This document shows positions 1-64,000 of a DNA stretch of 64,000 bases, piece by piece. Location of the stretch: the IMG/VR virus record IMGVR_UViG_3300044960_000113, positions 64,001 through 128,000 of that record; one strand, written 5' to 3'. How positions within the stretch are numbered: position 1 is the first letter of the stretch; each line of letters begins with the position of its first letter. Below the pieces are notes generated by a model that saw nothing but the letters and a program-made list of their open reading frames with translations, did no database searches and was not told the DNA's origin. The translations under genes were made by a program, and so were the position numbers. The stretch is from a virus.

Positions 1-521
1 TCAGAAAAATCTTGACGGAAAAAATGCTTACCATCACATGTTTCAACCCTAAATTCTTTAGAAAAGATATTGACTAATGATGCACCAACACCATTAGTAC
101 CAACCCATGTGCGATCATCACTATCATCAAAATTAGAACCAGCTTTAAGCTCAGAAAACACCAAAGTTGGAACATACATATTATGTTCCTTATGTATTTC
201 TACAGGAATTCCGCCATTATCATATACTGAAATTTTACCAGATGATTTATCAATTTCTACTTTGATAACATCAAGTTTTGAACCTTTTCTTTTGCTTTCA
301 TCAACAGAATTAGAAATAATTTCATCAAATAATTTTTGAAGACCTGGATTCCATGTTACTTCCTTTTTTTCCATCTTCTTTGTTTTTTCGTTATAAATCC
401 ACGTTTCTGCTGTGTGTGGCTGAGTTGAACCAATATACATTCCTGGGCGAAGTAATACGTGTTCAATATCAGTTAGTTTTTTGAATTTTTCTTCGATTGT
501 TTTTTCTGTTTTTTTGTTCAT
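1..521 (-). CDS. Type II DNA topoisomerase large (GyrB/ParE-like, T4 gp39-like) subunit, N-terminal part; continues past the window edge
   Basis: Not in the ORF track. Manual translation from ATG at 521 gives EHVLLRPGMYIGS ... KLFDEIISNSVDE ... DNGGIPV ... GSNFDD ... GTNGVGASLVNIFS (GHKL ATPase motifs). Confidence 0.92.
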   Translation of the reverse strand, partial: MNKKTEKTIEEKFKKLTDIEHVLLRPGMYIGSTQPHTAETWIYNEKTKKMEKKEVTWNPGLQKLFDEIISNSVDESKRKGSKLDVIKVEIDKSSGKISVYDNGGIPVEIHKEHNMYVPTLVFSELKAGSNFDDSDDRTWVGTNGVGASLVNIFSKEFRVETCDGKHFFRQDFS

Positions 522-612
522 AAATTTCCTCTATATAATATGTGATGAATATTATATACTAATTTTATAGTAAATTAAATTGATAAATCCTAAATTGATT
601 TATTAAAAGAAT

Positions 613-1338
613 TTAATTCATAAACATACCACCATTAACATGGATAGTAGTTCCTGTTATATATCCCGAATTTTCACTTGCTAAAAATAAAGCAGCATTT
701 GCGACATCTTCGGGTTGGCCTATTCGTTGAATTGGAAGTTTTTTTATGTCTTCTTCATTATTTGGTAAATTTTTAGTCATGTCTGTTTCTATTAATCCTG
801 GAGCTATACAATTAACTGTGATATTATACCGCCCTAATTCGCTTGCCAATCCATGTGTTAAACCAATTAATCCAGCCTTTGATGCCATATAATTAGAATG
901 ACCAACTTGACTTCTAAAAGCAGATACAGATGATATATTAATTATTCTTCCATATTTTTGTTTCATCATTTCTATAGCAACAAACTTTGTTAACTTAAAA
1001 ATGCTTTTTAAATTAGTATTAATGACAGCATCCCAATCATCATCAGACATTCTAAATAATATTTTATCTCTAGTTATTCCTGCATTATTAATTAATACAG
1101 AAATTGGTGATTTTATACTATTTATGACTTCTTTATATGTATCATATTTTGTAACATCTAATGTAATACCATATCCACCATAATCTTTTAAAAATTTAGA
1201 TATATTGTTTGCTCCTTCTTCTGTTGTTGATGTCCCATAAACCGTATAATTATTTTTAGCAAAGAGAATAGCGATTGCCTTACCAATACCACGTGAAGCT
1301 CCTGTTATTAATACTGTCTTTTTTGAAATACTATCCAT
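613..1338 (-). CDS. fabG: 3-oxoacyl-ACP reductase (SDR family)
   Basis: TGASRGIG, NNAGITRD, YxxxK (YMASK), NCIAPGLIETDMT, C-terminal ITGTTIHVNGG. Confidence 0.9.
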   Translation of the reverse strand: MDSISKKTVLITGASRGIGKAIAILFAKNNYTVYGTSTTEEGANNISKFLKDYGGYGITLDVTKYDTYKEVINSIKSPISVLINNAGITRDKILFRMSDDDWDAVINTNLKSIFKLTKFVAIEMMKQKYGRIINISSVSAFRSQVGHSNYMASKAGLIGLTHGLASELGRYNITVNCIAPGLIETDMTKNLPNNEEDIKKLPIQRIGQPEDVANAALFLASENSGYITGTTIHVNGGMFMN

Positions 1339-1419
1339 TTGATTTAAAATTCATTATTTTATCTTTTATATTTTAAATAAATAAACATACATTATTCATA
1401 TTTTTTTTCTATTTATATT

Positions 1420-3099
1420 ATGGCAAATGTTATTCTTTTAGGCGACTGCGCAGGTTTAGATTTTGTAGATAAACAATTTGAATTTAGATATTTTATAAAA
1501 AATTCTGCTTTACTTAGATTGAGTCATTTTTTAAGACGTTATGGTCATACAGTATTCCAAGTTCACCATTTTACATCATTTACATCTGACGAACTTATTA
1601 AATTATTAACACCACATTTAACAGATAATACTAAAATATTAGGGCTATCATCATCTTTTATTTCTGCTGTAAAAATACTAAATAAAAACACAATTGGACA
1701 ATATTTAGGAACAAATATTATACCACTTTTTAAGAAAAGTGATTTAGATAGAATAATAAACTTGTTGTCTTTTGTAAAATTAAATTATCCACATATAAAA
1801 ATTGTTATTGGTGGACATAATATTTTTAAGCAAAGATTTAATAAAAATAAAGAAATTGAAAGATTATCATTAGATATTTTAAACAAGTATGTTGATTATT
1901 TTATACAAGGTGAAGGTGAAGCCGCATTATTAAAAATAATAAATAATGAACATATTAATGTTTTAAACATAAATGGTTTTAATATAATAAATGGTAATTC
2001 TTTTAAGAATAATGATTTTTCTGAAATAGCAAATGCACCAATTGAAAAAATAGACGGTATATCATTTGGTGAATCATTATCGACAGAATTGGGACATGGT
2101 TGTATTTTTGATTGTGAGTTTTGTTCAGGTCGAATAACAGGGAAAAACAAAGATGATTTTATGCGGTCATATGAAAGTTTATATACCGAATTAACATACA
2201 ATTATAAAACATTTGGAACAAAATTTTATCTATTTTTAGATGATATTATTAATGATAATTCAACAAAATTAGAATGGTTAATAAAAATACGAAAAGAAAC
2301 AAATATCGATATAACATGGACATGTTATACAAGATTAGATCTAATTAAATCACCAGAAGAAGCACAGATGTTTTTAGATGCTGGATGCTTAGGAGTATAT
2401 TTTGGCATTGAATCTATAAATGAAGAGACTGGACCTTCAATTGGTAAGATTACAAATAGAGAAAAAGTAATTTCACAGTTGAAAATGTGCAGACAAGTAT
2501 GGGGTGATAATATTTTAATTAAAGCATCATTTATTGCTGGTTTACCAAAAGAAACACAAACAGATTTTGTTAATAACTTAAATTATATTATTAATACAAC
2601 TGAAGGACAATATTTGATAGACAGAATTTCCATTACACCATTATTTATTCATACATATAAAAAAGGTAAATTTACGAAACAACGAAATTATCCTTTTGCT
2701 CAATATAAATTAGACGAATATATTGACGAAAATTATATAGGAATTCAAAATTGGGTTAGTCCATGGGGTACTCGTGAACAATTTTTTAATTTAATTGGTC
2801 AGGTTTCTTCTAAAATTCCCGAACAAGTTAATATGGCTCATCCATTTTATTTTCCTATGTATGAAACATTAGGATTAAATATTAGACAGATGATTAAATC
2901 TGTTAGGAATAGAACATTTACTCATGCTATAACATCAATGCAGTTATTACCATTAATACATAATAAGATTAAAGAATATAAACAGCATATGTTTACAATC
3001 ACAAATGACGATGTTGAAAAATATCATTTAAAATTTTGGGAAACATTTCCAATAATTAAAAAAGATGATAGAAAATATTTTGAATTAATACAAATATAA
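1420..3099 (+). CDS. Radical SAM protein with probable N-terminal cobalamin-binding domain
   Basis: CxxxCxxC (CIFDCEFC); VIGGHN and GEGE motifs; FGIES; FIAGLP. Confidence 0.85.
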   Translation: MANVILLGDCAGLDFVDKQFEFRYFIKNSALLRLSHFLRRYGHTVFQVHHFTSFTSDELIKLLTPHLTDNTKILGLSSSFISAVKILNKNTIGQYLGTNIIPLFKKSDLDRIINLLSFVKLNYPHIKIVIGGHNIFKQRFNKNKEIERLSLDILNKYVDYFIQGEGEAALLKIINNEHINVLNINGFNIINGNSFKNNDFSEIANAPIEKIDGISFGESLSTELGHGCIFDCEFCSGRITGKNKDDFMRSYESLYTELTYNYKTFGTKFYLFLDDIINDNSTKLEWLIKIRKETNIDITWTCYTRLDLIKSPEEAQMFLDAGCLGVYFGIESINEETGPSIGKITNREKVISQLKMCRQVWGDNILIKASFIAGLPKETQTDFVNNLNYIINTTEGQYLIDRISITPLFIHTYKKGKFTKQRNYPFAQYKLDEYIDENYIGIQNWVSPWGTREQFFNLIGQVSSKIPEQVNMAHPFYFPMYETLGLNIRQMIKSVRNRTFTHAITSMQLLPLIHNKIKEYKQHMFTITNDDVEKYHLKFWETFPIIKKDDRKYFELIQI

Positions 3100-3102
3100 A
3101 AA

Positions 3103-3318
3103 TTATAAATTTTCTCCATTAAATATTTCATCTTGGCATCGTTGACACCAACCAGATATTTCATATTCCTTTTTTGATAATTCATCTTTAAATGTTGTTA
3201 TTGGTTGTTTACAATCAATACAAATTTCATTTTCATGCGCTTCTTGTATAGTAATTCCTAAAAAATAATTATCAAACTTATCTATAATTTCTTGTAATTC
3301 ATTATTTCTCGACGTCAT
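3103..3318 (-). CDS. Small hypothetical protein with two CxxC pairs
   Basis: CIDC and CQRC; start moved to MTSRNN, which has an AGGAG RBS. Confidence 0.55.
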   Translation of the reverse strand: MTSRNNELQEIIDKFDNYFLGITIQEAHENEICIDCKQPITTFKDELSKKEYEISGWCQRCQDEIFNGENL

Positions 3319-3320
3319 TT

Positions 3321-3974
3321 TTATTCTCCTAAAAACATTTGTTTCCATTTATTATATTTAAGATCCGAATATGCTCTAAGAAGATATGCTGGATGCCATA
3401 TATTTCTATATTTAATGTTCTTTTCTCTAGAAGAAAAATAATAAACTATTCTTGAATATTCATTATATGAACCAAGAAAAATAATTTTAACATTTGGAAA
3501 TATATCAATAAAAAATTCTAATTCTGTTATTATATCTCCAAATTTCATATCATGATTTTTATAAACATTTGTGAAATATGGATATATTTTAATGTCAAAT
3601 AAAAGTTTATGTAATAATTTTGATGATGGACCTATAAGCCATGACGTTTCATATTTAGAAAGATGTTGATAAAAATGACCTGGTTTAAAACCACAAACAA
3701 TATGTGATAAATCAGAAAATAAATTACCCCTTGGCGGGGTAAATTCGTTATAATAATTTAATTTTGAATAGACGTATCTATTGTATTCTTTTACTATTTC
3801 TCTTTCGTCTGTTGTAAATCCTGGATATTGGATATATTTTTCATTTGTTGTTTCAGAAACAACAAACGTATTCTTGCACCTTGCAATCCCGTGCCATTCT
3901 TCTTCTTTGATTTTTCCGAGATTATATTCTTTTTGGTAATAAATTTGTTCATTTTTTATTTCTTTTATTTGCAT
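3321..3974 (-). CDS. Uracil-DNA glycosylase superfamily-like protein
   Basis: C-terminal IIFLG...WHPAYLLR resembles UDG motif B; N-terminal motif not clearly recognised. Confidence 0.5.
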   Translation of the reverse strand: MQIKEIKNEQIYYQKEYNLGKIKEEEWHGIARCKNTFVVSETTNEKYIQYPGFTTDEREIVKEYNRYVYSKLNYYNEFTPPRGNLFSDLSHIVCGFKPGHFYQHLSKYETSWLIGPSSKLLHKLLFDIKIYPYFTNVYKNHDMKFGDIITELEFFIDIFPNVKIIFLGSYNEYSRIVYYFSSREKNIKYRNIWHPAYLLRAYSDLKYNKWKQMFLGE

Positions 3975-4171
3975 TTTTTATCGTCGATTTGCCAATCTTT
4001 AGAAAGTTGAGTTACATTACCAGTAAAAACAGCTTCTTCTGTAAAATCTGAAATTTCAGCTAATGCCTCTTCAAGAGTATTACCAATAGCATAAACTTTT
4101 TCTTGTTGTGGTTTAGAATTCTTTTTTGCGCTTTTAATAAATGCATCAAATTCAAATAACATTTTAGTCAT
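3965..4171 (-). CDS. Hypothetical protein
   Basis: ORF tightly packed in the operon. Confidence 0.5.
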   Translation of the reverse strand: MTKMLFEFDAFIKSAKKNSKPQQEKVYAIGNTLEEALAEISDFTEEAVFTGNVTQLSKDWQIDDKKCK

Positions 4172-4185
4172 AATGGTTTCCTCTA

Positions 4186-4779
4186 TTATTTCTCCATGTT
4201 ATCAATAATCTGTTTAATTACTGCTATAGTGTTAATAATACTTAAATTATTTTTGTTTTTCTTAAGTGCTTTATTTAACCTATCTTTTGTAATCAAATGT
4301 GGAGTTTTCTTGATAATTTCAGCAATTAAAGCATCAGCTTGACTTCCTTTTTCATTATTACATTTTACACACATAATCTGAGAATTATCAAAATGATCTG
4401 AACCACCTAATGCTCTTGGTATCTTGTGGTCCCACGTAAGAAGAACCTCTTTACCATTAGCCAATGTTGCATATGGTGCTAAGTAAAAAGCACCAGTAAT
4501 ATCATATCTTGCACGCTCAATATGAAAGTGAGAAAGTTCTGCTGAACAACATACACATTTATGCTTTCCATTTAAAATCAGTGTAAGTCGTTTTGACGAT
4601 GTCGTGATTTTTGAACCATAAACAGTATATGATTTTGAAATAATTTTTAATCCATCTTCTTTATTAATATATTCTTTTATTCTAAAATAGGATGATGTGT
4701 AACATCCGTCCCTATCCCACCATTTAGTATTATTGTACTGTTTAACGGTAGGAAAATTATTAAGATTGAGTTGATGCAT
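4186..4779 (-). CDS. HNH endonuclease
   Basis: TWDHKIPRALGGSDHFDNSQIMCVKCNNEKG. Confidence 0.8.
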   Translation of the reverse strand: MHQLNLNNFPTVKQYNNTKWWDRDGCYTSSYFRIKEYINKEDGLKIISKSYTVYGSKITTSSKRLTLILNGKHKCVCCSAELSHFHIERARYDITGAFYLAPYATLANGKEVLLTWDHKIPRALGGSDHFDNSQIMCVKCNNEKGSQADALIAEIIKKTPHLITKDRLNKALKKNKNNLSIINTIAVIKQIIDNMEK

Positions 4780-4929
4780 TTTATAATTATTAATTGTTAA
4801 AGACTTTAACAGTTCAACTATTAATGTTGGGAATTTTCTTAACTATCATATGAATATTATATCAAATCTTTAGAAAAAAATACACACATTTTAATAGACA
4901 TTTAGATCAATATGTTTATACACTATGAT

Positions 4930-4984
4930 CTGATCGGGCTATCCTGGTGCATCTGGTATGCATTTTAACCTAAGTGATTGATTT
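4930..4984. repeat. Diverged partial third copy of the 136-bp intergenic element
   Basis: ctgatcgg-N9-(g/a)tgcatc-N17-taagt(g/t)attgattt, with spacing identical to 5714-5768. Confidence 0.6.
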
Positions 4985-5020
4985 ATATAAAATCTAAGTT
5001 GTTGATTTTAAATGAAAATT

Positions 5021-5043
5021 GGGTGATACTCTGAGTATCACCC
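5021..5043 (-). terminator. Intrinsic terminator hairpin after the 5069-5503 gene
   Basis: GGGTGATACTC-T-GAGTATCACCC perfect stem, followed by AATTTT on the minus strand. Confidence 0.75.
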
Positions 5044-5068
5044 CAATCAAAGTTTTACATCAACATTT

Positions 5069-5503
5069 TTACTGCATTTTGATGATTGTAACAGGGCCAG
5101 GTTTGCGATAAGCTTTCAGCTTTTTCACACCAATTAGAGGTTCATTTTTTAATTTGGCTAGTTCAGCCTTAAGAGCTTCACGTTTTGCCTTTTTTTCTGC
5201 CCTGATAGCAGCACGTTCGGCTTTTTCTTTTGCTAGAGCCTCTTTCTTTTCGGCTCGAGCTTTTGCTTTTGCTTCTTTTGCGGCTGCCCGTTCAGCTTTT
5301 TTAGCAGCACGTTCAGCAGCTTTTGCTTCTTTCTTTTCGGCTCTAGCTTTCGCTTTTGCCTCTTTTGCAATTTTTCGTTCTTCGGCTTTTTCGGCTTTAA
5401 CTGCTTCGCGGAGAGCTTTGATTTCGGCTCGTGCACGTTTCACAGTCTCAATAGCGGTTTTCATTTCAGCTTTCACTTTTTCCATTTTTTCAGTAGCTTT
5501 CAT
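5069..5503 (-). CDS. Lys/Ala/Glu-rich low-complexity basic protein (histone H1-like)
   Basis: Repeats such as AKAKARAEKKEAK and AERAAKK; RBS GGAG and its own promoter. Confidence 0.7.
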   Translation of the reverse strand: MKATEKMEKVKAEMKTAIETVKRARAEIKALREAVKAEKAEERKIAKEAKAKARAEKKEAKAAERAAKKAERAAAKEAKAKARAEKKEALAKEKAERAAIRAEKKAKREALKAELAKLKNEPLIGVKKLKAYRKPGPVTIIKMQ

Positions 5504-5557
5504 CTGTAATCTCCATGTTGTTAAAAAAATTAATCTGATTTATTCAGATTATGAGAA

Positions 5558-5586
5558 ATTATAACATATTTCTATTAAAAAGTATA
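5558..5586 (-). promoter_or_regulatory. sigma70-type early promoter
   Basis: TATACT-N17-TATAAT on the minus strand. Confidence 0.65.
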
Positions 5587-5632
5587 CATTTTTAAAAAAT
5601 TATATGATTTTAATAACGTATTGATTTATATA

Positions 5633-5768
5633 AGATATTTTATATGTTATTGATTTTATTACAAAAACCTGGGTGAACCAGAAGTTAATCATGTATAATC
5701 TATATTATAGAAACTGATCGGTTCACCCAGATGCATCCAGATAACATATTTCTATAAGTTATTGATTT
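5633..5768. repeat. 136-bp intergenic repeat, copy A, with an internal 11-bp inverted repeat
   Basis: Near-identical to 6907-7042; CTGGGTGAACC (5669-5679) and GGTTCACCCAG (5720-5730) separated by 40 nt; ends in an IHF consensus. Confidence 0.9.
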
Positions 5769-5827
5769 CTTTATATTTTATTAAAATGTAAGTTATTGAT
5801 TTTATTATAAATTTTAAAAATCAATAA

Positions 5828-6793
5828 TTACATAGTAATGATATAAAGAGCAAGTTTTTCCCAATCTTTTATTGCTGCCCTAATCTTTACAACTGAGATC
5901 AACGTACGAAGATTTAGTTCTTTACATTCAGATGCATGCTTTTCTAGAAAATTTAATGCATCTTTTTTAATATTAAACGAAAATTCTTGCATAAATTCTT
6001 CACTACAAATAATTTTTTCCATTCTCTTAATCTTTTGTTTATCTGTCATATGAAGATCTACACAAATACTTCTTGATCTAATTGCCTGATCAATCTTCAT
6101 AAGAGGCTGATTACTGATAAAAATTACACTACCAGTAAACCTAAAGGAACGAGGTAACCCATCATCTTTAATAGGTTCAGCATTCCAATTGATCCATCTT
6201 TCATCATATGAATCAAGAGCGCTTTTTAAAATCATTAGAGCTGTTGTATCTTTCAATACGTTATCACAGTCATCGAAGATAACCAACTTATTACGGTTTT
6301 CAAAAAGTGTACGATACAATCCTTTTGCAGTTGAAAAACCTTTGACAACCGTATAGTCACCCTTTTTCATCCAAACTTCTTCGTCTGTTTCATCATCAGT
6401 TGTATTAGTTAAAAAGTCACGAGTATCTTTAAGACCCGAATTCTTAAGTGTTTGTATAACAGTAAACGTTTTGCCTAATCCTCCTTCACCAGTAATAATC
6501 ATGCTAGGAATGTTTTTATTAGCAATCATTGTTACAAGATTTTCAACGAAAGAAAATCTTTCATTGATATCAAAATGCTCAAAATGAGCTTCTTTAATGT
6601 TTTTATATTGAAGATCTACATTTGAAAATTCGATTGTATTTACGCCTAATTTCTTAGCTTTATTAGAACGACCACTTAGAATTGCTTCTTCAACATACTG
6701 TTTAGAAGCAGATGAAACAAGTTTTACACCTTGAAAAGTTGCAATCCATTTATTAGTTGAAGTATCAAATTCTACTTTTGCTGTCCTAGTCAT
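5828..6793 (-). CDS. P-loop (AAA-type) ATPase
   Basis: Walker A GEGGLGKT, Walker B VIFDDCD, VIFISN. Confidence 0.8.
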   Translation of the reverse strand: MTRTAKVEFDTSTNKWIATFQGVKLVSSASKQYVEEAILSGRSNKAKKLGVNTIEFSNVDLQYKNIKEAHFEHFDINERFSFVENLVTMIANKNIPSMIITGEGGLGKTFTVIQTLKNSGLKDTRDFLTNTTDDETDEEVWMKKGDYTVVKGFSTAKGLYRTLFENRNKLVIFDDCDNVLKDTTALMILKSALDSYDERWINWNAEPIKDDGLPRSFRFTGSVIFISNQPLMKIDQAIRSRSICVDLHMTDKQKIKRMEKIICSEEFMQEFSFNIKKDALNFLEKHASECKELNLRTLISVVKIRAAIKDWEKLALYIITM

Positions 6794-6906
6794 CTGAATT
6801 TCACCTTTGTTAATAAAAAATTATGTGTGTAATTTTATAATAGTTTTTTAGAAATGTAAATATATTGGTAAAATAAAATAGTTTCTAATAATGTATTGAT
6901 TTATAT

Positions 6907-7042
6907 AGATATTTTATATGTTATTGATTTTATTACAAAAACCCGGGTGGACCAGAAGTTAATCATGTATAAATCATATTACAGAAACTGATCGGTTCAC
7001 CCAGATGCATCCAGATAACATATTTCTATAAGTTATTGATTT
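6907..7042. repeat. 136-bp intergenic repeat, copy B
   Basis: Same length and near-identical to 5633-5768. Confidence 0.9.
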
Positions 7043-7118
7043 AATTAATATCTATGTTATTGATAATATTATACTTTTAATTTTTCTAAATATAATCTAT
7101 ATCTCTATATAAAAACAA

Positions 7119-7143
7119 CAATAGGGTCAATTTGACCCTATTG
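7119..7143 (-). terminator. Intrinsic terminator
   Basis: CAATAGGGTCAA-T-TTGACCCTATTG followed by a U-rich tail on the minus strand. Confidence 0.75.
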
Positions 7144-7171
7144 CCTTTAAGTTACGAAATATGTTCACATA

Positions 7172-7741
7172 TTAAGCAACCTTTTCAGTCACCCGTTTAA
7201 CAATACGGTAACCCTGTTTGGTGCTCTCAATGTTGAGAGTTTTATCTTTACGAAGTTCAGAAATCATAACGCCAACTGAACCTGGTGTTGCACCGATTTT
7301 TTGTGCAATAACTTCTTTATTTACATAAGTATCAGAAGCTCCAGCATCATTAAGCATAGAAAGAAGCATTTCAAACTTCTCTGATTTTTTACTTTTACGT
7401 GGTTGTTGATTTACTTTAACAACTTTTGAAGTTGATTTGACTTTAGCTGAAGTGTTAATATCTGAAACATTGTTCATATTTATTTCTCCTTTTTCATAAA
7501 AAATTGGAACAGGTTTAAATTCTGGATCAATAGTAGGACGAATAGCATTCACAACAATTTGACGAAGTGCACGCTGTCCATCTTCTAATTTTGCAGCTGG
7601 CTCAAAGCCAAGTTCTTGAAGTTCTTTGTTGACATAATCGATATCGTTAAATTTTTTATTCCCACTAAAATGATACATAGCACGTATGTAAGAGTTAGTA
7701 GGAACATTCTTTTCAGCAAGTTTCTTAAGAACTTCAGTCAT
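7172..7741 (-). CDS. Hypothetical protein with C-terminal winged-helix DNA-binding domain
   Basis: KEVIAQKIGATPGSVGVMISELRK...IESTKQGYRI. Confidence 0.6.
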   Translation of the reverse strand: MTEVLKKLAEKNVPTNSYIRAMYHFSGNKKFNDIDYVNKELQELGFEPAAKLEDGQRALRQIVVNAIRPTIDPEFKPVPIFYEKGEINMNNVSDINTSAKVKSTSKVVKVNQQPRKSKKSEKFEMLLSMLNDAGASDTYVNKEVIAQKIGATPGSVGVMISELRKDKTLNIESTKQGYRIVKRVTEKVA

Positions 7742-7776
7742 CTCTTTACTCCTTTGTGATCATCACCATAAAAAAT

Positions 7777-7805
7777 ATTATATCTAGTTTCTAGTTAAAA
7801 GTAAA
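7777..7805 (-). promoter_or_regulatory. Early promoter
   Basis: TTTACT-N17-TATAAT. Confidence 0.75.
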
Positions 7806-7859
7806 TAGAAATCTAAAAATATTTTTTATTAAAAATCAATAAGATAGGAAATAATTGTT

Positions 7860-8369
7860 TTATTTGACAATTTCTTTTACATTACCAGTGAAAGTTAGTG
7901 TCTTGCAAGTTTTGCAAAACCATTGTTTGGTGTTATTTGAAATTTGATTATGTTTTCGTTGACTGAGGAAAAATTTTTTCCCATGACATTTGCAACTATA
8001 TTCATAACGTCTGCAGGTGTATTTTTGTTTAACTAAAGAAACATCATACGAATGAGTACGTTTACCATCGCCACCGAGTTTGATGAAAACAGATTTGAAA
8101 TGATTACCATGACCCTTTCCAATATTACCATACAATTTGTAAGAGACCAGGTGAGCAATTTCATGTTTGATGGTATTATGAAACTTGTCAGAATTCATTT
8201 CTGCAAGAACAGCATTGAATTCGACGGAATTTTTATAGTAATATGCCCTACCACCACGAGTTCCACGATAGATAAAATTGACTTCGGGTGTAGTCATCTG
8301 AATACCAAACAGTTGATTGGCATGTTCAACCGTTTTTTTGACTTCTGAAATAATTTCACTAGGAGACAT
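7860..8369 (-). CDS. SprT-like zinc metalloprotease
   Basis: HEIAH, GKGHGNHFK, C-terminal Cys cluster (YSCKC...CKTC). Confidence 0.85.
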   Translation of the reverse strand: MSPSEIISEVKKTVEHANQLFGIQMTTPEVNFIYRGTRGGRAYYYKNSVEFNAVLAEMNSDKFHNTIKHEIAHLVSYKLYGNIGKGHGNHFKSVFIKLGGDGKRTHSYDVSLVKQKYTCRRYEYSCKCHGKKFFLSQRKHNQISNNTKQWFCKTCKTLTFTGNVKEIVK

Positions 8370-8408
8370 ATTCTAGTTGTTCCTTCTTAATTAACTGAAT
8401 ATGGTAAT

Positions 8409-8437
8409 ATTATACACTAATACCTAGGAAAAGTAAA
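8409..8437 (-). promoter_or_regulatory. Early promoter
   Basis: GTTTACT-N17-TATAAT. Confidence 0.75.
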
Positions 8438-8491
8438 CAGTTTAAAATAACTATATAAATCAATAACTTATATACTATATATTCTAAGTTA

Positions 8492-8701
8492 TTAATCCAT
8501 AATGATAATTTTATGAGCCCTATAGAAATGATATTCGGCAACTTTTTTGGCACCTTCTTTGGTTTCAGCTAAAACTCGCCATTCTTCCCAGCGTGGTTCG
8601 CGATGAATAACATTGTCCACTGCAGCTCGTTTTACTTTACATTTAAACATTCTAATAGGACGTTCAATTTGGGGGTTCTGAATTGTACCTGAAATTGACA
8701 T
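8492..8701 (-). CDS. Hypothetical protein
   Basis: Packed ORF in an early operon. Confidence 0.5.
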   Translation of the reverse strand: MSISGTIQNPQIERPIRMFKCKVKRAAVDNVIHREPRWEEWRVLAETKEGAKKVAEYHFYRAHKIIIMD

Positions 8702-8707
8702 ATTTAA

Positions 8708-8941
8708 TTAACCTTCTACTTTTAGCCATTTACCATCAGGCTGTTTTTTGTATCGTTGACCATATCCTGTGCCTAGACGTCCAACACCATATTTTTTCCA
8801 AGATGCTGGTGTCATTTTAGCCCAAGACCAAGGGTTCATTTTCGTTTTCCCATCAATCATTTCATCTGTAAACATATCACCAAAATCATCGTATTCATCG
8901 AGATATCCAACCCAATATACTACTGCTTTTTCATCTGACAT
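8708..8941 (-). CDS. Hypothetical protein
   Basis: Packed ORF with an AGGA RBS. Confidence 0.55.
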   Translation of the reverse strand: MSDEKAVVYWVGYLDEYDDFGDMFTDEMIDGKTKMNPWSWAKMTPASWKKYGVGRLGTGYGQRYKKQPDGKWLKVEG

Positions 8942-8952
8942 AATATTATTCC

Positions 8953-9147
8953 TTATTCAAAAATCCAACCTTTTTTAGAATCATAAAACCAAGCTCCCAT
9001 GCAAATACCACTATTTTTTGTTTGTGCAACTAATCCACTAGAAACTGGAAGAACTAGTAAATCTTTTTCTTTTGCGATTTTTCCCCATTCATCCAAAGAA
9101 GTAACTTGTTTACTTCCATCCGGTCCAAAATTAATTGAGTTTTTCAT
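8953..9147 (-). CDS. Hypothetical protein
   Basis: Start moved to MKNSINF (GGAGG upstream) to avoid overlap. Confidence 0.5.
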   Translation of the reverse strand: MKNSINFGPDGSKQVTSLDEWGKIAKEKDLLVLPVSSGLVAQTKNSGICMGAWFYDSKKGWIFE

Positions 9148-9559
9148 ACGCAAGACCTCCATCAGTTGAATAAAAAATTTCTTTGATACCAAAATCTTTT
9201 ACTGCTTGCATACACCCCTTACACGGTCGAGCATTTCCAATCTTGCCAGTTTTTTGAAGCCGATACACAAACAATTTCGCATTGGTAAAATCTTCAATTT
9301 GGTTCTTTGCGCGTACTATAGCATCGATTTCAGCATGAATAGAATGTTTGCAAGTATCATCATTAAACCGAAATGCATTATACTTCTTTTGCAGCGGATG
9401 AGATTTGTTCTCATCATTTACACCAACAGCAACTACACTTTTGTTAACAATTATAGCTGCACCAATCTTAAACTTTGAATGGTTAGACGTTTTCGATACA
9501 GCTTTTGCAACATCAAAATATCGCAAATCTCTATCAGAGAACATAGTCATCCTATTCAA
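9131..9559 (-). CDS. Cytidine/deoxycytidylate deaminase-family protein
   Basis: HAEIDAI and ARPCKGC zinc-binding motifs. Confidence 0.85.
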   Translation of the reverse strand: MNRMTMFSDRDLRYFDVAKAVSKTSNHSKFKIGAAIIVNKSVVAVGVNDENKSHPLQKKYNAFRFNDDTCKHSIHAEIDAIVRAKNQIEDFTNAKLFVYRLQKTGKIGNARPCKGCMQAVKDFGIKEIFYSTDGGLAYEKLN

Positions 9560-9578
9560 TCATCGATTTGATAGGATA

Positions 9579-9607
9579 ATTATAACATAGTTTTTAGAAT
9601 ATGTAAA
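9579..9607 (-). promoter_or_regulatory. Early promoter
   Basis: GTTTACA-N17-TATAAT. Confidence 0.75.
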
Positions 9608-9621
9608 CTATTTGATTTTAT

Positions 9622-9666
9622 TTAATGAAATCAATAACTTGTAACCCACTGAGATTTAACTCTATT
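9622..9666. repeat. 45-bp perfect direct repeat, copy 1
   Basis: ttaatgaaatcaataacttgtaacccactgagatttaactctatt, identical at 14391-14435. Confidence 0.95.
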
Positions 9667-9710
9667 TTTATCACATATTTCAAGAGTATCAGTTTTGGTC
9701 ATTTTCTAAA

Positions 9711-10742
9711 TTATATTTCTTTTAAAATTTCGTTAAGTGGTTTCATTTGAGATAGCAATTTAGGATTTGGTTTACCACCAATATATCCACCAGTATTTAT
9801 CCATGTATTAGTTTTGATAGGACCAGATTCTAAATAGTCTTTTTGTTTGATTGTTAGTAAATCGTTTCCATATTGTACGACTAATAATGCATTATCTCCC
9901 CATTTTTTGTTTGCACTTAATCGTTCACCACACCACACTAATAATTTTCCATTTACCTCTATAAATTTTTTACCTTTTATAATTGGATTAAATGGTTTAA
10001 TTATGTTAATTAAATCATCATTTGTAAAAGAGATAGTTTTTTCAACCTTAACTTTTTCAACCTTAACTTTTTCAACCTTAAGTTTTGGAAGTTTGGGCGG
10101 TTTTTCAAGAACTTCTGTAATTTCTACAGTATCTGTTATTTTTCTATTAAAGGTTTTTTCAACTACAGATTTATCACCTATTTCAGGAGTATCAGTCTTA
10201 GGCCATTCTCCAAGTTCTTTAACTGGTAATAATGGAAGATTTGATGTTGGTTGTTCAGCTCTACTAAAACTCATATCATACTCTAATGCTGAATAACAAA
10301 CATGGTTAATATGATGCAGTACTTGGTTTTTTTCTAGTCCTAGTTTATCGGCATATGGATTATAGTTGTTTAATGCTAAACCTTGTGGATGTGCTTCTGA
10401 AATTTTAAACCATTTCTCTATTTCTTCTTCACCACTCCAAAATTTTGGATTAGGCAGTCCATCTACTAGATAACCAAGTCGATGCTGAAGTACCCAATGA
10501 TTATCATCAATCAGTTCAATAGAGAATAACATATTATCAAGGATATGTTTCTCATCATGACCGGCTTGGAGTAATCTAGCTTTGATCTCAACAAGGAAAT
10601 TGCCATCACCTGCGGCAGGTTCTAGCCATGTTAGATTAGGATTGAACCAGATTTCAGGTGGAAGCTTGTCCAGCATCTCATGAATTAAAGATGCTGGAGT
10701 GAAGACTTCACCAGATTGTTTAATGCGAGATCTAGATTTCAA
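9711..10742 (-). CDS. DNA methyltransferase-like protein (SAM-binding N-terminal part) with unknown C-terminus
   Basis: GEVFTP...LEPAAGDGNFL (N6-adenine MTase motifs X and I); no clear NPPY. Confidence 0.65.
   Translation of the reverse strand: MKSRSRIKQSGEVFTPASLIHEMLDKLPPEIWFNPNLTWLEPAAGDGNFLVEIKARLLQAGHDEKHILDNMLFSIELIDDNHWVLQHRLGYLVDGLPNPKFWSGEEEIEKWFKISEAHPQGLALNNYNPYADKLGLEKNQVLHHINHVCYSALEYDMSFSRAEQPTSNLPLLPVKELGEWPKTDTPEIGDKSVVEKTFNRKITDTVEITEVLEKPPKLPKLKVEKVKVEKVKVEKTISFTNDDLINIIKPFNPIIKGKKFIEVNGKLLVWCGERLSANKKWGDNALLVVQYGNDLLTIKQKDYLESGPIKTNTWINTGGYIGGKPNPKLLSQMKPLNEILKEI
10038..10080. repeat. 15-bp tandem repeat, about 2.9 copies (KVEKV linker)
   Basis: tttttcaaccttaac repeated. 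Confidence 0.9.
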
Positions 10743-13700
10743 TCTTTTATAGTACTTTCTATTAAATCAATTTCTTCTTGTGTTAAATTAAAATATTCAT
10801 ATAATTCTTGATCTGTCCATGATTTAGAAATATCAACATATGGAATATGATAACAGAAAAAATCTGTAGCAAAACCCCCTGATCTATTATTAACATTTAA
10901 AAATTTAATTAATTTAGAATTTAAATAATTTATTAAATTATTTCCCTCTTTTTCATTTTTAACTTCTATAGCATGAGAATGCCAACATGTTCCGCGTGTT
11001 CCTTCATCATAAATGGGATTAAATTCACCACAATTTGAAAATAATACTTTAGTTAAAGTTAAATCTTTAGGTTCTTTTTCAGCCCATGATAATTGTTGGG
11101 CATTAGTGTTAAATATTGGATATTTAAATTTGTCATTTTTTATTTTTGATGCATAATAAATTTTACTTTGAGAAATTTTAAAATATTTTTTATTTTCTAA
11201 TGTTTTATTTTGAATACTAAAATATTCATCTTTAATAATATTATTGTATATAGATGGAATATTTTTATTAATGTTAACATGTCTTTTAGTATTATTAATA
11301 ATAAATTCAGTATTTTTATAATTATTATTATTTTCTAACAACCACCAACATATATCAACGCCAACATTAAAAATATCTTTAGATAAAATATTAACTGATT
11401 TAAGATTTTTTGTTAAAAATAATTTTTTTGTTTTTTCACATTTTATCCATGTTGTTGGTGTTACTAAACATAAAGTTCCATCTTGTTTAAGATATGGAAG
11501 AAGTTTGTGAATAAATTTTTTCCATAAAGAATGTGTTTTATTTCCACCACTTTGATTGCCTTGATATGGAGGATTCCCAATAATAATATCAAATTTCATA
11601 TCTTTCAAATTGTCCCATTTAATAACATTAAACCCAAGTCTTTCGAGGTGGTCAATAAAAAAATTAAAATATTCTAAACATACAATTTCCGCATTAGGAA
11701 ATTCCCGTTTTAACACTATTGGTAATGCACCATTTAATGCATTTACTACACCAATGTTAATTTTACCTTTTGTATATTTATTCTTCGGAATTGCTTTAAC
11801 AATGTCTTCAGCTAAATCAAAACTCATATATACTAAACCTAATTTTTGTTTGTTTGTCGTGTTTTCAAAAATTTCTTCATATAAAATTTTTAATGATGAT
11901 AAACTTGGTTCTAATTTACCATCTTCAGGTTGTAATAGATAAGAATACGCTTCTTTTCGAACGTTTAAATATTCTGTCAGTATCGATTCAAATTTTTTAT
12001 TTTTCTTAATTTCTGTTATAACAACGTCCATAACCTCTTCTGAAAACATTTCTTTAATAGCGTTATTACTTAAAACTTTAATGACATCAAAATTATTAGT
12101 AGTAAATGATACCCATTGAGCTTCTTTCATAATCGCTTGAATAAGCTCTTCAATTTGTTCAATTCTATTAGTTTCTTGTTTATTATTTTTATTTTTTAAT
12201 AAATTGGCTAGATATATGTTTTTTACTTTCGATCCGTTTTTATTAGTTAAAGATATATTTTTAAACTTAGTTTTAAATTTAAAATTATTAATATCAATAT
12301 TTTTCCATGTATTTTTTAAATCGAATTTTGAAATGCATTCATATAGGTTATTAGATGATAATTTATTTTTTATTGAAGATTTATAATAATCTTGAACTGA
12401 AGATAATATTTCTTCAGTTGTATATGTTTTATTATTGCCATTAATATCATATTCCGTAAGTGGAATACAATCTAACATTCCGACTGTAGAACAAGATTTA
12501 TCTAATTCTGATGTTTTTTTGGACATCAGTCCCATAACAATCATAAGATCGTTGCCAGGCACCAATGAATAAAGTTTTACTTCATCTTTTCCTGGATATA
12601 GACGAATCAGTCTACCCAAAAGTTGTTCAAATCCACTAATGTCGGAAATTTTATCCATTAGCACGATATGTCCTAATGGAGGAATATCAGTTCCTACTAT
12701 AAATTTCCCGCATGTCAAGATAATAACTTGTTTATACTCTTTTAAAAGAGTTTCAACATATTCATTGATTGTTATGTTTCGTTTTTTAGCATTTTTTTCT
12801 ATTGCGTAACTATCAATAAAATGTACGCCTTTTACGTTTTCATTTAATAATTTAGCTAAAGCTGGTATATATTCACCAGCACTATCACCATTTTGACCTT
12901 GTGGTAAAACCCACATGCCACACTTTTTAGAAACTGTACTTAGTTGTGGATCATTGATAATGCTTAATGGGTTTTTCTTTTTACTCAAAGAACTTGTATA
13001 AAGTCTATTTGGAAGTTCTATTATTTCATATTGTAAAACAAAATTTAAGTTTTCTCTCGCAAATAATTTTCTAGGATCAAATCCTTCTTCTGAAGAATAA
13101 ATACTGGCGATTCTATCACTTATTGAACTAAATGGTGTATTAAATACTTCTATCCTAATTTTTGGGAGTTTAGTGTGTTCGCGATATTTTAAACCCCAAA
13201 GAAGAGATCTTGACACAATTTCATCATTATTATAATAATGATAAACTTTATATGGTGTGGCCGTTAAATCGAGTATTTTTTTTGGTTTTATTTCACTAAG
13301 TACCTTTTTAGTAAAAGGCGCTTCATATTGAGAATGCCTTTCATCTATAATCCATAGATCAATATTATTAACGAGAAATTTATATTTGCTTCGTAGTGTA
13401 ATTATTTCATTTTGAATTTCAGAATTTTCTGAATATCTAACATCTTGAACAGTTAAGACAATAAAAATTAATTCTCCTGCTAGTTTTCTTTTAATAAGCT
13501 CTTTTACATTATATTTTTTAAATTCTTTTGAGTCAATATATGTTATTTTGCGGTTTCGATTATAACCAAAGTGGTAATTTTCGATATTTTCTTCAAAACT
13601 TTTTTTAGTATCAGAAATAGGAGTAGTAACTAATACAAAACCACCTTCTTTGATGTGACGTGCTGCCACTTCTATAGCAATCATTGTTTTTCCTCTGCCA

Positions 13701-14260
13701 GTATACGCAGAAAATAAACAGCGATGTTTATTATTTAGGTACACATTAAGAATATCTGATATATCTTTTTCCTGCATCCATCGCCACTGTGGATTAATTT
13801 TAGTACAATAGTCTTTAGTTAAACCTAACATATGTTTAAAAATATTAATGAGATCGGGTAAATCTCTATCCTTATTAAATTTTAAAAGTGCTTCACCGTT
13901 AGTATTTTCTTCCTGATATTTCGTATAGTTTGCACTAAAAGAAATTAAACCTTTTTTATGTCTTTTATTAATTTCTTTTCGAAGATCATTATCATAATTT
14001 TTCTTTTTATCAGAAACATCAAAAACAATTATAGCATTAGCTACTAAATCTTCACTTAATGAAGATTTACTACCTTTATATCTCAACTCAAATGCTTTAC
14101 TGGGAGTAACTCCAGAATAAGATTCGGCAGTAAATTCGCCAAGTTTATTATTACTAGTAATATATATACAACCTTGCCCAGGAACAAGGCAACCATTATT
14201 TAATGGGGTTTTTGATAAATGAAATATTTCAGCTTTAGAACCATCAATTTTTACACTCAT
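10739..14260 (-). CDS. SF2 helicase-like / N6-adenine DNA methyltransferase fusion (restriction-modification-like)
   Basis: AYTGRGKT, IIDERH, LTATP, QLLGRLIR; C-terminal FDIIIGNPPY and Eco57I-like tail ELYEYFNLTQEEIDLIE. Confidence 0.8.
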   Translation of the reverse strand: MSVKIDGSKAEIFHLSKTPLNNGCLVPGQGCIYITSNNKLGEFTAESYSGVTPSKAFELRYKGSKSSLSEDLVANAIIVFDVSDKKKNYDNDLRKEINKRHKKGLISFSANYTKYQEENTNGEALLKFNKDRDLPDLINIFKHMLGLTKDYCTKINPQWRWMQEKDISDILNVYLNNKHRCLFSAYTGRGKTMIAIEVAARHIKEGGFVLVTTPISDTKKSFEENIENYHFGYNRNRKITYIDSKEFKKYNVKELIKRKLAGELIFIVLTVQDVRYSENSEIQNEIITLRSKYKFLVNNIDLWIIDERHSQYEAPFTKKVLSEIKPKKILDLTATPYKVYHYYNNDEIVSRSLLWGLKYREHTKLPKIRIEVFNTPFSSISDRIASIYSSEEGFDPRKLFARENLNFVLQYEIIELPNRLYTSSLSKKKNPLSIINDPQLSTVSKKCGMWVLPQGQNGDSAGEYIPALAKLLNENVKGVHFIDSYAIEKNAKKRNITINEYVETLLKEYKQVIILTCGKFIVGTDIPPLGHIVLMDKISDISGFEQLLGRLIRLYPGKDEVKLYSLVPGNDLMIVMGLMSKKTSELDKSCSTVGMLDCIPLTEYDINGNNKTYTTEEILSSVQDYYKSSIKNKLSSNNLYECISKFDLKNTWKNIDINNFKFKTKFKNISLTNKNGSKVKNIYLANLLKNKNNKQETNRIEQIEELIQAIMKEAQWVSFTTNNFDVIKVLSNNAIKEMFSEEVMDVVITEIKKNKKFESILTEYLNVRKEAYSYLLQPEDGKLEPSLSSLKILYEEIFENTTNKQKLGLVYMSFDLAEDIVKAIPKNKYTKGKINIGVVNALNGALPIVLKREFPNAEIVCLEYFNFFIDHLERLGFNVIKWDNLKDMKFDIIIGNPPYQGNQSGGNKTHSLWKKFIHKLLPYLKQDGTLCLVTPTTWIKCEKTKKLFLTKNLKSVNILSKDIFNVGVDICWWLLENNNNYKNTEFIINNTKRHVNINKNIPSIYNNIIKDEYFSIQNKTLENKKYFKISQSKIYYASKIKNDKFKYPIFNTNAQQLSWAEKEPKDLTLTKVLFSNCGEFNPIYDEGTRGTCWHSHAIEVKNEKEGNNLINYLNSKLIKFLNVNNRSGGFATDFFCYHIPYVDISKSWTDQELYEYFNLTQEEIDLIESTIKD

Positions 14261-14293
14261 TTTCTACTTCTCCATAATTAATTATTAAATGAT

Positions 14294-14322
14294 ATTATAC
14301 TATACTTTTATTAAAATGTATA
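14294..14322 (-). promoter_or_regulatory. Early promoter of the MTase/helicase cassette
   Basis: TATACA-N17-TATAAT. Confidence 0.65.
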
Positions 14323-14390
14323 TATTTTTCTAATAGATGATTAAATTATTGATTTATATAGATATTATCTAAGTTATTGATTTATATAGA

Positions 14391-14435
14391 TTAATGAAAT
14401 CAATAACTTGTAACCCACTGAGATTTAACTCTATT
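14391..14435. repeat. 45-bp perfect direct repeat, copy 2
   Basis: Identical to 9622-9666. Confidence 0.95.
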
Positions 14436-14981
14436 ATTTAATAGGTTCTCAAATGTTTTGTCGTTAATCTCATAATTAAACACTTTAAGAACTTGTAAAA
14501 AATTTCTATAATTAAATCCATCATAAGAGTCGACCTGTACAATTCTATCAATGTCTGCCTAGCTGAAGAAATTAGTGTTATTTAAACTATCATCAATTGC
14601 GACCCATTCAGTCATTTCTAGATGGTCATCTAACCACAATTTAATTTCATGATATCGTTGTGATGAAAAATTTACAGGTGTTGTTCAATCTTCATGGATG
14701 TTATATTTTCCGATATTTAATCCATTTAACTTAAAAAAATTAATCATCTCATCTATATTATAATGTTTCGCCTATGATGTCGACAATACGAATTTAGGTT
14801 TAATTTTTTCTATAATATAATTAAACATAGCCACAGCACAAGGGTCAAAAAATTTATAATGACCTTGATGCATTGGATCAGATTTACATCTTAAAGCTGA
14901 TCTATTCCCAGGTAAAAATTTAGCCCTACCTGAAATAAGTGGACCATCAATATCTAAAAAGATTATTTTAGTACTTTCCAT
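14400..14981 (-). pseudogene. HAD-superfamily phosphatase (Swiss-Army-knife RNA-repair type) interrupted by three in-frame stops
   Basis: IFLDIDG...VLSTS*AKH...HED*TTP...EIKLWLDDH...WVAIDD...FFS*ADID; stops TAG 14772-74, TGA 14685-87, TAG 14559-61; no frameshift. Confidence 0.8.
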
Positions 14982-15303
14982 TTTTTAATATTTCTAATGC
15001 TTTAGAACATATTAAGTCATGTCCATATTTTTTATTATGAAAATAAGATAATGGTATTATTATGGATCTTTCAAATGATATAAATTTTCTAACAGATAGG
15101 TATAAAATTAATTTATTAAATTTTTTATCATATTTTTTACTTAAAGTGTAAATTTTACCATGATAATTTTTATTATCATCATATTTAATTTCATCAATAA
15201 CACCATATTTCATTCCAATCCATGAGCGTCTTCTAACAGGATATAATAAAATATGTCCTGGATGAATAAAATTTCCAAACATATCACGTGGCGTATTTGT
15301 CAT
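14968..15303 (-). CDS. Hypothetical protein
   Basis: Packed ORF. Confidence 0.55.
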   Translation of the reverse strand: MTNTPRDMFGNFIHPGHILLYPVRRRSWIGMKYGVIDEIKYDDNKNYHGKIYTLSKKYDKKFNKLILYLSVRKFISFERSIIIPLSYFHNKKYGHDLICSKALEILKNGKY

Positions 15304-15304
15304 T

Positions 15305-15556
15305 TTATAATTCCTTCAATGAAATTATATTTGATATTTTAAATGAACGCCATTCTTTTTTGTCTAAATCGTATACTGATAAAATCTCTAAATTTTCTTT
15401 CTTTTTTCTTTTATTTTCTTCATTAGAGTTATTTTTTGGTAATAAATCTGGTTTAAGAGTACAACGCATTTTTCGAATATCACCATTAATTTTTTTAAAT
15501 TCTATTTCACATTCTTTTTCTAACAATGTTTGTTTGACTATACATCTAGTGTACAT
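15305..15556 (-). CDS. Small SH3/WYL-like phage protein (DUF2693-like)
   Basis: FKKINGDIRKMRCTL...VYDLDKKEWRSFK. Confidence 0.7.
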   Translation of the reverse strand: MYTRCIVKQTLLEKECEIEFKKINGDIRKMRCTLKPDLLPKNNSNEENKRKKKENLEILSVYDLDKKEWRSFKISNIISLKEL

Positions 15557-15560
15557 AATT

Positions 15561-16169
15561 TTATCCTTTCATTTTAAAAATAGAATTTTTTATCATAGAC
15601 ATTGCCATATCTATATCTGTTCCAGGAACAATCAGATCATATTCATGTTCTTGGATCCATTTTATTTCTTCAGTAAATACAGATTTTAATCGATTAATTA
15701 TTTGACAAAAAACTTTATTTTTATCATCATTTTTATTTAATTCAGATATAAACCTTTCAATCAATCTGTTCATACGTATACTTTTTGGTGTATATACAAA
15801 AATTTTTAACATTTTTAATTCATTATTTTTACAATATTGTTTATATAAAGTAACTCCATTAGGTTCAACAATTATTGCACCAGGTTTATCATAACTAACT
15901 TTATTCAAAATCTCATCATTTGTTGTTCCATAATATGTTCCATTATAATTAACAACTTCAACAAAATTGTTATTATTCATTTGTGACTTAAATTGTTCTG
16001 TTGTTAAAAAGTAATAGTCTTTGCCTTCAATTTCACCAACTCTAGGTTGTCTAGTTGTATATGAAATTATTTTATTGACAACACCAAATTTTACTAATGA
16101 ATCTAGTAAATATGATTTACCAGCAGCTGACTCACCAGTTATTGTTATAAAAATCAAATTATTTTTCAT
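15561..16169 (-). CDS. gmk: Guanylate kinase-like
   Basis: GESAAGKS, SYTTRQPRVGEIEGKDYYF, YNGTYYGT. Confidence 0.85.
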   Translation of the reverse strand: MKNNLIFITITGESAAGKSYLLDSLVKFGVVNKIISYTTRQPRVGEIEGKDYYFLTTEQFKSQMNNNNFVEVVNYNGTYYGTTNDEILNKVSYDKPGAIIVEPNGVTLYKQYCKNNELKMLKIFVYTPKSIRMNRLIERFISELNKNDDKNKVFCQIINRLKSVFTEEIKWIQEHEYDLIVPGTDIDMAMSMIKNSIFKMKG

Positions 16170-16941
16170 TTATTATTTCCTCAATAATTTTAATTTCTTC
16201 TTGTGTGTTATAACTTAATTGTGGATAATCTGTTACTATTGCACGTGCTGGAAAACCTATATTATAAAAATAATGAATAATATATAAAAATGTCATCTCT
16301 CCAGAATCTGTTATATATCGTCCATTTTTATAATATGCTGCATTTAATACATCTAATGAATTTTCTAAACATGTTTTACAACATAGAAATATACATTGGT
16401 CATGAAAACCACTCAAATGTTTTTCACCACGTTTAGAAAAATCAACACTTATACAATTCATATCATTATCAGTTAAAAATGTTACATATGGATTATCTTC
16501 TTTAACAACTGGCACTAACATAGGTTTAATATCATAAAGTTTATCAAATGAAATACATTCTTCAAAAATATAATTATTTGAAATATATGCATCACCCCAC
16601 AATATAAAAAATTTTTCAGTTAATTCTTCTTTTAAATTTTTAATTTCTTTTATTGCTTCCATCACTGCATGTCCATCACCTTTTCCAGAATCAATAGCAA
16701 TTACACGTATTTCACTATTATATTTTGGATTACAACCAATATAATTTCCAACAAATAAATCGAATTTATCAACGTTTTTCTTATTTGAAACAACATAAAT
16801 ACGTCTAAAAATACCATTAATTTTATTTAATGTATTTTCTAAATTTGGAGTTCCATTTATATTAATAAGTGCTTTAGGTATGGAAATATTACCCATTCTG
16901 GTTCCATTGCCTGCAGCAATTATAAGTAAATCATAATCCAT
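16159..16941 (-). CDS. Sugar-phosphate nucleotidyltransferase (NTP_transferase family)
   Basis: IIAAGNGTRMG...PKALI, GDGHAV, LWGD. Confidence 0.85.
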   Translation of the reverse strand: MDYDLLIIAAGNGTRMGNISIPKALININGTPNLENTLNKINGIFRRIYVVSNKKNVDKFDLFVGNYIGCNPKYNSEIRVIAIDSGKGDGHAVMEAIKEIKNLKEELTEKFFILWGDAYISNNYIFEECISFDKLYDIKPMLVPVVKEDNPYVTFLTDNDMNCISVDFSKRGEKHLSGFHDQCIFLCCKTCLENSLDVLNAAYYKNGRYITDSGEMTFLYIIHYFYNIGFPARAIVTDYPQLSYNTQEEIKIIEEIINEK

Positions 16942-16942
16942 A

Positions 16943-18826
16943 TTAATTATTTTTATCTAATGTTAATAATAAAGTTTTTAGAAAAATTAGTGTTTCTCGT
17001 GGATTTTTTACTTGTAAAAAATCAACATTTTTACTATGTGCTATAGCATAATCATTTCCGCCAGACATACCTTCATCACCCACATAAACAATTTTTGTAT
17101 TATCATCCATATCTTTAATAATATCATTTAATGCTTTTAATTTAGCATCACTACCTTTAGAAATATCTATAGTTGTTCTACCTGTTGGTCTTACATAATA
17201 ATTTGAACCAAGTTTCATCTGAAGTAATATAGAAAGTGGCTTTCTATATTCATTTTCTATAGGTTTAATTGATATTGTTGCATTATTTCTATTTTGAATT
17301 TTATTAATTTCAAATCCTAATTCTTCTAATATTGTCAAAATATCATTAATTTCTTTTTCTGAAAATGTTGATGGTGTGTGTACACAATTAATATATTTTT
17401 TATTAACTTCATCATATTTTATTGGGATATACTCTAGTAAATATTTGTTTATTCCACCATCAGCATATAATGTAATATTGTTAAATAACACACTATAATT
17501 TTGACTTAATACTTTATTAAAAAATTGTGATGATATAATAGATTTATCAATTGTGTTTGAAGATATTTTTTTAAAAGTTAAATTTATAGATTTTTCAGAA
17601 TTTCCCGTTATAATGTTTATATTTTTATTAAATTTTGTCAATGTCCATAATAATAATTTATTTGTTTGTGATTCTATATAATATTCATTATTCCGTCCTA
17701 CTAATGTATCATCGTAATCAAATGCATATGTATGTGAATTTAAATATTTTTTATAATATGAATGCATAATTGCCCATGCTAAACTTTCTGGGTGATGTTT
17801 TTTATCGTTTTTATTTTCAGATAATGTATATACAGAATAATTAATAGATGATTTATCATCTTTTGATATATTATTGACTGACATTTCATCTGATGCATTT
17901 TTATTGAAAATAAAATGGACATTTTTAATATTAATATATTCTGAAATGATTTTTATCATTTCATATGAATTAACACCACTCATATCTTTATCTTGTATAT
18001 TATTAATAATGCAAAATATTTTATTTGATTTGAATGCATTTGATGATTCAAATGTTTTTTCAAAATCTACACTAATATATGTTGGAATTAATGAAGACCA
18101 TTGTGTTCCAGACGATAGAACAATAATGTCAGCATTCTGAATTGCATTTTTTGCACGTTGAGTTAAATGAGGTAATCTTATAATACCACCAGTATCAACA
18201 AGTCTAATATGATCTATTTTATCTTTTGGATTGTTCCAATTTACTATATCACCTTCATCTAATATGATATGACCGGATTTTGTAATTGCTTGAAGAAATA
18301 AACTTTCATCAGAACTTGGAATTACAGCATCTTCTTCAATTTTCAATAATTTTGCCATTTCTATTCCAGCTGCTTCCATAGAATAATTGTGTTTGGCAGC
18401 CAATCCAGCATAAATTATATTAGATATTGAAAAATCTGAATATGTTATTTGACGTGATTTTGGATATAAAAAATATGTTTTAATTGCGTCAAAAGCAACA
18501 TCTTTGAATTCATCATTATTTTCTAATTTATTTAATTCATGAATACAGTATTGTTCTGCATCTTCAGCTGAACAATCAAATCTAATATCCATGAATTTAT
18601 AGAGTTGCGTTTCACCATATAATAATTTATGACGTAATGTTTGATTTTTACGTAAATCAGATGGGCCTAAAATTTTACCATCCATAACTTGTCTAACTGC
18701 ACCTGTTGATTTACCATTATCATATAAGTTTGTAATTACATTAATTTCTAAATTATTAAATAAATTATTTAAACCTGTTTGAAGTGCTATAGAACCTGTT
18801 CCACCAGAAAAAATAACTAATTTCAT
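16943..18826 (-). CDS. YvcK/CofD (UPF0052)-like domain fused to a HAD IIB phosphomannomutase-like domain
   Basis: N-terminal FSGGTG...YDNGKSTG...GPSDLR...ADIIVLSSGTQWSSLIP; C-terminal FDYDDTL and VGDEGMSGGNDY. Confidence 0.75.
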   Translation of the reverse strand: MKLVIFSGGTGSIALQTGLNNLFNNLEINVITNLYDNGKSTGAVRQVMDGKILGPSDLRKNQTLRHKLLYGETQLYKFMDIRFDCSAEDAEQYCIHELNKLENNDEFKDVAFDAIKTYFLYPKSRQITYSDFSISNIIYAGLAAKHNYSMEAAGIEMAKLLKIEEDAVIPSSDESLFLQAITKSGHIILDEGDIVNWNNPKDKIDHIRLVDTGGIIRLPHLTQRAKNAIQNADIIVLSSGTQWSSLIPTYISVDFEKTFESSNAFKSNKIFCIINNIQDKDMSGVNSYEMIKIISEYINIKNVHFIFNKNASDEMSVNNISKDDKSSINYSVYTLSENKNDKKHHPESLAWAIMHSYYKKYLNSHTYAFDYDDTLVGRNNEYYIESQTNKLLLWTLTKFNKNINIITGNSEKSINLTFKKISSNTIDKSIISSQFFNKVLSQNYSVLFNNITLYADGGINKYLLEYIPIKYDEVNKKYINCVHTPSTFSEKEINDILTILEELGFEINKIQNRNNATISIKPIENEYRKPLSILLQMKLGSNYYVRPTGRTTIDISKGSDAKLKALNDIIKDMDDNTKIVYVGDEGMSGGNDYAIAHSKNVDFLQVKNPRETLIFLKTLLLTLDKNN

Positions 18827-18841
18827 ATAATTAATTCCTTT

Positions 18842-19975
18842 TTATATATTTTTAATTAATAAATTGATAAAATCAGTACAATATTTTTTAGCATCAAAAT
18901 TAATTGCTTTAAATTGCGCATCAATAATATCTTTCCTTGCACTATTATCATTTATAAGAAGTCTTAATTTATTTTCAGCATCTTCTCTAGAGCTCACATA
19001 TAAAAAATCTATTAAATCTTTATCGTTTTTATAAAATCTTTTTTCTTTATCTAGATCTGAATCGATAAATGTTATACATTGTGCAACTACTGATTCAGAT
19101 GCTCTTTGTGCCATATCAGATATTTCTTCATACCATGGATCTCCTATAACAATATGAGACATAGCACTATTCATCTTTTCTAACATTTTATCATATTTGA
19201 CGACACCTGTAAAATTTGGTGTTCTTAAATTACTTATCAAATTAGGATTAAAATCTTTAAGTTCTATTTTTCCAAACATTTCTACAATAATATCTTCAGG
19301 CCATCCAAAATAATATTTTATCATTTTTTTAATTCTTTTACCACCTCTCATTGTTCCACCATATGAAAGATGAACTGTTGGTGCTTCATTAAATGGTTTT
19401 GGTGTATTTAAAAATGGAAATAATTCAAATGGATAATGTTTTATTCCGCGAATATTAGAAACTTCATATTTACCAAATGAATTTTTAACCTTTTCTGTAT
19501 TAAATGGTTGACAAATATAAAAAATATCATCACGCGTTATTTCTATATCTTTTTTATTATATTTTTTACCCCATTCTTTTTTTTCTACAGAATGCCAAAT
19601 TTGTTTTAATGTTAATTCTGGATCACATAAAATATAAAATATTGGACCTTTAAAATTGTTTATTATATGATAATTTGCTATTTGATATTCATCTTCAGTA
19701 CCACCAAAAAAATTAACATTCCCGTTTAATATACACAATGCATCTAATGATAAATTATTAATTTTATCTTTAAATTCTAAAGTATCAACAATTAAAACGT
19801 TTTCAATCGGTTTTTCTGGCTCATTTTTAATGCGTTTAGATAATGCAATAACTTGAGCACCGCCATTGATCATCATTTTTATTAATGATATAGTTTCTCC
19901 AGTACCACCACTTGTTCCTTGATTATCAAAAGAAATACGTGCACCTAATTTAATTACACCTAATTTTATTGACAT
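18842..19975 (-). CDS. DNA beta-glucosyltransferase-like glycosyltransferase (T4 BGT family)
   Basis: Collinear similarity to T4 BGT as recalled: NGNVNFFGG, YILCD, YPFE, YGGTMRGGKRIKKM, FTG, IVIGD, FID. Confidence 0.8.
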   Translation of the reverse strand: MSIKLGVIKLGARISFDNQGTSGGTGETISLIKMMINGGAQVIALSKRIKNEPEKPIENVLIVDTLEFKDKINNLSLDALCILNGNVNFFGGTEDEYQIANYHIINNFKGPIFYILCDPELTLKQIWHSVEKKEWGKKYNKKDIEITRDDIFYICQPFNTEKVKNSFGKYEVSNIRGIKHYPFELFPFLNTPKPFNEAPTVHLSYGGTMRGGKRIKKMIKYYFGWPEDIIVEMFGKIELKDFNPNLISNLRTPNFTGVVKYDKMLEKMNSAMSHIVIGDPWYEEISDMAQRASESVVAQCITFIDSDLDKEKRFYKNDKDLIDFLYVSSREDAENKLRLLINDNSARKDIIDAQFKAINFDAKKYCTDFINLLIKNI

Positions 19976-20493
19976 AATGCCTCTTTCAAAATATCTTTTG
20001 GATCTTTATAATATCCATTATTGTTAATATCAATAATTTTTTTATTTTTAATTTTTGATCTGTTAAATGCAAATTTAAATAACTCTTGTTCTTCTGTTTT
20101 TCTTTTAAAATTAAAACTTTTACCATCATCTTTTAGAAATGAAAAATCTGATGTTGTTAAAAGAATAAGTTTTATATTATCTATTTTATAAATAGAATAA
20201 TCTTGTTCCATATCAAATACATAATTTCCAGAATATCCACGATATAATGGTGAATAGACACATTCACCTAAATGAAATCTATTAAAAATAATTGGAATAT
20301 TATGTTTTTCTGATAACAATTTAAATCCATATTCAAATGATGTTTTTTGATATTTAAATAAATCATTATCATAAATAGCAATTTTTTGTGGTTTCGTATA
20401 ATGTATTACAAAATGAAAACCCAAATGTTGAATTATTTGATTTATTAATGTATCTTTTCCTAATCTGTCTATTCCTTCTATTATGAATTTCAT
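19966..20493 (-). CDS. Thymidylate kinase-like dNMP kinase
   Basis: IEGIDRLGKDT, FNRFHLGECVY. Confidence 0.75.
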   Translation of the reverse strand: MKFIIEGIDRLGKDTLINQIIQHLGFHFVIHYTKPQKIAIYDNDLFKYQKTSFEYGFKLLSEKHNIPIIFNRFHLGECVYSPLYRGYSGNYVFDMEQDYSIYKIDNIKLILLTTSDFSFLKDDGKSFNFKRKTEEQELFKFAFNRSKIKNKKIIDINNNGYYKDPKDILKEALCQ

Positions 20494-20503
20494 ATTTTTA
20501 AAA

Positions 20504-20797
20504 TTATTCCCATATTATTATATTATTTGAATTTGCCAATTCAGCTAAAATTTCACCATGACATAATTTAGGTGAACACCAACAACCAAGCTTTTTATTT
20601 TTTAATTCTGATATTTGACTTAATAATTCTTTATTTGATAATATCCAATTTTTATATTTAGCCACAACTTCTTCACGAGTTCCATCTTTTCCTATTTCAA
20701 ATGGGTTACCCCATTTAGATGGTCTACCAACATAAACATCATATTCTGATTTTTTACAATGAACAACATATTTTTTATATGGTCTTTTATTCATCAT
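20504..20797 (-). CDS. DUF4326-family protein
   Basis: YVGRPSKWGNPF...LGCWCSPKLCHGEIL. Confidence 0.85.
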   Translation of the reverse strand: MMNKRPYKKYVVHCKKSEYDVYVGRPSKWGNPFEIGKDGTREEVVAKYKNWILSNKELLSQISELKNKKLGCWCSPKLCHGEILAELANSNNIIIWE

Positions 20798-22511
20798 TAT
20801 TTAAGAAACTTTTTTGCATTGTTAAAAATTCTTTTTGCCAGATATTGTTTTTAGAACGCCATAATCTAGATATATTACTATCTATCATATACGTAATTGC
20901 ATAATCTTCTTTAGATCTTACACTTCTACCAGAACCTTGAACTAATCTTTTTATTGTCATTAATTCATATATTTCTGGATAATTTTCCATAATATATTTA
21001 ATTCGTTTATCTCCTAATGATGCAAATGGTGCCTTAACAAATATTTGAAATCTAGAATGATCATCTGGTAAATCTATTCCTTCAAACATAGATGGAGATA
21101 ATAATATTGATGGACTATCATAATTTTTAAACATTTCTAAAATTTTTTCTAATTTTTCTCCTCTAATATGTTCAAATACTTTAACATTATTTTTTCTTAA
21201 AAATTTAGATAATCTTTCAGATACAACAAAACTTGGGCACAATACTATCCCTTTATCAGAACTATGAAATTTAACTATTTCTAAAACAGTTTTGTCTATT
21301 TTTGATAAAACTGTTTCATCTTTCATTGAATTATAATTTAATGATTGTGGTTTGTAAAAAACAATTTTTTTATTTTCTTTTGGAAATGTTGGTTCAACAT
21401 GTATAAATTTGGTTTTATTTTTATTTAAATTTAATGTTTTTATTAAAAAATGATCTGATATTGTTGCAGACATAAAAATATTAAAATCTGAAAATCTCAA
21501 TGTTTTTTCAAACATATCACCAACAAAAATTGGTTTAATAGAAAATTCATTTTCACCATTTTCTTTAATTAATTGTGGGACATGTTCATAACCATATTTT
21601 AATAAATCATCAATCTTACAACCTAATCCAAAATATTTTTTATGTAATCTTGAAAATTGTGTATATTTGTTAATATTTTTTATATTCATTTCCATCTCAG
21701 ATTTACACTGTTCTGCAATTAATTTATATGCATTATATAATGGTAACATATATGCCATATATGTTTTTTCATTTAAAAGGCCATCTTTTAAATCTGTTGT
21801 TATACGTTTAATTGTGTTATAAACATCTGTTTTACCAAGTTTAAGATGATTAGTAATTTCTTCGGTTATTTTATTAAAATGTTTTTCAGAAATATAAATC
21901 GCATTATGTTCTGTAAATATATCATTGATTGTATGAGCCTCATCCCACACAGTTACACATCTTTTAGATAAAACATCTGCATACATTCTATCAACAAAAT
22001 AATAACTATAATTTGTGATTAAATGTTTAACAGTATTTCGTTTATTTTTTACATCTAAATATTCACATTTATAGCATTTTTGTACAGCATTTGCCATTAC
22101 GTCATCTATAGTATTATTTTGCAGTACTCCAAACATACATTCTTCTGCTGTATAAAAATCATCAGAATTTTTTGATACAGAATTTAATGCGTCACATGGA
22201 TATTGACTTGCACCTTTCAGTTGTGCAAAATTATGATTTCCAGAAAATGTTTTATAATATTGTTTAGCTAAAGCATTATTATGTACTAGAATTATAGATG
22301 ATAAATCACTTTTTTGAATTTTTCCGATACATTCAGCAGTAACAGCACCAATTAATGATTTACCTGTTCCAGTTGGTGCACATAAAATAATATCGTTATA
22401 TCTTTCATCAAGAATGGATATTAAGATATTATTAATAGTTTCAACTTGATTATCTCGTGGAAAAAAATTTAATGATGCATATGCATCATTGATTAATTGT
22501 TCATATTTCAT
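20787..22511 (-). CDS. DinG/Rad3-family helicase
   Basis: APTGTGKS, TNYSY, DEAH, MSATI, EGIDL, QGSGRSVR. Confidence 0.88.
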   Translation of the reverse strand: MKYEQLINDAYASLNFFPRDNQVETINNILISILDERYNDIILCAPTGTGKSLIGAVTAECIGKIQKSDLSSIILVHNNALAKQYYKTFSGNHNFAQLKGASQYPCDALNSVSKNSDDFYTAEECMFGVLQNNTIDDVMANAVQKCYKCEYLDVKNKRNTVKHLITNYSYYFVDRMYADVLSKRCVTVWDEAHTINDIFTEHNAIYISEKHFNKITEEITNHLKLGKTDVYNTIKRITTDLKDGLLNEKTYMAYMLPLYNAYKLIAEQCKSEMEMNIKNINKYTQFSRLHKKYFGLGCKIDDLLKYGYEHVPQLIKENGENEFSIKPIFVGDMFEKTLRFSDFNIFMSATISDHFLIKTLNLNKNKTKFIHVEPTFPKENKKIVFYKPQSLNYNSMKDETVLSKIDKTVLEIVKFHSSDKGIVLCPSFVVSERLSKFLRKNNVKVFEHIRGEKLEKILEMFKNYDSPSILLSPSMFEGIDLPDDHSRFQIFVKAPFASLGDKRIKYIMENYPEIYELMTIKRLVQGSGRSVRSKEDYAITYMIDSNISRLWRSKNNIWQKEFLTMQKSFLNNDE

Positions 22512-23173
22512 TTTATTAAATTAAAATGTCTTTCGTAAACGTGAAGTGATCCAACTGTCCAATATATATTACCCATTTTTACCAATAATTTAGAATTATT
22601 TAAATCATTTACCAATTTTTCTAAAACATATTTTTGCCATCCATAATCATTTTTATATCCAAATACGACATCTTGTGATCTCATTCTAACATGTGCATGA
22701 AGTTTATTGTCTCTAATGAAATATTGGACAGCATCAGTACACATAAAATCTGACATACCATTATAATTATAATCTATCCACATTGATGGACGAGTGTAAA
22801 TCATCTCAGCTCGTCTCGTTGATTCACCATTTTTAATGAGTTCATTTTTTACATTTTCATATTGATTATAGTTTTCTTTAGAAAAAATACACCAACCATA
22901 ATTTGAGTTTATTTTTCCTTCTTTTGAAGCAACCTGTTGCCAAACTTGTGGAGGACCACCTGGAATATCTTTAATATATAGAGATTGAGATTCGTACCAG
23001 CTTATTTCTCTTTTTAGATAATCTTCGTTAACTGTTCCAAAAATAGCTGGTTCATCTGCTATAAAACTTTCTGCTAATAATTCTACTGTTTTTACACCAG
23101 TTTTGTCTATTACAAAATCTTTATTTTTTAATTTTTCAATAAATTTTTTTCTTATATCATATACTTTTTGCAT
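22508..23173 (-). CDS. gp42: dCMP hydroxymethyltransferase (T4 gp42-like, thymidylate synthase fold)
   Basis: Near-continuous match to T4 gp42 as recalled: DFVIDKTGVKT, INSNYGW, MIYTRPSM, MSDFMCT (catalytic Cys), MRSQDVVFGYKND (dCMP-specifying Asp), GSLHVYERHF. Confidence 0.9.
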   Translation of the reverse strand: MQKVYDIRKKFIEKLKNKDFVIDKTGVKTVELLAESFIADEPAIFGTVNEDYLKREISWYESQSLYIKDIPGGPPQVWQQVASKEGKINSNYGWCIFSKENYNQYENVKNELIKNGESTRRAEMIYTRPSMWIDYNYNGMSDFMCTDAVQYFIRDNKLHAHVRMRSQDVVFGYKNDYGWQKYVLEKLVNDLNNSKLLVKMGNIYWTVGSLHVYERHFNLIK

Positions 23174-23187
23174 TAAAAATATCCTTA

Positions 23188-23646
23188 TTACAAAGTATTT
23201 ACATTAATTAAATCCACTGTTAAATTTATATCTTTATTAATGAATGTTAAATTAGGAACAACATCATCAACTAAAACACAAGTTGTATTTTTAAAATTAA
23301 ATTGGCAAAAATCTAAAAATAAACGATGTTTACCCCACACACACACACATGATAATTCTTGAAGTTCCCATTTGCAACCAGTAAATTTAACAATATCTTT
23401 TAAAATTTCTTCTTGTGTTGGAATATTACCAATATTTACATCAAGTGCACGCTGTATTGGGTCTTTAAGACTAGATATAAATTCTTGTCTGTCTTTTTCA
23501 TTCCAGATAGCAAATGAAAAAATAGATATATTTTCAACAAAATTATTTTTTAATAATTTCTTGATCTTAGAAACATTGCACAATCTTTGATCATGCCAAC
23601 TATTAATAATAGTTTCTTCAAGATCTAAAAACCAATGAGAGTCCAT
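23188..23646 (-). CDS. HAD-like hypothetical protein
   Basis: FLDLEETII and VLVDD. Confidence 0.55.
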   Translation of the reverse strand: MDSHWFLDLEETIINSWHDQRLCNVSKIKKLLKNNFVENISIFSFAIWNEKDRQEFISSLKDPIQRALDVNIGNIPTQEEILKDIVKFTGCKWELQELSCVCVWGKHRLFLDFCQFNFKNTTCVLVDDVVPNLTFINKDINLTVDLINVNTL

Positions 23647-23709
23647 AATGAGACCATTTTTTATTTTAAGATAATATATTATCTCATATTTTATAAAAAA
23701 AGTAAATAC

Positions 23710-24642
23710 TTATTTTTTATGAAAAGATGAAATTTCAGGTGGTAATTTTATATTTGTTCCTTTGAATGAATCTGCTACATCTTTAAATATTTTATCTTGA
23801 ATATTTTTAGGAAATGTTTTTTTGATTAATTCTATAACTTTTTCAGCAGATGTTACATCTTTTTCCGTATAACCTTTACCAAATAAATGTTCTACTGCTT
23901 TATTTGGATCATTTATTAAATCTAATTTATCACTAAATTTAATATCTTTATATTTAGGATCAATTTTAATTAATTCTTGTTTTAATTCATTTGGTGTTAC
24001 TTCTATCATATTTTTTAATCTAGCTGTTCCTTTTTTATTCATTGGAGCTATTTTAAATACTCGTCTAATTCCACCGGTTGGATTCCATGCTCTGCTTGCT
24101 CTAGCTATAACATTTCCATTATCATCAGTTACAACTAAATCTTCATCTTTAATTTGTTTATATCGAGATGCTGCCATTAATAATTGACCACGGATTGCTC
24201 CTTTATATTTTGATTCTTTTCCTTCATCACTATAAAAATGGAATCTTGCCCAATCTACATCCGGAACAAACATTAAATCAACTTGAACTTTTTTATTATT
24301 TGATACAGGGACAGCATATGAACCAACTCTTATTCCAGGTTGTAATTGACCTTCATTATTAAATGCTTTCATCATTTTTTTATGAACTTCTTGCATAAAT
24401 TCTGGTGATTTCATATCTATAGCAATATCTATATCACCTGAATCTTTTTTATAACCTAATAAAGTTAATTCTGTTGTTCCTAAAACTTGTTTTTTTAGAT
24501 TATCTAAATCTATTTTTAATATATCTGAAACCTTTTTAAGTGCAATTTCAATATCTGATTTTGAAGCACGAGAAGTACCCCATTTTTTAGTAACTTTACC
24601 ATTTTCAAATAATATTTTTGATAAAAAAGATTTAAAGTTCAT
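23710..24642 (-). CDS. Nucleotidyltransferase-fold hypothetical protein
   Basis: LG...SGDIDIAID and VQVDLMF motifs. Confidence 0.55.
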   Translation of the reverse strand: MNFKSFLSKILFENGKVTKKWGTSRASKSDIEIALKKVSDILKIDLDNLKKQVLGTTELTLLGYKKDSGDIDIAIDMKSPEFMQEVHKKMMKAFNNEGQLQPGIRVGSYAVPVSNNKKVQVDLMFVPDVDWARFHFYSDEGKESKYKGAIRGQLLMAASRYKQIKDEDLVVTDDNGNVIARASRAWNPTGGIRRVFKIAPMNKKGTARLKNMIEVTPNELKQELIKIDPKYKDIKFSDKLDLINDPNKAVEHLFGKGYTEKDVTSAEKVIELIKKTFPKNIQDKIFKDVADSFKGTNIKLPPEISSFHKK

Positions 24643-24684
24643 TGTTATAAAAATAAATAAAATTATATTCTATTTATTAAATTA

Positions 24685-24692
24685 TATAAATA
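24685..24692 (+). promoter_or_regulatory. T4-type late promoter
   Basis: TATAAATA upstream of the plus-strand fibre genes; another at 26956-26963. Confidence 0.6.
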
Positions 24693-24733
24693 ATATATGT
24701 ATTAAACGATAATATCATTTTAGGAAAAAATAT

Positions 24734-25264
24734 ATGAGTACCGTTAATCAATCAAAAAGATATTTAGGAAATCGTTCAGTTTATTTTGGTCCAGATCTAC
24801 CTGAAACAGATTTAGAAGATGGATTTTTATTCTATAAAACTGGAACAAACGCTGGATTGTATATTTATAAAAATTCAACATGGGAATTAACTTCAGTTAC
24901 AAATATTACTAATCTTACTGGGACAATTAACGATCTTGCTGGAGTATTAAATATATCTAAAGGTGGAACTGGTGCAACTAATGCTTCAGCAGCTTTAACA
25001 AATTTGGGCGGTGTCACATTAGCACAAGTTCAAACAGAGATTCAAACCACAAATATAAATTCTCTTGCTGGAGTATTAAATATATCTAAAGGTGGAACTG
25101 GTGCAACTAATGCTTCAGCAGCTTTAACAAATTTGGGCGGTGTCACATTAGCACAAGTTCAAGCAGAGATTCAAACCGTAAATAGAAATTCTCAAGGAAA
25201 TAAAACAGTGTCAACATCAACACCTGTTGGTGGTTCTGATGGAGATATTTGGTATCAATATTAA
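24734..25264 (+). CDS. Tail-fibre/virion protein with a duplicated 43-aa repeat
   Basis: LAGVLNISKGGTGATNASAALTNLG twice; GSDGDIWYQY terminus. Confidence 0.7.
   Translation: MSTVNQSKRYLGNRSVYFGPDLPETDLEDGFLFYKTGTNAGLYIYKNSTWELTSVTNITNLTGTINDLAGVLNISKGGTGATNASAALTNLGGVTLAQVQTEIQTTNINSLAGVLNISKGGTGATNASAALTNLGGVTLAQVQAEIQTVNRNSQGNKTVSTSTPVGGSDGDIWYQY
24934..25177 (+). repeat. Two 115-bp near-identical copies, period 129 nt
   Basis: 24934-25048 versus 25063-25177, one mismatch seen. Confidence 0.9.
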
Positions 25265-25266
25265 TT

Positions 25267-26115
25267 ATGACAACAAAAACATATGTAAAATCTGGCGGAA
25301 TATGGAGACCATCTAAAGAAATTTATGTTAAATATGGTGGTACATGGAGAACAATTGAAAAAGCGTGGCATAAAACAGCTGGTGTGTGGCAATTAGTTCA
25401 TAATAGAATTATTCAATTAAATTTGATAATATCTTCTAATACTAAAAATTATAATGTAAAAACGGCTGCTGAAGCATTGTATGGTGGACCAATTAATAGC
25501 CCAGCAATTATAACATTAACAGTAAATCCAGGAGTAATAGTTGGAAGTGTTGTAACATATACTGGTTTAAATCAAAATCAAAGAAGCCATATAGCTGGAC
25601 CAGCATTAAGTTCTGGTACGTTTTTACCAGGATCAGTTTTAAATATTTATAATTATGGATATATAGTTGGCGCAGGTGGTCAAGGTGGAACATATGCAAC
25701 TCCAACATCACCATACCAGGCTGGATTTCAAGGCGGAAATGCTATAGAAACAACTTTACCTACAAATATTTATAATTATGGAATAATTGCTGGTGGAGGT
25801 GGTGGTGGTGCTGGCGGTGATGGTGCTGGTCATAATAGTATTGGAGGAGGTGGTGGTGCTGGTGACACACCAGGTATAGGTGGATTTGGATATGGTGGAT
25901 TTTCATCATTTGGGCAATCTGGCACCTTACTTTATGGCGGTGTTGGAACACACGATCCAATTTATATATCAACTGGTGGTAATTTGGGTCAAGCAGGAAT
26001 TTATGGTGGTGGTTTTAATAGTACTGGTATAACAGGAGCTCCCGGATATTATATAGTTGGAAATTCTTATGTAACATGGGTAGTACCTGGGGATAGACGT
26101 GGATTAGTATCATAA
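25267..26115 (+). CDS. Glycine-rich tail-fibre adhesin (T2 gp38-like)
   Basis: IYNYGYIVGAGGQGG, GGNAI, YGIIAGGGGGGAGG; Trp-rich N-terminus. Confidence 0.65.
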   Translation: MTTKTYVKSGGIWRPSKEIYVKYGGTWRTIEKAWHKTAGVWQLVHNRIIQLNLIISSNTKNYNVKTAAEALYGGPINSPAIITLTVNPGVIVGSVVTYTGLNQNQRSHIAGPALSSGTFLPGSVLNIYNYGYIVGAGGQGGTYATPTSPYQAGFQGGNAIETTLPTNIYNYGIIAGGGGGGAGGDGAGHNSIGGGGGAGDTPGIGGFGYGGFSSFGQSGTLLYGGVGTHDPIYISTGGNLGQAGIYGGGFNSTGITGAPGYYIVGNSYVTWVVPGDRRGLVS

Positions 26116-26132
26116 TAAATGGAGAATAAAAT

Positions 26133-26930
26133 ATGAGCATAATATTAACATGGAATAATATTGGAACATTTAAAAAGAATAATGATAATAATGTTTATAC
26201 TTTTTATAAAAAACCAGAATTATCATTTAATTATGATGTTCTATTATATGAACCAGAATTTTTAAATTCGTTTTTAATTTATAACAATGAACAAATTAAT
26301 CTCACAGATCAACAAATATTAGAAATAGAAAATTTTGTAACAAATTATGATTTGACATTAAAACATTGTATTAATGAATTTGGTGTTTATGTCGGTCAAC
26401 ATCCCGATTTAGGTAATTTTACTATAGTGCCTTCAGCACCTCCAACATCTGAAAATTGGGTATATATAAATGATACATGGGTATATGTACATGGTGTTGA
26501 TGCAACTGGTCACTATATGGGTAATGTCCCAGCACAATTATGTCATACTATAGCAACATCTGCACCATCAGGATTTTTGACATTATGGGATGATACCAAT
26601 AAAGTATGGTTAGATGAAAGAACAGAAGAACAAAAACGTATAGATAATTTAAGAGCTATTAATGCTCAAAGGGATATTGCTTTATCAAACGGTTTTATGT
26701 ATAATGGAAATATATTTCATTGTGATCCAATATTTCAATTACAAGTACAAGCATACTTATTAGCATGGAGAGAGGGTATTCTTTCAGACACGTCTACTGT
26801 TCCTATTAGACGTAAAGATAATGTTATTATACAAATGACAAAAACTGAAGTTTTAGATTTGGCTACTGCATTAATGGCCCATGTTCAAGGAGTTTATATG
26901 CAATCTTGGGCAGCAAAAGATGCTTTATAA
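26133..26930 (+). CDS. Tail-fibre assembly-like protein with C-terminal DUF4376-like domain
   Basis: WDDTNKVW...RDIALSNGFMYNGNIFHCD...RRKDN. Confidence 0.65.
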   Translation: MSIILTWNNIGTFKKNNDNNVYTFYKKPELSFNYDVLLYEPEFLNSFLIYNNEQINLTDQQILEIENFVTNYDLTLKHCINEFGVYVGQHPDLGNFTIVPSAPPTSENWVYINDTWVYVHGVDATGHYMGNVPAQLCHTIATSAPSGFLTLWDDTNKVWLDERTEEQKRIDNLRAINAQRDIALSNGFMYNGNIFHCDPIFQLQVQAYLLAWREGILSDTSTVPIRRKDNVIIQMTKTEVLDLATALMAHVQGVYMQSWAAKDAL

Positions 26931-27004
26931 AAAATAACATGTTTATATTAAAAATTATAAATATACTTAATAACATACCTAACAATATTGAGGAGATAAT
27001 CTAA

Positions 27005-30000
27005 ATGTTAATAGACGGCGTAAATTTAGTAGAAGGATCAAAAATAGTAAATCTTACAGTTGATTCTGGATCTACTTTTCCTTCATCACCATCATTAGGT
27101 GAATTATTTTATAAAACCACTGATAACAAATTATATGTATATGATGGATCATCATGGGTTGTAACTGGTGTTGATCCGGCATATCCTTCAAATGAAATAG
27201 TATTTGGAACAGGAACATCTATATCAAGTGATCCAAAATTTACATATGATCCTACAACTGGTCAATTATCATTAACGCAGGATACATTAAATACTCCAGG
27301 AGGAGTAGATATATCTGGTATGCAACCTAGTGGATCAGGTAATGGTGGTCCAGTAACAATAAAAGGTGGAGATGCTAATTCAAATGGTAATGGTGGCAAT
27401 TTAACTTTATCAGGTGGTGCGGCAGGTCAATCATCAGGAAATTTTGGAGGTTATGTTTATATTACTAGTGGGACAGGTGACAATGGTGGAAATGGCGGTA
27501 TGAGTGGTTCTATCGATATCAGAACCTCTGATGGAGACTCAAATAATGGTTCTAGTGGTAATATTCAACTTACTACTGGTAATGCATATGGTATAGGAAT
27601 CCCTGGAAATATAGAACTATGGTTAGGAAGTACAGAAAATGGATCGATGGGTGGTCAATTTATAGTTCATGCTGGTGATGGTTTAACCGGTGGAGACATA
27701 ATTTTAAATTCTGGCGGATGTAGTGTTGATAATGGTAATGGCGGTAACATCACTATTGAAGCTCAATATGGTTCAGGATCTGGAAATGGTGGAGATATAT
27801 TTATACTAGGTGGTAGAAGTGGTGATGTTGGTGGTATAGGTGGTTCTATTAATATTAATGCCGGTTCTGGCGATGATTATGGTGGAGGTGTTGGAAATGG
27901 TGGAAGTGTACTAATTACTAGTGGAAATGGTGGTACAATTTCAGGTAATGCCGGATATATATCAATAACAGCTGGTTCTGGTGTAAATGATAACGGTTAT
28001 GGTGGAGATATACTAATAACAGCTGGTAGTGGTGGACCAGTTACTGGCATGGGTGGAACTATTCAAATTACATCTGGACCATCAAATGAAGGACCATCAG
28101 GTGTTGGTAAAATATTATTTTATACTGGTAGTAATAATTCAGCACAAGTTGAAAGCGATGGAATGTATGGTGTATGGAAATTTGAAGTAAACCCATATGT
28201 TAATAATCCATCAGTAACTGATAATAATCAATTAATAACAAATGGTTATGCTGATTCGACATATGTTAATGTTTCTGGTGATTCAATGGATTCAGCAGCA
28301 AACTTAATATTCTCTGGTGGTGGTGAAGTCAAAGGTTTACCAACAACACCATCTAGTGCAACAGCAGCAGCTTCTAAAGCATATGTTGATAACTTGGTTT
28401 CTTCATCAACAACATGGAGAGATCCAGTTGAATGCCCAAGCTTTATCGATATTGTTTCTGCAATTCCTGGCTCACCAGTTACCCATGGATCATATATTAA
28501 ATATGGTGGAACACAAAATGAAACATGGGGTACATTAACCAATGTTGTTAACAATGACATATTAGAATATACTGGTACAGATTGGGTAAGATTGGGGTCA
28601 TTAACAGCGGGTGATAGATTTTTAGTTGCTGTTGAACGTGGCCCAATGGGTTCAGGTGCATATGCTGCAGACATGAGAGCTAAAGATTTAGTTGAATATG
28701 TTGGTGGTGCTGCTAATTTAGCTTCAAGTTGGATTAAACCTTATAATACAAACGTTCAGGGAGTATTGTTTAGTACAACCAAAACTGGATCTTCAGCAAC
28801 TGGTTTAGCAAATAATGGAACAGTTTATAATGCAACAATTAAAGTAAATACTACATCATATTCAATTACTGTGACTGGTTCAGCAGCACAAACATTTACT
28901 AATTTGATATCTGAAATTAATGCTGATTTAACTGGCGCAACAGCATCTATTGTTGACGGACATATTCATATTACTGGTGCAAATTCAACTGATACAATAT
29001 TAATTAGTAATGGTTCACCAAATAATTTATGGTCAGCATTAACAGATTTTACTGAAATTCGTGGTACTGTCACAAATGGAACAACTGTTTTAGTACATAA
29101 TCCAAGTTGTTATGAATTTGGACATACATACTTATATACATTAACAAATCATGATTGGACAGAAATTGCTGGTCCAGGTTCAATTAGTGCTGGTGTTGGT
29201 TTAGAATATGATGGTAATGTGCTTAATATTAACTTAGGTGCTGGTATTAAAGAACTTCCAACAGACGAAGTTGGTCTAGATTTATATCCTAGTTCAGGAT
29301 TAATGTTAACAACAGATGGTACTAATCCATCAACAAGTACTAATGCACAATTATCATTAACAAAAACAGGTGTTTCATCTGGTACATATAAATCTGTAAC
29401 AGTAGATGTGTATGGTCGTGTAACAGCAGGTTCTAATCCAACAACATTAGCTGGTTATGGAATAACTGATGCACAACCACTTGATGATGACTTAACAGCA
29501 ATAGCTGGATTAACTGGAACTGGTATTGCACGCAGAACTGGAACAAATACTTGGTCAGTTGGTTCATCAGTTAATTTAGCAAGTGAAGTAACTGGTAATT
29601 TACCAGTTGTAAATTTAAATTCTGGAACAAATGCATCTTCTTCAACGTATTGGAGAGGAGATGGAACATGGGTTAACCCACTTAATAATCCAACATTTAC
29701 AGGTATTACTAGAGTATCTGTTACAACAGGTATATCAGCTGCTGGTTCAACACAAGGTACTGCTACAGCATTAACAACGCAGGTTAATGTTGTGACTTCT
29801 ATAACTGGTGGATCAGCTGATGGTGTTAAACTACCAACTGCTGTTGCTGGAATGGTCATAACTATAATAAATGCACATGCATCAGCAACATTAAAAGTAT
29901 ATCCTGACACTGGTGGAGTAATTGATTCATTATCTACTAATGCTGCATTTCCATTAGGAGCAGGAGCAAAATTACAATTTGTGGCAACATCAAGTACACA

Positions 30001-30031
30001 ATGGTATACTTTAACCGCTGTTTATGCGTAA
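27005..30031 (+). CDS. Long Gly/Ser/Thr-rich fibre protein
   Basis: Repeated GGxxxITAGSG units, VTVDVYGRVTAG, STYWRGDGTW. Confidence 0.75.
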   Translation: MLIDGVNLVEGSKIVNLTVDSGSTFPSSPSLGELFYKTTDNKLYVYDGSSWVVTGVDPAYPSNEIVFGTGTSISSDPKFTYDPTTGQLSLTQDTLNTPGGVDISGMQPSGSGNGGPVTIKGGDANSNGNGGNLTLSGGAAGQSSGNFGGYVYITSGTGDNGGNGGMSGSIDIRTSDGDSNNGSSGNIQLTTGNAYGIGIPGNIELWLGSTENGSMGGQFIVHAGDGLTGGDIILNSGGCSVDNGNGGNITIEAQYGSGSGNGGDIFILGGRSGDVGGIGGSININAGSGDDYGGGVGNGGSVLITSGNGGTISGNAGYISITAGSGVNDNGYGGDILITAGSGGPVTGMGGTIQITSGPSNEGPSGVGKILFYTGSNNSAQVESDGMYGVWKFEVNPYVNNPSVTDNNQLITNGYADSTYVNVSGDSMDSAANLIFSGGGEVKGLPTTPSSATAAASKAYVDNLVSSSTTWRDPVECPSFIDIVSAIPGSPVTHGSYIKYGGTQNETWGTLTNVVNNDILEYTGTDWVRLGSLTAGDRFLVAVERGPMGSGAYAADMRAKDLVEYVGGAANLASSWIKPYNTNVQGVLFSTTKTGSSATGLANNGTVYNATIKVNTTSYSITVTGSAAQTFTNLISEINADLTGATASIVDGHIHITGANSTDTILISNGSPNNLWSALTDFTEIRGTVTNGTTVLVHNPSCYEFGHTYLYTLTNHDWTEIAGPGSISAGVGLEYDGNVLNINLGAGIKELPTDEVGLDLYPSSGLMLTTDGTNPSTSTNAQLSLTKTGVSSGTYKSVTVDVYGRVTAGSNPTTLAGYGITDAQPLDDDLTAIAGLTGTGIARRTGTNTWSVGSSVNLASEVTGNLPVVNLNSGTNASSSTYWRGDGTWVNPLNNPTFTGITRVSVTTGISAAGSTQGTATALTTQVNVVTSITGGSADGVKLPTAVAGMVITIINAHASATLKVYPDTGGVIDSLSTNAAFPLGAGAKLQFVATSSTQWYTLTAVYA

Positions 30032-30053
30032 TTGTATATAAGGAGATAATAAT

Positions 30054-31034
30054 ATGACTTACGCAAGAGGTTCAAAAGTATTACCATCAGATTATGATAA
30101 TTTTACAGGTGGTCAAGATCCAACTGTAGCATTTGCATCATCTGCAGCAGCAACAAATAAAGCTTCTGCTTTATTTGGTGTTGGTTATGGAGATAGGGGA
30201 TATGGACAAACTGGTATATCAATATCAGCCAAATCATCTGGAACTAAAGTATTAGCAAGTGATTGGGCAAATTTAAGAAGTATGATTAATATATGTGCGT
30301 TACATCAAGGAACAGCTACAACACTTTTACCACCAGCACCATCAACAGGTAATTCTTTAGTAGCACATGAACAAGATGCACCATCTTTAAATGCATATGA
30401 TTATCAAGACATGTTAGCTAATATTGATGCTAATAGATTCAATACAAATAATGGTGCATCGATGACATTAACAGCAAATGCATTAACAATTACGCGTTCA
30501 ACAACATGGTCAACAAATATATATTGTAGTGCAATTTATAATTTTGTAACAGAAGATCAAGCTAGATATTTTTTTAATTCTGGTGGTGAAATACGTGTTA
30601 CACTAAGTCAAACAACACAATCTAATTCTCAATCTATAAATTGGGGTACAGTATTTTCAAATATAGGAACAGTAGCAATAAAAGCAAATACAACAACAAG
30701 AAGTGGAACAATTGGTATACCACAAAATTCTGGTTATTATCAACAAATATTAAATACATATGTGATGGTTTTTAATGGAACTAATATAGGAACAGGAGCA
30801 TATTCTTCAAATGATGTCTATATATATACATATGGTCTTGATTCACCTGGACCAAATGGAGGAAAAGGTTATAGAGTTTTGGTACAAATAAATTTACAAG
30901 ATCAACATACAGGTCCATCTGACATTGTTAATGTTGGTACAACAGCAACATTTGGATTCTTAAAAGCTACATCTCCATTAAGTGGAATTGTGACACCAAC
31001 AGTTACTCAGAATGTACCGTGGACTGTATTTTAA
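30054..31034 (+). CDS. Virion structural protein (putative)
   Basis: ARYFFNSGGEIR motif typical of jumbo-phage virion proteins; located in the late block. Confidence 0.6.
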   Translation: MTYARGSKVLPSDYDNFTGGQDPTVAFASSAAATNKASALFGVGYGDRGYGQTGISISAKSSGTKVLASDWANLRSMINICALHQGTATTLLPPAPSTGNSLVAHEQDAPSLNAYDYQDMLANIDANRFNTNNGASMTLTANALTITRSTTWSTNIYCSAIYNFVTEDQARYFFNSGGEIRVTLSQTTQSNSQSINWGTVFSNIGTVAIKANTTTRSGTIGIPQNSGYYQQILNTYVMVFNGTNIGTGAYSSNDVYIYTYGLDSPGPNGGKGYRVLVQINLQDQHTGPSDIVNVGTTATFGFLKATSPLSGIVTPTVTQNVPWTVF

Positions 31035-31441
31035 TTGATTAAATATTGTTTATTTGTATAAACTGAAAATTCTTCAGTTATTGCCCATTTTTTAGTTTTT
31101 ATTATATCAAATAATATTGTTGGATCTTTTTTCTTTGTTATAAAAAGTGTTATTAATTTATTAGTTTTACCAATATTTTTTATTTCTATAAGATCTAATG
31201 TATTTATTCTAATTATATGTGCATCTTTTTTATTTGACAATATTAACCTATTATTATCATCAATTATTATTTTCCATTCATTAATAGACGTTTCACCTAA
31301 AAGTATACTTTTAGCTATAGGGTCAAAAGGTATTTCGAAACTTTTAATGTTTTCACGGTTTAAATCACATATTTTATTGGGCCCAATCTGTAATATTTCA
31401 AATGTTATTTCATCATAATGACAATAAAATTTTTTATCCAC
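31031..31441 (-). CDS. Hypothetical protein
   Basis: Packed ORF. Confidence 0.5.
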   Translation of the reverse strand: MDKKFYCHYDEITFEILQIGPNKICDLNRENIKSFEIPFDPIAKSILLGETSINEWKIIIDDNNRLILSNKKDAHIIRINTLDLIEIKNIGKTNKLITLFITKKKDPTILFDIIKTKKWAITEEFSVYTNKQYLIN

Positions 31442-32906
31442 GATCTAATTTAACCTCATATCCCCATAATTGTTTAAGATAATTTAATGTTTTTCCTGTA
31501 TAATCTTCATTAAGTGGTCTGCCTCTAAATGGAAAATATTTTAAATATAATGTTCTATCACCGATTTTATCATGACCAACAATTTGAATGTTTGGTACAT
31601 AATTAATTCTATTATATGACTCAGATAAATGATTTCTTATTCTTTCATAACCAATTTCATCATGAATTTCTTCTACAAAAAATGCATCGCCTTTTTCATC
31701 ATATTCAATTTCAAATAATTTAAAATCTCTTATAACTTTTGGTGATAACCACTGTTGAATAAATGAATCATCTTTATAATTAGATGCTGCATCTTTAACA
31801 ACATCTTGCCATCTTTGTCCTATTATATTTGGGAACCATTTTTTATCTTCTTCTGTTGGTGATTCACATATTCTTTTTAAATCTCTAAATATAGCAAAAC
31901 CTAATGCATATGGATTTAATCCAGAATACCAAGGTTTCCAATATTCTGGTTGATATATAACATTAGTGTGTGAAATTAAAAAACTTTGCATTGTACCATC
32001 ATCGATTAAACCTTTTTCATAAAGTCTATTGACAATATAATAATGTGTAAATGAAGCAAATCCTTCATTTAAAGTTTTTGTGCTGCCTTGAGGGTAAAAA
32101 TATTGTGATATTTTTCTAACAATACGAATTATTTCTCGTTCCCATGGTTTTAAATTTGGTGCATTTTTTTCTATATAATATAGAATATTTTCTTGTGGTT
32201 CAATTTCTTTAGGATCAATTTTTGAAGTTTTTGAATCATTTTTTTCAATACCATGAATAGTTTTATTTATTACATCGTCATAATATTGAATTTCTTTATC
32301 ATATTTTATTTTTTCTTGCATTAGACGTTCTTCTTCATTTAATCTCTTTTTAGAACGTCTCACGTATGCATCAACACCATGATCACGTAATGAATGACAT
32401 GCATCTAATAATTTTTCAACTTCAGAAATTCCATATTTTTCTTCACATGATGCTATATATTTTTTAGCAAATTCCATATAATCTATAATATATTCAGCAT
32501 TAGTAAAAGTTTTAAACATATAATTATTTTTAAAAACAAAATTATGTCCAAATGCTGCATGAGCTATAACCAACATTTGCATAGTTGCATCATTTTCTTC
32601 CATTAAATAATTAATACATGGGTTAGAATTTATAACCATCTCATATGCAAGCCCCATATTTCCCTTTTTATATTGATTCCAGTTTTTAACAAAATCTTTA
32701 CCAAATGACCAATGATTATAATTGACGGGCAAACCTATAGATGAATATGCATCTAGCATCATTTCAGCAGAAACAATTTCTAGTTGATTTGGGTAATATG
32801 TCAACTCCATTTCTTTTGTTGCTATTTTTTCGCATTCATCATAAATTTTTTTGATTAATGAAATATTCCAATCTTCACCAGATTTAAATAATAATTTTTT
32901 TGGCAT
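31434..32906 (-). CDS. spoVR: SpoVR/YcgB-family protein
   Basis: GLPVNYNHWSFGK, LAYEMVINSNPC, AHAAFGHNFVFKNN, TKTLNEGFASF. Confidence 0.92.
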   Translation of the reverse strand: MPKKLLFKSGEDWNISLIKKIYDECEKIATKEMELTYYPNQLEIVSAEMMLDAYSSIGLPVNYNHWSFGKDFVKNWNQYKKGNMGLAYEMVINSNPCINYLMEENDATMQMLVIAHAAFGHNFVFKNNYMFKTFTNAEYIIDYMEFAKKYIASCEEKYGISEVEKLLDACHSLRDHGVDAYVRRSKKRLNEEERLMQEKIKYDKEIQYYDDVINKTIHGIEKNDSKTSKIDPKEIEPQENILYYIEKNAPNLKPWEREIIRIVRKISQYFYPQGSTKTLNEGFASFTHYYIVNRLYEKGLIDDGTMQSFLISHTNVIYQPEYWKPWYSGLNPYALGFAIFRDLKRICESPTEEDKKWFPNIIGQRWQDVVKDAASNYKDDSFIQQWLSPKVIRDFKLFEIEYDEKGDAFFVEEIHDEIGYERIRNHLSESYNRINYVPNIQIVGHDKIGDRTLYLKYFPFRGRPLNEDYTGKTLNYLKQLWGYEVKLDRG

Positions 32907-32941
32907 TTTTATAAAATTGTATGTAATTTAATTATATATAT

Positions 32942-34249
32942 TTAATTATTTATTTTTTTTTTAAAGAATTTTCTAAATACTTCATAAATTTGAGATTCAT
33001 CATCAATATATTCTGCATTAAAATTTTTTGTTGTATGTAATAAATTTTTATATGCATCCCAAAGAGGATGATTTCCTGCTATTATAGAAATGTATCTATT
33101 ATTTCTAATTTCTAGATATGAAAAATGTTGTATTTTTGGTAATAATTTATTTTTGATTATATGGATACATTCAGCATTATCTTCATGTATATTGTCTCCG
33201 TCAGATGTTTGACAAATATAAATATTTGTTTCTGCTGGGTTATATCGTTTTGATATAATATCATCTACTAATTTAAGTGCAGATGATACGATAGTTCCTC
33301 CACTTTCACGTGTTGTAAAAAATGTATGTTCATCAACTTCATGTGCAGTATCAGTATGACATATATAAACAATGTCTGGGTTTTCATATTTTCTATGCAC
33401 AAATACATAAAATAGAGTAAAGAATTTTCTAGAAATTGTTTTTTCTCTTTCACCCATAGAACCGGAATTGTCCATGATAAAAAATATTACAGCCTTTGAT
33501 TTTTTCTTTGGTTTATAATCATTAACACGAAAACGAAGATCTATTGTATCTAAGAAAGGGATAGATTTAATCTTCTTCGTATATCCCGTGATTTTCTTTT
33601 CTAATTCTGATATTTTTTTGAGATCATTTTCATCTAAATTATCTTTAGTTTTTATATCATCAATTTCATCTTGTGCTTTTTTAAGCAATTTTTTCCATTT
33701 ACTTTTCAATGCAATTCTTCTTAATTTAGATTGTGTTATTGATCTAATAATAGATAACCTATTAGGTGGACCAACATTAGTAAATCCAGCATGTGTTGGA
33801 ATTATTTCAACTATCTGTGTTTGTTGTTTATCTTCTATATTTGGTAACTCTAAATCTTCAAAAAAATAATTTAAAAATTCATCACGTGAAACATTAACAA
33901 TAAAATCATCTTCACTATTACCCTGTCCAGCAGAAGGACCATTACCTATTCCATTTTCTTTTCTATCTTTTAAAATATCAAATTCATCGCCACGGATATA
34001 TTTATAATTACCACTTAATATAACAGGTCCATGAAAAATTGATTTATCATATATAAATCTTGGTTCTTCTATCGTATTTTGAGATATAATTACATTATTA
34101 TTACTATCTAAATCACCAACTTTTTTGCCAATTATATCAATTGTTTTTTTATTAATAAATGACTTAATTCTTCTTAAAAATCTCTGTTTATTTCCAGAAG
34201 ATCTTTTTTTAGCAACATTTCGTCTATCAATAATTGTAAATGTTGACAT
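32942..34249 (-). CDS. yeaH: YeaH/YhbH (DUF444) vWA protein
   Basis: MDNSGSM MIDAS, FTTRESGGTIVSS, QTSDGDN. Confidence 0.9.
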   Translation of the reverse strand: MSTFTIIDRRNVAKKRSSGNKQRFLRRIKSFINKKTIDIIGKKVGDLDSNNNVIISQNTIEEPRFIYDKSIFHGPVILSGNYKYIRGDEFDILKDRKENGIGNGPSAGQGNSEDDFIVNVSRDEFLNYFFEDLELPNIEDKQQTQIVEIIPTHAGFTNVGPPNRLSIIRSITQSKLRRIALKSKWKKLLKKAQDEIDDIKTKDNLDENDLKKISELEKKITGYTKKIKSIPFLDTIDLRFRVNDYKPKKKSKAVIFFIMDNSGSMGEREKTISRKFFTLFYVFVHRKYENPDIVYICHTDTAHEVDEHTFFTTRESGGTIVSSALKLVDDIISKRYNPAETNIYICQTSDGDNIHEDNAECIHIIKNKLLPKIQHFSYLEIRNNRYISIIAGNHPLWDAYKNLLHTTKNFNAEYIDDESQIYEVFRKFFKKKINN

Positions 34250-34256
34250 TTATTTC

Positions 34257-36221
34257 CTATGAAGTACTCTTTTTAATACGTTGATACCATTCAACAAGTA
34301 ATTTTATTTGTCTTTTTGTATATCCACGTGTCATCATACGTTTAACAAAATCATCATGTTTCTTTTGGTCTTCAGATGAACTTTTTGGACCAAAACTAAT
34401 AACTGGCATAATATCTTCAGTTGCCGAAAACATCTTTTGCTCAATTACAGTTTTTATTTTTTCAAAACTATTCCATCTTGGGAATTCACCTTTATTATTT
34501 GCTTTATGTCTTAACACAAAATTGACAATTTCATGTCTAAAATCTTTTGGATTTGAAATTTGTGCCGGTTTTTCAATTTTGTTTAATTCATCGTCTAATG
34601 CTTTGCGATCATACATTTCATGTGTTTCTGGGTGTCTAAAATCAGTATCTGATATCCATGCATCTGCATACATAACATATTTTTCAAATATGTTTTGACC
34701 ATAATCAGAATATGATTCTAAAAATGCAACACGTAATTCTTTTTCTAAATATTCTACATATTTTGGTATCAATAAACTTTTTATAAAATCTATATAAGTA
34801 TTTTGTATATCTTTTGGCAAATGTTCTTGTTCAATAGAATTTTCTAACACATAAAATAAATGAACAGGGTTTGCTGCAGTTTCTTCTGGATCCATATCAA
34901 ATGTTTTAGATAAAACCTTAAAAGCAAATCTTGTTGACATACCAGTCATACCTTCATTTACACCTACTTTTTCTTTTGCATCATCTTTGTATTCTTGTAA
35001 AGGTTTTGCTTTTGGATCAGTGTCCTTAATATTTTCACCATCATAAACTCTCATTTTTGACCAAATAGAAGAATTTTCTGGTTCAACAAGTCTAGTAAGA
35101 ACAGAAAATCTTGCTAAAATTTGTAATGTATCTGGTGCACATGGTGCTTTTTCTAATGCAGAATTATGAAGTAATTTTTCATAAATTTTTACTTCTTCAG
35201 TAACACGTAAACAATATGGTACTTTAATTATAAAGACTCTATCTAAAAATGCTTCATTTGTTTTATCATTTCTAAATTTTTGCCATTCTGATTCATTTGA
35301 ATGCGCAAAAATGATACCTTGGAAAGGAAGTCCAGAAATTGCCTCTGTTCCATTATAAGAATGAGATTGAGTTGCTTCTAAAAGTGGATTCAACGTTTTA
35401 ATATCAGCTTTAAACATTTCAGCAAAATTGACAACTCCACGATTACCACGACATAAACCACCAGAATAACTATATGCGTATGGATGATTAGATGGATAAT
35501 CTTCTAATTTTCTAATATCAATTTTTCCAACTAATGCTGAAATATCTTGATTATTTGGATCTCCTGGTTCAATTTTAGAAATACAAATTTGATGATCTTT
35601 GCTTGGATAAATTTTTTCTACTGTGAATTTTGATATATCACCACCGAATTCTTTTAACTTTTCATTTACCCATGGAGATGGACGAGTAATAATTACTCTA
35701 GATGGAATATTATATTCATTTTCTAGAAATTTTTTAGCTTCTTGATTATTAAATAAACTTAAAGGATCATCAAACACAGGCGATAGTTCATCTTCTGCAC
35801 GTAAAACATATACTGGTTGTGTTTCCATTAATTCTTCAATTCTATCAACAAGTGATGATTTACCTCCACCAACAGGTCCTAAGAAATAAAGAATTTGTTT
35901 ACTTTCTTCCAATCCTTGAGCATAATGTTTTAAGAACGATACTAAATTTTCTATGGTTTCTTCCATTCCATAAAAGTCTGAAAATGCAGGATAAATACGG
36001 ATTTTACGATTTAAAAAAATTCTTCCTAATCTTGGATCTTCAGATGTATCTATTATTTTTGGTTCGCCTATTGCTTTTAATAAACGTTCTGCTGGAGATG
36101 AATATACAGATGGATCTGATTTACATAAATTTAAATATTCTTCTAATGATAATATATTATTAGAAAACATATTATCAAATCGTTGTTTTGATATTTTTGT
36201 TAATGAATCAAACAAACTCAT
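34257..36221 (-). CDS. prkA: PrkA/YeaG AAA+ serine kinase family
   Basis: LGPVGGGKSS, NNQDISALVGK, YSYSGGLCRGNRG, AHSNESEW. Confidence 0.93.
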   Translation of the reverse strand: MSLFDSLTKISKQRFDNMFSNNILSLEEYLNLCKSDPSVYSSPAERLLKAIGEPKIIDTSEDPRLGRIFLNRKIRIYPAFSDFYGMEETIENLVSFLKHYAQGLEESKQILYFLGPVGGGKSSLVDRIEELMETQPVYVLRAEDELSPVFDDPLSLFNNQEAKKFLENEYNIPSRVIITRPSPWVNEKLKEFGGDISKFTVEKIYPSKDHQICISKIEPGDPNNQDISALVGKIDIRKLEDYPSNHPYAYSYSGGLCRGNRGVVNFAEMFKADIKTLNPLLEATQSHSYNGTEAISGLPFQGIIFAHSNESEWQKFRNDKTNEAFLDRVFIIKVPYCLRVTEEVKIYEKLLHNSALEKAPCAPDTLQILARFSVLTRLVEPENSSIWSKMRVYDGENIKDTDPKAKPLQEYKDDAKEKVGVNEGMTGMSTRFAFKVLSKTFDMDPEETAANPVHLFYVLENSIEQEHLPKDIQNTYIDFIKSLLIPKYVEYLEKELRVAFLESYSDYGQNIFEKYVMYADAWISDTDFRHPETHEMYDRKALDDELNKIEKPAQISNPKDFRHEIVNFVLRHKANNKGEFPRWNSFEKIKTVIEQKMFSATEDIMPVISFGPKSSSEDQKKHDDFVKRMMTRGYTKRQIKLLVEWYQRIKKSTS

Positions 36222-36264
36222 ATTATTCCTTTCACGATTATATTAATTCTATTTATTTAATTGT

Positions 36265-36792
36265 TTATCTTTTATAATATAAAAAACTATATGAATATTC
36301 ATTATTTTCATCTTGTGGAAAATTAGTAACTGACATTAAAGTCCATGATTCATCAATTTTTGGAAAATATGAATCACCCTCAATATTACAATGAACTTTT
36401 GTTATAAACATTTCATTAGTAAATGAATGGTTAATAGCTTGTTCATAAACCTTTTGACCGCCAATTATAAAAATTTTAATGTTTGGTTTATTTTTTATAA
36501 TATCGAACCCATAAAATAATGCATCATCATATGATTTCAAAAATAATATTGATTCATTATATTGTTTATTGTATTTGATTATATTAGATGTTAATACAAA
36601 ATTAATTCTATTTGATAATGGTTTTTCATTAAGTGATTCAAATGTTTTTGATCCCATAACAACAATATTGCCAGTTGTCATGTATTTAAAATTTCGTATA
36701 TCTGTCTTTTGGTGCCAGGGAATTTTATTATTTTTACCGATAACACCATTGTCAGAAACAGCGGCAATTATTGCTACGTTATTCTCTATCAT
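36265..36792 (-). CDS. folA: Dihydrofolate reductase
   Basis: NGVIGKNNKIPW, VMGSKTFES, IIGGQKVY, GDSYFP. Confidence 0.93.
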   Translation of the reverse strand: MIENNVAIIAAVSDNGVIGKNNKIPWHQKTDIRNFKYMTTGNIVVMGSKTFESLNEKPLSNRINFVLTSNIIKYNKQYNESILFLKSYDDALFYGFDIIKNKPNIKIFIIGGQKVYEQAINHSFTNEMFITKVHCNIEGDSYFPKIDESWTLMSVTNFPQDENNEYSYSFLYYKR

Positions 36793-37216
36793 TATATAAA
36801 TATCCTATTATTTTTCCATTTGTTTCAACAGTAAGTGTTTTATAATTAATAGTATGTGCTAATATTTCACCACTATTTTTTATTAATAATGATTGATATG
36901 CATGAACTTTCATGGCTTCTATTTTACCTTCAACAATAATATGATCAGCAGATACTTCTGTTACATTATTTTCGTATATATTAGTATCTACACTTTCTTG
37001 TAAATCATTTGTTTTTTTGGATATTATTCCATCTTTGCCTATATATATTGTAGAATTATTTCCTTTTTCACATCGTATTGATCCAAATACTTGACTGTTA
37101 ATAAAAACACTTTTACCAGCTTCAGCGGTGATATCACCATCAATAATAATTCCATCAATAATGGAATTAAATTGCGTATTTTTTGGTTTAATTTTGTTGA
37201 ACATCTTCAGGTTCAT
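36779..37216 (-). CDS. Bactofilin/polymer-forming cytoskeletal-like protein
   Basis: Beta-helical repeats IDGDI, VFGSI, IIVEGKI, LTVETNGKIIG. Confidence 0.65.
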   Translation of the reverse strand: MNLKMFNKIKPKNTQFNSIIDGIIIDGDITAEAGKSVFINSQVFGSIRCEKGNNSTIYIGKDGIISKKTNDLQESVDTNIYENNVTEVSADHIIVEGKIEAMKVHAYQSLLIKNSGEILAHTINYKTLTVETNGKIIGYLYNDRE

Positions 37217-37670
37217 ATATTGCTCCTGGATTTAATATAATAATAGGACTTTGTTTTGGTAATTCATTTATATTATAAATTCCATTTTCATTAGTATGAA
37301 TAACATCTTTAAAAAATAATTTTAAATCTTTAATTTTAATCCATTTTGGAAATTTTGTATTCTTGAATATACATGCTATTTCTTCAGATTTGGAACTGAT
37401 ATCTTTATCATCAAACACAAAAATAAGTAATTTATCATTAACTTGATGTTCGTGTTTTATGTGTTCATTATTTTTTATGATATTTATTTTTAAACGATTA
37501 AATAATATTGCTAAAAAAATACCAAGGAAGAAAAATGAAGAAAATGAGATTATAAAAGATACAACAATAGAATAAACTATCCCGTATCCTGACGATGAAA
37601 AATCAAGTGCTAATAAAAGCCAAACTATTAAAAATAAAATATCTAAAATTAATCCTAAAAACATAGACAT
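37188..37670 (-). CDS. Membrane protein
   Basis: Two N-terminal hydrophobic segments. Confidence 0.6.
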   Translation of the reverse strand: MSMFLGLILDILFLIVWLLLALDFSSSGYGIVYSIVVSFIISFSSFFFLGIFLAILFNRLKINIIKNNEHIKHEHQVNDKLLIFVFDDKDISSKSEEIACIFKNTKFPKWIKIKDLKLFFKDVIHTNENGIYNINELPKQSPIIILNPGAIYEPEDVQQN

Positions 37671-37870
37671 AGTAACTCCTTTTATAGAAAGAATATTATC
37701 TCGTATATATTATAAGAAAATGCATTTCGATATAAAAATTATTGTATTTGTAATGCTTTAAATTTATTTAGACGATCAATTTTGGATAATTTTTTCATTT
37801 ATTTCTTTAGATTCTATTCTGTATCATTTTATTAATGCATTATTTGCATTAATTTTATTTTCTTTAAATT

Positions 37871-38125
37871 CTAATTCAAATAGTTTATTATATTTATATT
37901 ACGTTTAAACGTTTCTAATAAACCTTTTTCATTTTCATCCTTAATATAATAGATATACAAAGCTTGTTGTTGTTTTAATTGTTTTATATTTTCAGCATGT
38001 GCATAATGTTCAACAATTATTATAAATGTTCCAATAATTAAATTAATAAATGTTAAAAATATTCCTATTATTTTTATATATAAATGTTTAACACTTTCTT
38101 CAAAATTATCATCTCTATATTTCAT
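37871..38125 (-). CDS. Small membrane-anchored hypothetical protein
   Basis: Single hydrophobic segment. Confidence 0.45.
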   Translation of the reverse strand: MKYRDDNFEESVKHLYIKIIGIFLTFINLIIGTFIIIVEHYAHAENIKQLKQQQALYIYYIKDENEKGLLETFKRNINIINYLN

Positions 38126-38190
38126 AAATCATTTTTCCACATTAAACATATATATATTAATTTTTATAATTATATTTTTGATATAATATT

Positions 38191-38760
38191 TTATTTATTC
38201 TGAACATTTTGTAAAGGTTTAAAATTCTTTGTGTTCATTTTTTCATGTATTTGTTCAAATGATACCGGATAATAATTCCAATTATCTACACCTACATCTA
38301 ATGATAATGAATTTTGATCGTCTTGTAATGTTCCATGACTATGACCATATAAATGATATGAACCAAAATGTGACTTATCCCAAACTCTCATAGCGTAATG
38401 ACATAAAACAATTTGTTGAATATCATTAGATTTTTTAATATTGACATAAACATTTTTTATATCACTTATACTTTCAAATCGACTTTTTAGAAGATTTGAT
38501 TTACGAATAATTTTATCATGATTGCCTAAAATTAAATGAATTTTTCCATTTAATTTTTTAAGAATGTTATACAATTTATCTTCTTGAGTAAATCCAACGT
38601 CACCTAAATGATAAATAGTATCTCGTTTTGTAACAATAGAATTCCAATTATCAATAAGAATTTGATCCATTTCTTGTGTAGATGTAAATGGTCTATTACA
38701 ATATTTAATAATATTAAAATGTGAGAAATGTGTATCTGAAGTAAAAAATATGTTCGTCAT
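38191..38760 (-). CDS. Calcineurin-like metallophosphoesterase
   Basis: SDTHF, HLGDV, LGNHD, LCHY, GHSH. Confidence 0.9.
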   Translation of the reverse strand: MTNIFFTSDTHFSHFNIIKYCNRPFTSTQEMDQILIDNWNSIVTKRDTIYHLGDVGFTQEDKLYNILKKLNGKIHLILGNHDKIIRKSNLLKSRFESISDIKNVYVNIKKSNDIQQIVLCHYAMRVWDKSHFGSYHLYGHSHGTLQDDQNSLSLDVGVDNWNYYPVSFEQIHEKMNTKNFKPLQNVQNK

Positions 38761-38813
38761 TTTTAAATGAAAATGGTCTGAGATTTAATTAAAACCTCAG
38801 ATCTAAATACCTC

Positions 38814-39392
38814 TCATTTATTCGCTAACATCCTTGAATGTTTTGGTAAAAATTGTTTTAAAAATTCCATTTGATCTGCTAATATTTTTCTATTTGCTAG
38901 AATCAAATGTTCTGCTCTATTTGGAACGTATGGAACATATAATAATTCCAAATTTGTTTGTTCAAGAGTTTTTGACCCTTTTCTGTGATTGCATGGTTTA
39001 CATGCGGTAACAACGTTAGTCCAAATATCTTTACCACCTAATGATTTTGGAATAATATGATCGCGTGTTAATTTTTCTGTCGGAAACATATTTCCACAGT
39101 ATGCACAAATGTTTTGGTCACGTCTAAATAATGTTTTATTTGAAAGAACAGGTGTTTTAGATAACCATTTTTCAGATTTAGCACGTGTACCTTTCACAGC
39201 AATAATGCTTGATGTTGTAATAGTAGATATTTTGCCAGTAATTCTACTTTTACCACCATAAAAAGTAAATGTAATTTCACCCATTTTCCAGGCAACAAGA
39301 TTCTTTGCTTCATATGTTACAGCATCTTGCCATGTAACCCATTTATTTGGGGTTCCATTAGAATCCAAAGATAAAATTAATGGTGTGCTCAT
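38814..39392 (-). CDS. HNH endonuclease
   Basis: RDQNICAYCG...TRDHIIPKSLGG...NVVTACKPCNHRKG. Confidence 0.9.
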   Translation of the reverse strand: MSTPLILSLDSNGTPNKWVTWQDAVTYEAKNLVAWKMGEITFTFYGGKSRITGKISTITTSSIIAVKGTRAKSEKWLSKTPVLSNKTLFRRDQNICAYCGNMFPTEKLTRDHIIPKSLGGKDIWTNVVTACKPCNHRKGSKTLEQTNLELLYVPYVPNRAEHLILANRKILADQMEFLKQFLPKHSRMLANK

Positions 39393-39546
39393 TTATTTTT
39401 TCCTATTTTCTAAATATTAATTTATATATTTATTACTTATCCTAAATAGTTTTATTTGAATATACTATATTATATCATATTTTTAATGAAAAATAAATAA
39501 ATAAACAATAATATATTTTTCATAATTATATAGGAAAAATCTTAAA

Positions 39547-39942
39547 ATGAAAATTTATGGCGGTGAAATAGCAGAAGGTTCAAGTATTTTAAATTTAACA
39601 GTTGCAAATGGAACATCATTTCCATCTAATCCAAATGCTGCAGAATTATTTTATAGAACAGATGAAAATAAACTTTATGTCCATAATGGAACAACATGGG
39701 TTGAATTATCTACAACTGGTGCAGGAACATCATATAAACACATTCAATCTTCGGCAAGTACAACATGGACAATAGAGCATAACCTCAATACTATAGATAT
39801 TTTATTTAATATCTATGTAGATATAGGTGAAAATGTGTATAAGCCAATTATACCTAATGATTTCAGTTTTACTGATAATAATACTATTACATTAACGTTT
39901 TCAATTGCATGTTCAGGATATGCAATTATTAAAAAGATATAA
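39547..39942 (+). CDS. Virion protein sharing its N-terminal module with the 27005 fibre
   Basis: EGSSILNLTV..G.SFPS.P...ELFY.T..NKLYV..G..WV; HIQSSASTTWTIEHNL. Confidence 0.65.
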   Translation: MKIYGGEIAEGSSILNLTVANGTSFPSNPNAAELFYRTDENKLYVHNGTTWVELSTTGAGTSYKHIQSSASTTWTIEHNLNTIDILFNIYVDIGENVYKPIIPNDFSFTDNNTITLTFSIACSGYAIIKKI

Positions 39943-39944
39943 AA

Positions 39945-40373
39945 ATGATTTTATTAATGGGTGAATGCGGTTCTGGTAAAACCACTTTAGCAAATGAATT
40001 AGTGAAACATATTCAATATTCCTGTGTAATTGATTCGGATGTTATTAGGTCATCAATTTATAATTTTGGATATGATGATGATGGAAGACGAAAAAATATG
40101 AGGTTGTGTCTTCAACTCGGTCGATTATATGAAAATTTAGGAATTACACCAATTGTTGCACTTCAAGCACCTTTTAAAGATATACGAGACGAACTGTTAA
40201 CAAAAAACGATTTTAAAATTTTAGTCATAAATAATAATAATCAGAAAAAAATAGAAAATGAAAAAAGAAATGATTGGATTACACCAGTTAGTAATTGGTC
40301 AGATGCAGATTTAACAGTTTATTTTAATGAAGAAGATTGCATTAGCAAAATTTTATCACGTATTATTTGGTAA
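39945..40373 (+). CDS. Adenylyl-sulfate kinase-like P-loop kinase
   Basis: GECGSGKTT, IDSDVIR, GYDDDGRRKN, VALQAPFKDIR. Confidence 0.7.
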   Translation: MILLMGECGSGKTTLANELVKHIQYSCVIDSDVIRSSIYNFGYDDDGRRKNMRLCLQLGRLYENLGITPIVALQAPFKDIRDELLTKNDFKILVINNNNQKKIENEKRNDWITPVSNWSDADLTVYFNEEDCISKILSRIIW

Positions 40374-40650
40374 TATCCCACTTAATTTCTGGATAATCTT
40401 TTTCAGTAACCCATTCCTTTTTTAAACCAATTAAATATAAAAATTGGTTAAACATCATCTTGATTTTTGCCGCAATTCCTGTTTGTGTGAAAAAATACCA
40501 ATCAGTTTTAATATTTAACCAAAATAATTCTAATGGAGAATTACCAAGTCGTTCAAGTTCTTCAAAATCATCCAATGTTGGATGAATATCTAAATTGTCA
40601 TTGATGATTTGTTTTTTATCTGTATTCATAACATATCTGTAACAACTCAA
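40363..40650 (-). CDS. Hypothetical protein
   Basis: ORF behind a TTTACA-N17-TATAAT promoter (40669-40697). Confidence 0.5.
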   Translation of the reverse strand: MSCYRYVMNTDKKQIINDNLDIHPTLDDFEELERLGNSPLELFWLNIKTDWYFFTQTGIAAKIKMMFNQFLYLIGLKKEWVTEKDYPEIKWDITK

Positions 40651-40716
40651 TAATCCATAATTATGAATATTATAACATAAATTCTATAATTTGTAAACAG
40701 TTATTTTAAATATAAA

Positions 40717-41271
40717 TTAAGCAGTTTTTTGTGCAGTTTCTGCTTTTTTTGCTGCTAATGTTGTTTTAAGCTTATTCATCTGCATTTGCAAATTATAAGA
40801 AATTTTCTTTAATTCATCGACAATTTTTTGTTTTTCCTTTTTAACGTTTTCATCTTTTGATGGTTTTTCAAGAAGTTCTAATTTTTTTAAATTATTAGTA
40901 TATAATGTCTTATATGATGCATGATTTTTAAAGAAATTTTTAAGATGTTTTTCAGCTTTATCAGTATTTGGATTTCCTTTTTCACCTAATGCGCTTAAAA
41001 AAATATAAAATTTACTATCATCACCTAAAACATCATGAGCTGCTCTTTCGTCACTATCAGATAAAGAATTTAATCCCGTAATTATTGATGCTAATTCCTC
41101 TTTATTTAATGGATTTTGGCCACTAAAAGGATTTTTATCATTTTCAACAGCATCATTAATTTTTACAATAATTGGTTGTAAGAATTTACCAATATCTTCA
41201 CATAATTTAATAGATTCAGTTAATGTTCTTATTTCTTTTATTTCTTCTAATTCATTCAATAATGAAAACAT
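40717..41271 (-). CDS. Hypothetical protein
   Basis: ORF preceded by overlapping TATAAATA late-type motifs near 41304. Confidence 0.6.
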   Translation of the reverse strand: MFSLLNELEEIKEIRTLTESIKLCEDIGKFLQPIIVKINDAVENDKNPFSGQNPLNKEELASIITGLNSLSDSDERAAHDVLGDDSKFYIFLSALGEKGNPNTDKAEKHLKNFFKNHASYKTLYTNNLKKLELLEKPSKDENVKKEKQKIVDELKKISYNLQMQMNKLKTTLAAKKAETAQKTA

Positions 41272-41318
41272 TTTAATCCTTTCTGATTTTAAAATTGTTT
41301 ATATATTTATATTTATAT

Positions 41319-43460
41319 TTATAAAATATGTTTGGTTTTATTATAATTGTCTTTAATGAATTCAACAAGTTCTTCCAAACGAATAGGTCTAGATACAAGG
41401 TAACCCTGATAATTGTGACATCCTATTTCTTTAAGTTTATCTAACTGTTCATATGTTTCTACTCCTTCAGCAGTAACAGAAATATTCATACGACCAGCTA
41501 AATCTTTTACCATAGTTATAATATTTTGTGACTTATCACTTATTAATATATTATCAACAAAAGATTTATCTATTTTCAAAATATCTATTTTAAATTTTGC
41601 TAGATAGTGTAAACTTGAATAACCTGTTCCAAAATCATCTAAAGCTATTTTTATTCCACTATTTTTAATTTTTTCAATATTATTAGATGCTGAATCAATA
41701 TTATTGATAAGCATTGATTCTGTTATTTCTATACATAGTTTTGTTGGGTCAATGTTTTCTTTTATTATTTTATTTTTTAATTTTGTAACAGTTTCTTCAT
41801 TTAAATCCTTTGCAGAAAAATTCATAGAAAAATATAAATTAGATATATCTACTTTATCTTGAATTAATTTTATATCTCTTATACATCTATCTATAACAAA
41901 ATTTGTTAATTTATGAATCATTCCAGCATCTTCAACAATATGAATAAATAAATTCGGTGTTATAATAGCATTATTTCTTCTATCTTCCCATCTTAATAAG
42001 GCCTCTACACCAACAATTTTATTAGTACTTATTGAAATAATAGGTTGATAAAATAAATGAAGTTCATCATACCCTAGAGCACGTCTAATACCATTTTCTA
42101 TCTTAACTCTATATTCAACTCTAGCATCTATTTCTTCTTTATAAAATTGAAAATTATTTCTACCAGATTCTTTAGCATAATACATTGCTGCATCTGCACA
42201 TTCTAATAATTCATTTATATTTGTTGAATCATCTGGATAAACGCTTATTCCTATAGATGCTGATATATTAATTTTTTTAGTTCCACCATTTAATTCTATA
42301 GGATTTTCTAAACTATTTAGAATTTTAATTGCTATACGCTCTACATATTTAATATCACATATATTATGTATTACTATAACAAACTCATCACCACCTAATC
42401 TAATAATAAGATCATTTTCTCTTACTGTTGATTTTAATATTTTAGCTACATTTTTTAATAAAATATCTCCAGTTGAATGACCATATGTATCATTGATTAA
42501 TTTAAATCTATCTAGATCTAAATAAAATAATGCTATTTTTTTATTATTAGATCTAGCTTCAGCAAATAGATCATTTATTTTTACATTTAATAATTCCCTA
42601 TTTCCTAGTCCTGTCAAAACATCATGATGTGCTAAAAAATTTATTTTTTCTTCTTTTATTTTTAATTCTGTTATATCTGAAAATTCACCAATATAACCAA
42701 TTATTTCATTATTATCATCTTTGACTGTTGATATTATAAGATGTTCTGGGTATATTTCACCAGTCTTTTTCTTATTCCATATTTCACCTTTCCACGTACC
42801 AGTATTTAAAATTGAATTCCACATATTTTTATAAAAATCTGGATTATGAATTCCTGATGATAATATATTAGGTTTTTTACCTAAAACTTCATCTATTGAA
42901 TATCCTGTTATATTACTAAACATCTGATTTACAAATGTTATTTTAATATCGTCATCACATATCATTATTCCATGAGAACTATATTTAAGTGCTGCCAATG
43001 CATAATTAATTTGTTTTTCTTGTTTAAATACTTTTTCCGATAAAAGTTTATAATTTGTTATGTTTTTGCCTGTTCCACGGTATCCATTAAAAATACCTAA
43101 ATCATCTATAATTGGAACACCATTTAATTCAAACCAATATGTTCTATTATATTTGTCTTTAAAAGAATATATAAATCCGTGAAACGGTAATCTTTTATTT
43201 ATTTTATCTTTATATTCATTTAACACATTTATATCTTCAAATCCAAAAGATTCTATTTCACATATTTTTTTGCCTAAAAAATCCTCTTTATCAAAACCAG
43301 TAATAAGAAAAAATTTATCAGATAGATAAGTAAAAACAAGATTTTCATCTTGTTCCCAATACCAATCACAAGAAATGTCTAATAATTCTTGATTTTTTAT
43401 ATATAATTTTAGTATTTCATCTTCAACTATTTTTGAAGATGTGCATATTTCTTCTGACAT
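41319..43460 (-). CDS. PAS-PAS-GGDEF-EAL diguanylate cyclase/phosphodiesterase
   Basis: DWYWEQD PAS, HDVLTGLGNR, DLDRFKLINDTYGH, RLGGDEF, VEALLRW, EITES, DDFGTGYSSL, EGVET. Confidence 0.93.
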   Translation of the reverse strand: MSEEICTSSKIVEDEILKLYIKNQELLDISCDWYWEQDENLVFTYLSDKFFLITGFDKEDFLGKKICEIESFGFEDINVLNEYKDKINKRLPFHGFIYSFKDKYNRTYWFELNGVPIIDDLGIFNGYRGTGKNITNYKLLSEKVFKQEKQINYALAALKYSSHGIMICDDDIKITFVNQMFSNITGYSIDEVLGKKPNILSSGIHNPDFYKNMWNSILNTGTWKGEIWNKKKTGEIYPEHLIISTVKDDNNEIIGYIGEFSDITELKIKEEKINFLAHHDVLTGLGNRELLNVKINDLFAEARSNNKKIALFYLDLDRFKLINDTYGHSTGDILLKNVAKILKSTVRENDLIIRLGGDEFVIVIHNICDIKYVERIAIKILNSLENPIELNGGTKKINISASIGISVYPDDSTNINELLECADAAMYYAKESGRNNFQFYKEEIDARVEYRVKIENGIRRALGYDELHLFYQPIISISTNKIVGVEALLRWEDRRNNAIITPNLFIHIVEDAGMIHKLTNFVIDRCIRDIKLIQDKVDISNLYFSMNFSAKDLNEETVTKLKNKIIKENIDPTKLCIEITESMLINNIDSASNNIEKIKNSGIKIALDDFGTGYSSLHYLAKFKIDILKIDKSFVDNILISDKSQNIITMVKDLAGRMNISVTAEGVETYEQLDKLKEIGCHNYQGYLVSRPIRLEELVEFIKDNYNKTKHIL

Positions 43461-43501
43461 GTTAATATTATGTTGTTATTAATATATATTTATATAAAAT
43501 A

Positions 43502-43530
43502 ATGGGATAACTTTTTAAAAGTTATCCCAT
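43502..43530 (-). terminator. Hairpin terminator
   Basis: ATGGGATAACT...AGTTATCCCAT inverted repeat. Confidence 0.7.
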
Positions 43531-43558
43531 CATAACAAATATATATAAAATATTAAAT

Positions 43559-43894
43559 TTACATATGTGTTGATAATGATAATCCACTTGTATGTTCAAG
43601 AAATGCATCTTGAAGTTGTTTCGAAATATCAGTATTTACACTACATATTGTGCTAATTTGAATAGAAATTGTTCCATCCATATTCGTAAACATAAATGGA
43701 ACCAACGTCAAACCAATTCTACCACTACCATCTCCACCAATTTCAATACGTCTTACTTTTTCGATTTTTATAAAATATTTTTCATCATCTTTAATATTGT
43801 TTAACATAGATGATAAATAGCGTAAATTATTGTCATCAATGCGACCAATGATTTCTTCTCCATTTACAAGCTTTAATGCTATAATATTATTCAT
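43559..43894 (-). CDS. Sm-like-fold phage protein (putative)
   Basis: LKLVNGEEIIG...GLTLVPFM pattern typical of T4-like phages. Confidence 0.5.
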   Translation of the reverse strand: MNNIIALKLVNGEEIIGRIDDNNLRYLSSMLNNIKDDEKYFIKIEKVRRIEIGGDGSGRIGLTLVPFMFTNMDGTISIQISTICSVNTDISKQLQDAFLEHTSGLSLSTHM

Positions 43895-43920
43895 ATATTT
43901 TTCTCCATGTGTTATAAAAA

Positions 43921-44214
43921 TTATCTTTTCCTTTTTTTACTTCTTTCATTTGTGTCTTTTGAAATATCAAAAAAATCTATACTACGTTTGGAAACCCACT
44001 TAATAAATTTTTCTATTTCCGGGTGTTCTCTTAATCTTTCCCATGTATGATAATAATTTAACAATTCGCGTTCTGTAAATGTTGAATGAATTTTTTGGTG
44101 ACATATTTTATGGATTTTTTCAGCATCTTTACCCTTAAATGTTTTTGGGATCAAATGGTGTTGATCAATATTTATTTCACCCAACTCACGATGACATAAT
44201 GGACATTTATTCAT
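43921..44214 (-). CDS. HNH-like small protein
   Basis: CPLCHR...DQHHLIPK...HKICHQKIH. Confidence 0.7.
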   Translation of the reverse strand: MNKCPLCHRELGEINIDQHHLIPKTFKGKDAEKIHKICHQKIHSTFTERELLNYYHTWERLREHPEIEKFIKWVSKRSIDFFDISKDTNERSKKRKR

Positions 44215-44234
44215 TAATTTTTAAACATCTGATT

Positions 44235-44942
44235 TTAATTGAATTCAGTTCCACCTTTACGTGTTAAATAATCTTCACTAACACTCTTAAGAATAACTCT
44301 TCCTAATTGCGGGTGATTTCTTTCATTTTTAGGTTTAACAACAACACCTTCACGAATATGTTTAGCTTTTCCGGATACTGTTTCTTTTCCAACAGTATAT
44401 TTCATAACAGTATCTTTTGAATATGGGCCAACAAATAATATTGGAACCATTTCTAATTTTAATTTATCTTTCATTTCTGTTAATGTTTCAAAATCAGTAA
44501 ATTTAATATTTTGTCTATATCCCCTAGCAATATCAAAAATTCTAAATGAAATTTTTTCTCCATATGTCAAATCTTGGACTCCCGGACCATATATTTCACC
44601 CAATATATGAATAGGTTCTTCAAGTTCCACGTTTTTAAACGTGTTTAATACAATATCAATTATTCCCATACTTCTCAACGTTCTAATATAAATATTATCC
44701 TTGTTTTTTTCATTATTTTTAAAACACAAACCTTTACTTCCGAGACCTTTGCTATATACAAGGATACGGCCATCAATCATATCATCAGTTCCATCTTTTT
44801 CAGGAACAAAAGTAATACCACAAAACGAATTATGGACTAATATATTATTAGCAAAAAAATTATTAACATTATTAACTTCTATATCATAACGCATTGAAGT
44901 ATTTTCAATTTTTTTGATAGATTTAATTTTAACCGTTTTCAT
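44235..44942 (-). CDS. Split-intein C-part (38 aa) plus RNA ligase C-extein
   Basis: MKTVKIKSIKK...YDIEV...NFFANNILVHN|SFCG; ligase motifs GEIYGPGVQ, FRIFDI, REGVVVK, LKSVSEDY. Confidence 0.9.
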   Translation of the reverse strand: MKTVKIKSIKKIENTSMRYDIEVNNVNNFFANNILVHNSFCGITFVPEKDGTDDMIDGRILVYSKGLGSKGLCFKNNEKNKDNIYIRTLRSMGIIDIVLNTFKNVELEEPIHILGEIYGPGVQDLTYGEKISFRIFDIARGYRQNIKFTDFETLTEMKDKLKLEMVPILFVGPYSKDTVMKYTVGKETVSGKAKHIREGVVVKPKNERNHPQLGRVILKSVSEDYLTRKGGTEFN

Positions 44943-44950
44943 TTTATTTC

Positions 44951-45100
44951 CTATAATAAAAAATTAATAATTCTATTTTTAACATTATCAAAATTCTTTC
45001 TTATGTCATTTTCCCATAGTACTGAAACATTATATCCTTGTTGTTCTGCTAAATTAATTTTTATTTTATCTCTATTCCAAATGTCTTTAACTTTCGCATT
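44951..45100 (-). pseudogene. C-terminal remnant of a Vsr/DUF559-like (homing) endonuclease between the split-intein halves
   Basis: 49 codons in frame after the IntN stop: NAKVKDIWNRDKIKINLAEQQGYNVSVLWENDIRKNFDNVKNRIINFLL*. Confidence 0.6.
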
Positions 45101-45919
45101 TTAAGAATATAATAAAAATTCATCATTTTCTGTCAAGAATTTAACTTCTCTATAACAATTTAATTTAGGTAACCAAACTAAATGATTTTCTGTTAATTTA
45201 ATAATCTGTCCATCTTCAGTTTCAATTTCATACCATTGTTTATCATTTGGGAATATAGAATGTCCATTAATTTTTTCATAAACAACTTCATTAGTAGTTA
45301 TATCAAAAGCTTTTACGTGACAAAATATCTTTTTATCGCAAACCTGCCCAATTTTAATAGGACCAAATTCTAATGTATCAATTATTGTATCATAATCAGC
45401 ACAGCCATGAATTTTTTCTGTAACTACAACATCTTCACCATCTTCAAAAACATCTGGCCACGCTTTAATATTTTCAATGTCATAATTTACTGTCAAACGC
45501 GTACCTGCATTAAATACTTCTCCTGCCATATGAACAGGAATTGGCGGTTCATACTTAACAATGCCCAATTCCTCAGCAACATCAACTCCTTCTACATGTA
45601 AATCTGAATTATTCAATGCACTCACTGGAATAACAATACCAAGTGACAACTCACCCCTAAGCTTTATTGCTTTAACTCTATCACCTTTTGATCCAGCAAG
45701 CATTCCTTTATTTTCTTTTTCATTCCAAAATCCATATTTTTTCAAAATCCATTCTGGAACGATAGCAGCTTCTGGAATATATACAACAAGATCACCAGTT
45801 TTATATTGACCTTTTTTTACCACACAATGATAATCATCAACTTTAGCTAATTCTAAAGCATCAGCATTTGGATGTGGCAATATTTCTATTTTACGTACTT
45901 TAACAGAAAAAGTACTCAT
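45101..45919 (-). CDS. RNA ligase (Rnl2/DRB0094-type) N-extein plus split-intein N-part (100 aa)
   Basis: HPNADALE, YEPP, VTEKIHG|CADYDT... (Cys1 at 45403); intein block B LTENH. Confidence 0.9.
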   Translation of the reverse strand: MSTFSVKVRKIEILPHPNADALELAKVDDYHCVVKKGQYKTGDLVVYIPEAAIVPEWILKKYGFWNEKENKGMLAGSKGDRVKAIKLRGELSLGIVIPVSALNNSDLHVEGVDVAEELGIVKYEPPIPVHMAGEVFNAGTRLTVNYDIENIKAWPDVFEDGEDVVVTEKIHGCADYDTIIDTLEFGPIKIGQVCDKKIFCHVKAFDITTNEVVYEKINGHSIFPNDKQWYEIETEDGQIIKLTENHLVWLPKLNCYREVKFLTENDEFLLYS

Positions 45920-45967
45920 ATATAACTACTCCTAATTATATATATGTTCAATATTTAATTTTAGAAG

Positions 45968-46207
45968 TTACTTCTTTTCATTCAATATTTGTGGCTGTTT
46001 TTCATTTGATTGTTCTTTATTATCTTTTTTTGAAGCTTCAATTTCATCATTTTTAAATTTAAAATAATGACCTATCACCATTATAGCTAAAGTAATATAT
46101 CCTAAAGCAACTAATGGTTGTGGTCTATTTGGATCATGTAACAACATTGCACTTGACATAACAAGTGCCGCAATAATAATAGACCAATCTTTTATTTTAA
46201 TGTTCAT
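45968..46207 (-). CDS. Small membrane protein
   Basis: Two hydrophobic segments. Confidence 0.5.
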   Translation of the reverse strand: MNIKIKDWSIIIAALVMSSAMLLHDPNRPQPLVALGYITLAIMVIGHYFKFKNDEIEASKKDNKEQSNEKQPQILNEKK

Positions 46208-46245
46208 ATATAGTTCCTATTGTGTAATATTATATATCATTTTTG

Positions 46246-46998
46246 TCAAATTGTAAATATATTTTTACTATCTATATTTTTATTGATTGCTATTAATCTA
46301 ATATCTTGTTTTTTATAGTTACGAGGCATACGTATATGCCAAATTGGTAATGAAGATTCTATATTCTCAGTATCATCATTCCAATATACTGCTGAAATCT
46401 TTTTAATATTATTAATATCAATTGCACAAATATTATATTTTTTATTTTTAATAAAATTTGTCCACAAATTTTTAGCATCTTTTGTTTGTTTATGGTCTGA
46501 TATAAGAATAAGATTATCATGATTTATTATAGCATCATAAAGTTTGGAACCTAATCCTTTACCTCTATATTCATTATGAATATATGACATAACAACTTGC
46601 CATATATCTAACTTTCGTTTCTTTTTTTCTATTATAACATAACCTTTAATAAAACTTGGGCATTTTAGAATATTTTTCTTTTCTTTTTCTATATTTTTTA
46701 ATTTATCATATTGTTGTTTTTCTTTTTTTGTTAATTCTTTAAAATGCCTTTTAATTTTTAAAATTCGAAGTTTATTTTTACCACCATAATATTCAAAATT
46801 AATTACGTCACGTTTTTCATTTTTGTTCCAAAGTAAATAAATTTTCTCATTTTTTGATTTATCTAGACGCGATAATGTTAGATTTCCTATTTTATATAAA
46901 TCTGTCAAATATATTTTTTTTTCAAACATGTGTTTTGCAATATATTGCACGGTTGGTCTGACATAATATTGTGTAATTTCTTTATCTAAAAGAATCAT
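46246..46998 (-). CDS. GNAT acetyltransferase-domain protein
   Basis: YIHNEYRGKGLGSKLY acetyl-CoA-binding motif A. Confidence 0.7.
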   Translation of the reverse strand: MILLDKEITQYYVRPTVQYIAKHMFEKKIYLTDLYKIGNLTLSRLDKSKNEKIYLLWNKNEKRDVINFEYYGGKNKLRILKIKRHFKELTKKEKQQYDKLKNIEKEKKNILKCPSFIKGYVIIEKKKRKLDIWQVVMSYIHNEYRGKGLGSKLYDAIINHDNLILISDHKQTKDAKNLWTNFIKNKKYNICAIDINNIKKISAVYWNDDTENIESSLPIWHIRMPRNYKKQDIRLIAINKNIDSKNIFTI

Positions 46999-47285
46999 AA
47001 AAATTCACTCTTTATATTTTTAAGTATTTTTTTATCTATTATTGAAATATTTTTTATAAATACGTCTATTTTTTCTTTACCATGAATTTGACAAAGGTTT
47101 TTAATAATATCTTTAATGTCAGAATATACAACATCTTTAGTTGTTTTTTTAATAAAATATCTATTTTCTAAAATATATCGATGTAATCTAAATTCACAAT
47201 ATATCGAAGAAAATATGGAAGCAGCTTGAAACTCATCACTCATATAATCTACATCAAATATTATAGCGAATTCTTTTTCTTTCAT
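46995..47285 (-). CDS. Hypothetical protein
   Basis: Packed ORF. Confidence 0.5.
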   Translation of the reverse strand: MKEKEFAIIFDVDYMSDEFQAASIFSSIYCEFRLHRYILENRYFIKKTTKDVVYSDIKDIIKNLCQIHGKEKIDVFIKNISIIDKKILKNIKSEFL

Positions 47286-47524
47286 TTAATAAATGACATC
47301 ACAGTTCTAATAACATTAATTGCTTCTTCTAATAATTTCTTTCTTTCTATACTACTTGCTTCTTTTTCTATTTCATACATTGTTTCAATATTTTTTAAAA
47401 TATTTTCATATTCAACCTCTGTTAATTTTCCATTATCATAGTATTGTTTTGCCGATACAGCCATTTTTGTTATTTTTGAAACAAACTTATCATCAGATGA
47501 TAAAAATTTTGAAATATCTGTCAT
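47282..47524 (-). CDS. Hypothetical protein
   Basis: Packed ORF. Confidence 0.55.
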   Translation of the reverse strand: MTDISKFLSSDDKFVSKITKMAVSAKQYYDNGKLTEVEYENILKNIETMYEIEKEASSIERKKLLEEAINVIRTVMSFIK

Positions 47525-47529
47525 TTAAA

Positions 47530-47919
47530 TTATCTCCTTTTTGCAATAGCCTGTATTGTTCTATCAATAGAAGCTGTTAAAAATTCTCCTTGTAATTTAC
47601 AATATTCTAAATTAAATGATTTAGACAATTCAACATCTTTTTTAAACTTATCAACGCTATCTTTTAGCTTTATTATTATATTATATAATTCTTCATTATT
47701 ATTTTGATATTTCGAATATTTTTCTAAAAATCGTAAATTCAAATATAAACTATTTAAAGAGTATAATAAATTATTTTTATCAGAACATGAATTAGAAATA
47801 TCATCTGCTATAACAGAAAGTGTAATAACATGTTCATATTCTACTGGATCATAATTTATAGATATATGTGAACAACCAGATAAAAATGCTAATGATATGA
47901 TAAAAAATATTTTTTTCAT
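47530..47919 (-). CDS. Lipoprotein
   Basis: Signal peptide with lipobox LSGC. Confidence 0.7.
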   Translation of the reverse strand: MKKIFFIISLAFLSGCSHISINYDPVEYEHVITLSVIADDISNSCSDKNNLLYSLNSLYLNLRFLEKYSKYQNNNEELYNIIIKLKDSVDKFKKDVELSKSFNLEYCKLQGEFLTASIDRTIQAIAKRR

Positions 47920-47970
47920 TTTACTAATCCTATATATTAATCTTAAATATATTTATTATATTTAAAACAA

Positions 47971-48003
47971 TAACCCTTAGAATTTATTAAATTCTAAGGG
48001 TTA
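47971..48003 (-). terminator. Hairpin terminator after hsp20
   Basis: TAACCCTTAGAATTT...AAATTCTAAGGGTTA. Confidence 0.75.
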
Positions 48004-48033
48004 AAAAAATTACACTATATTTATTTTTTAATT

Positions 48034-48498
48034 TTATTTAATAGCTATTTTTTTAATGTGTGATTCTTTTTCTGGCTTAACTAAAGTAATAGTTAAAACA
48101 CCATCATTAAATTCGCATTCTTCAATATCTACACCATCATGAACAGTAAACAATGTTTTAAATTGTCTTTGGCTAAATCCACGAAAAACATATTGTTTAT
48201 TTTCATCCTTTTGTTCTTTATTTTTTTGACCTCTAACGACTAAAACATTTTTATCCAACTCAACAGACAATTCATCTTTTTTAAATCCGGCAATAGCGAA
48301 TTCTAATTGCCATTTATTATCACCCAATTTAATATAGTTATATGGTGGATATGAAGGAACATTTACATGAAAATTATCATCAAACAACTTATCCATTATA
48401 GAAAAAACATCATCAAACCCAATCGTTCTTGGAAAGAGTGGACCAAATATATCAGTATGTTTTTGAGGTAATTGATCTTTTAAAACATTTAGAACCAT
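48034..48498 (-). CDS. Small heat-shock protein (Hsp20/IbpA family)
   Basis: YPPYN, FAIAGF, RGFSQRQF, DGVLTI. Confidence 0.92.
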   Translation of the reverse strand: MVLNVLKDQLPQKHTDIFGPLFPRTIGFDDVFSIMDKLFDDNFHVNVPSYPPYNYIKLGDNKWQLEFAIAGFKKDELSVELDKNVLVVRGQKNKEQKDENKQYVFRGFSQRQFKTLFTVHDGVDIEECEFNDGVLTITLVKPEKESHIKKIAIK

Positions 48499-48578
48499 AG
48501 TTTTTCCTCCTTATTAATAAGCAAGTTAATAATATGAGAGATATATTCATAATGAACTATATCTCATAATTATTTATA

Positions 48579-48893
48579 TTAAATTTTATGATTTATTTTT
48601 AGATGTTCTAAAAATTCTGTGTATTTTGTATATTCACCAACATCATACATATCACATAATAATTTACACCCATATTTTATATTAGCTATAAAATTTATAT
48701 CTATAGTATAGAAAATTTTATTGTAAAACTGATATGATTTTATAATATCATCAATAGAAACTTTATTATCTTCTATCATTTTAAGAATTAAATCTGGTGC
48801 ATGTTTTTCAACAAATGCACGATTTATTAATGATAATAATTTATTCTTAAATTCAGAAAAATCAGAATTTAAATTATTTTTTTCGTCTGACAT
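48579..48893 (-). CDS. Hypothetical protein
   Basis: Packed ORF. Confidence 0.5.
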   Translation of the reverse strand: MSDEKNNLNSDFSEFKNKLLSLINRAFVEKHAPDLILKMIEDNKVSIDDIIKSYQFYNKIFYTIDINFIANIKYGCKLLCDMYDVGEYTKYTEFLEHLKINHKI

Positions 48894-48895
48894 TT

Positions 48896-49357
48896 TTAAA
48901 AATCAAAAGATGTTTGTTTATATGATTTACTAACAAAATTATCTAATATTTTAATTTCTTCGTTATTATTAGAATTTGAACTTTCATTAAATTCATCATC
49001 TAAATAGTTTTGATCTATAAAATAATTTTCCAAAAAATCTGGTGTATTAATATAAACATTATTTGTATACGTATATACATCATCTTTTTTAGATTTTTCA
49101 AAACTAATTATAATTTTTTCTATTAAATTTTTAATATTTCTCCATTGCTCAGCTGTTGGTACCTGATCAACTGAATTAATAACAAAAATTAAATCATCAT
49201 ATGCATTATTGTCAATAATTAAATCTGATAATAAATCTGATTCTTTTTCAATTATCGAATCTAAATATTCTATAATTTTTCTCCATTGACTAATGTTTGG
49301 CTGAACTTCATTAAATTTAATAAATCCATAAAGCATAATTATAAAAAATTTAATCAT
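48896..49357 (-). CDS. Hypothetical protein
   Basis: Packed ORF; internal repeat PNISQWRKI / PTAEQWRNI. Confidence 0.55.
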   Translation of the reverse strand: MIKFFIIMLYGFIKFNEVQPNISQWRKIIEYLDSIIEKESDLLSDLIIDNNAYDDLIFVINSVDQVPTAEQWRNIKNLIEKIIISFEKSKKDDVYTYTNNVYINTPDFLENYFIDQNYLDDEFNESSNSNNNEEIKILDNFVSKSYKQTSFDF

Positions 49358-49359
49358 TT

Positions 49360-49884
49360 TTATTTTTCTCCTACAATAGATAATAATTTTTCAATTGTGT
49401 CATTGGGATTTTTATAAAGAATTCCTATTGAATTACCTTTTTTTACCCAATCATCTATATTTGATTTTCTATCATCTATTAAAATATCACCAGATTTTGC
49501 ATGTTTCCATTTATCATGTGAATATGGACCCAAAACAACTTCAATATTACCAAAATGTTCTTTTACCCATTTTCTTTTATCGTCTTCAGCAAACGGCATA
49601 GTACTTTTTCGTGGTATAGCTGTTAAAATTTTTATATCATAGCCATATTTTTTAGCAATATCTTGAATTTCACCAAATAAATATTCAGCAGATTCCATTT
49701 CTTTTAACTTAGAATAAAAATGTGGATCTTTTTGAATAATTTCCCACATTTCATCGTCATTTTGTTCACTTGGATATTTACCAGTATATTGTTTAACAGC
49801 CTCATTAAAATTAGCAAGAACACCATCTAAATCTAGATATATAATAGGCTTTCTATTTTCTTTATATAATTCTTTTAATTTCAT
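49360..49884 (-). CDS. 5'(3')-deoxyribonucleotidase (HAD, NT5C family)
   Basis: LDLDGVLANF, ILTA, DKRKW, LIDDR. Confidence 0.85.
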   Translation of the reverse strand: MKLKELYKENRKPIIYLDLDGVLANFNEAVKQYTGKYPSEQNDDEMWEIIQKDPHFYSKLKEMESAEYLFGEIQDIAKKYGYDIKILTAIPRKSTMPFAEDDKRKWVKEHFGNIEVVLGPYSHDKWKHAKSGDILIDDRKSNIDDWVKKGNSIGILYKNPNDTIEKLLSIVGEK

Positions 49885-49889
49885 AAAAT

Positions 49890-50363
49890 TTAAATTAATA
49901 TTTCCGTATCTTTTAATTTTTTAGGGGAATTTTTTGATTTTTCTTCTGTGTTATTTTCTGGTTTAACATAATCATGAGGTGGAATAATTTCAGGAAACTT
50001 GTCTGCGGCAACAAAATCAAAAAATACATCTATTAATTTACAACCAACAAATCTATTATCACATTCTTTCATGACTGATATTATTGCATCAGCTCTGCTA
50101 TTTTCACTCAATACTACCCAAAATCCATCTTCTCCAATCGCTATAGCTCCCCAACCAGGTCTACCACTTTTAAGTAATAATATACACTCTTTATTTGTTA
50201 TTTTTTTACATTCATTTAAAGCACTTTCAACTGCATCATTTACTGATTTGGCAGAATGTATTCTTCCTATTTTTTTATCTTCAACTTGAACAACAATAGC
50301 AGATGCAGAATAACATATAGAAGAAATCATAATAAGTAACAAAAATGTAATGATCTTTTCCAT
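49890..50363 (-). CDS. Secreted DUF4189-like protein
   Basis: Signal peptide; ALNEC...C, GWGAIA, MKEC...C. Confidence 0.55.
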   Translation of the reverse strand: MEKIITFLLLIMISSICYSASAIVVQVEDKKIGRIHSAKSVNDAVESALNECKKITNKECILLLKSGRPGWGAIAIGEDGFWVVLSENSRADAIISVMKECDNRFVGCKLIDVFFDFVAADKFPEIIPPHDYVKPENNTEEKSKNSPKKLKDTEILI

Positions 50364-50503
50364 TTGTTTTTCTTCCTATTAATACATAGCTAAATTATAT
50401 ATTAAAATTATATTTTTATGTTATTATGTAAAATGTTAGTAATTAATAATAAATTTTTCTTATATATTAATATTTATTAAAATTCTTTCACAAAAATAAT
50501 ATA

Positions 50504-50530
50504 ATGGGTGTATTCTTAGAATACACCCAT
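50504..50530 (-). terminator. Hairpin terminator
   Basis: ATGGGTGTATTCT-T-AGAATACACCCAT. Confidence 0.75.
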
Positions 50531-50562
50531 ATATTTTATAATTAAATTATATATTAATATAA

Positions 50563-50805
50563 TTAAAGTACAGCTGATGCTAGATAACCATGTGATTTCC
50601 AGTAGATTTTTGTTTTGCCGTTTTTTGTTTGTTCTACTGAACGAATGGTAACACGACTATCTCGTTCACGTTTTGTAGTTTTACCAAGACGTGTGACACG
50701 TGTGCCAGCTGGAATTGTTACCTTACGACCTTCTTTCAAAATTACCATATAATTACTCCTTTCGTTTATATTATAAACAAATTTACGCAATTTACTATAC
50801 AACAA
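50563..50805 (-). CDS. Small basic hypothetical protein
   Basis: ORF; likely starts at MVILKEG. Confidence 0.55.
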   Translation of the reverse strand: MLYSKLRKFVYNINERSNYMVILKEGRKVTIPAGTRVTRLGKTTKRERDSRVTIRSVEQTKNGKTKIYWKSHGYLASAVL

Positions 50806-51036
50806 CTTTTACTATGTCAAAGTCAACATATAAAATACTAATGTTTGCGCACCATTAGTGTTAAAAATTGTTATTTTTTAATCAATGTGGGTTATTTTTT
50901 ATATCATCATCAATAAGTGACGATATAATTGATGTTATATTAGAATCACGATTGATTACATAATTTATTAAATCACATAAAAGAAAAACACAAACTGCAA
51001 TAAATGAAATTAGTAAAAAAATAAGAATACTAGCTA

Positions 51037-51234
51037 TCATTTAACTATTTCTCCATAAGATTCGGATATATTAAAATATCCAATAATATGACCACGAGAA
51101 TTTGTTGCATTATAAACATTTTCATCATATGGGTCAATTTTAATTATACCATTATATTTTTCTATGACAGTTTTTTTCCATTCACCTAAATTTGTGAAGT
51201 TATTTTTTATATTAAATAACTCATTAACGTTCAT
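51037..51234 (-). CDS. Hypothetical protein
   Basis: ORF with RBS. Confidence 0.5.
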   Translation of the reverse strand: MNVNELFNIKNNFTNLGEWKKTVIEKYNGIIKIDPYDENVYNATNSRGHIIGYFNISESYGEIVK

Positions 51235-51323
51235 TTACTTTTCCTCTTTTATATACCTTTTCTATATTAAAAATATTATAACATATTTTTTATTTTTTTT
51301 AACAAAAAATATCCTATTTTTAT

Positions 51324-51731
51324 TTATAACATCCTTCCAAAAGTTATGTGAAATGGATAGTTACCAATAAATCCTAATTCTTTTCTTATTTCTTCTAATT
51401 TTTTAGATCTAACTGGTAATACCCAAAATTTCCAATGTTGCTCAACATTTACAGAATATTCAAAATCTATCTTTTGTCTATCATATTTTTTCCAAAATTT
51501 TCTAAATTCTGGTTTAACGGCTTTTCTACCATCTAAAATTGTAATATGTGGTTTCCATGCAGTTGGTTGTAGTCTTAAACCAAATCTTTTAAATACTAAA
51601 TATCTATAAAATGCTGCTAGACCATAATCAACTTCACAAATTAACCACCATTCTTCTTCTCGTCGTGTCTTTTTAATTTCTGGGCGTTTAGGATTATAAA
51701 TCATCATTCCTTTATATTTTACCCAAGTCAT
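51324..51731 (-). CDS. 2H phosphoesterase-family protein
   Basis: Two HxT motifs (KPHITI, FHITF); start moved to MTWVKY because the track start overlaps the tRNA. Confidence 0.65.
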   Translation of the reverse strand: MTWVKYKGMMIYNPKRPEIKKTRREEEWWLICEVDYGLAAFYRYLVFKRFGLRLQPTAWKPHITILDGRKAVKPEFRKFWKKYDRQKIDFEYSVNVEQHWKFWVLPVRSKKLEEIRKELGFIGNYPFHITFGRML

Positions 51732-51746
51732 AACAATTCTCCTATA

Positions 51747-51821
51747 TGGTGCCCCCAACTAGAATTGCACTAGTAACTGCGGGTTACGAATCCGCTATTA
51801 TGCTAATTTAACTATAAGGGC
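51747..51821 (-). tRNA. tRNA-Thr(CGU)
   Basis: GCCCTTA...GCGGA TT CGT AA CCCGC...GGGGGC A CCA; non-canonical T-loop TGCAATT. Confidence 0.8.
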
Positions 51822-51872
51822 ATAATTTTAAAGTGAAATTATACAATATTTATAACTAAAAATAAATAGAAA

Positions 51873-51893
51873 TGGGGTAACCAGGTTACCCCA
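51873..51893 (-). terminator. Hairpin after the TROVE gene
   Basis: TGGGGTAACC-A-GGTTACCCCA. Confidence 0.7.
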
Positions 51894-51914
51894 ATATTTT
51901 GATATAAGATCTTC

Positions 51915-53375
51915 TTAAACAGTAATAGCTTTATATCTATCACTATTAAGAACTTCTAACATCATTTCATATGCATCTAATATTTTTCCAGACATTAAAT
52001 TTTTGAAAATGCTTGGGCTACAACCCGAAACGTTTAAGAATCCACGATCATCCATACACATTGGAAATTGTTTGTTTCTTGATGCAACGTTCCAAAATAC
52101 TAGAAGTGGCATTTCATAACCTTTTTCATCCCATTCTTTTTTGATAACATTAAACAATGTATCGCTATTATTATAAGCACAAGCATCAAATTCCATATCT
52201 GAAATAACATAAATCTTTTTAATCATATCTTCAGATTTAATGTTGTTTTTAATTGCAACATTAAGAATAGTATCAAATACTTTCTTAATGTCGGTATTCA
52301 TATCCCATTTTGCACGAGATAAATTTTGGTATTTTTCATAAATATCACGACCCTTAACTTCCTGAAGTTGTGGATTCAATGAAAATGTTAAAAACTTATT
52401 ATGGAATGGTCCAGTGTTTCGTTCTGCTGTATAAATACCAAGAGAAATAGAAACATGCAATGGTAAACCTGACATTGAACCTGAAACGTCACACACACAA
52501 ATACTATTCTCGCCCTTAGCAATATAGTCAGGTTGATTGTTCCACATAGTGTCAAGAGTTTTACGCTCTGATTCAGTAATCATGATATTTGAACAATTAC
52601 GAACAATTTCATATGGGAATTGAGTCGATGCGTTAATTTTTGTTTCACCATTATTGACTTTATTTAAATATTCAATATAACGAACATTATCATGTCTAAT
52701 GAATGCTTTACGATATTTAAGATTTGCTTGTGATGGAACATGTTCATAAACAACTTTATCCCATTGATTAGATGATAAAGTACGTTCTAACACATCAATT
52801 TTTTTACGAAGTAATGAAAGACCACGACGATATGTTTTTGGTGAAATTCCAAAAGCTTCACGAGTTTTACGTGCAAGTTCTCTCGATTTTGGTGATGATG
52901 TGTTTTCTGATTTTAACCATTTAGCTAAAATAGATGGTTTATCACTTTCTAAATCTTTGATAAATTGTTCACGCATCAATTTTAATGCGTCACTTTCAAC
53001 ACTAGTACCAACTAACGCATATAAGTCATCCCATCTTCCATATTCTGGAATAAGATGAAGATTTCTACGAACTGTGTGTGGAGCAATATTAGCTAGATCG
53101 CGTAAAAACACTCTAAATGTTTCACGCTCACCTTGTCCACCACGAACATCGCGGAAATAAAATAAGGTTTTGACTGTTAGTAATGGATCTTCATTATAAG
53201 CATCTAAGAAAAGATCGTGTGCATTTTCAGCACCTCTTCCGGTTCTAAGTGCACCAGCTTGGCTAAATAAATCTAAAACTCGTGAATTTGTAGATTTATT
53301 TGAAATTGCACCATTTTCTGTGAATGCAGTTTTATTGAAATGATTTTCTAAAGCTTGAGCGATTGTGACTGTCAT
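51915..53375 (-). CDS. TROVE-like/vWA protein (DUF2828 family, Ro60-related)
   Basis: TENGA, RDVRGGQGER, YGRWDDL, AKWL, QFPYEI, CDVSGSM, ISDMEFD, FWNV; ATG at 53375 with GGAGG. Confidence 0.85.
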   Translation of the reverse strand: MTVTIAQALENHFNKTAFTENGAISNKSTNSRVLDLFSQAGALRTGRGAENAHDLFLDAYNEDPLLTVKTLFYFRDVRGGQGERETFRVFLRDLANIAPHTVRRNLHLIPEYGRWDDLYALVGTSVESDALKLMREQFIKDLESDKPSILAKWLKSENTSSPKSRELARKTREAFGISPKTYRRGLSLLRKKIDVLERTLSSNQWDKVVYEHVPSQANLKYRKAFIRHDNVRYIEYLNKVNNGETKINASTQFPYEIVRNCSNIMITESERKTLDTMWNNQPDYIAKGENSICVCDVSGSMSGLPLHVSISLGIYTAERNTGPFHNKFLTFSLNPQLQEVKGRDIYEKYQNLSRAKWDMNTDIKKVFDTILNVAIKNNIKSEDMIKKIYVISDMEFDACAYNNSDTLFNVIKKEWDEKGYEMPLLVFWNVASRNKQFPMCMDDRGFLNVSGCSPSIFKNLMSGKILDAYEMMLEVLNSDRYKAITV

Positions 53376-53386
53376 AATGACCTCCA

Positions 53387-53426
53387 AGACATATTGTTTA
53401 AATAAAAAATTTTGCTGTTAATGTCT
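53387..53426 (-). ncRNA. ACAGCAA stem element 1 (abuts the RBS of the TROVE gene)
   Basis: AGACAT-TAACAGCAA...-ATGTCT followed immediately by TGGAGG. Confidence 0.7.
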
Positions 53427-53444
53427 TTTTTGAGAAGAATTAAC

Positions 53445-53493
53445 TAGACACATTTTAAGGTTATCATCCTCAAATAGTTGCTGTTAGTGTCTA
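53445..53493 (-). ncRNA. ACAGCAA stem element 2
   Basis: TAGACAC-TAACAGCAA...GAGG/CCTT hairpin...-GTGTCTA. Confidence 0.7.
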
Positions 53494-53502
53494 TATTTTT
53501 AT

Positions 53503-53531
53503 ATTATATATAAAGAAGTTTTTAAAGTAAA
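53503..53531 (-). promoter_or_regulatory. Promoter of the TROVE leader
   Basis: TTTACT-N17-TATAAT. Confidence 0.75.
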
Positions 53532-53552
53532 AGGTTAAAATATCCTAAATGT

Positions 53553-53738
53553 TTATTCTTCTTCGTCTTTAATTTTGATAGATTTTTTCTTACTTTCCTG
53601 TTCAGCAACTGCCATACCAATAATTAGACGCTTAATTTCACCACGTCGATGTGGGTCAATAATATTATCAAAATAACATTTGTAATGACCTGGAAGACGA
53701 AAGTTTGGCCCGGTAATTTTTTTACGTGGTTCTGACAT
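53553..53738 (-). CDS. Hypothetical protein
   Basis: ORF with AGGAG RBS. Confidence 0.6.
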   Translation of the reverse strand: MSEPRKKITGPNFRLPGHYKCYFDNIIDPHRRGEIKRLIIGMAVAEQESKKKSIKIKDEEE

Positions 53739-53978
53739 TAATTTTCTCCTGCTTATTAAAATTTTATGAAAATATTTTTAAATTTTAATTAATTTATTGA
53801 GAAAATTTTCTCTATAAAATCTATTTTGTAATTGTGAAAAGATATTTCTATTTTCTTTTGATAATAAGAGAAAACTAATATTGCGAAGACGATTAAATTC
53901 ATCTTTTAAAGCTAATTCATCCTCTTTAATGTTTTGTCGATTAATTAACATTATCTCTCAATATTTATAAAGTGAAAA

Positions 53979-54052
53979 TGGTTGCGATCGCCGGTTCTGC
54001 CCACGGCTCTCGTGGTTATGAGCCACGCGTGACACTAGTTCACTTCCTCGCA
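53979..54052 (-). tRNA. Degenerate tRNA(CAU), fMet-like
   Basis: CGTGG CT CAT AA CCACG arm; ...CGCAACCA end; two acceptor mismatches and an aberrant T-loop. Confidence 0.6.
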
Positions 54053-54056
54053 ATTT

Positions 54057-54151
54057 TGGTAGTCCCCCACGGTTACGATCCGTGCCGTTCCAGCCAATCT
54101 AGCCGGTCTCGCGAGTTTATAAGACTCGCCCGCTCACCAGAGCTGAGGACT
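54057..54151 (-). tRNA. Atypical tRNA with UAU anticodon, long variable arm and 4-nt D-loop
   Basis: AGTCCTC/GGGGACT A CCA; GCTC-TGGT-GAGC; GCGAGT-CTTATAA-ACTCGC; CCGGCT/GGCTGG variable stem; T-loop ATCGTAA. Confidence 0.75.
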
Positions 54152-54161
54152 ATCTTTTAAC

Positions 54162-54267
54162 AAGACACAAAACCGAAGGATCGGTTCCACTCCTCTCGTT
54201 ATAATCTACGATCGCCGAGATTGTCCAAACGGACACTCCATTATAAAAAATTTGCTGTATGTGTCTT
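54162..54267 (-). ncRNA. ACAGCAA stem element 3: 106-nt multi-hairpin RNA (Y-RNA-like candidate)
   Basis: AAGACAC-ATACAGCAA...three hairpins (TGTCC/GGACA, TCTCG/CGAGA, AACCGA/TCGGTT)...GTGTCTT. Confidence 0.7.
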
Positions 54268-54281
54268 TTTATTATTTATTA

Positions 54282-54389
54282 ATTATATATCAAATTTTAA
54301 TAAAAGTAAACAAAAATATCCTAAAAATTAAATATTTTGTTATATGAATTTTTATTTAAAATTATATATTAAATTTTATCAAAAATAAA
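54282..54389 (-). promoter_or_regulatory. Tandem promoters of the RNA cassette
   Basis: TTTACT-N17-TATAAT (54282-54310) and TTTATT-N17-TATAAT (54361-54389), each preceded by TTAGGATATTTTTG. Confidence 0.7.
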
Positions 54390-54407
54390 CAAAAATATCC
54401 TAATTTT

Positions 54408-55253
54408 TTAATCTAATAAAAACGTAGATAAATTAACATTCGGGTTCCACCATTCCGGTAAAAATCTTTTTGCTGGAACACCATTATCTAAAGAATCAAA
54501 AAAATCATTTATATATTGTTTAAGTTCATCACTATTTATTATGAGTGATTCATGGTCAAAATTTTGTTTTTGAAATAATGCGTGTTTAATATTTTCATTT
54601 GGATTGAACATATCCCTTGCTAAAATTTCAAAATCATTTATTGATTGTTCAATATTATCTTCATAACTTAAATTTAAAATTGTTCTATCTTGAAGATGTA
54701 ATTTTAATATATCAAAAATAACAATTCGTTGTAAACACCCATTAACTAAAATTCTATCATCTGGTAAAAACATAAAATTTTTATTTTTATTATTATTATT
54801 TTCTTCTAAAGATAGCGACCATTTTTTAGTTTTAAATCCAACAAGATATGAAGCAACTGATTTAAATATATTTTTACGATTCAAAAAAATAAATTGGTTG
54901 TTTTCATTTTTTAATAAACGTTTTGCAAAATCTGGGCATCTCATAATAAAATCACCGAAAAATTTTAACATAAAAGGTCTTCCAGGTAAATTATTTAACA
55001 ATTTTTCTCTTCTTAAAAATTCTTTATATTTATCTTCATATGTTTTTAAAAGTTTATACATTTTACCATCATGGTGATTTATACATATTGGTATATGTGT
55101 TTTTTGATCTTCTATAACTTCAGTGCCTAAATTTAAAAATTCAAATAAACTTATATAATTTGGTAAATTTTGTTTAATTATTTGATATGTAACAGTTGAT
55201 CCTGATCTAGGATAACAAACTAAAATAATATTTTTATTTTTATCAAACTCCAT
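54408..55253 (-). CDS. Sulfotransferase-family protein (Stf0-like)
   Basis: PAPS-binding loop CYPRSGST; LNRKNIFKSVAS; LSYED. Confidence 0.65.
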   Translation of the reverse strand: MEFDKNKNIILVCYPRSGSTVTYQIIKQNLPNYISLFEFLNLGTEVIEDQKTHIPICINHHDGKMYKLLKTYEDKYKEFLRREKLLNNLPGRPFMLKFFGDFIMRCPDFAKRLLKNENNQFIFLNRKNIFKSVASYLVGFKTKKWSLSLEENNNNKNKNFMFLPDDRILVNGCLQRIVIFDILKLHLQDRTILNLSYEDNIEQSINDFEILARDMFNPNENIKHALFQKQNFDHESLIINSDELKQYINDFFDSLDNGVPAKRFLPEWWNPNVNLSTFLLD

Positions 55254-55262
55254 AATTATTTC

Positions 55263-55886
55263 CTATTGCCCCATAATTGGTATTTTATTTAATTTTTTAA
55301 ATGCCCATTTTCTTTCAGAACAAAACCAACATTTATCACAATAACCAACAGTTTGTTCTGTACAAGAATGTGTATATTCTAATAAATATTCTACATTTTC
55401 TCTATAATATATATCAATAATATGATATTTAAAAATATCAATAAATGGTCTAGATATTTTATTTGGCAAAATGTTTCCTTTAATTCTAATAGGTCCGGAA
55501 AAATTTGTATCAAGATTTTCTAATGGTATTGAATTACCAGCTAAAAAAATAAAATCAACTATATTAGATTTAATAATTTTTTCTATTGTTAATGGTACTA
55601 TTTTATAATGGGGTGTTGATTTATCAATATCAATAGCTTCATGTTTTAAATTATTTAATCCCATTTTATCTAATACTCTATTGCTATTGATGATATTGTC
55701 ACCAATAACTTTGTTTATTGTAAATACTGTTAATGGATAATTTGGGAAATATTTTGTTAAGAGATGAAGTAATATTGTACTATCAGTACCACCACTGTGT
55801 AAAATTCCAATAGATTTTATATTATTTGGAATCTCTAATGTTATAGTTCGTTCATCATTGATTGGTCCACACTTTAATTCTATCAT
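55263..55886 (-). CDS. PP-loop ATPase (QueC-like)
   Basis: LHSGGTDS; HSC...CDKCWFCSER. Confidence 0.7.
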   Translation of the reverse strand: MIELKCGPINDERTITLEIPNNIKSIGILHSGGTDSTILLHLLTKYFPNYPLTVFTINKVIGDNIINSNRVLDKMGLNNLKHEAIDIDKSTPHYKIVPLTIEKIIKSNIVDFIFLAGNSIPLENLDTNFSGPIRIKGNILPNKISRPFIDIFKYHIIDIYYRENVEYLLEYTHSCTEQTVGYCDKCWFCSERKWAFKKLNKIPIMGQ

Positions 55887-55942
55887 TTTTATTTAAATAT
55901 TTAAAATTTTATTTATATTATATATAGAAAATACATTTTATT

Positions 55943-56015
55943 TGGAGCGGGAGAAGGGATTCGAACCCTCTTCATCAGCTTGGAAGGCTGAGTCCTCTCC
56001 CAGGAGAACTCCCGC
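55943..56015 (-). tRNA. tRNA-Gly(UCC)
   Basis: GCGGGAG...TCAGC CT TCC AA GCTGA...GGTTCGAATCC...CCCGC T CCA. Confidence 0.92.
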
Positions 56016-56024
56016 ATATATAGT

Positions 56025-56100
56025 TGGAGCGGCTAAGGAGATTCGAACTCCCGACATCTTGCTTGGCAAGCAAGTGCTCTACCAACTGAGCTATAGCCGC
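56025..56100 (-). tRNA. tRNA-Gly(GCC)
   Basis: Canonical cloverleaf, CTTGC TT GCC AA GCAAG, CCA encoded. Confidence 0.95.
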
Positions 56101-56112
56101 ATATTTTATTTT

Positions 56113-56188
56113 TGGTGGATGTGACAGGACTCGAACCCGCTACCCCCTGCGTGCAAAGCAGGTGCTCTCCCAGCTGAGCTACACACCC
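56113..56188 (-). tRNA. tRNA-Ala(UGC)
   Basis: Canonical cloverleaf, G3:U70, CCTGC TT TGC AC GCAGG. Confidence 0.95.
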
Positions 56189-56290
56189 ATAATACTTAAT
56201 TACTCCATTTGGATGTCGTAACGACATCCATAAAGTTGCTAAGAATTTTTAATTATTTGATATTATTTATAAAAAAATATAGTATAATTA

Positions 56291-56476
56291 TTATATCCAA
56301 TTTACTATATTTTTATAACTAGTTATAAATTTATCATTTAGTAAAGTTTTACATTCAATAAAATTATCATCTAACCAATTTTCAACATAGGCAAAAATAA
56401 TTTTATTATTAATTTCAACTTTTACTAATCCAGTTTTAAATGCATGTTCCATTAATTTAATGTCACCTTTTTCCAA
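56291..56476 (-). CDS. Hypothetical protein
   Basis: Short packed ORF; start uncertain. Confidence 0.4.
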   Translation of the reverse strand: MEKGDIKLMEHAFKTGLVKVEINNKIIFAYVENWLDDNFIECKTLLNDKFITSYKNIVNWI

Positions 56477-56652
56477 ACGTCAAAAGCTTTATAAAATTCT
56501 TGATCATTATTAAATTCAATTTTAACAACATCATCATTATGTGTTAAATAATCGTTAATATTCCAAATATCCCAATCATAAATTCCTTCAGAATTAAGAA
56601 GGTTTTGAAATCTATTAAAATATTCCTTTTTAATAACAAGGCCATATGCCAT
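56452..56652 (-). CDS. Hypothetical protein
   Basis: ORF with AGGAG RBS. Confidence 0.5.
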   Translation of the reverse strand: MAYGLVIKKEYFNRFQNLLNSEGIYDWDIWNINDYLTHNDDVVKIEFNNDQEFYKAFDVWKKVTLN

Positions 56653-56730
56653 TTTATTTATCTCCTTTTATTATTTCCAAATAATTTTTATTTGTTATTC
56701 ATCATATAATTTCTTTAGTTTATATTTATT

Positions 56731-57076
56731 TGGTGCCACCACCCGGAGTCGAACCGGGATGACCTAATTAGTCGACGGATTTTAAGCGGTTTTTTCCTAA
56801 CGTTTCCATTAGGCCCGGACTATCTCTTCACCTTTCATTTCTGTTAAGGTGATGGGCGTTCTAAGCTGGTTATTAAGAGGACTCAGAATCATTTTAAATA
56901 AGACTCTACCTCTCCAGTAGTCTCTACACCTTCAAATGATGTATCATTTGCTTGGCTCGCGATCGCCATTTTTAACAGGCTCTCCCGAATTAACCCATTG
57001 TTCACTTTGATATTTCTATCAAAGGCGGACTAGGTCGTTACCTTTCCGTTGCGTCTACCAATTCCGCCATGGTGGC
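56731..57076 (-). tRNA. tRNA-Leu(UAA) split by a group I intron (exon 1 57076-57045, exon 2 56786-56731)
   Basis: Joined exons give GCCACCA...ACGGA CT TAA AA TCCGT...long variable arm...GGTTCGACTCC...TGGTGGC A CCA (88 nt). Confidence 0.9.
56787..57044 (-). mobile_element. Group I intron, 258 nt, no ORF
   Basis: P element AATTCGGGAGAG, Q GGCGATCGCGAGCC, R GTAGAGACTA, S AAGAGATAGTCC; P3 ATGGGT/GCCCAT; GAAA-capped P2 and P9; P9.0 GG/CC then omega-G. Confidence 0.92.
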
Positions 57077-57161
57077 ATATGTATATATTATAAAAATTTT
57101 AAAGAACTATTAATTATAACTTTGTATTTATATTTTATTAAATATAATAATTAATTTCTTT

Positions 57162-57470
57162 CTAATGAATTACTTGTTGATTACTATATAACGTTAATAC
57201 TTCTTCCCAAAATTCTTTCATTTCGGGATTTTTTTCTATTGCTGTTAATAATAGAGGAATCCAATCTACAATTTCATCACTATATGAAATAATTAAATCT
57301 TTAATATGTGTTAAATCTGTCATCTCAAAAAGAATAATTTCTATCTGATCACCATTAATATCATTAATGAAACCTGTAACAATATCACTATCATCATTTT
57401 CAAATACAAGTTGTGCTGGTTTAATACCGTCTGGATCTTCTGCCTTAATTGTATATCGTTGTGTAATCAT
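57162..57470 (-). CDS. Hypothetical protein
   Basis: Packed ORF. Confidence 0.55.
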   Translation of the reverse strand: MITQRYTIKAEDPDGIKPAQLVFENDDSDIVTGFINDINGDQIEIILFEMTDLTHIKDLIISYSDEIVDWIPLLLTAIEKNPEMKEFWEEVLTLYSNQQVIH

Positions 57471-57494
57471 AATTATTTTTTAAAAATAAAACAA

Positions 57495-57701
57495 TTAATT
57501 AAATTCTTTATTAATATAATAATGTAACAATTTATCTTTAATCATTTCTGGAATACAAGAATATCCTTCTTCTAAATAAAATCGCGGTGAATCACCCCAT
57601 GCTCTATTTCTCAAAAAATTGGCAAATGCTAATCTATGACCTTGATTTTCGACATCAAATTGAATTTCAGGACGTGTTTTAAGAATATAAACTCTTTTCA
57701 T
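57495..57701 (-). CDS. Hypothetical protein
   Basis: Packed ORF. Confidence 0.55.
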   Translation of the reverse strand: MKRVYILKTRPEIQFDVENQGHRLAFANFLRNRAWGDSPRFYLEEGYSCIPEMIKDKLLHYYINKEFN

Positions 57702-57925
57702 TATGCAGTCCTTTCATAACTAAAGAACGTTCAAAATATTTCTTTTCTTGTTGAATATAATCTTTTTCTATTTTTGTATCTTTATTATTAATTATTAGTA
57801 CACATCCACTTAATAATAATGAAAATAATAAAAATAAAAAAATATTTCGAATAAACATTTTATTTATCTAAATTTTAAATTAATGTTGAAATTATATATC
57901 AAATATTAAAAAATGTAAATAAATC

Positions 57926-58741
57926 CTAGGAAATATTTAAAATTTCATTAGTATAACCAACTCTATACCATTTCATTTTATAATTTTTATTAATACTGTC
58001 TTTAGTATTATACATTATATCTCCAATATCAAGAAAAAGATTAGGATGTTTTGACCAAAAATTTTTAGAATAACCTTTATATGCTATTTTTAATAATCTA
58101 GCCGGTTTATCATTCATATCTCTATATAATTTTATCAACGCATCATAAATTTTATTAGGATAAAAATCTAAAAATTGTGTAGTTATTCTAGATTGAACAT
58201 CAATAATATTTCCATTAATTGTATTAAATGACATTGCACCATAATATGAACGATATACCTTTCTCTCAACAAAGTTTATTATTGATGGAAAGTTTTTTAT
58301 AGACAAGTTTGGCAATGTTTCCCACATCATAAATCTACCATCTTCATTTAAAGTTGCTTTTACACTTGCTGACCATAAAATTTCATTATTTAAAATTAGT
58401 GTATCTGTTCTAATATAATCTCCATTAAAATGAGAGAACCAAAAATATCCAGGTTTAAATTTTACATCATCTATAGATTTCCATATATCACAATCAAAAT
58501 AATCACAATCAATATTGTAAATAGGACGACTAAAAACAGGAAATGTTTGGGGAACAATTCCATGTGGAGCACATAAATATCCTAATGATTCACAAATATA
58601 AAGTCTGTTAAATAACCAATGTTGTTGTTGAAAATGATGATATACATCCAAATCATATAATGGAATTATAGTATTTGGTATTGATTTTTGATAATTTACA
58701 AACTTATTTAGTTCCCATTTACCAGGTGTTAAAAACGGCAT
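57926..58741 (-). CDS. Hypothetical protein, possibly ATP-grasp-like
   Basis: PVFSRPIYN, GYFW...F.GD...D pattern; weak resemblance only. Confidence 0.45.
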   Translation of the reverse strand: MPFLTPGKWELNKFVNYQKSIPNTIIPLYDLDVYHHFQQQHWLFNRLYICESLGYLCAPHGIVPQTFPVFSRPIYNIDCDYFDCDIWKSIDDVKFKPGYFWFSHFNGDYIRTDTLILNNEILWSASVKATLNEDGRFMMWETLPNLSIKNFPSIINFVERKVYRSYYGAMSFNTINGNIIDVQSRITTQFLDFYPNKIYDALIKLYRDMNDKPARLLKIAYKGYSKNFWSKHPNLFLDIGDIMYNTKDSINKNYKMKWYRVGYTNEILNIS

Positions 58742-58781
58742 GTTTATAAAATTTTAATATCATTATATTATAATGATATAT

Positions 58782-59978
58782 TTATAACATGCAATTTTTT
58801 AATAATATAAATCCATTCCTACCACCGAATCCAAATGAATTTTTGAGAGCATATCTAATCTGTTTTTCTTTAGGTTTATGCATTACGAAATCTAGGTTAG
58901 CGTCTAATGGGTCGTTTAAGTTCATCGTATGTGGGATTAATGAATGTTTCATAGCCATAATAGTATATATTAATTCAACAATGTTTGATGAATGAATACA
59001 ATGTCCTATATGTCCTTTATTACTACTTATTGATACACCTGGAAAATATTTTTCCATTAAACTAGCTTCTATATCATCACCAACTGGAGTAGATGTTGCA
59101 TGTGCATTTATATAATCTATTTGTCCATTAAAATTTTTCAAACATCTTTCTAAAGCAATTCTTGAACTTTTCATTTCTTTATCTGGTGCTGTTAAATTAT
59201 TTCCATCATTTTGAAAACCTAAACCAATAATTTCTGCATAAATTTTAGCATTTCTTTTTTCAGCATGTTCTAATGTTTCTATAATTAAACATGCATGTCC
59301 ATTAGCAATCATAAAACCATCTCTATTTTTATCAAATGGTCTAGATATTTCTTTTTTAGATAATGCACCTAAATTTTCAAACCATGTAATATCTAAATAG
59401 TTACAACCATTACTTGATGTTCCAACTATAGTACATTGAAGATTATTTTCACTCATTATCTTCAAAGCATAATCTATACTATAAAAACCCGTTGAACATG
59501 CAGCAGATAATGTTAAAGACTGACCTGTTAAATTATATCTAGTTTGTATACAATTTGAAATAAAATCTGAACTATAATTTAATGCTATGAAAGGATTTAA
59601 TCGCCCAAAGGTATTATTAATATAATCTAAATAATCTAATGCTATATTTCTTGTAGAAGAACTAAAAACAACTGGAACTTCTTTACCGTGAATATTTATG
59701 TTTGCATCTTTAATAGCATGTTCAACAACACCTAAAGCAATTTTAGAATTATTAGTTAATCTTCTTAACTCTTTTTCAGTATATCCATATTTTGTTAAAT
59801 CTGGAACTATTTGTTTTTCTAAAAAACAGAATTTTGTTTTTATGTTTTTATTTTTTAATGAGTCTATATTAGACGTGGATGTTAAGTTTTGATTATTTGT
59901 AATAATATTATTAAAACATTCACTGGGATCAGATCCTAATGAATCATGGATACCAATACCTGTTATTACAAATCTCAT
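58782..59978 (-). CDS. fabF: Beta-ketoacyl-ACP synthase II
   Basis: Catalytic Cys-His-His: SAACSTG, NAHATST, KGHIGH; RPFDKNRDGF; KNSFGFGG. Confidence 0.88.
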   Translation of the reverse strand: MRFVITGIGIHDSLGSDPSECFNNIITNNQNLTSTSNIDSLKNKNIKTKFCFLEKQIVPDLTKYGYTEKELRRLTNNSKIALGVVEHAIKDANINIHGKEVPVVFSSSTRNIALDYLDYINNTFGRLNPFIALNYSSDFISNCIQTRYNLTGQSLTLSAACSTGFYSIDYALKIMSENNLQCTIVGTSSNGCNYLDITWFENLGALSKKEISRPFDKNRDGFMIANGHACLIIETLEHAEKRNAKIYAEIIGLGFQNDGNNLTAPDKEMKSSRIALERCLKNFNGQIDYINAHATSTPVGDDIEASLMEKYFPGVSISSNKGHIGHCIHSSNIVELIYTIMAMKHSLIPHTMNLNDPLDANLDFVMHKPKEKQIRYALKNSFGFGGRNGFILLKNCML

Positions 59979-59983
59979 TATTT

Positions 59984-60298
59984 TTAAACAGTTTCTGTCG
60001 TTACATAAGTAGTAATATTATGTTGTGCAGTATAAGTATCAATAGCATTTTGTAAATCATTAATTAATGTTTGATTTTGACTTAAAAATTCATTTCTATA
60101 TGACTCATCAGCCCAAATATAAGTAATAGTTGATGTTACATCATCAATGTGATTAGTTTCAACACCTATAAATTTATCTGGTGGTAATTGATTTAATAAA
60201 GAAATCAAATTATTATGTAAATTTGAAATTGTATCACTATTTATTAAACCTGGATCTGTTGGTGATTGTCTTATGATTGTTCTAGTAACTTTAAACAT
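59984..60298 (-). CDS. Hypothetical protein
   Basis: ORF with GGAG RBS. Confidence 0.55.
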   Translation of the reverse strand: MFKVTRTIIRQSPTDPGLINSDTISNLHNNLISLLNQLPPDKFIGVETNHIDDVTSTITYIWADESYRNEFLSQNQTLINDLQNAIDTYTAQHNITTYVTTETV

Positions 60299-60352
60299 AG
60301 TATTTCTCCTTTAAATAAAATAATGTAATAAAATATTTCTACTGTATATTTA

Positions 60353-60754
60353 TTATTTATAATTAAATGTTGACCATAAATCTTTATCTGTTTGTTTTGG
60401 TAATTCTTTTTTATTTGCTTTTGCTAATATCAATAATGCATTAAATACATCCTTAGGAAATCCATTTCTATTTCCTCTATCATCAATAATTAATTTATTA
60501 AAATATGAATCTAATTCAATACTACCCCACGTAAGTTCAATTTTTTCAAAAATACGAGGATATTTATCCTTAATTAAATCAGCGGCATTAAATACTTCTT
60601 CTAAATCATTAGGTGGTTTTTTAAATAATGTCACTGGTTCAATAGGTGTTTCATCAGATGGAATAATTTCTGGAAATTCAGAAGTTGGTATTACCTCATT
60701 ACCCCAAATAAACTCACCCTTTTTTTCAAATATCATATTATTATAGATCTCCAA
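60353..60754 (-). CDS. Conserved hypothetical protein
   Basis: YPRIFEKIELTWG...LIIDDRGNRNGFP motif resembles a small proteobacterial family. Confidence 0.55.
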   Translation of the reverse strand: MEIYNNMIFEKKGEFIWGNEVIPTSEFPEIIPSDETPIEPVTLFKKPPNDLEEVFNAADLIKDKYPRIFEKIELTWGSIELDSYFNKLIIDDRGNRNGFPKDVFNALLILAKANKKELPKQTDKDLWSTFNYK

Positions 60755-60766
60755 TTATATATTATT

Positions 60767-60987
60767 ATTGATTAACCGATAACCAGGATTCTGTCTAGGA
60801 GTATAATTTATCTATGCCACAACCCGATCTCATAGGATGGAACTTACCTCGATCTATTTGTGTTGCACACTCAATCTTTCGATTTATTAATGGTACAAAC
60901 GACTATTAGTCTCCCATTAGTTCCAAGTGTGTCCTGAGTTTCCTCAACGGGTTTTAAAAACCCACCGCTATACTCTAGTTAATCAAT
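60767..60987 (-). ncRNA. rnpB: Compact RNase P RNA (about 221 nt)
   Basis: CR-I GAGGAAACTCAGGA pairs with CR-V ACAGAATCCTGGTTAT (P4 with bulged U and compensatory changes); CR-II GTGCAACACAAA; CR-IV TAGATAAAT; P1 ATTGATTAACT/GGTTAATCAAT; P2 GAGTATA/TATACTC. Confidence 0.88.
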
Positions 60988-60994
60988 TCATTTG

Positions 60995-61067
60995 CTCCTC
61001 GGCCTGGGTTCGAACCAGGGACACACGGATTAACAGTCCGTCGCTCTACCAGCTGAGCTACCGAGGA
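60995..61067 (-). tRNA. tRNA-Asn(GUU), CCA not encoded
   Basis: TCCTCGG...ACGGA CT GTT AA TCCGT...CCGAGGA G followed by CAA. Confidence 0.93.
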
Positions 61068-61071
61068 TCTT

Positions 61072-61147
61072 TGGTGCTGCCTGTCGGACTTGAACTGACA
61101 ACCTACTGATTACAAATCAGTTGCTCTACCAATTGAGCTAAGGCAGC
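61072..61147 (-). tRNA. tRNA-Thr(UGU)
   Basis: Canonical cloverleaf with CCA. Confidence 0.95.
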
Positions 61148-61222
61148 ATTATATATTTATTAATCTTTATTCTTAACAGAGAATATTATATCATAGTTTT
61201 ATTAAAAAGTAAATACGTTTTA

Positions 61223-61510
61223 CTATGATAACACTTTAGATTTTGTGTAAATATCTTTGAAATCAAATCTAACTTTTTTATATGCTAAAAGATGTCCGTC
61301 TTCTGAAATTGGTAAATTATTATTTTCCATAAAATCCCATAATTCATTGACAGATGAAGAACTTGGATTTTGTATTAGCAACTCTAAAAATTTTACGTAT
61401 CGCGATACGTCAAAACCCATTTTTAATATTGATAACATTTTTTATTAAAGAACCGTGAATTTCTTTTCCTTTGTAAAAAATTTTATCATCTCTAATTATA
61501 TCCTCTAAAT
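61223..61510 (-). pseudogene. rIIB-like fragment, frameshifted and truncated
   Basis: IFYKGKEIHGSLIK in one frame, then MLSILKMGFD...QNPS..SVNELWDF...LPISEDGHLLAYKKV in another; stops early. Confidence 0.7.
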
Positions 61511-61591
61511 ATAGGAAAAACAATGAAAATATTATATCATAAAATCAATAAAAAGTGTTAATTATTTTTTATAATATTAATCAATAATATT

Positions 61592-63310
61592 TTATCCACA
61601 TTTACTAGAACCACATTGCATACATTTATGACATCCTTCTTGATATACAACCTTTTCACTTCCACATTCTGTACATTTTGCACCTTCAACTATTTCACCA
61701 TCTTTAATAAATGATGCTAGAAATTTTTTAATCTGGAAAATAAAACTTCCAACATAAACATCTTTAATGCTATCAAGTGTTGCAACAATATTTTTGATTA
61801 ATACTCCATGTCTAAGATTTAAAGAAATCATTCTAGCAATTTTAGAAGCATTATCATTTGATTTAATTTTTTCTAACACTTTATCTATATGCTCTTGTTT
61901 AATATTTTTTCTTTTTGCTAATTCTGTCAATTTATCAATAGCATCTAATGTTATAACATTTTTTTCATGATGATTTGTATGAACAAATAATGCAAATGGT
62001 CTAGTGCGTGTTTCATTCCAAACAACAGTTAGATACCATTTTCTTCCTTCAGCACGTAAAGTTTTCATTGATGCTTCTGCAGTTTCTGGAAGAATTACAT
62101 CATCTAAAATAATTTCCTCATCATAACCATTTTTATCTGTTTCTTTTGAAGATAGTACAGCTGTCATTGTACCTGTTCTGTATGTTGTTACACCTTTAAC
62201 ATATCCAGATTTATAAACATCTAAATAAACATTTTTAAAATCATCAAATGGATATTCATGTGGAACATTGACAGTTTTTGACATAGCACTGTCAACCCAT
62301 CTTGCAAATCCAACTAAATCATTAACATGATCTTCAACAGTCAATCCATTCAATGCAGTAACAGCCCATGGTGCTTTTGGATTCCATTCATTTTTTTCTT
62401 TTAAATATCTAACACCATAATCAGAACACGTAACCTCTTTAGTCAATCCTCTATTTTTATCGATTTTATAAACTATACCATTATGTTTTCCTTTAAGAAT
62501 TTCTTCATCACCTTCTTTTGTGAATTTAAAAATTTTTGTTTCATGCCACTCACCATCGTACCATTTAGGTGTTTCTTCAATCATATCTTCTGGAATAGAT
62601 GGAACAATAACCGTTCTTATATATTCTGGCATAAATATTGGTTCTAATCCACTAGATACAACATTTGCTAATATAGAAGTATTTCCTGTTGGTTGTATCG
62701 ATAATAATGAACTATTCCTAATTCCAACAGTTTTTAATTTTTCCATATATGATTTTGATAGACCTAATGATTGAATAAATGGATTTTCAGAATGTTTTTG
62801 TGGGTCACATAATTTAAACATTCCTTTTTCTTCTGCTAAATCAATAGATGACATATATGCACTTCTAGCTATGGTAGACATAACCTTTTCACGCAATTCA
62901 TGTGATTTATCAGAACCAAATTTTATTTTCAACATAAATAATGATGATGCCCAACCAAGAATACCAATACCAATGCGACGCTTATTTTTCATTGAATATT
63001 CATATTCAGGAAGTGGTGCATTAGATAAAGTATTAACATTATCTAAGAAACGAACAAGATAACCTGTATATTTTGCTATTTTTTTATAATCAAAATCTGT
63101 ACAATCTTCATTAATAAATTGAGTTAAATTTAATGAAGATAAACAACAAATACCACCTGGAGCCAACATTTGTTCACCACAATTATGAACTAAAATTCCA
63201 TTTGCAAAAAAATTATGATTTTTGGTAGTAGTTAAATCAAAAACATCTTGATTTTCAGTTATTTTTATAGATTTAATTTTTAATTTGCGGAGGTTGTTGT
63301 TTGTTTCCAT
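61592..63310 (-). CDS. nrdJ: Split-intein C-part (43 aa) plus class II ribonucleotide reductase C-extein
   Basis: NFFANGILVHN|CGEQ; RRIGIG, SIQPTGNTS, SSGLEP, AMSKTVN, KGVTTYR; C-terminal zinc ribbon. Confidence 0.9.
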   Translation of the reverse strand: METNNNLRKLKIKSIKITENQDVFDLTTTKNHNFFANGILVHNCGEQMLAPGGICCLSSLNLTQFINEDCTDFDYKKIAKYTGYLVRFLDNVNTLSNAPLPEYEYSMKNKRRIGIGILGWASSLFMLKIKFGSDKSHELREKVMSTIARSAYMSSIDLAEEKGMFKLCDPQKHSENPFIQSLGLSKSYMEKLKTVGIRNSSLLSIQPTGNTSILANVVSSGLEPIFMPEYIRTVIVPSIPEDMIEETPKWYDGEWHETKIFKFTKEGDEEILKGKHNGIVYKIDKNRGLTKEVTCSDYGVRYLKEKNEWNPKAPWAVTALNGLTVEDHVNDLVGFARWVDSAMSKTVNVPHEYPFDDFKNVYLDVYKSGYVKGVTTYRTGTMTAVLSSKETDKNGYDEEIILDDVILPETAEASMKTLRAEGRKWYLTVVWNETRTRPFALFVHTNHHEKNVITLDAIDKLTELAKRKNIKQEHIDKVLEKIKSNDNASKIARMISLNLRHGVLIKNIVATLDSIKDVYVGSFIFQIKKFLASFIKDGEIVEGAKCTECGSEKVVYQEGCHKCMQCGSSKCG

Positions 63311-63425
63311 ATAGCTTTTTCCTTTTTGTAACTTTCACAATAATCATTAATGTTGTCAATTATAATAATTGGTATATCTTGTTCTTTTTTTAACATCTAT
63401 GGAAGTTATAAACCTATGTGACATT

Positions 63426-64000
63426 TTAAATACCTATTAAAATATCGTCTGTTGTTAAGTCAGATGCATTAACATACCCACGATTTTCAGTATAGACTTT
63501 ATGATCTGGTGTTAATTTAATGACTGTAGAATCTTCTAATTCTAATTCGATAACATTAGCATTATTACGTGTTTTGTCGACAAAAGTTATATCTTCAAAT
63601 TCTGTATTTTGTGTGTCAATATTCATTGTTAATACTTTGAAGCTTTCACCAGATTTAAACCTTTTGGCCAACTCAAAAAATGATATTTCACCCTTATCTG
63701 TCGTGACTAAAGTATCACCAGTTAAACATGGATTTGTCGAATAAATTGTTTCAGCATAATTTAATGGATTAAAATAATTTGCACGATCTAAAAATAAAAC
63801 ACCTGGCTCTGCGCGATTATATGTTGATTCCATAATTAAATTCCATAGCCAAGTTGCTGATACTGTTTGATACACTATTGTTGGATACCCAGCTGATTCC
63901 CATTGCTTAATGTCACCTTTCCATTCTTTTTTATATTTTGGATGACTTGTGTCTGGGAAACGTAAATTCCATTTATCAATTTCTTCTTTTTCTTTAATTA
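63426..64000 (-). CDS. nrdJ: Ribonucleotide reductase N-extein (5' end outside window) plus split-intein N-part (100 aa)
   Basis: Frame open to the window edge; AEPGVLFLD...STNP|CLTGDT (Cys1 at 63728), block B LTPDH. Confidence 0.9.

Follow-up and report, generated by a model that had tools for sequence, protein, structure and literature searches.

The locus at 15561-23173 of the window (the whole stretch analysed, 64,000 nucleotides, i.e. positions 64,001 to 128,000 of the viral record IMGVR_UViG_3300044960_000113) raises the question of why a giant phage with a homologue of the T4 DNA glycosyltransferase BGT would also carry genes that appear to supply a sugar donor. To our knowledge, T4 BGT requires no phage donor genes, and T4 draws on host UDP-glucose. 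Here, in contrast, a putative donor cassette of three domains lies between the BGT-like gene and nucleotide genes.

Gene content and hydroxymethylcytosine functions

The genes form a tightly packed run on the minus strand, in which neighbours overlap or adjoin each other by a few bases only, and which therefore resembles an operon. The six co-oriented genes named in the initial annotation are all present. In addition, the run includes an XPD/DinG-like DNA helicase (20787-22511, 574 residues; PF13307, PF04851 and PF06733; phrog_2488, 2.3e-84) and a DUF4326 protein (20504-20797, 97 residues; PF14216, 4.2e-29), which that annotation did not mention. The helicase is syntenic with the cluster, keeping the same position in related jumbo-phage loci, and it probably has a replication or repair role rather than one in modification. 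The DUF4326 protein was absent from related loci by tblastn. An ORF of 310 residues on the same strand (23710-24642) heads the run upstream of the gp42-type gene; it has no Pfam, PHROG or NCBIfam match, and homologues with 35-50% identity are found upstream of gp42 in approximately 14 related jumbo-phage loci.

The product of 22508-23173 (221 residues) is a thymidylate-synthase homologue that matches the T4 dCMP hydroxymethylase structures 1b5e and 1b49 (E=1e-88 to 1b5e). It is approximately 62% identical to T4 gp42, as counted on the printed alignment, and retains the catalytic Cys and the same specificity residues, namely Asp at the positions of E. coli N177 and of L143. With the cytosine-specifying Asp retained, it is predicted to be a true dCMP hydroxymethylase of the T4 gp42 type. 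The likeness to T4 extends to a separate canonical ThyA gene elsewhere in the genome and to two dCMP deaminase-like genes identified by a genome family search. The one at 9131-9559 (minus strand; PF00383, 9.8e-17), outside the 15561-23173 interval, belongs to a T4-style pyrimidine pool set. A difference from T4 is the lack of a dCTPase hit on the contig, which carries only about half of the genome.

Another difference is the small P-loop nucleotide kinase (19966-20493, 175 residues), which is Tmk-like and not gp1-like. It matches phrog_761 'thymidylate kinase' at 9.6e-9, scores 19 bits with PF02223, below the cut-off of that profile, and has no PDB sequence match. In 22 related loci, the gene directly upstream of BGT codes for a homologue, and a Tmk-like 'nucleotide kinase' occupies the equivalent place in the RB69, DLP3 and RL38J1 clusters (PMC13326640). 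We consider it a candidate hm-dCMP kinase. The neighbouring gene (18842-19975) codes for a T4 BGT-like (GT63) DNA glycosyltransferase of 377 residues, with 63 bits for PF09198 (Pfam cut-off 27 bits), 3.5e-42 for phrog_7922 and 2e-25 for T4 BGT (1bgt). It keeps the equivalents of Asp100 and of Arg191, Arg195, Arg269 and Glu272, which we take to be the catalytic and the phosphate-binding residues of T4 BGT, respectively.

The fusion protein and its partner enzymes

The fusion protein (16943-18826, 627 residues; PF01933 with 75.6 bits, cut-off 30 bits) comprises a YvcK/GlmR-like domain of the CofD superfamily (residues 1-345) and a HAD-IIB domain of the PMM/alpha-PGM type (residues ~365-627). With a threshold of E<=1e-30, its family comprises at least 191 clusters. 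The AF2 model is of high confidence (pLDDT 90.9, pTM 0.89), and its Foldseek ranking is the same as that of the profile searches. By profile and fold alike, the top PDB relatives of the HAD domain are all phosphomutases, with profile A1 E-values of 2.3e-9 for the L. lactis alpha-PGM (4bnd) and 3.5e-9 for PMM, and the Cof-type phosphatase 1nf2 reaches only 0.31. The motifs DYDDT (DxDxT) and GDE...GND are invariant. Both lines of comparison identify the HAD domain as a putative phosphomannomutase/alpha-phosphoglucomutase.

The N-terminal domain shares PF01933 and the superfamily with CofD/FbiA, the 2-phospho-L-lactate transferase of F420 synthesis, and like the latter it has a nucleotidyltransferase gene as partner. 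However, it matches CofD structures only marginally (0.27 for 3c3d with profile A1, versus 2.8e-26 for 2ppv of the YvcK family), and CofD is absent from its listed Foldseek matches. The domain has the YvcK/GlmR fold (TM 0.7-0.8 to 2hzb, 2o2z, 2ppv and 2q7x) and the N-terminal GGTG and D-[DN]-G-x-S-[ST]-G-x-x-R motifs, and its companions are a hexose-phosphate mutase and an enzyme of the GlmU type, reminiscent of GlmM, GlmU and GlmR. We thus predict a YvcK/GlmR-like domain and not a true CofD. Approximately 50 positions are invariant, many of them acidic or basic. YvcK/GlmR binds UDP-sugars and was reported to synthesize UDP-GlcNAc from GlcNAc-1-P and UTP (bioRxiv 10.1101/2021.10.27.466214), an activity that the initial annotation did not take into account. 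The phage domain, however, is far below the cut-off of the curated NCBI family (74.7 bits versus 196; UPF0052, TIGR01826), and the reported GlmR activity may therefore not carry over. N198, which the GlmR study mutated along with two other residues, appears to be replaced by Thr in the window protein, from our reading of the printed alignment. Also unlike YvcK/GlmR, the domain is fused to a PMM-type HAD, lacks yvcJ or whiA neighbours and is found in phages and polysaccharide loci.

The nucleotidyltransferase (16159-16941, 260 residues; PF12804, NTP_transf_3/IspD-like, 8e-10) is closest to GlmU in the PDB with profile A2 (2e-17). Its AF2 model (pLDDT 95.7) overlays over its whole length with GlmU (TMq 0.80), then HddC, RmlA and UGPase, and none of CofC/FbiD, MobA or IspD is among the top 50 fold matches. 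We assign it as a probable sugar-1-phosphate enzyme of the GlmU/RmlA/HddC type (GlmU N-domain), not CofC-like. The earlier proposal that a mutase followed by an NTP-transferase makes the donor is supported by the relatives of these two enzymes. The analogy drawn with CofD, in which a phospho-group comes from a donor activated with GDP, is weakened by the structure matches of the N-terminal domain and by its partner, and the fused domain and the context indicate sugars rather than a deazaflavin.

The gene at 15561-16169 codes for a canonical guanylate kinase of 202 residues (PF00625, 86 bits; TIGR03263, 1.6e-28), which keeps the GMP-site residues of the yeast enzyme 1gky. It follows the nucleotidyltransferase gene in 19 related viral loci. 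In the locus L006, a PRA-PH/MazG-like gene comes next, and in relatives the kinase gene is situated among nucleotide-pool genes. Most likely, it serves the dGMP/GMP and dGTP/GTP pool. As it is canonical and has such neighbours in relatives, it lends little support to the GDP-linked donor envisaged initially.

Genetic linkage in phages and bacteria

Using the fusion protein, we retrieved 33 viral loci from IMG/VR. A BGT-like gene is located at most ~3 kb upstream of the fusion gene in 31 of them, and the nucleotidyltransferase gene is directly downstream of it in approximately 31. The order of BGT-like, fusion and nucleotidyltransferase genes recurs in 31 of the 33 loci. The entire order gp42-helicase-kinase-BGT-fusion-nucleotidyltransferase-guanylate kinase is repeated in a jumbo-phage clade. 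The BGT linkage spans phages that differ greatly in G+C content and gene order, and it is kept in RsoM2USA, a cultured jumbo phage of Ralstonia, and in LR756500, the remaining neighbourhoods of which differ. This association is far beyond chance. In two loci (L110 and L118), no BGT-like gene lies near the cassette.

In bacteria, the fusion and nucleotidyltransferase genes are adjacent in all 23 polysaccharide loci collected, in the company of GT2, GT8, flippase and priming-transferase genes. We also identified a single-chain HAD-NTase-CofD-like-GT2 protein of 1148 residues and further fusions (NTase-CofD-like-GT2, CofD-like-GT2, GT2-CofD-like and, with 715-807 residues, CofD-like...NTase). Fusions between CofD-like domains and GT2 occur in both bacteria and archaea. 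Some relatives contain a SAM methyltransferase, LbH acyltransferase or SDR gene within the cassette, as expected if the cassette makes a sugar open to decoration. Most likely, this widespread but unstudied cassette makes the activated sugar itself; our literature search found no paper describing it.

A probable pathway and its alternatives

We consider it probable that the locus combines a T4-style hydroxymethylcytosine (hmC) pathway with a phage-encoded sugar-donor cassette, whose NDP-sugar would feed the BGT-like enzyme. We observe the families, their conserved linkage and the fusions of domains, and from these we infer the sequence of steps, the substrate and DNA as the target. The gp42-type enzyme would yield hm-dCMP, which the small Tmk-like kinase and host enzymes may convert to hm-dCTP for incorporation into DNA. 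In parallel, the HAD domain would turn a hexose-6-phosphate into the 1-phosphate, the GlmU-type enzyme would activate the latter to an NDP-sugar, and the BGT-like enzyme would place the sugar on hmC in DNA. Being fused to the mutase, the YvcK/GlmR-like domain would belong to the same pathway, and its most likely role relates to the nucleotide sugar. It might be a second, GlmR-type nucleotidyltransferase or a domain for product-binding control or hand-off.

Literature searches returned no characterized pathway matching this gene set. The cluster of RB69 and DLP3 similarly combines a thymidylate-synthase homologue, a Tmk-like kinase and DNA glycosyltransferases with NDP-sugar synthesis that includes a sugar-1-phosphate nucleotidyltransferase (PMC13326640). 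The initial comparison with RB69 holds for phage-encoded NDP-sugar synthesis, including an isomerase, but the base is arabinosyl-5-hydroxycytosine, not a derivative of hmC (PMC13326640). RB69 relies on a 5hodCMP synthase that is flavin-dependent and nearest to MilA, as well as arabinose-5-phosphate isomerase, phosphatase, anomeric kinase and GT-B (GT4-like) transferases, and it has no BGT homologue, PMM-type mutase or YvcK-like domain (PMC13326640). In the dihydroxypentyluracil cluster of Bacillus phage SP-15, a mutase and a uridylyltransferase are already known to serve DNA base modification (PMC5977210). There, a phosphomannomutase (Glc-6-P to Glc-1-P), the UTP-glucose-1-phosphate uridylyltransferase and glycosyltransferases are thought, from predicted roles, to decorate a hydroxylated DNA pyrimidine, and a phosphotransferase attaches a sugar through a phosphodiester (PMC5977210). 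In contrast with our locus, the modified base is a uracil derivative, the enzymes are of families usual in bacteria (TagF-type, UGPase, UDP-Glc dehydrogenase), and there is neither a YvcK/CofD-like domain nor a BGT homologue (PMC5977210).

The donor scheme leaves the strongly conserved YvcK-like domain unexplained, because the mutase and one nucleotidyltransferase would suffice. This domain would have a needed role if it were a phospho-group transferase. The BGT-like enzyme would then add a first sugar to hmC, and the domain would move sugar-1-phosphate from the NDP-sugar made by the mutase and nucleotidyltransferase onto that sugar or onto hmC, with NMP release. CofD is known for such a transfer, and the PF01933 score, the adjoining kinase for the released NMP and the GT2 fusions, which fit two transferases with a common donor, are compatible with it. 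The product would be a phosphodiester-linked, negatively charged hypermodification, as in SP-15, whose DNA has glucose and phosphodiester-linked glucuronolactone and whose cluster combines PMM, uridylyltransferase, GTs and a TagF-type phosphotransferase (PMC5977210). Nevertheless, we regard this possibility as unlikely, given the much closer relationship of the domain to YvcK/GlmR, its fusion to an enzyme of an early step and a guanylate kinase accounted for by nucleotide-pool needs. The phage domain is also acidic (median pI 5.0, net charge -12), like its bacterial versions, with no shift to a DNA-binding surface, a weak test, since basic character is lacking in the BGT-like proteins as well.

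The cassette might also serve a purpose other than DNA, such as virion-protein glycosylation or a change of the host envelope, with the BGT-like enzyme using host UDP-glucose as in T4 to form beta-glucosyl-hmC. Its presence in bacterial polysaccharide loci and in the two viral loci devoid of a BGT-like neighbour is consistent with this, as is the independence of T4 BGT from phage donor genes, but the BGT linkage across dissimilar phages and the position of the cassette between hmC nucleotide genes make it quite improbable. A pair of the CofC/CofD type, as in the synthesis of coenzyme F420, with a GTP-activated non-sugar phospho-acid, CofD-like transfer and GMP recycling by the guanylate kinase, corresponds to the GDP-linked phospho-donor of the initial annotation and is suggested by the Pfam names (CofD and MobA-like NTP_transf_3, in the clan containing CofC) and by the adjacent guanylate kinase, also present in LR756500 in another arrangement. 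It is largely refuted by the profile and fold of the nucleotidyltransferase, the marginal match to CofD and the phosphomutase-type HAD domain, and we deem it very improbable.

If, as we favour, the cassette supplies the BGT-like enzyme, glucose, and hence an ordinary base (plain glucosyl-hmC) instead of the novel one suggested initially, is plausible, but we lean towards another sugar or nucleotide carrier, because the cassette is also found in a Ralstonia phage, whose host is expected to make UDP-glucose already, and because it is present in polysaccharide loci of bacteria as a supply module dedicated to them. With a donor made by the phage, its DNA may bear a sugar other than the glucose of T4.

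Gene content of the minus-strand run

The window (bases 64001-128000) comes from a 184,280-bp IMG/VR virus contig of ~26% G+C. CheckV estimated the completeness of this contig at ~52%, which puts the phage genome at probably ~350 kb. A megablast search of the cluster against deposited phage records returned no match or close relative. From position 24642 down to ~14770, every gene is on the minus strand and overlaps or abuts its neighbour. Family searches confirmed all the genes named in the initial annotation and added two genes located inside the run, coding for a helicase (20787-22511) and a DUF4326 protein (20504-20797). A promoter scan detected no more sites than in shuffled sequences, the AT-rich DNA making such a scan uninformative.

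Two ORFs without family matches head the run, both on the minus strand. The first (310 residues, 23710-24642) is also found upstream of the gp42-type gene in ~14 related jumbo-phage loci, and the second (152 residues, 23188-23646) has a homologue in one of the compared loci (L103). Searches of the contig, which represents about half a genome, for the MazG and PRA-PH families yielded nothing, and either ORF could correspond to the missing dCTPase or to another component of the pathway. Past the guanylate kinase gene come, on the same strand, a gene for a small WYL_2 (Sm-like SH3) protein (15305-15556) and a 69-residue ORF with a weak HAD_SAK_2 match (14772-14981). The gene directly downstream of the cluster codes for a 1173-residue protein (10739-14260, minus strand) that combines ResIII/DEAD helicase and Eco57I-like N6-adenine methyltransferase domains, and which may provide the phage with a second DNA-modification or restriction-like function. 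Other genes of the window code for a FabG-like short-chain dehydrogenase (613-1338, minus strand), a 559-residue radical SAM protein (1420-3099, plus strand), a GP38-like tail-fibre adhesin (25249-26115, plus strand) and seven tRNAs in two groups (two Thr, Ile-tat, two Gly, Ala and Asn; 51747-61147, minus strand).

The gp42-type protein has a thymidylate-synthase fold (PF00303, 47.8 bits for a cut-off of 24.3). It matches T4 dCMP hydroxymethylase structures with an E value of 1e-88 and ~62% identity, as counted from the alignment, and the Cys residue of its SDFMCT motif is found opposite the catalytic C148 of the T4 enzyme. The next relatives in the PDB are 9iqu and 9iqc, named 'thymidylate synthase' (3e-9), with ordinary thymidylate synthases at 1e-9 or worse. 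Asp residues occupy the positions of both N177 and L143 of Escherichia coli ThyA, and the protein harbours KNDYGW and SDFMC motifs, where the ThyA of the phage itself reads PFNIAS and ALPPC. A 2026 paper (PMC13326640) gives Asp at N177 and an acidic residue at L143 as features of cytosine-directed, non-methylating homologues. Some of those homologues make 5-hydroxycytosine, but they are closest to MilA (PMC13326640), while the window protein is closest to T4 gp42, which argues for hydroxymethylation. The prediction that this protein hydroxymethylates dCMP is thus well supported. As in T4, the phage additionally encodes a canonical ThyA, and two of its genes are dCMP deaminase-like. In distant carriers of the gene set described below, the thymidylate-synthase homologues are 27-32% identical to the window protein, with Asp at both specificity positions (L001:3446-4282, which is ORF10 of the Ralstonia phage RsoM2USA; L002:15440-16321; L103:1621-2535; L120:13948-14784). 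Their product could be either hmC or 5-hydroxycytosine.

The BGT-like protein (18842-19975) scores 63.1 bits with PF09198 (cut-off 27) and aligns with T4 BGT at 2e-25. Its CDPEL, GGTMRGGKR and QRASES segments align with T4 motifs, and the equivalents of Asp100, Arg191, Arg195, Arg269 and Glu272 are conserved. From the T4 BGT literature, we take the first of these to be the catalytic residue and the other four to bind the UDP phosphates. The N-terminal 50-70 residues lie outside of the alignment with T4 BGT, and the sugar-contact residues are not mappable.

The two-domain fusion protein and its nucleotidyltransferase partner

The gene next to that of the BGT-like protein codes for a 627-residue fusion (16943-18826) of a YvcK/CofD-like N-domain and a phosphomannomutase (PMM)-type HAD domain, and it is followed by a nucleotidyltransferase gene (16159-16941); we refer to this gene pair as the cassette. 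All 35 sequences of the fusion family alignment share the HAD motifs, namely D370-Y-D372-D-T374 (motif I, DxDxT) and G583-D-E...G590-N-D592 (motif IV). Motif IV takes the form GDx(3-4)GGND in PMMs. In a search of the PDB with the 35-member profile, the top matches of the HAD domain were phosphomutases only, starting with the alpha-phosphoglucomutase of Lactococcus lactis (4bnd, 2.3e-9) and the PMM 7myv (3.5e-9 over the whole domain), followed by human, fungal and parasite PMM1/PMM2 entries. With the same profile, the Cof-type phosphatase 1nf2 reached only 0.31. Foldseek ranked the matches of the AlphaFold model of the fusion (pLDDT 90.9, pTM 0.89) in the same order. By itself, the fusion protein scores under the Pfam PMM cut-off (16.8 vs 22.4 bits). 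Profile and model comparisons indicate that the closest characterised relatives of the HAD domain are mutases rather than phosphatases.

The nucleotidyltransferase harbours the signature G-x-G-x-R...K, with G11, R15 and K23 invariant, as is the metal-binding Asp of its WGD117 motif. The best PDB match of its profile is the uridylyltransferase domain of GlmU (2e-17). Its model (pLDDT 95.7) shows the complete two-lobed fold and superimposes on Mycobacterium tuberculosis GlmU with a TMq of 0.80 over 268 columns and on HddC, RmlA and ST0452 with TMq values of 0.66-0.75; UGPase is also among the Foldseek matches. None of the top 50 matches is CofC, MobA or IspD. Sequence and model both identify it as a sugar-1-phosphate nucleotidyltransferase. 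A hydrophobic residue appears opposite the uracil-contacting Gln of GlmU, but the mapping is uncertain and the alignment too unsure to predict the specificity for the sugar or the nucleotide.

The N-domain matches the YvcK/UPF0052 family with a profile E value of 2.8e-26, and Foldseek aligned it with 2hzb, 2o2z, 2ppv and 2q7x (TMt 0.71-0.82). It has the YvcK motifs GGTG and D-[DN]-G-G-S-[ST]-G, its GGTGS and YDNGKSTG segments being located opposite GGGTG and ADNGGSTG of 2ppv. D36 is invariant and N37 is present in at least 90% of the family members. The window fusion protein does not reach the curated cut-off of the NCBIfam entry TIGR01826 (74.7 vs 196 bits), a score so far below it that the N-domain represents a separate subfamily. 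In a fold search of BFVD, we found no viral YvcK-like entry, only matches to the HAD domain. The N-domain is acidic in both phage and bacterial versions; since basic character is also lacking in the BGT-like proteins, charge is a weak test of DNA binding.

Purified GlmR/YvcK proteins were reported to convert GlcNAc-1-P and UTP to UDP-GlcNAc, and a D40A D41A N198A mutant of GlmR to lose activity ~100-fold (bioRxiv 10.1101/2021.10.27.466214). YvcK/GlmR is also described as a UDP-GlcNAc-binding regulator of GlmS (PMC7525490). In the phage domain, the first Asp of the GlmR triad is kept, the second is replaced by Asn as in 2ppv, and the third residue seems to be Thr. From this residue pattern and the GlmR reports, the phage N-domain is likely to bind a nucleotide sugar or to synthesise one.

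Distribution of the cassette

A word-based search collected at least 637 relatives of the fusion at E<1e-5, and an exhaustive search of 50% representatives yielded at least 191 clusters at E<=1e-30, 431 at 1e-10 and 834 at 1e-3. Among deposited phages, the fusion is found in two records only, those of RsoM2USA and of an uncultured 462-kb phage. In the Ralstonia jumbo phage RsoM2USA, the set spans the record ends, with gene 2 coding for the BGT-like protein, gene 1 for the fusion and gene 486 for the nucleotidyltransferase. In 33 IMG/VR loci, the BGT-like gene lies just upstream of the fusion gene in 31 cases and the nucleotidyltransferase gene just downstream in ~31. In a clade of jumbo phages with contigs of up to 368 kb, the whole gene order of the window is repeated, including the 310-residue ORF and the gp42-type, helicase, kinase and guanylate kinase genes. 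Scanning with the nucleotidyltransferase profile retrieved these contigs again, together with three that had not come up before; a YvcK-like gene is present in two of the three, and the third is cut at the edge.

In one 352-kb IMG/VR contig (L110:5768-6979, 9306-11773), the cassette has no BGT-like or gp42-like gene nearby, and a gene for a C5-cytosine DNA methylase is found 2.3 kb upstream of it. That cassette may serve another acceptor.

In 23 loci of bacterial MAGs, mostly Lachnospiraceae, Oscillospiraceae and Erysipelotrichaceae, the fusion and nucleotidyltransferase genes are always adjacent (23/23), with no BGT gene and no consistent third partner. Their surroundings encode GT2 and GT8 transferases, a Wzx-type flippase, a priming sugar transferase, LicD and acyltransferases. 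In a Lachnospiraceae MAG (L020:9798-11813, 5211-6134), the polysaccharide locus also encodes a glycyl-radical enzyme and its activase, beside the fusion/nucleotidyltransferase pair and a licD gene.

Longer fused homologues did not score in the word-based search and were found by other routes. Closer relatives of 715-807 residues carry CofD-like and NTP_transf_3 domains in one chain, and one chain of 1007 residues begins with a GT2 domain. A Nanoarchaeota MAG encodes a 1148-residue HAD|NTP_transf_3|CofD-like|GT2 protein (L038:5231-8677), and NTP_transf_3|CofD-like|GT2 chains are present in Bdellovibrionales and Patescibacteria (L053:7179-10037; L033:2633-5524), in each case followed by a second small GT2 gene. 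CofD-like|GT2 chains have a nucleotidyltransferase gene upstream. These domain architectures represent a glycan pathway of DPANN, CPR and Bdellovibrionales organisms that is as yet unstudied. A cluster of the ESM Atlas contains 773-residue CofD|NTP_transf_3 proteins assigned to Nucleocytoviricota, and the enzyme pair thus seems to be present in giant viruses of eukaryotes as well.

A putative pathway of hmC glycosylation

Our analyses deal with sequences and predicted structures, and the contig covers half a phage genome. We see the pathway as a variant of T4-type hmC glycosylation. In the simplest scheme that uses all the parts, the PMM-type domain would isomerise a hexose-6-phosphate to the 1-phosphate, the GlmU-type enzyme would activate the latter, and the BGT-like enzyme would move the sugar onto hmC; the YvcK-like domain remains a loose end. 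Three observations speak against a cassette that merely duplicates the supply of UDP-glucose. It is shared by phages whose G+C contents differ widely, including a phage of Ralstonia, a bacterium expected to make UDP-glucose; it forms a dedicated module in bacterial polysaccharide loci; and relatives add tailoring genes inside it. The latter code for a hexapeptide-repeat (LbH) acyltransferase similar to the C-domain of GlmU (L103:7564-8436) and an SDR (L118:8406-9086), next to or inside the cassette, and for SAM methyltransferases between the BGT and fusion genes (L119:8781-9587; L005:6970-7992). This suggests that those phages have decorated sugars; there is no tailoring gene in the window's own cassette.

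By analogy with CofD, the N-domain may instead transfer a sugar-1-phosphate, which would give a phosphodiester-linked group. Such a group is present in the DNA of phage SP-15, and phosphomannomutase and uridylyltransferase genes likewise form part of the SP-15 cluster (PMC5977210). The CofC/CofD (F420-like) analogy itself, which we had considered first, was abandoned: true CofD (3c3d) matches the family profile at E 0.27 over 34 residues only and is absent among the Foldseek matches listed for the fusion model, and the partner enzyme resembles GlmU, HddC and RmlA in both profile and fold comparisons, and is not of the CofC/FbiD type. The idea that the guanylate kinase recycles GMP from a CofD-type reaction is likewise unsupported. 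It is a canonical enzyme that keeps the GMP-site residues of yeast guanylate kinase, and its gene in relatives adjoins a MazG/PRA-PH-like gene and those of other pool enzymes. A reading that we regard as rather unlikely takes the N-domain for a new kind of soluble enzyme that transfers phospho-sugars, or for a sugar kinase that depends on NDP and pairs with the PMM-type domain; hmC would then carry a non-glucose sugar or a phosphodiester-linked second group. If true, this would yield a DNA base so far undescribed, and assign to the large YvcK/UPF0052 superfamily a well-defined catalytic function in making glycans, across phages, bacteria, DPANN/CPR organisms and giant viruses.

RB69/DLP3 and SP-15 represent precedents for donor synthesis encoded by phages. 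Our literature searches, which covered CofD and YvcK in phage DNA modification, found no description of a YvcK-like|PMM fusion with a GlmU-type partner. The RsoM2USA paper annotates the BGT homologue alone, and the cassette and the DNA chemistry are absent from it.

Hypermodifications of phage DNA determine which restriction, CRISPR and other defence systems can cut it, and they have provided useful enzymes such as T4 BGT. Phages with the cassette form a large group, most of it uncultured and with many jumbo phages, in which hmC probably carries a phage-made sugar and is likely to represent a new hmC derivative. As RsoM2USA is cultured and has the BGT-like, fusion and nucleotidyltransferase genes, the pathway can be tested now. 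What YvcK/GlmR does in bacteria remains a matter of debate, and the gene fusions that link a relative with a mutase, a nucleotidyltransferase and glycosyltransferases offer a direct biochemical way into this family.

What the first reader, a model, noticed from the sequence alone, without database searches (positions are those of the whole stretch)
54162..54267. Candidate phage Y-RNA analogue heading a tRNA transcript
Seen: a third ACAGCAA element closes a 106-nt RNA with three internal hairpins (cloverleaf-like). It starts just after a consensus promoter and is followed within 10 nt by the two atypical tRNAs. Known: bacterial Y RNAs have a Ro-binding stem plus a tRNA-like domain. Inference: TROVE protein, this RNA and the leader hairpins form a self-contained ribonucleoprotein system for tRNA quality control or repair, with the free RNA titrating autorepression. 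I do not recognise it as a named family.
Basis: partly seen in the sequence, partly recalled or inferred. Interest (0 to 1): 0.78.

Follow-up and report, generated by a model that had tools for sequence, protein, structure and literature searches.

The report
Phage Y-like RNA for Ro-like protein
The 106-base element is real: it is one of four small RNAs in this hot-spring phage that share a conserved "handle" found across very different phages beside a Ro60-shaped protein, which points to a largely undescribed relative of the Ro/Y-RNA particle, though no RNA or binding data exist yet.

Summary
Observation confirmed. On the minus strand, 54267..54162 is closed by AAGACAC(A)/(U)GUGUCUU, with ACAGCAA two bases after the 5' strand and an invariant G (54161) after the 3' strand.

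This "handle" is not chance. The pattern occurs three times in the 184-kb record, all within 900 bases of the DUF2828 gene. A covariance model built only from other phages finds the element at 34 bits, the two leader copies, and a fourth copy 14 kb away.

In 80 IMG/VR phage loci with a DUF2828 gene, ACAGCAA occurs 261 times on the gene strand and 39 on the other. The stem covaries and the trailing G is kept in 134 of 137. Listeria, E. coli and Mycobacterium phages carry it next to the gene; T4, T5 and SPO1, which lack the gene, do not.

The protein models as a Ro60 ring plus vWA domain. It is not a Pfam TROVE member.

Cargo elsewhere is usually tRNA-like, as in YrlA. Here it is an orphan three-hairpin, cloverleaf-like module without tRNA signatures.

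No Rfam family matches and I found no paper describing it. Dictyostelium Class I RNAs share the grammar.

Binding, RNA stability, autoregulation and a tRNA-repair role are inferred. This scan has noted the same handle on other DNA (108 earlier notes).

The parts
54282..54310 (-). Sigma-70-like promoter: TTTACT, 17-nt spacer, TATAAT. A TAGGATATTTT box lies just upstream.
   Evidence: 10 of 12 matches; the same box precedes copy 2 and two other local sites. Consensus match only; the transcription start is not mapped.
54261..54267 (-). Handle, 5' strand of the 7-bp closing stem (AAGACAC). A 54260 adds an eighth pair with U 54169.
   Evidence: Matches family columns 3-9 of alignment A2.
54252..54258 (-). 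Invariant heptamer ACAGCAA, two bases after the 5' strand.
   Evidence: Invariant in 48 of 48 aligned family members.
54169..54251 (-). Cargo: an AU-rich linker, then three predicted hairpins (54235..54222, 54220..54194, 54187..54170). The layout is cloverleaf-like, but there are no T-loop or D-loop signatures.
   Evidence: folds; weak z-scores. (no tRNA or other Rfam match). (no similar sequence in the genome or in about 170 loci).
54161..54168 (-). Handle, 3' strand GUGUCUU (54168..54162), plus the invariant trailing G (54161).
   Evidence: The trailing G is kept in 134 of 137 family members, against 25% in controls.
54057..54151 (-). 95-nt tRNA-Ile(UAU)-like gene with a long variable arm and encoded CCA. 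It starts 9 nt after the handle.
   Evidence: ARAGORN. (cloverleaf is the minimum-energy fold, z = -2.7). Not found by Rfam's tRNA model.
53979..54052 (-). Doubtful second tRNA-like stretch with a CUCAUAA loop and an ACCA end.
   Evidence: z = -0.17, no cloverleaf in the minimum-energy fold. Not called by ARAGORN.
53443..53495 (-). Handle RNA copy 2. Short form with its own promoter (53531..53503). The cargo is a 7-bp hairpin with an anticodon-like loop AUGAUAA.
   Evidence: 42.5 bits, E = 2e-8..
53384..53429 (-). Handle RNA copy 3. Short form. Its trailing G (53385) is the first base of the GGAGG ribosome-binding site.
   Evidence: 34.2 bits..
51915..53375 (-). Gene for the Ro60-like protein (DUF2828 + DUF7788, PHROG 850), 486 aa from ATG 53375. 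The MIDAS residues D-x-S-x-S are invariant.
   Evidence: families. (D300, S302, S304 invariant). (model pLDDT 78; top 12 PDB matches are all Ro60). (start codon).

Best explanation
The element at 54269..54160 (minus strand) is a small non-coding RNA of an undescribed family, the 'ACAGCAA-handle' RNAs. They play the part of Y RNAs for the phage's Ro60-shaped DUF2828 protein.

Shown:
- The handle has a fixed grammar: a 7-bp closing stem W-A-G-R-C-N-N, two bases, ACAGCAA, variable cargo, the complementary strand, then G.
- The stem covaries.
- The handle sits on the gene's strand next to DUF2828 genes in very different phages.
- This element fits a model of the handle built without it.

Inferred:
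- The RNA starts at the sigma-70-like promoter a few bases upstream.
- Its 3' end is released when RNase P cuts the tRNA that starts 9 nt downstream, followed by trimming.
- The handle is the docking site for the ring protein, and the cargo is displayed.
- In relatives the cargo is a tRNA body, a permuted tRNA (as in YrlA) or a single tRNA arm. Here it is an acceptor-less, three-hairpin module.
- The particle therefore most likely acts on the tRNA world during infection. It could tether a tRNA-recognising enzyme or nuclease to the ring, as Y RNA tethers PNPase to Rsr. Or it could offer tRNA look-alikes to host tRNA-targeting factors.
- Leader copy 3, which abuts the ribosome-binding site, could let the protein limit its own translation.
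For: Specificity in this genome:
- The pattern occurs 3 times, control 0, all next to the gene.
- Model R1, built from 48 elements of other phages, gives 42.5, 34.2 and 34.0 bits for the three copies and finds a fourth copy in the tRNA cluster.

Family evidence:
- ACAGCAA occurs 261 times on the gene strand and 39 on the other in 704 kb of DUF2828 loci, against about 43 expected per strand.
- The distance from AGRC to ACAGCAA is 8 in 142 of 159 elements.
- Seven of nine stem pairs change on both sides. 85.6% of cells are paired, against 69% in shuffles and 28-42% with slid partners.
- A 3' partner strand was found for 137 of 162 sites, and 134 of these 137 keep the trailing G. In controls the figures are 30% and 25%.
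- The exact pattern AGACACNNACAGCAA, 65-95 bases, GTGTCTTG matches 99 stretches of IMG/VR DNA. I estimate one or two by chance.

Cultured phages:
- Listeria LP-083-2, E. coli VpaE1 and Mycobacterium Wigglewiggle each carry copies within 400 nt of the gene, and no full-length hit elsewhere in the genome.
- T4, T5 and SPO1 lack both the gene and full-length hits.

Protein: full-length structural matches to phage, frog, human and Deinococcus Ro60.

Cargo:
- 57 of 68 long elements with this stem hold a T-loop motif.
- Permuted T arm / acceptor hairpin / D arm bodies occur.
- Anticodon-like 7-nt loops occur in 10 of 68 short cargos, against 0.95 in shuffles.

Published precedent:
- Ro60 with Y RNA tethers PNPase, and phage Ro60 binds nearby Y-like RNAs (PMC4201824, PMC12135203).
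- The Listeria phage homologue CKA15_055 lies downstream of very highly transcribed non-coding regions that the authors guessed to be Y RNAs (PMC12282133).
Against: - No RNA data. No RNA sequencing run holds this phage, so a discrete, stable 106-nt RNA is not shown.
- Binding is inferred from co-occurrence only.
- Unlike most long relatives, this cargo has no tRNA signature, no homologue anywhere I could search and weak folding statistics.
- The handle differs in sequence from every known Ro-binding site. The protein is similar to Ro60 only at the fold level (TM about 0.5, 15% identity).
- The highly transcribed regions in the Listeria study could not be mapped onto the handle copies from the text.
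Confidence: 0.7

Rival explanations
1. The handle is a cis-acting signal on the tRNA precursor or mRNA. It would mark a processing site or a translational operator recognised by the DUF2828 protein or an RNase. It would not be the body of a free, stable partner RNA.
For: - The element heads a transcript with tRNA-like genes 9 nt downstream.
- Copy 3 abuts the ribosome-binding site, and 10 other loci show the same 14-18-nt spacing to the start codon.
- Handles are interspersed with tRNA genes in many loci.
- The fourth copy starts right after a tRNA's CCA end.
Against: - Many copies stand alone with their own promoter-like sites.
- Cargos are elaborate tRNA mimics, which a mere cleavage signal would not need.
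- The 5' and 3' strands enclose the cargo, as in Y RNAs and Class I RNAs.
- The two readings are not exclusive.
Confidence: 0.12
2. The handle RNAs are real small RNAs, but their partner is not the DUF2828 protein. It could be a host factor, or another phage protein that travels with tRNA clusters.
For: - Association is the only evidence for the pairing.
- The fourth copy lies 14 kb from the gene, inside the tRNA cluster.
- In Dictyostelium the one proven direct binder of Class I RNAs is an RRM protein, Rnp1A (PMC7919456).
Against: - In Listeria, E. coli and Mycobacterium phages, which share few other genes, the copies lie within 400 nt of the DUF2828 gene.
- tRNA-rich phages without the gene lack handles.
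Confidence: 0.1
3. It is a DNA-level element. AAGACA, a 16-nt spacer and TATAAT inside the element form a promoter or operator, and the 3' complement is incidental.
For: The scan lists AAGACA / 16 / TATAAT at 54267..54240 with 10 of 12 matches.
Against: - Promoter-like hits in this AT-rich stretch are no more frequent than in shuffles (13 found, 16.6 expected).
- The other copies and the GC-rich mycobacteriophage copies have no -10 box at that spacing.
- A complementary strand at a variable distance, covarying with the 5' strand and followed by an invariant G, makes sense only for RNA.
Confidence: 0.04
4. It is a decayed tRNA gene, or a leader with a chance closing stem.
For: - The layout is cloverleaf-like.
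- Its neighbours are odd, GC-rich tRNA-like genes.
- Folding statistics are weak.
Against: - ARAGORN and Rfam's tRNA model find nothing.
- The handle scores 34 bits against a model built from other phages.
Confidence: 0.03

Closest known systems
Bacterial and phage Y RNAs with Ro60/Rsr: YrlA, YrlB, Yrn1 (Chen et al. 2014, PMC4201824); Yrl1/Yrl2 of Thermus phage phiLo (PMC12135203)
   Same: - Small RNAs encoded beside a ring-plus-vWA protein.
- The 5' and 3' ends pair into a stem next to a conserved single-stranded motif.
- The variable module often mimics tRNA. In relatives of this element it shows the same permuted order as YrlA: T arm, acceptor hairpin, D arm.
- RNA-repair genes lie nearby.
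   Different: - The protein is DUF2828/DUF7788, not Pfam TROVE. It is related to Ro60 only at the fold level.
- The conserved motif is ACAGCAA plus a trailing G, not the GNCGAA/CGAA-type site.
- No Rfam family matches.
- There are several copies per genome with interchangeable cargos.
- This copy has no tRNA-like signature.
Class I RNAs of dictyostelid social amoebae (PMC7919456; search pattern in PMC5054030)
   Same: - Same grammar: a short stem joining the 5' and 3' ends, a conserved motif ending in ACAGCAA directly after the 5' strand, a variable remainder, and conserved terminal residues (GTTGRCCTTACAGCAA ... GTCAACTG).
- Many copies per genome, highly expressed.
   Different: - Eukaryotic, 42-65 nt, with a 6-bp stem and three spacer bases, so the register is shifted by one.
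- The known binder is the RRM protein Rnp1A.
- The authors found them only in Dictyostelia.
- Homology to the phage handle was not tested here. I had no Class I sequences and no amoeba genomes.
tRNA genes and tRNA-like elements of phage tRNA clusters
   Same: - It sits in a tRNA operon, is probably processed with it, and has a cloverleaf-like three-hairpin layout.
- In other phages the handle is even embedded in true tRNA scaffolds (L011 762-880, L032 6609-6732).
   Different: There is no acceptor stem with CCA, no T loop and no D loop. ARAGORN and Rfam do not detect it.

Membership tests
ACAGCAA-handle RNAs next to DUF2828 genes (undescribed; defined here from 48 elements of other phages) | 7-bp closing stem with A-U and G-C at the second and third pairs (AG...CU) | tested here: met
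   AAGACAC/GUGUCUU at 54267..54261 and 54168..54162. Family pairs are counted.
ACAGCAA-handle RNAs next to DUF2828 genes (undescribed; defined here from 48 elements of other phages) | Two bases, then the invariant ACAGCAA after the 5' strand | tested here: met
   AU, then ACAGCAA at 54258..54252. The offset is 8 in 142 of 159 family members.
ACAGCAA-handle RNAs next to DUF2828 genes (undescribed; defined here from 48 elements of other phages) | Invariant G directly after the 3' strand | tested here: met
   G 54161. Kept in 134 of 137 family members.
ACAGCAA-handle RNAs next to DUF2828 genes (undescribed; defined here from 48 elements of other phages) | Same strand as a DUF2828 gene and close to it | tested here: met
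   About 790 nt upstream of the ATG at 53375, on the same strand.
ACAGCAA-handle RNAs next to DUF2828 genes (undescribed; defined here from 48 elements of other phages) | Significant score against a covariance model built without the window | tested here: met
   34.0 bits. E = 1e-7 over 2 kb and 1e-5 over the 184-kb record. E-values are rough.
Y RNA / YrlA (Ro60 partner RNAs) | Match to the curated Rfam models | tested here: not met
   No Rfam match at E <= 10 in 53300-54500, and none at gathering score in the window or in 15 related loci.
Y RNA / YrlA (Ro60 partner RNAs) | Conserved Ro-binding helix with the GNCGAA-type motif | tested here: not met
   The sequence shows ACAGCAA instead. The motif is as described in PMC4201824 and PMC12135203.
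Y RNA / YrlA (Ro60 partner RNAs) | Encoded next to a Ro60 orthologue (TROVE + vWA) | tested here: inconclusive
   The neighbour is Ro60-like by fold but belongs to DUF2828/DUF7788, not TROVE.
Y RNA / YrlA (Ro60 partner RNAs) | Bound by the Ro60-type protein | not testable with these tools
   Needs immunoprecipitation or gel-shift assays.
Y RNA / YrlA (Ro60 partner RNAs) | tRNA-like domain with T and D arms (YrlA) | tested here: not met
   This copy has no T-loop or D-loop motif and no tRNA-model match. Family relatives do have them.
tRNA | Cloverleaf with acceptor stem, T loop and D loop, detectable by ARAGORN or Rfam RF00005 | tested here: not met
Dictyostelid Class I RNA | Short terminal stem, 11-nt motif ending in ACAGCAA after the 5' strand, 42-65 nt long | tested here: inconclusive
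   The grammar and the heptamer are shared. The register differs by one base and this copy is 106 nt. No Class I model or sequences were available to test homology.
Ro60 / TROVE protein family (for the neighbouring gene) | Pfam TROVE domain (PF05731) by sequence | tested here: not met
   Pfam gives DUF2828 + DUF7788 only. A profile of 13 homologues finds no PDB Ro60 at E <= 1.
Ro60 / TROVE protein family (for the neighbouring gene) | HEAT-repeat ring plus vWA domain with a MIDAS motif | tested here: met
   The top 12 Foldseek matches are all Ro60, over the full length, with TM 0.4-0.55. D300, S302 and S304 are invariant. The model is predicted, with pLDDT 78.

The most novel reading that the evidence does not exclude
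The ACAGCAA handle and the DUF2828 ring form an ancient ribonucleoprotein shared by phages, bacteria and eukaryotes, and the unexplained Class I RNAs of social amoebae are its eukaryotic members.

In phages, the particle would display interchangeable tRNA parts as decoys or baits for host tRNA-targeting defence nucleases or tRNA-modifying enzymes.

In this window the cargos and neighbours are isoleucine-themed: AUUAUAA and AUGAUAA loops, a tRNA-Ile(UAU), a CAU tRNA-like stretch, and a PP-loop ATPase nearby. That would suggest a dedicated role in AUA/AUH decoding, or in protecting it.
Probability: 0.2. Interest if true: 0.9.

Novelty: new variant of a known kind. Interest (0 to 1): 0.68.

Why it matters
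- Ro60/Y-RNA particles are conserved from bacteria to humans, yet their function is poorly understood.
- A second, sequence-unrelated pairing of a handle with a ring protein would give a large natural set of variants: hundreds of phages, several RNAs each, with swappable tRNA-mimic cargos. Such a set could show what these rings do with tRNA-like RNAs.
- It would assign a function to a large DUF family (PHROG 850, 710 phage records).
- It would explain unannotated, probably highly expressed stretches in therapeutic and biocontrol phages (Felix O1-like, Listeria P100-like).
- It offers a testable partner-protein candidate for Dictyostelium Class I RNAs.
- For this window, it explains three (in the whole record, four) otherwise unannotated conserved elements.

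Tried and rejected
Searches that found nothing or could not run:
The closest relatives of the protein (P0001-P0006, 62-71% identity) could not be fetched, so covariation in this copy's cargo could not be tested.
- A single-protein locus search in IMG/VR found nothing.
- blastn of the region against phage records found nothing.
- Rfam found nothing at gathering score or at E <= 10.
- A sequence-profile search of the PDB found nothing.
- blastn-short of the cargo against the genome and about 170 loci returned only the cargo itself.

Sequencing runs:
- No RNA holder is listed for this DNA.
- Laying three DNA runs gave no variant contig over 54160-54270.

Literature:
- Searches for DUF2828, TROVE/vWA/phage, Ro60/phage/tRNA cluster and Ro-like/phage found no description of the handle.
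- The highly transcribed regions of Listeria phage CKA15 could not be placed on the handle copies from the text alone.

Readings rejected:
- Internal promoter (AAGACA / 16 / TATAAT).
- Intrinsic terminator. The third hairpin is flagged, but its U tract is broken.
- Decayed tRNA.
- A weak model hit at 9417-9487(+), 15 bits, E = 0.24, lacks the AG of the stem and is taken as chance.

Full report
**What is there.**

Everything lies on the minus strand. Reading 5' to 3':
- A sigma-70-like promoter (TTTACT, 17-nt spacer, TATAAT) at 54310..54282.
- The strand AAGACAC (54267..54261), two bases, then ACAGCAA (54258..54252).
- 83 bases of cargo.
- GUGUCUU (54168..54162) and G 54161.
- After 9 more bases, a 95-nt tRNA-Ile(UAU)-like gene (54151..54057).
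- A doubtful CAU tRNA-like stretch (about 54052..53979).
- Two small ORFs.
- Two short elements with the same stem-plus-ACAGCAA design (53495..53443 and 53429..53384).
- A 486-aa gene (ATG 53375 to 51915).

The minimum-energy fold of the 106 nt closes the 8-bp stem around three hairpins. Folding statistics are modest (z = -1.9), and the cargo alone folds differently (z = -0.8). The stem is therefore solid, while the 'cloverleaf' is only a plausible layout.

**Is it more than chance?**

- AGACAYNWACAGCAA occurs three times in the 184-kb virus record. All three lie on one strand within 900 bases of the gene, and the reversed control pattern occurs zero times.
- I collected 80 IMG/VR loci that encode homologues of the neighbouring protein. 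In them ACAGCAA occurs 261 times on the gene strand and 39 on the other, against about 43 expected per strand. The copies cluster just before or just after the gene.
- Nearly every copy has the same grammar. It is W-A-G-R-C-N-N, two bases, ACAGCAA, cargo of 25-250 nt, N-N-G-Y-C-U-W, then G.
- On an alignment of 48 short elements from about 35 phage contigs (A2), seven of nine tested pairs change on both sides. 85.6% of cells pair, against 69% in shuffles and 28-42% with slid partners.
- My selection required six of the pairs. Two features that I did not select for are also kept. The outer W-W pair is kept in 126 of 137 elements and the trailing G in 134 of 137. Random AGRC sites treated the same way give 40% and 25%.
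- A covariance model built from A2, with no window sequence, finds the two leader copies at 42.5 and 34.2 bits. With filters off, or in the genome-wide search, it finds the 106-nt element at 34.0 bits (E about 1e-7 in 2 kb, 1e-5 in the whole record), treating the 68-nt core of the cargo as an insertion.
- The model also finds a fourth copy, with ACAACAA, at 132176..132110 of the record. That lies outside the window, directly after a tRNA's CCA end.

**The protein.**

- Pfam gives DUF2828 + DUF7788, and PHROGs gives family 850, 'RNA-binding protein'.
- A profile of 13 homologues finds no PDB sequence.
- An AlphaFold model (pLDDT 78) matches Ro60 structures in its top 12 Foldseek hits, over the full length. 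They include Thermus phage phiLo Ro60, Xenopus and human Ro60, and Deinococcus Rsr.
- The MIDAS residues D-x-S-x-S are invariant.
- 'TROVE protein' is therefore right as a fold-level statement and wrong as a family assignment.
- tblastn finds the family in 710 phage records: Felix O1-like coliphages and Salmonella phages, Listeria P100-like phages, and Mycobacterium, Staphylococcus, Campylobacter, Enterococcus, Vibrio and Bacillus phages. They are variously annotated as 'Ro-like RNA binding protein', 'vWFA protein' or hypothetical.

**Does the handle travel with the gene?**

- In three cultured phages that share few other genes, the copies lie within 400 nt of the gene. Listeria LP-083-2 has three upstream, E. 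coli VpaE1 has three downstream among tRNA genes, and Mycobacterium Wigglewiggle has three downstream. The motif survives even in the GC-rich mycobacteriophage.
- Whole-record searches give no full-length hit elsewhere in those genomes.
- T4, T5 and SPO1 carry tRNA genes but no DUF2828. They give no full-length hit.
- This is a small sample, but it is consistent with the 80-locus statistics.
- The exact pattern AGACACNNACAGCAA, 65-95 bases, GTGTCTTG matches 99 stretches of IMG/VR DNA. I estimate one or two by chance.

**What the cargo is.**

Elsewhere the cargo is usually made of tRNA parts:
- Of 68 distinct long elements with this very stem, 57 hold a T-loop motif.
- Many have the order T arm, acceptor-like hairpin, D arm. 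That is the circular permutation described for YrlA (PMC4201824).
- Some have D arm, anticodon arm and T arm, with the handle in place of the acceptor stem (L022 2902, L065 3692, L145).
- Some true tRNA scaffolds carry a capped handle in the anticodon arm (L011 762-880, L032 6609-6732).
- Short cargos are enriched in anticodon-like hairpins, 10 of 68 against 0.95 in shuffles. Leader copy 2 of this window (loop AUGAUAA) is one of them.

The 106-nt element has the D / anticodon / T-like order of hairpins. It has no T-loop or D-loop signature, no Rfam match and no relative in anything I could search. It belongs to the minority of about 16% with non-canonical cargo.

**How it most likely works.**

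By analogy with Ro60 and Y RNAs, the handle docks on the ring and the cargo is displayed. In those systems the stem binds the ring and the variable module tethers a partner such as PNPase (PMC4201824). Phage phiLo Ro60 binds two nearby Y-like RNAs and host PNPase (PMC12135203).

The setting points to the tRNA world during infection:
- The element sits in a tRNA cluster.
- A 2H phosphoesterase-like gene lies directly downstream (weak) and a PP-loop ATPase lies upstream.
- RtcB and an RNA ligase lie next to the Listeria homologue.

I cannot tell whether the particle recruits an enzyme, guards phage tRNAs or baits host nucleases.

In Listeria phage CKA15 the homologue was detected in purified virions. 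It lies downstream of extremely highly transcribed non-coding regions with strong early promoters, and the authors guessed these to be Y RNAs (PMC12282133). I could not map those regions onto the handle copies from the text.

The autoregulation idea has circumstantial support. The trailing G of copy 3 is the first G of GGAGG, and in 10 of 33 loci with an upstream handle the last handle ends 14-18 nt before the start codon.

**Comparison with what is known.**

- The closest system is Ro60 with Y RNA, especially YrlA. Membership fails on the Rfam models and on the binding motif.
- The grammar is also that of dictyostelid Class I RNAs. They have a short terminal stem, a motif ending in ACAGCAA after the 5' strand, a variable rest and conserved ends (PMC7919456; pattern GTTGRCCTTACAGCAA ... 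GTCAACTG in PMC5054030).
I checked the published motif, but I could not test homology.
- I found no paper that describes the handle or links it to DUF2828.

**Earlier notes of this scan.**

The same handle next to DUF2828 has been noted before on other DNA: 108 notes in at least 97 genomes, plus notes on this window's leader copies. My tests were made independently on this window and agree with them.

**Limits.**

- No RNA runs exist for it.
- Covariance-model E-values are rough.
- The protein structure is a prediction.

Noticed in passing
G000:C1:132110-132176 (minus strand; outside the window, which ends at 128000): A fourth handle copy with ACAACAA instead of ACAGCAA (35.3 bits). It starts directly after the CCA end of a tRNA gene and is followed 5 nt later by another tRNA.
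   Followed up: partly
window 54057-54151 (minus strand): A 95-nt tRNA-Ile(UAU)-like gene with a 4-nt D loop, a 6-bp anticodon stem, a long paired variable arm and the T loop AUCGUAA. ARAGORN calls it, but Rfam's tRNA model misses it even at E <= 10.
   Followed up: partly
window 53979-54052 and 54205-54216 (minus strand): The CAU tRNA-like stretch contains GGCGATCGC, and the cargo of the 106-nt element contains GGCGATCG. From my own knowledge, GCGATCGC is the HIP1 palindrome of cyanobacteria, so this may hint at a cyanobacterial host. I did not test this.
   Followed up: no
window 54401, 54322, 53546, 51315 (minus strand): A local promoter family with a shared TAGGATATTTT box upstream of TTTAC(T)...TATAAT. 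There are four copies in 3 kb, all on the strand of the Ro-like gene. Only three other matches to the core AGGATATTTT occur in the 184-kb record.
   Followed up: partly
window 53373-53387 (minus strand): The mechanical ORF start (TTG 53387) lies inside the handle of copy 3. The real start is most likely ATG 53375, five bases after GGAGG.
   Followed up: yes
L011:762-880, L011:893-1007, L011:3651-3778, L032:6609-6732: tRNA genes of 115-128 nt that carry a capped, circularly permuted handle (3' strand, small loop, 5' strand, ACAGCAA) in place of the anticodon loop.
   Followed up: partly
short cargos of L012, L022, L023, L032, L050, L053 and window copy 2: Most anticodon-like cargo loops read N-U-N-N-U-A-A, that is, anticodons ending in U followed by A37 and A38 (Lys UUU, Asn GUU, Ser GCU, Thr GGU, Arg UCU, Ile GAU). 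This could be AT bias, or a preference for tRNAs that read ANN codons.
   Followed up: no
window 55263-55886 (minus strand): A 207-aa PP-loop ATPase with weak matches to QueC and to ATP_bind_3 (by my recollection the family that includes TilS), just upstream of a cluster whose anticodon-like loops are all isoleucine-type (UAU, GAU, CAU).
   Followed up: no
L013:7152-7248 and L023:697-1074: A skipping-rope RNA (RF02924, 62 bits) and a full class B RNase P RNA (238 bits) lie in phage tRNA clusters a few kb from DUF2828 genes.
   Followed up: no
window 51324-51758 (minus strand): Directly downstream of the Ro-like gene lies a 144-aa protein with a weak 2H phosphoesterase ('Swiss Army Knife') match. 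At 21.6 bits it is below Pfam's cut-off. It also matches PHROG 12204.
   Followed up: partly

Follow-up and report, generated by a model that had tools for sequence, protein, structure and literature searches.

An IA2-type group I intron in a phage tRNA-Leu(UAA) gene with a predicted shifted 5' splice site and no wobble pair

Introduction

How does a group I intron select its 5' splice site if the exon that it interrupts ends in a purine held in a Watson-Crick pair? This question is raised by a tRNA-Leu(UAA) gene in a virus record of IMG/VR (184 kb, about 52% complete, 27% GC, strong PHROG matches, 34 tRNA genes), whose sequence is contained in DNA runs from hot-spring or microbial-mat metagenomes. 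The gene lies in the 64,000-nt stretch of the record analysed here, which is called the window. In ribozymes of the Tetrahymena type, a G-U pair with the U on the exon strand is regarded as a strict requirement (PMC6155759), and the activity of the Anabaena intron was abolished by reversing the splice-site pair (PMC12355055). Because of these results, a purine at position -1 in a Watson-Crick pair should be a poor substrate. According to a 2014 review, moreover, all phage group I introns then known lie in protein-coding genes, a picture from which an intron family in a phage tRNA gene would depart.

Detection of the intron-containing tRNA gene

When introns were allowed (option -i), ARAGORN detected a tRNA-Leu(taa) gene at positions 120731-121076 of the genome and reported a 258-nt intron in it, given as 'acgga-Intron-cttaa'. 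The coordinates of the gene and of its predicted elements are listed in Table 1. Exon 2, as read from the sequence, begins with CUUAAAAUCCGU at 56786. A local search of 600 nt with the Rfam Intron_gpI model (RF00028, gathering cut-off 50 bits) gave a match on the minus strand from 57041 to 56796 that covered the full model (1-253) with 62.9 bits and an E-value of 1.3e-15. After in-silico deletion of 57044-56787, the remaining sequence was called by ARAGORN as a tRNA-Leu(taa) with a long variable arm, A73 and the anticodon UAA. These results confirmed the observation of a preceding sequence-only reading that the gene is a tRNA-Leu(UAA) interrupted between A31 and C32 by a group I intron. There was no sign of a sequence error at 57044, the first intron position: the contigs of two DNA runs (depth about 12), which possibly, and indeed probably, represent data of the source sample, were identical over 56400-57500 and contained no variant at the locus. 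No RNA run containing the sequence was found. When the locus was compared by blastn with phage and plasmid records, the only match was a tRNA fragment.

Table 1. Predicted elements of the split tRNA-Leu(UAA) gene (window coordinates)
Feature	Coordinates	Strand	Details and basis
tRNA-Leu(UAA) gene, type II, A73, encoded CCA, intron-split	56731..57076	-	ARAGORN, introns allowed
Exon 1, 32 nt: acceptor 5' strand, D arm, anticodon-stem A27-A31	57045..57076	-	last base A31
P1 5' strand: exon bases C28 G29 G30 A31	57045..57048	-	pairs with 57029-57026
Group I intron, 258 nt, IA2-like, ORF-free	56787..57044	-	P7.1/P7.2 present; 3'-terminal G
First intron nucleotide A	57044..57044	-	faces guide G57030; sequence, fold
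P1 extension hairpin AGGU-AACG-ACCU, 4 bp	57032..57043	-	MFE fold
Internal guide 5'-AGUCCG-3'	57026..57031	-	directly upstream of P2; sequence
P2, 8 bp, GAAA loop	57005..57024	-	compensatory changes
P4-J4/5-P5-J5/4-P4'	56957..56988	-	J4/5 GA 56982-56981, J5/4 GA 56964-56963
P6 and P6a	56928..56956	-	all 7 P6a pairs with compensatory changes
J6/7 end, P7 5' strand, P7.1/P7.2	56866..56925	-	P7 5' strand GACUA 56922-56918
P3 3' strand	56852..56857	-	partner 56998-56993
P8, J8/7, P7 3' strand	56818..56851	-	P8 56851-56829, J8/7 AAGAGA 56828-56823, P7 3' strand UAGUC 56822-56818
P9.0, P9 hairpin with GAAA loop, A-rich linker, omega-G	56787..56816	-	P9.0 G56816, G56815 with C56788, C56789; P9 56813-56796; omega-G 56787
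Exon 2, 56 nt: C32-U33-U34-A35-A36-A37-A38, anticodon-stem 3' strand, long variable arm, T arm, acceptor 3' strand, A73, CCA	56731..56786	-	

Rfam scans of the whole 64-kb window, performed with both the gathering and the E-value thresholds, missed the intron owing to their speed filters. A genome-level search with RF00028 also missed it in its own genome and was blank in phage c-st, so that blanks in such searches are uninformative. Further introns of the record may escape whole-window scans in the same way as this 62.9-bit intron (56600-57200) did.

Exon junction and 3' splice site

A scan of viral contigs for exon 1 returned 19 loci, consisting of 18 intronless tRNA-Leu(UAA) genes and one gene (on contig L006) with a classical intron inserted after U34. 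All 18 intronless genes read ...ACGGA-CUUAAAAUCCG, and the exon-1 segment GGAATTGGTAGACGCAACGGA is the same in all of them as in the window. Because these genes continue in this way, the join of A31 with C32 exactly rebuilds the common phage anticodon arm, which means that exon 1 has to end with an A that pairs with U. The junction is without sequence ambiguity, since the intron starts with A and exon 2 with C. In the intron family described below, A31|C32 joins were recognised by ARAGORN as tRNA-Leu(taa) in 6 of the 6 members with a complete exon 1, and joins made one base later were reported as 'tRNA-???'. The earlier statement that a canonical tRNA needs a cut after A31 is therefore upheld by both the intronless genes and the ARAGORN joins.

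At the 3' end, RNAalifold analysis of an eight-member alignment recovered P9.0, in which the bases just after P7' pair with those just before the last G. This helix covaries (column pairs 262/293 and 263/292), being GG/CC in the window, AU(G)/(C)AU in most members and AA/UU in L263. Because P9.0 covaries, the omega-G can be placed at 56787, and exon 2 therefore starts at C32, as had been claimed from the single sequence. The omega-G directly precedes C32 in every member found, and all of them end ...G|CUUAAAA; the search patterns forced the 3' GC context for most members, but not for L419. A 3' splice site after C56786, which would make omega a C and give a 7-nt loop with A32, was rejected, since P9.0 covariation puts a G at the intron end and the chemistry of the G site needs an omega-G beside the scissile bond.

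The predicted 5' splice site lacks a wobble pair

The guide AGUCCG is the exact complement of the exon 1-exon 2 sequence CGGA|CU expected at the ligated junction. Its UCCG part (57029-57026) pairs with C28-A31 to form P1, A31 being opposite U57029, and the next two guide bases, G57030 and A57031, are unpaired in the predicted precursor fold and complementary to C32 and U33, with which they could form P10. In the MFE folds, P1 is followed by a 1x2 internal loop, the P1 extension and P2, with A57031 bulged; the fold of 57049-57004 has a z-score of -4.3. At the splice site defined by the exons, the purine of a Watson-Crick A-U pair thus lies on the exon side, in place of the near-universal U-G pair of group I introns, and the guide G faces an A. 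In canonical introns, the U of the U-G pair stands at the place that corresponds to A57044. The A31 register is in conflict with the textbook G-U rule, and the perfect guide match, the A-U last pair and the G facing A that had been read from the letters were all found as described.

The reach of P10 distinguishes the two possible registers. With a cut after A31, P10 is contiguous from the junction, with 2 bp in six lineages (C32-G and U33-A) and 1 bp in L269; in L274 it reaches 5 bp, every base of GCGGACUUAA having its complement in UUAAGUCCGC. With a cut after the first intron base, P10 has 0 bp in 8 of 8 lineages.

An alternative canonical P1 formed by AAAGGU (57045-57040) and GCCUUU (57026-57021), with U57040-G57026 as the splice-site pair, was also considered and rejected, because it would compete with the 8-bp P2 and yield no tRNA, and because L138, with AAAACC, does not conserve it.

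Within the D arm, the segment GGCGGA|A (57062-57068) can pair with the guide UCCGCC over 6 bp, compared with 4 bp in the real P1, and an A again faces the guide G. This possible decoy site is also present in L419 (GGUGGA) and absent from the other members.

A family of related introns

Pattern scans revealed the same arrangement in viral contigs (L138 and L419) and in metagenome contigs (L262, L263, L269/270/275/285, L274 and L278), L419 coming from the viral-contig scan, among the matches listed after filtering. Another broad scan of viral contigs added no new member among the matches listed. Together with the window, the family comprises at least eight diverged lineages, all viral or metagenomic, with a mean column identity of 68%. 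The same pattern gave 11 matches in genome contigs, all attributable to chance, so that bacterial members were not confirmed there. A literature search found no published description of a tRNA-Leu intron family at 31/32 with an A-U pair.

In all lineages with an exon 1, P1 has the layout CGGA / N / extension stem / (A or U)G / UCCG. Six lineages have A as the first intron base N and L274 has U, and the guide G is invariant in 8 of 8 lineages. The extension stem differs in sequence between lineages and keeps its pairing, the covarying forms in relatives being AAC/GUU, GAC/GUC, AGUUCU/AGAGUU and AAAUUU/AAAUUU. The alignment with homologous phage introns that had been proposed as a check could be made with seven relatives, and because these diverged relatives keep the layout, the intron is probably a working variant.

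The acceptor stems of the family are perfectly paired although their sequences differ (GCCACCA, GCCGCAU, GUCGCAG, GCCCGGU and GCCCCGA), which argues that the tRNAs are under selection. Judged from these substitution patterns and from those of the intron core given below, the family shows purifying selection on both the tRNA and the ribozyme.

A recognisable exon 1 was not found in L278 (contig Ga0154020_10344520, 1298 nt, minus orientation). This contig bears a tRNA-Leu(UAA) with a classical U34/A35 group I intron that has an HNH-type ORF, and a copy of the 31/32-type intron with exon 2 follows directly after the CCA of this first tRNA. Ten-base complementary segments (AGGAGUGUAU and AUACACUCCU) flank the first tRNA, and tRNA-like 5' and 3' fragments are located at the contig ends. 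The arrangement could be nested, rearranged or chimeric.

The ribozyme core

RNAalifold recovered the helices P2, P3, P4, P5, P6/P6a, P7.1/7.2, P8 and P9.0 from the eight sequences, and compensatory double changes were observed in 35 of the 56 predicted pairs between P2 and P9.0. Together with the Rfam match, this covariation bears out the claim that all core elements are present. Because 35 of 56 pairs keep their pairing through double changes, the ribozyme is under selection and not a relic. The hairpins P7.1/P7.2 lie between P7 and P3', with covariation in columns 147-155/184-198, and two such extra hairpins are a feature of the IA2 subgroup (PMC4227781). A 22-nt insertion in the P7.1/P7.2 region (56884-56905) was observed only in the window copy of the eight-member alignment.

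In 8 of 8 members, two G residues face each other at the fourth pair of P4 (56985/56960); the pairs beside it covary, and J4/5 is GA in 7 of 8 members. Related phage introns in protein genes, with U at the predicted splice site, have G-C at the fourth P4 pair and AA in J4/5. In known ribozymes, J4/5 docks the wobble pair of the splice site. In the seed alignment of Williams 2020, GA in J4/5 also occurs in some U-G introns, and for this reason the signature is taken as a lead and not as evidence.

Proposed mechanism

The locus is probably best explained by an active ribozyme whose 5' splice site is shifted and has no wobble pair, so that the intron would splice with a cut after A31. Guide UCCG (57029-57026) and exon bases C28-A31 would form P1, and guanosine would attack the phosphate that follows A31, which puts the cut one nucleotide upstream of the base opposite the guide G. 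The pair at the reaction site would then be a Watson-Crick A-U, with the A-G opposition, the bulged A and the hairpin of the P1 extension coming next. Once the first step is complete, opening of the P1 extension would allow G57030 and A57031 to pair with C32 and U33 as P10. Finally, omega-G (56787), placed by P9.0, would enter the G site and the exons would be joined, the product being a canonical tRNA-Leu(UAA) with the loop CUUAAAA. The non-canonical 5' splice-site selection suggested by the sequence-only reading is supported by the intronless junctions, the ARAGORN joins, the P10 register, the eight lineages and the precedent of the group B IStrons described below.

It is possible, and we propose it only tentatively, that this represents a mode of 5' splice-site selection without any wobble pair, in which the cut falls one base before the unpaired guide G and the bulged A, and that the core may have co-adapted to it through the P4 G-G opposition and the J4/5 GA. 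A stronger variant of the no-wobble reading may be a cut after A57044 with a tRNA-Leu bearing an 8-nt anticodon loop.

Alternative readings

The cut could also fall one base later, after A57044 where it faces G57030, in which case the tRNA-Leu would have an 8-nt anticodon loop (ACUUAAAA) and perhaps altered or frameshifting decoding. By the canonical rule, cleavage follows the nucleotide that pairs with the guide G (PMC6155759); that G is invariant throughout the family, and in L274 the base facing it is a U, which makes a textbook U-G pair at that very place. However, no lineage has a P10 in the later register, and the extra loop base is not conserved, being A in six lineages and U in L274, whose product could form a 6-bp stem closed by a 6-nt loop. 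Moreover, the tRNA-Leu is no longer recognised by ARAGORN, the exons rebuild the common phage tRNA-Leu arm exactly without that base, and the group B IStrons, which have the same P1 layout, cut one base before the U-G pair. The 8-nt loop, which had been offered as the alternative before the family was collected, is therefore disfavoured, and we consider it unlikely. In L274, the canonical U-G pair one base downstream of the required site could nevertheless compete with it.

Still less likely is an excision that is assisted or that takes another route, be it a protein cofactor, the use of both sites, or slow, regulated splicing that would limit the main leucine tRNA. In its favour, the reactive pair does not have the wobble geometry that known ribozymes require, and the P4 G-G opposition and J4/5 GA form an unusual core signature beside the element responsible for docking the splice-site pair. 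Against this, no homing endonuclease, maturase or other recognisable candidate gene lies beside the tRNA, Pfam searches of the flanking small ORFs having given no match, and the core is complete and covaries like that of an autonomous ribozyme.

That the intron no longer splices and the gene is inactivated, as a decaying insertion that a host supply of tRNA-Leu(UAA) makes tolerable, is very improbable: the missing U-G pair and the L278 copy without a recognisable exon 1 would agree with decay, but eight lineages with 68% mean identity keep all tRNA stems and ribozyme helices through compensatory changes, P9.0, omega-G and the guide are still matched to the exons, and the tRNA serves 75% of the leucine codons of the phage.

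Comparison with known group I introns

The closest precedent for a shifted 5' splice site is given by the group B IStrons, represented by BcISt1 of the Bacillus cereus group and CbISt3/4 of Clostridium botulinum phages (Tourasse, Stabell and Kolsto 2014, PMC4227781). In BcISt1, the 5' exon ends in G, and splicing after this G was confirmed in vivo by RT-PCR and sequencing (PMC4227781). Splicing thus occurs one base before the U-G pair, and an internal loop follows that pair (PMC4227781). The window intron is similar in being of IA2 type with P7.1/P7.2 and P9.0, in having a 5' exon with a purine end, and in the guide G facing the first intron base. According to the MFE folds, all lineages of its family with an exon 1 have the group B IStron layout, the position of the cut itself being predicted; L274 has exactly this P1 layout, and the window and the other members have the same with A-G replacing U-G. 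The group B IStrons, however, keep the shifted U-G pair and have G at -1, whereas the window intron has at -1 an A in an A-U pair and, like most members, an A as the facing base. They also carry transposase ORFs of the IS607/IS200 type and, in their 3' part, a long AU-rich stem of inverted repeats, end in CGG and occupy GG-ending sites anywhere. The window intron, by contrast, is a 258-nt, ORF-free element that ends in CCG, lies in a tRNA and has a target ending in GGA; no similarity to these elements was found by blastn. The core of CbISt3 of phage c-st looks different by eye; its P1 and P4 could not be aligned by eye, and no shared signature is claimed.

The classical tRNA-Leu(UAA) intron (Leu.3Ug) shares with the window intron the host gene and anticodon, and is a self-splicing group I intron that is mostly ORF-free. 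It belongs, however, to IC3 and is inserted between U34 and A35 with a U-G pair, whereas the window intron has P7.1/P7.2 and lies at A31/C32, outside the U34/A35 position, with an A-U pair. As the sequence-only reading had stated, it is the classic intron that lies within the anticodon. The viral contig L006, which bears a tRNA cluster, carries the classical intron after U34 (258-278 and downstream), and therefore both intron types occur in phage tRNA-Leu genes.

Several bacterial introns are described in Williams 2020. Leu.1Ug (Mga42) is IA-like, with the same exon bases (ucggaU|) and a GAGUCCGC segment resembling the window guide; it sits after U32 with a canonical U-G pair, in contrast to the window intron, which sits after A31 with an A-U pair. 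The same survey reports 72 tRNA-Leu introns of class Leu.3Cg, whose splice-site pair is C-G. They share with the window intron a non-wobble pair, but their -1 base is still a pyrimidine and their guide still has its G. A '0Ag' class is absent from the text of the survey (about 80,000 bacterial genomes, with the 31/32 site tested) and from its seed alignment, and the text reports no non-U class beyond Leu.3Cg. A canonical Leu.1Ug sister form was not found in a search of IMG/VR, and the 25-mer of Mga42 had no match in genome contigs.

The closest cores found were those of IA2-type phage introns in protein genes (L097, L118 and L065 of IMG/VR), with 73-84% identity over P6-P7 and J8/7. Introns of this type share the motifs AAGGUGUAGAGACUA and GGUGAAGAGAUAGUCC with the window intron. 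They differ in that they interrupt ORFs and have U-G at the predicted 5' splice site (for L097 inferred from P1 and ORF continuity read by eye), a fully paired P4 and AA in J4/5.

The sequence comparisons support the description of an IA2-type group I intron that interrupts a phage tRNA gene and has a predicted shifted 5' splice site without a wobble pair. A conserved natural family with A-U at the reactive position, if true, would mean that the wobble rule can be replaced by helix architecture, and would add to the group B IStrons, the one exception demonstrated by experiment. With a length of only about 350 nt, the transcript is directly amenable to an in vitro test.

Genomic context

Among 102 long ORFs, UUA and UUG account for 75% of the leucine codons. 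The split tRNA is thus predicted to serve the main leucine codons of the phage, about 75% of the total, and splicing efficiency could limit phage translation because the intron lies in the tRNA that reads them.

Other features of the record were observed. At 54057-54151 (minus strand) of the window, ARAGORN reported a 95-nt 'tRNA-Ile(UAU)' with a long variable arm, which was not reported by the Rfam tRNA model at E <= 0.01 and is odd or doubtful. Outside the window, at 148363-149144 of the same genome, ARAGORN -i proposed a tRNA-Arg(CCU) with a 706-nt 'intron' containing a 222-aa ORF. Rfam found an uninterrupted tRNA in this locus (positions 367-438 of the extracted segment) and no group I core, and the arrangement is probably an ORF inserted beside a tRNA together with a duplicated 5' fragment. 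Finally, the window holds a ribonucleotide reductase fragment (61592-63310, minus strand) with an intein-splicing domain match at its N-terminus, as well as a beta-ketoacyl synthase (58782-59978) and a QueC-like protein (55263-55886).

Follow-up and report, generated by a model that had tools for sequence, protein, structure and literature searches.

A gene for a 221-nt reduced RNase P RNA lies on the minus strand at 60767-60987 of the window, the 64,000-nt stretch of DNA analysed here, which corresponds to bases 64001-128000 of a 184,280-bp IMG/VR virus record (IMGVR_UViG_3300044960_000113). RNase P RNA trims newly made tRNAs and is regarded as a cellular housekeeping ribozyme. Judged by its sequence and its alignment to known families, the gene encodes an RNA that derives from bacterial type A RNase P RNA and is reduced to the catalytic domain. 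It probably encodes an active, trans-acting ribozyme subunit that is made from a phage tRNA operon and borrows the RnpA protein of the host.

The G+C content of the RNA is 38%, compared with 26.9% for the genome. In Rfam E-value mode, the bacterial type A model (RNaseP_bact_a, RF00010) matches positions 60764-60986 (-) of the window over model positions 1-367, with a score of 64.3 bits (E = 3.1e-19 in the window and 1.9e-20 in the whole record). RF00010 is the best model of Rfam clan CL00002 for this RNA in a cmscan comparison, and it finds a single RNase P RNA copy in the 184,280 bp of the record. The score is below the Rfam curated gathering threshold of 100 bits because about 140 model positions, those of the specificity domain (S-domain) and P18, are deleted; the S-domain positions (15+15+110) are matched by 54 nt and the 24 positions of P18 by 0 nt. 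A scan of the window at Rfam gathering thresholds reports tRNAs alone and no RNase P RNA. The first-pass annotation had described the locus as a phage-encoded miniature RNase P RNA and had named the Rfam RNase P models as a check, and the end-to-end match bears the description out, although below the cut-off (64.3 bits, E of 3e-19).

The window RNA contains P1-P7, P15-P17, the joining regions J3/4, J5/15, J18/2, and J2/4, the bulged U of P4, and the GGU of L15. All of its elements are on the minus strand. P1 pairs 60977-60987 with 60767-60777 over 11 bp, P2 pairs 60969-60975 with 60799-60805 over 7 bp, and P3 is a 9-bp hairpin with a 3-nt loop at 60946-60966. The RF00010 alignment places CR-I at 60932-60945, where J3/4 (GAGGA) is followed by the 5' strand of P4, AACUCAGGA. 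In P4 this strand (AAC[U]CAGGA, 60940-60932, with U60937 bulged) pairs with UCCUGGUU at 60788-60781, and it differs from the consensus AAGUCCGGG/CCCGGCUU by three compensated changes. J3/4 GAGGAAA and J2/4 ACAGAA, both seen directly in the window RNA, flank P4; the latter is part of J2/4 (CR-V, CUAGACAGAA) at 60789-60798. The equivalent of J18/2 (CR-IV, AUAGAUAAAU) is J15/2 at 60806-60815, which contains AGAUAAAU and has no P18 before it. The initial description of a fully compensated P4, of P1 and P2, and of CR-IV is therefore accurate in each case.

P5 (60931-60925 with 60872-60866) encloses 52 nt in place of the S-domain (element 60866-60931), at the point where the E. coli RNA has the whole P7-P14 domain. 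In the RF00010 alignment, P8-P14 with CR-II and CR-III, as well as P18, are absent from the window RNA. CR-II is J11/12 in the specificity domain, and the GNRA loop of P18 docks into P8 in type A RNA. The CR-II that had been read into this sequence is not there, as J11/12 is deleted with the domain and only the 52 nt remain inside P5. The P6 pseudoknot joins GGAAC (60924-60920) to GUUCC (60843-60839) in the loop of P17; in a per-sequence test it extends to UGGAACU/AGUUCCA (7 bp), which was equalled in 0 of 200 shuffles. P7 (60919-60914 with 60893-60888) is capped by a 3-bp apical hairpin at 60911-60901. The P15-P16-P17 module (60818-60862; helices 11-13 of the covariation test) consists of P15 (60862-60860 with 60820-60818), P16 (60854-60851 with 60829-60826), and P17 (60849-60847 with 60836-60834), and the L15 GGU, the motif that binds the 3' CCA of tRNA, is at 60824-60822. 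J5/15, the region equivalent to E. coli A248, reads CAA at 60863-60865. A thermodynamic centroid fold of the window RNA reproduces P1, P2, P3, P5, P7, P15, and P16; its minimum-free-energy z-score is modest (-1.68).

The stub that stands in place of the S-domain (60913-60894) forms a conserved asymmetric internal loop, in which GGAG and CGNUUNNNAC flank a small hairpin that often has a GAAA loop. This internal loop may be a candidate T-loop-like module that replaces S-domain contacts. An AAUC-GAAA-GAUU hairpin at 60884-60873 is a tentative candidate for a conserved helix: only 4-6 sequences align there, and the CGAAAG of the nearest relatives is not in a stem.

Relatives of the RNA were collected from viral contigs with a pattern of GAGGAAANTCNGG and ACAGAANCCNG separated by a gap of 90-180 nt, which yielded 52 loci. 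R1, a covariance model made from the window RNA alone, recovers 44 of these 52, 39 of them at E < 1e-4. A metagenome scan with the P4 variant of the window RNA added 26 members, all of which (26/26) match R1. Relatives on viral, metagenomic, and some cellular contigs number about 80. Members of the family are 153-267 nt long (median, 221), and 20-90 nt replace the S-domain. The stretch from P15 to P2, the expected site of P18, is at most 15 nt long in 39/39 viral copies; five of the 39 may have a P18-like insert that is aligned into the P15-P17 module instead.

Among the 39 viral copies, standard pairs occupy 92.2% of the cells, compared with 60.5% after shuffling of the columns and 31-45% with slid partners, in an alignment of 39 rows that was fitted to R1 and leans towards nested helices. 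Changes on both sides occur in 62 of the 70 pairs of this alignment. Across P1, P2, P3, P5, and P15-P17, 89-98% of cells are paired and nearly every pair has both-side changes; in P1 all 11 pairs covary (92.6% paired), as do 7/7 in P2 and 9/9 in P3. P4 and P6 are independent tests because pseudoknots cannot be included in a covariance model. P4, which is outside the model, is paired in 99% of cells in the 39 viral copies, and three of its eight positions covary (GC 21/CG 16; AU 24/CG 7/GC 6; AU 27/GC 4/CG 3). The common P6 pairing of the relatives in the per-sequence test is UGCUUA/UGAGCA, with compensated variants UAGAGU/ACUCUA, GAAGC/GCUUC, UGUUUA/UGAACA, and CCGCUUG/UAAGCGG. Outside the search pattern, J5/15 GCAA is kept in 36-37 of the 39 copies, the L15 GGU in 30-33, and the AGAU..AU of J18/2 in 31-39; J3/4 and J2/4 were fixed in the pattern, and their invariance among relatives carries no weight. 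The catalytic and substrate-contact nucleotides are under purifying selection.

Within this family the window RNA is a typical yet fairly isolated member. Its nearest relative (locus L016) scores 119 bits, and the carrier phages have distant proteins alone in common with the window phage. Closer relatives were sought in metagenomes with a subfamily-specific pattern, which gave no match. By itself, the RNA has no BLASTN match in 50,697 phage records, and with its flanks included only the tRNAs match. Routine annotation would miss this RNA, because BLASTN finds nothing in these 50,697 deposited phage genomes.

Compared with type A RNA (E. coli M1 RNA, rnpB; RF00010), the phage RNA has in common P1-P7, P15-P17, the P4 and P6 pseudoknots, and the bulged U of P4, together with J3/4 GAGGAAA, J5/15 GCAA, the L15 GGU, J18/2 AGAUNAAU, and J2/4 ACAGAA. 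It differs in its length (221 nt, against about 350-400), in the loss of P8-P14 (CR-II, CR-III) and P18, in the three compensated changes of P4, and in being encoded in a phage tRNA operon of a genome that has no rnpA. Three defining features of the curated RF00010 family, namely the score cut-off, the S-domain, and P18, are missing from it. These comparisons indicate descent from a bacterial type A RNase P RNA, and the RNA is best called a new, reduced variant of that type.

The closest experimental parallels are engineered. The C-domain of the E. coli RNA alone cleaves substrates, provided that it has a P6-like pairing; with the S-domain removed, it can also do without P18 (PMC5839562). Such C-domain-only constructs are active with and without protein, and are much weaker in vitro than the full-size RNA (PMC5839562). 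The phage RNA resembles the Eco CP RPR of that study in having a catalytic domain without an S-domain and a P6-type pairing, and its lack of P18 agrees with the finding that P18 can be spared when P8 is absent. In contrast to the constructs, it is natural and under purifying selection, and it keeps P7 with the small hairpin and internal loop (GGAG...CGNUUNNNAC), which the constructs lack. Activity is also known from archaeal T-type RNAs, which lack most of the S-domain (PMC7191817). With the T-type RNAs of Thermoproteaceae such as Pyrobaculum (PMC7191817, PMC3579882), S-domain loss is the sole point in common; those RNAs belong to an archaeal lineage, work with archaeal proteins, and are the only RNase P RNA of the cell, whereas the phage RNA is of bacterial type A. 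Plastid and mitochondrial rnpB RNAs (PMC4264200) are likewise bacterial-type, shortened, and AT-rich. However, the organellar RNAs are vertical remnants, several of which are defective alone, whereas the phage RNAs are a mobile family tied to tRNA arrays (PMC4264200 for the organellar RNAs). Full-text literature searches found no published phage or viral RNase P RNA, and the RNase P RNA classes used in annotation tools (A, B, C, M, P, and T) include no viral one (PMC7191817).

The gene is the third of a compact unit on the minus strand. tRNA-Thr(UGU) at 61072-61147 (72.5 bits with Rfam, also called by ARAGORN) is the first gene and has an encoded CCA; tRNA-Asn(GUU) at 60994-61067 (67.7 bits with Rfam) follows, with no encoded CCA. 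The distance from tRNA-Asn to the start of the RNA, given before as 7 nt, is 7 nt by the Rfam end of the tRNA (60995) and 6 nt by the ARAGORN end (60994). A promoter-like TTTACT-N17-TATAAT sequence lies 37 nt upstream of tRNA-Thr, at 61185-61213 (-). This motif has five copies in the window (7777-7805, 8409-8437, 53503-53531, 54282-54310, and 61185-61213, all on the minus, coding strand), compared with 0.36 expected, and 0 of 100 shuffles reach five; it is probably a phage promoter type that serves the RNA and early or middle genes. No terminator-like site was found in 59900-63500. Because the promoter-like motif stands upstream of tRNA-Thr and no terminator-like site follows, co-transcription of the RNA with tRNA-Thr and tRNA-Asn is likely. 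An ORF of 133 aa immediately downstream (60353-60754, minus strand), which has no Pfam or PHROG family, is probably on the same transcript; it has no relative in the viral contigs and is not linked to the RNA elsewhere among phages. Further out, the locus is flanked by a gene for a beta-ketoacyl synthase (FabF/FabB-like) and one for a ribonucleotide reductase (58782-59978 and 61592-63310, respectively, both on the minus strand), and the ribonucleotide reductase ORF opens with the C-terminal splicing block of an intein.

Linkage to tRNA genes extends to the family, as 26 of the 39 viral copies have a same-strand tRNA gene within 100 nt, often at 0-10 nt. In the record itself, ARAGORN finds 32 tRNAs in 35 kb, of which 26 reach the Rfam tRNA threshold and six miss it. 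These tRNAs and a permuted tmRNA are all on the same strand as the RNA, within about 37 kb. The permuted (two-piece) tmRNA is outside the window, at 152531-152757 (-) of the record (L142:4531-4757), scores 92.7 bits with RF04321, and has the ARAGORN-predicted tag AANDEYFGEMRLAA. As tmRNAs of this permuted kind typically belong to Alphaproteobacteria and some cyanobacteria, it may be a hint at the host.

One of the ARAGORN calls, a 'tRNA-Ile(UAU)' of 95 nt at 54057-54151 (-), is 59% GC and has a tRNA-like structure. The Rfam tRNA model misses it even at E <= 1, and a YrlA/tRNA search of 53300-54500 was empty. The tRNA-like RNA has a promoter-like motif at 54310-54282, and a Ro60/TROVE-like gene (51915-53387; DUF2828/DUF7788, phrog_850 'RNA-binding protein') lies about 0.7 kb downstream of it; the RNA may partner the Ro-like protein in the manner of a Y RNA. 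In one other carrier (L009), a Ro-like homolog and the mini RNase P RNA are about 1 kb apart.

A protein partner encoded by the phage was not found. As had been reported for the window, no rnpA (PF00825) is present there, and the same is true of the whole 184,280-bp record and of the 36 other viral carrier records, seven of which are at least 90% complete and three of which have terminal repeats. The ORFs within 4 kb of the 39 viral copies include no widespread family that would be a linked protein cofactor; the recurrent neighbours are HNH and GIY-YIG homing endonucleases or genes of one sublineage. Close relatives of the RNA occur in genomes that have rnpA. Since there is no phage rnpA and no recurrent protein neighbour, the simplest inference is that the phage RNA uses the RnpA of its host.

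Taken together, these observations point to a pathway in which a phage promoter would drive a transcript of tRNA-Thr, tRNA-Asn, and the mini RNA, whose 5' end would be freed by 3' processing of tRNA-Asn. The RNA would fold into a P1-P7 and P15-P17 core with the P4 and P6 pseudoknots and, because the phage has no RnpA of its own, would bind that of the host. The complex would then cut the 5' leaders in trans from about 30 phage pre-tRNAs during infection, and probably would process the permuted tmRNA precursor as well; tmRNA precursors are also RNase P substrates. Its grip on the substrate would be through the acceptor stem and the 3' CCA (L15 GGU) and not through the elbow formed by the T-loop and D-loop. 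A working enzyme requires the CCA-binding GGU and the bulged U in P4. That the GGU, the P4 bulge, and the adenines of both J5/15 and J3/4 are conserved speaks for a working active site, one that would bind the acceptor ends of pre-tRNAs. The reading as a trans-acting ribozyme follows from parts that suffice in the laboratory and from the conserved active-site and substrate-contact nucleotides, and we judge it somewhat more probable than not. Of the claim that the phage carries its own tRNA-processing ribozyme, a conserved reduced homolog in a viral record, in a tRNA unit and without rnpA, holds up; its suggested tuning to atypical tRNAs has no support, as the adjacent tRNAs are canonical by their Rfam scores and the tRNA-Ile(UAU) call is unsupported by Rfam.

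The same conserved core could serve a different end if the mini RNA titrated host RnpA away from M1 RNA and so stopped or reprogrammed tRNA maturation in the host, with its own catalysis secondary or absent. The 37 records without a phage rnpA imply competition for the host protein, the regions in contact with that protein (P2-P3, J18/2, J2/4, and P15) are all kept, and the S-domain, which raises the affinity for pre-tRNA, is lost. However, a pure decoy would have no need of the L15 GGU, J5/15 GCAA, the P4 bulged U, and the J3/4 adenines, all of which are conserved. Tight placement in tRNA arrays suits processing better, and the roughly 30 tRNA genes of the phage call for RNase P activity and not for its loss; we consider a decoy unlikely. 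In type A RNase P, recognition of the T-loop depends on the S-domain, and the removal of that recognition is also what could direct the RNA to non-canonical substrates, such as odd phage tRNAs, tRNA-like RNAs, tmRNA, or phage and host mRNAs, with canonical pre-tRNAs left to the host enzyme. Such a role comes near the earlier idea of tuning, and candidate substrates are at hand in the six ARAGORN tRNAs below the Rfam threshold, the GC-rich tRNA-like RNA at 54057-54151, and the permuted tmRNA. Yet the tRNAs that flank the window copy, and most of those beside the RNA in other phages, are ordinary, and no sequence feature ties the RNA to particular substrates, which leaves an altered specificity rather improbable.

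Two further explanations would deny the RNA a role in the phage, or deny the phage itself. If the RNA were the decaying remains of an rnpB captured from a host, or no more than a structured spacer within the tRNA transcript, this would account for a score under the Rfam cut-off and for the loss of half of the molecule. Random decay is, however, hard to reconcile with deletions as precise as these (the S-domain and P18 lost, P6 kept) or with a reduced architecture that is common to about 80 divergent sequences and in which each helix, as well as the two pseudoknots, has compensatory changes, and an inert relic is very unlikely. The contig could also be cellular, for instance from a reduced AT-rich bacterium with the mini RNA as its sole RNase P RNA. 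A search of the 184-kb record yielded no capsid or sheath gene and no clear terminase (Terminase_6N at 15.8 bits; no Gp23 and no sheath match), and in some Gemmataceae metagenome-assembled genomes (MAGs) and one CPR MAG a reduced RNA of this family is the only RNase P RNA match. Because structural genes were not found, what marks the record (linear, about 52% complete by CheckV) as viral is how IMG/VR classifies it, together with its phage-type genes for replication and modification. Among its genes are those for a UvsX-like recombinase and an intein-bearing ribonucleotide reductase, along with homing endonucleases and a T4 beta-glucosyltransferase-like gene, but neither rRNA nor rnpA was found; its genes are almost all on the minus strand, with the 32 tRNAs packed in 35 kb, and relatives of the RNA occur in complete viral genomes with terminal repeats. 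A cellular origin of the contig is accordingly highly improbable, and we retain the reading as a ribozyme subunit of a phage.

Other genes in the window are of interest in their own right. A CofD-like gene adjoins the T4 beta-glucosyltransferase-like gene at 16943-19975 (-), which suggests a DNA hypermodification cluster. A complete PrkA(YeaG)-DUF444(YeaH)-SpoVR operon and a PAS-GGDEF-EAL protein are encoded at 31434-36221 (-) and 41319-43460 (-), suggesting genes for the takeover of host signalling. The closest deposited matches of the PrkA operon are in huge phages of 343-642 kb (uncultured phages and Ralstonia phage RsoM2USA) and in the 31-kb record of Enterobacter phage LAU1.

Reduced RNAs of the same family are also present on cellular contigs. 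The same pattern has 80-83 matches in cellular assemblies, 19 of which pass a family covariance model built from 14 sequences (R2). Those of the Gemmataceae/Planctomycetia and Shapirobacteria MAGs described below are about 210-230 nt long and have chromosomal-looking contexts, and rnpA is present in 5/5 cellular genomes tested. In Achromobacter anxifer LMG 26857 (L117, L176, L177), a 224-nt copy is located in a 32-tRNA array on a 486,889-bp contig of an isolate assembly (NZ_CAHLAR010000005.1), and the genome also has a full-size rnpB. This copy adjoins genes for a phage-type (T4-type) topoisomerase II, an RNA ligase, a PNK-like ATPase, and a thymidylate synthase, and the contig with the array may be a jumbo phage or a phage-like episome. 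A. anxifer is a culturable system for the mini RNA. In six MAGs of Gemmataceae/Planctomycetia (L071, L109, L102, L064, L080, and others), no RNase P RNA other than the mini RNA is matched; full-size RNase P RNA is present in 33 of 41 sampled Gemmataceae genomes. One Gemmataceae copy is flanked by typical planctomycete chromosomal genes, and the Gemmataceae RNA has the P6 and P7-loop motifs common to the phage family. A MAG of Candidatus Shapirobacteria (CPR; L083) has only a 210-nt form, between miaA/ychF-type genes. An RNase P RNA without an S-domain may therefore be used by cells, with the reservation that in MAGs the full-size gene may be missed.

On a broader and more tentative view, which we regard as possible though doubtful, large phages would have their own streamlined RNase P lineage that forms a hybrid with host RnpA and does without the elbow check. 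This lineage would have moved between viruses and cells and become, as an RNA of about 210-220 nt, the sole RNase P RNA in a subclade of Gemmataceae and in the Shapirobacteria MAG. If that is true, an S-domain-less type A RNA can be the only RNase P RNA of a cell. For the phages, if the proposed function is true, the ribozyme would join tRNAs and tmRNA among the translation-related genes of large phages, and its presence would account for unannotated GC-rich gaps in phage tRNA arrays that fall below standard Rfam thresholds. By what means a virus shares, or steals, the protein subunit of its host would become a question as well. The family would further be an evolutionary test of the minimal core that was defined in the laboratory, with P6 kept and P18 and the S-domain lost.
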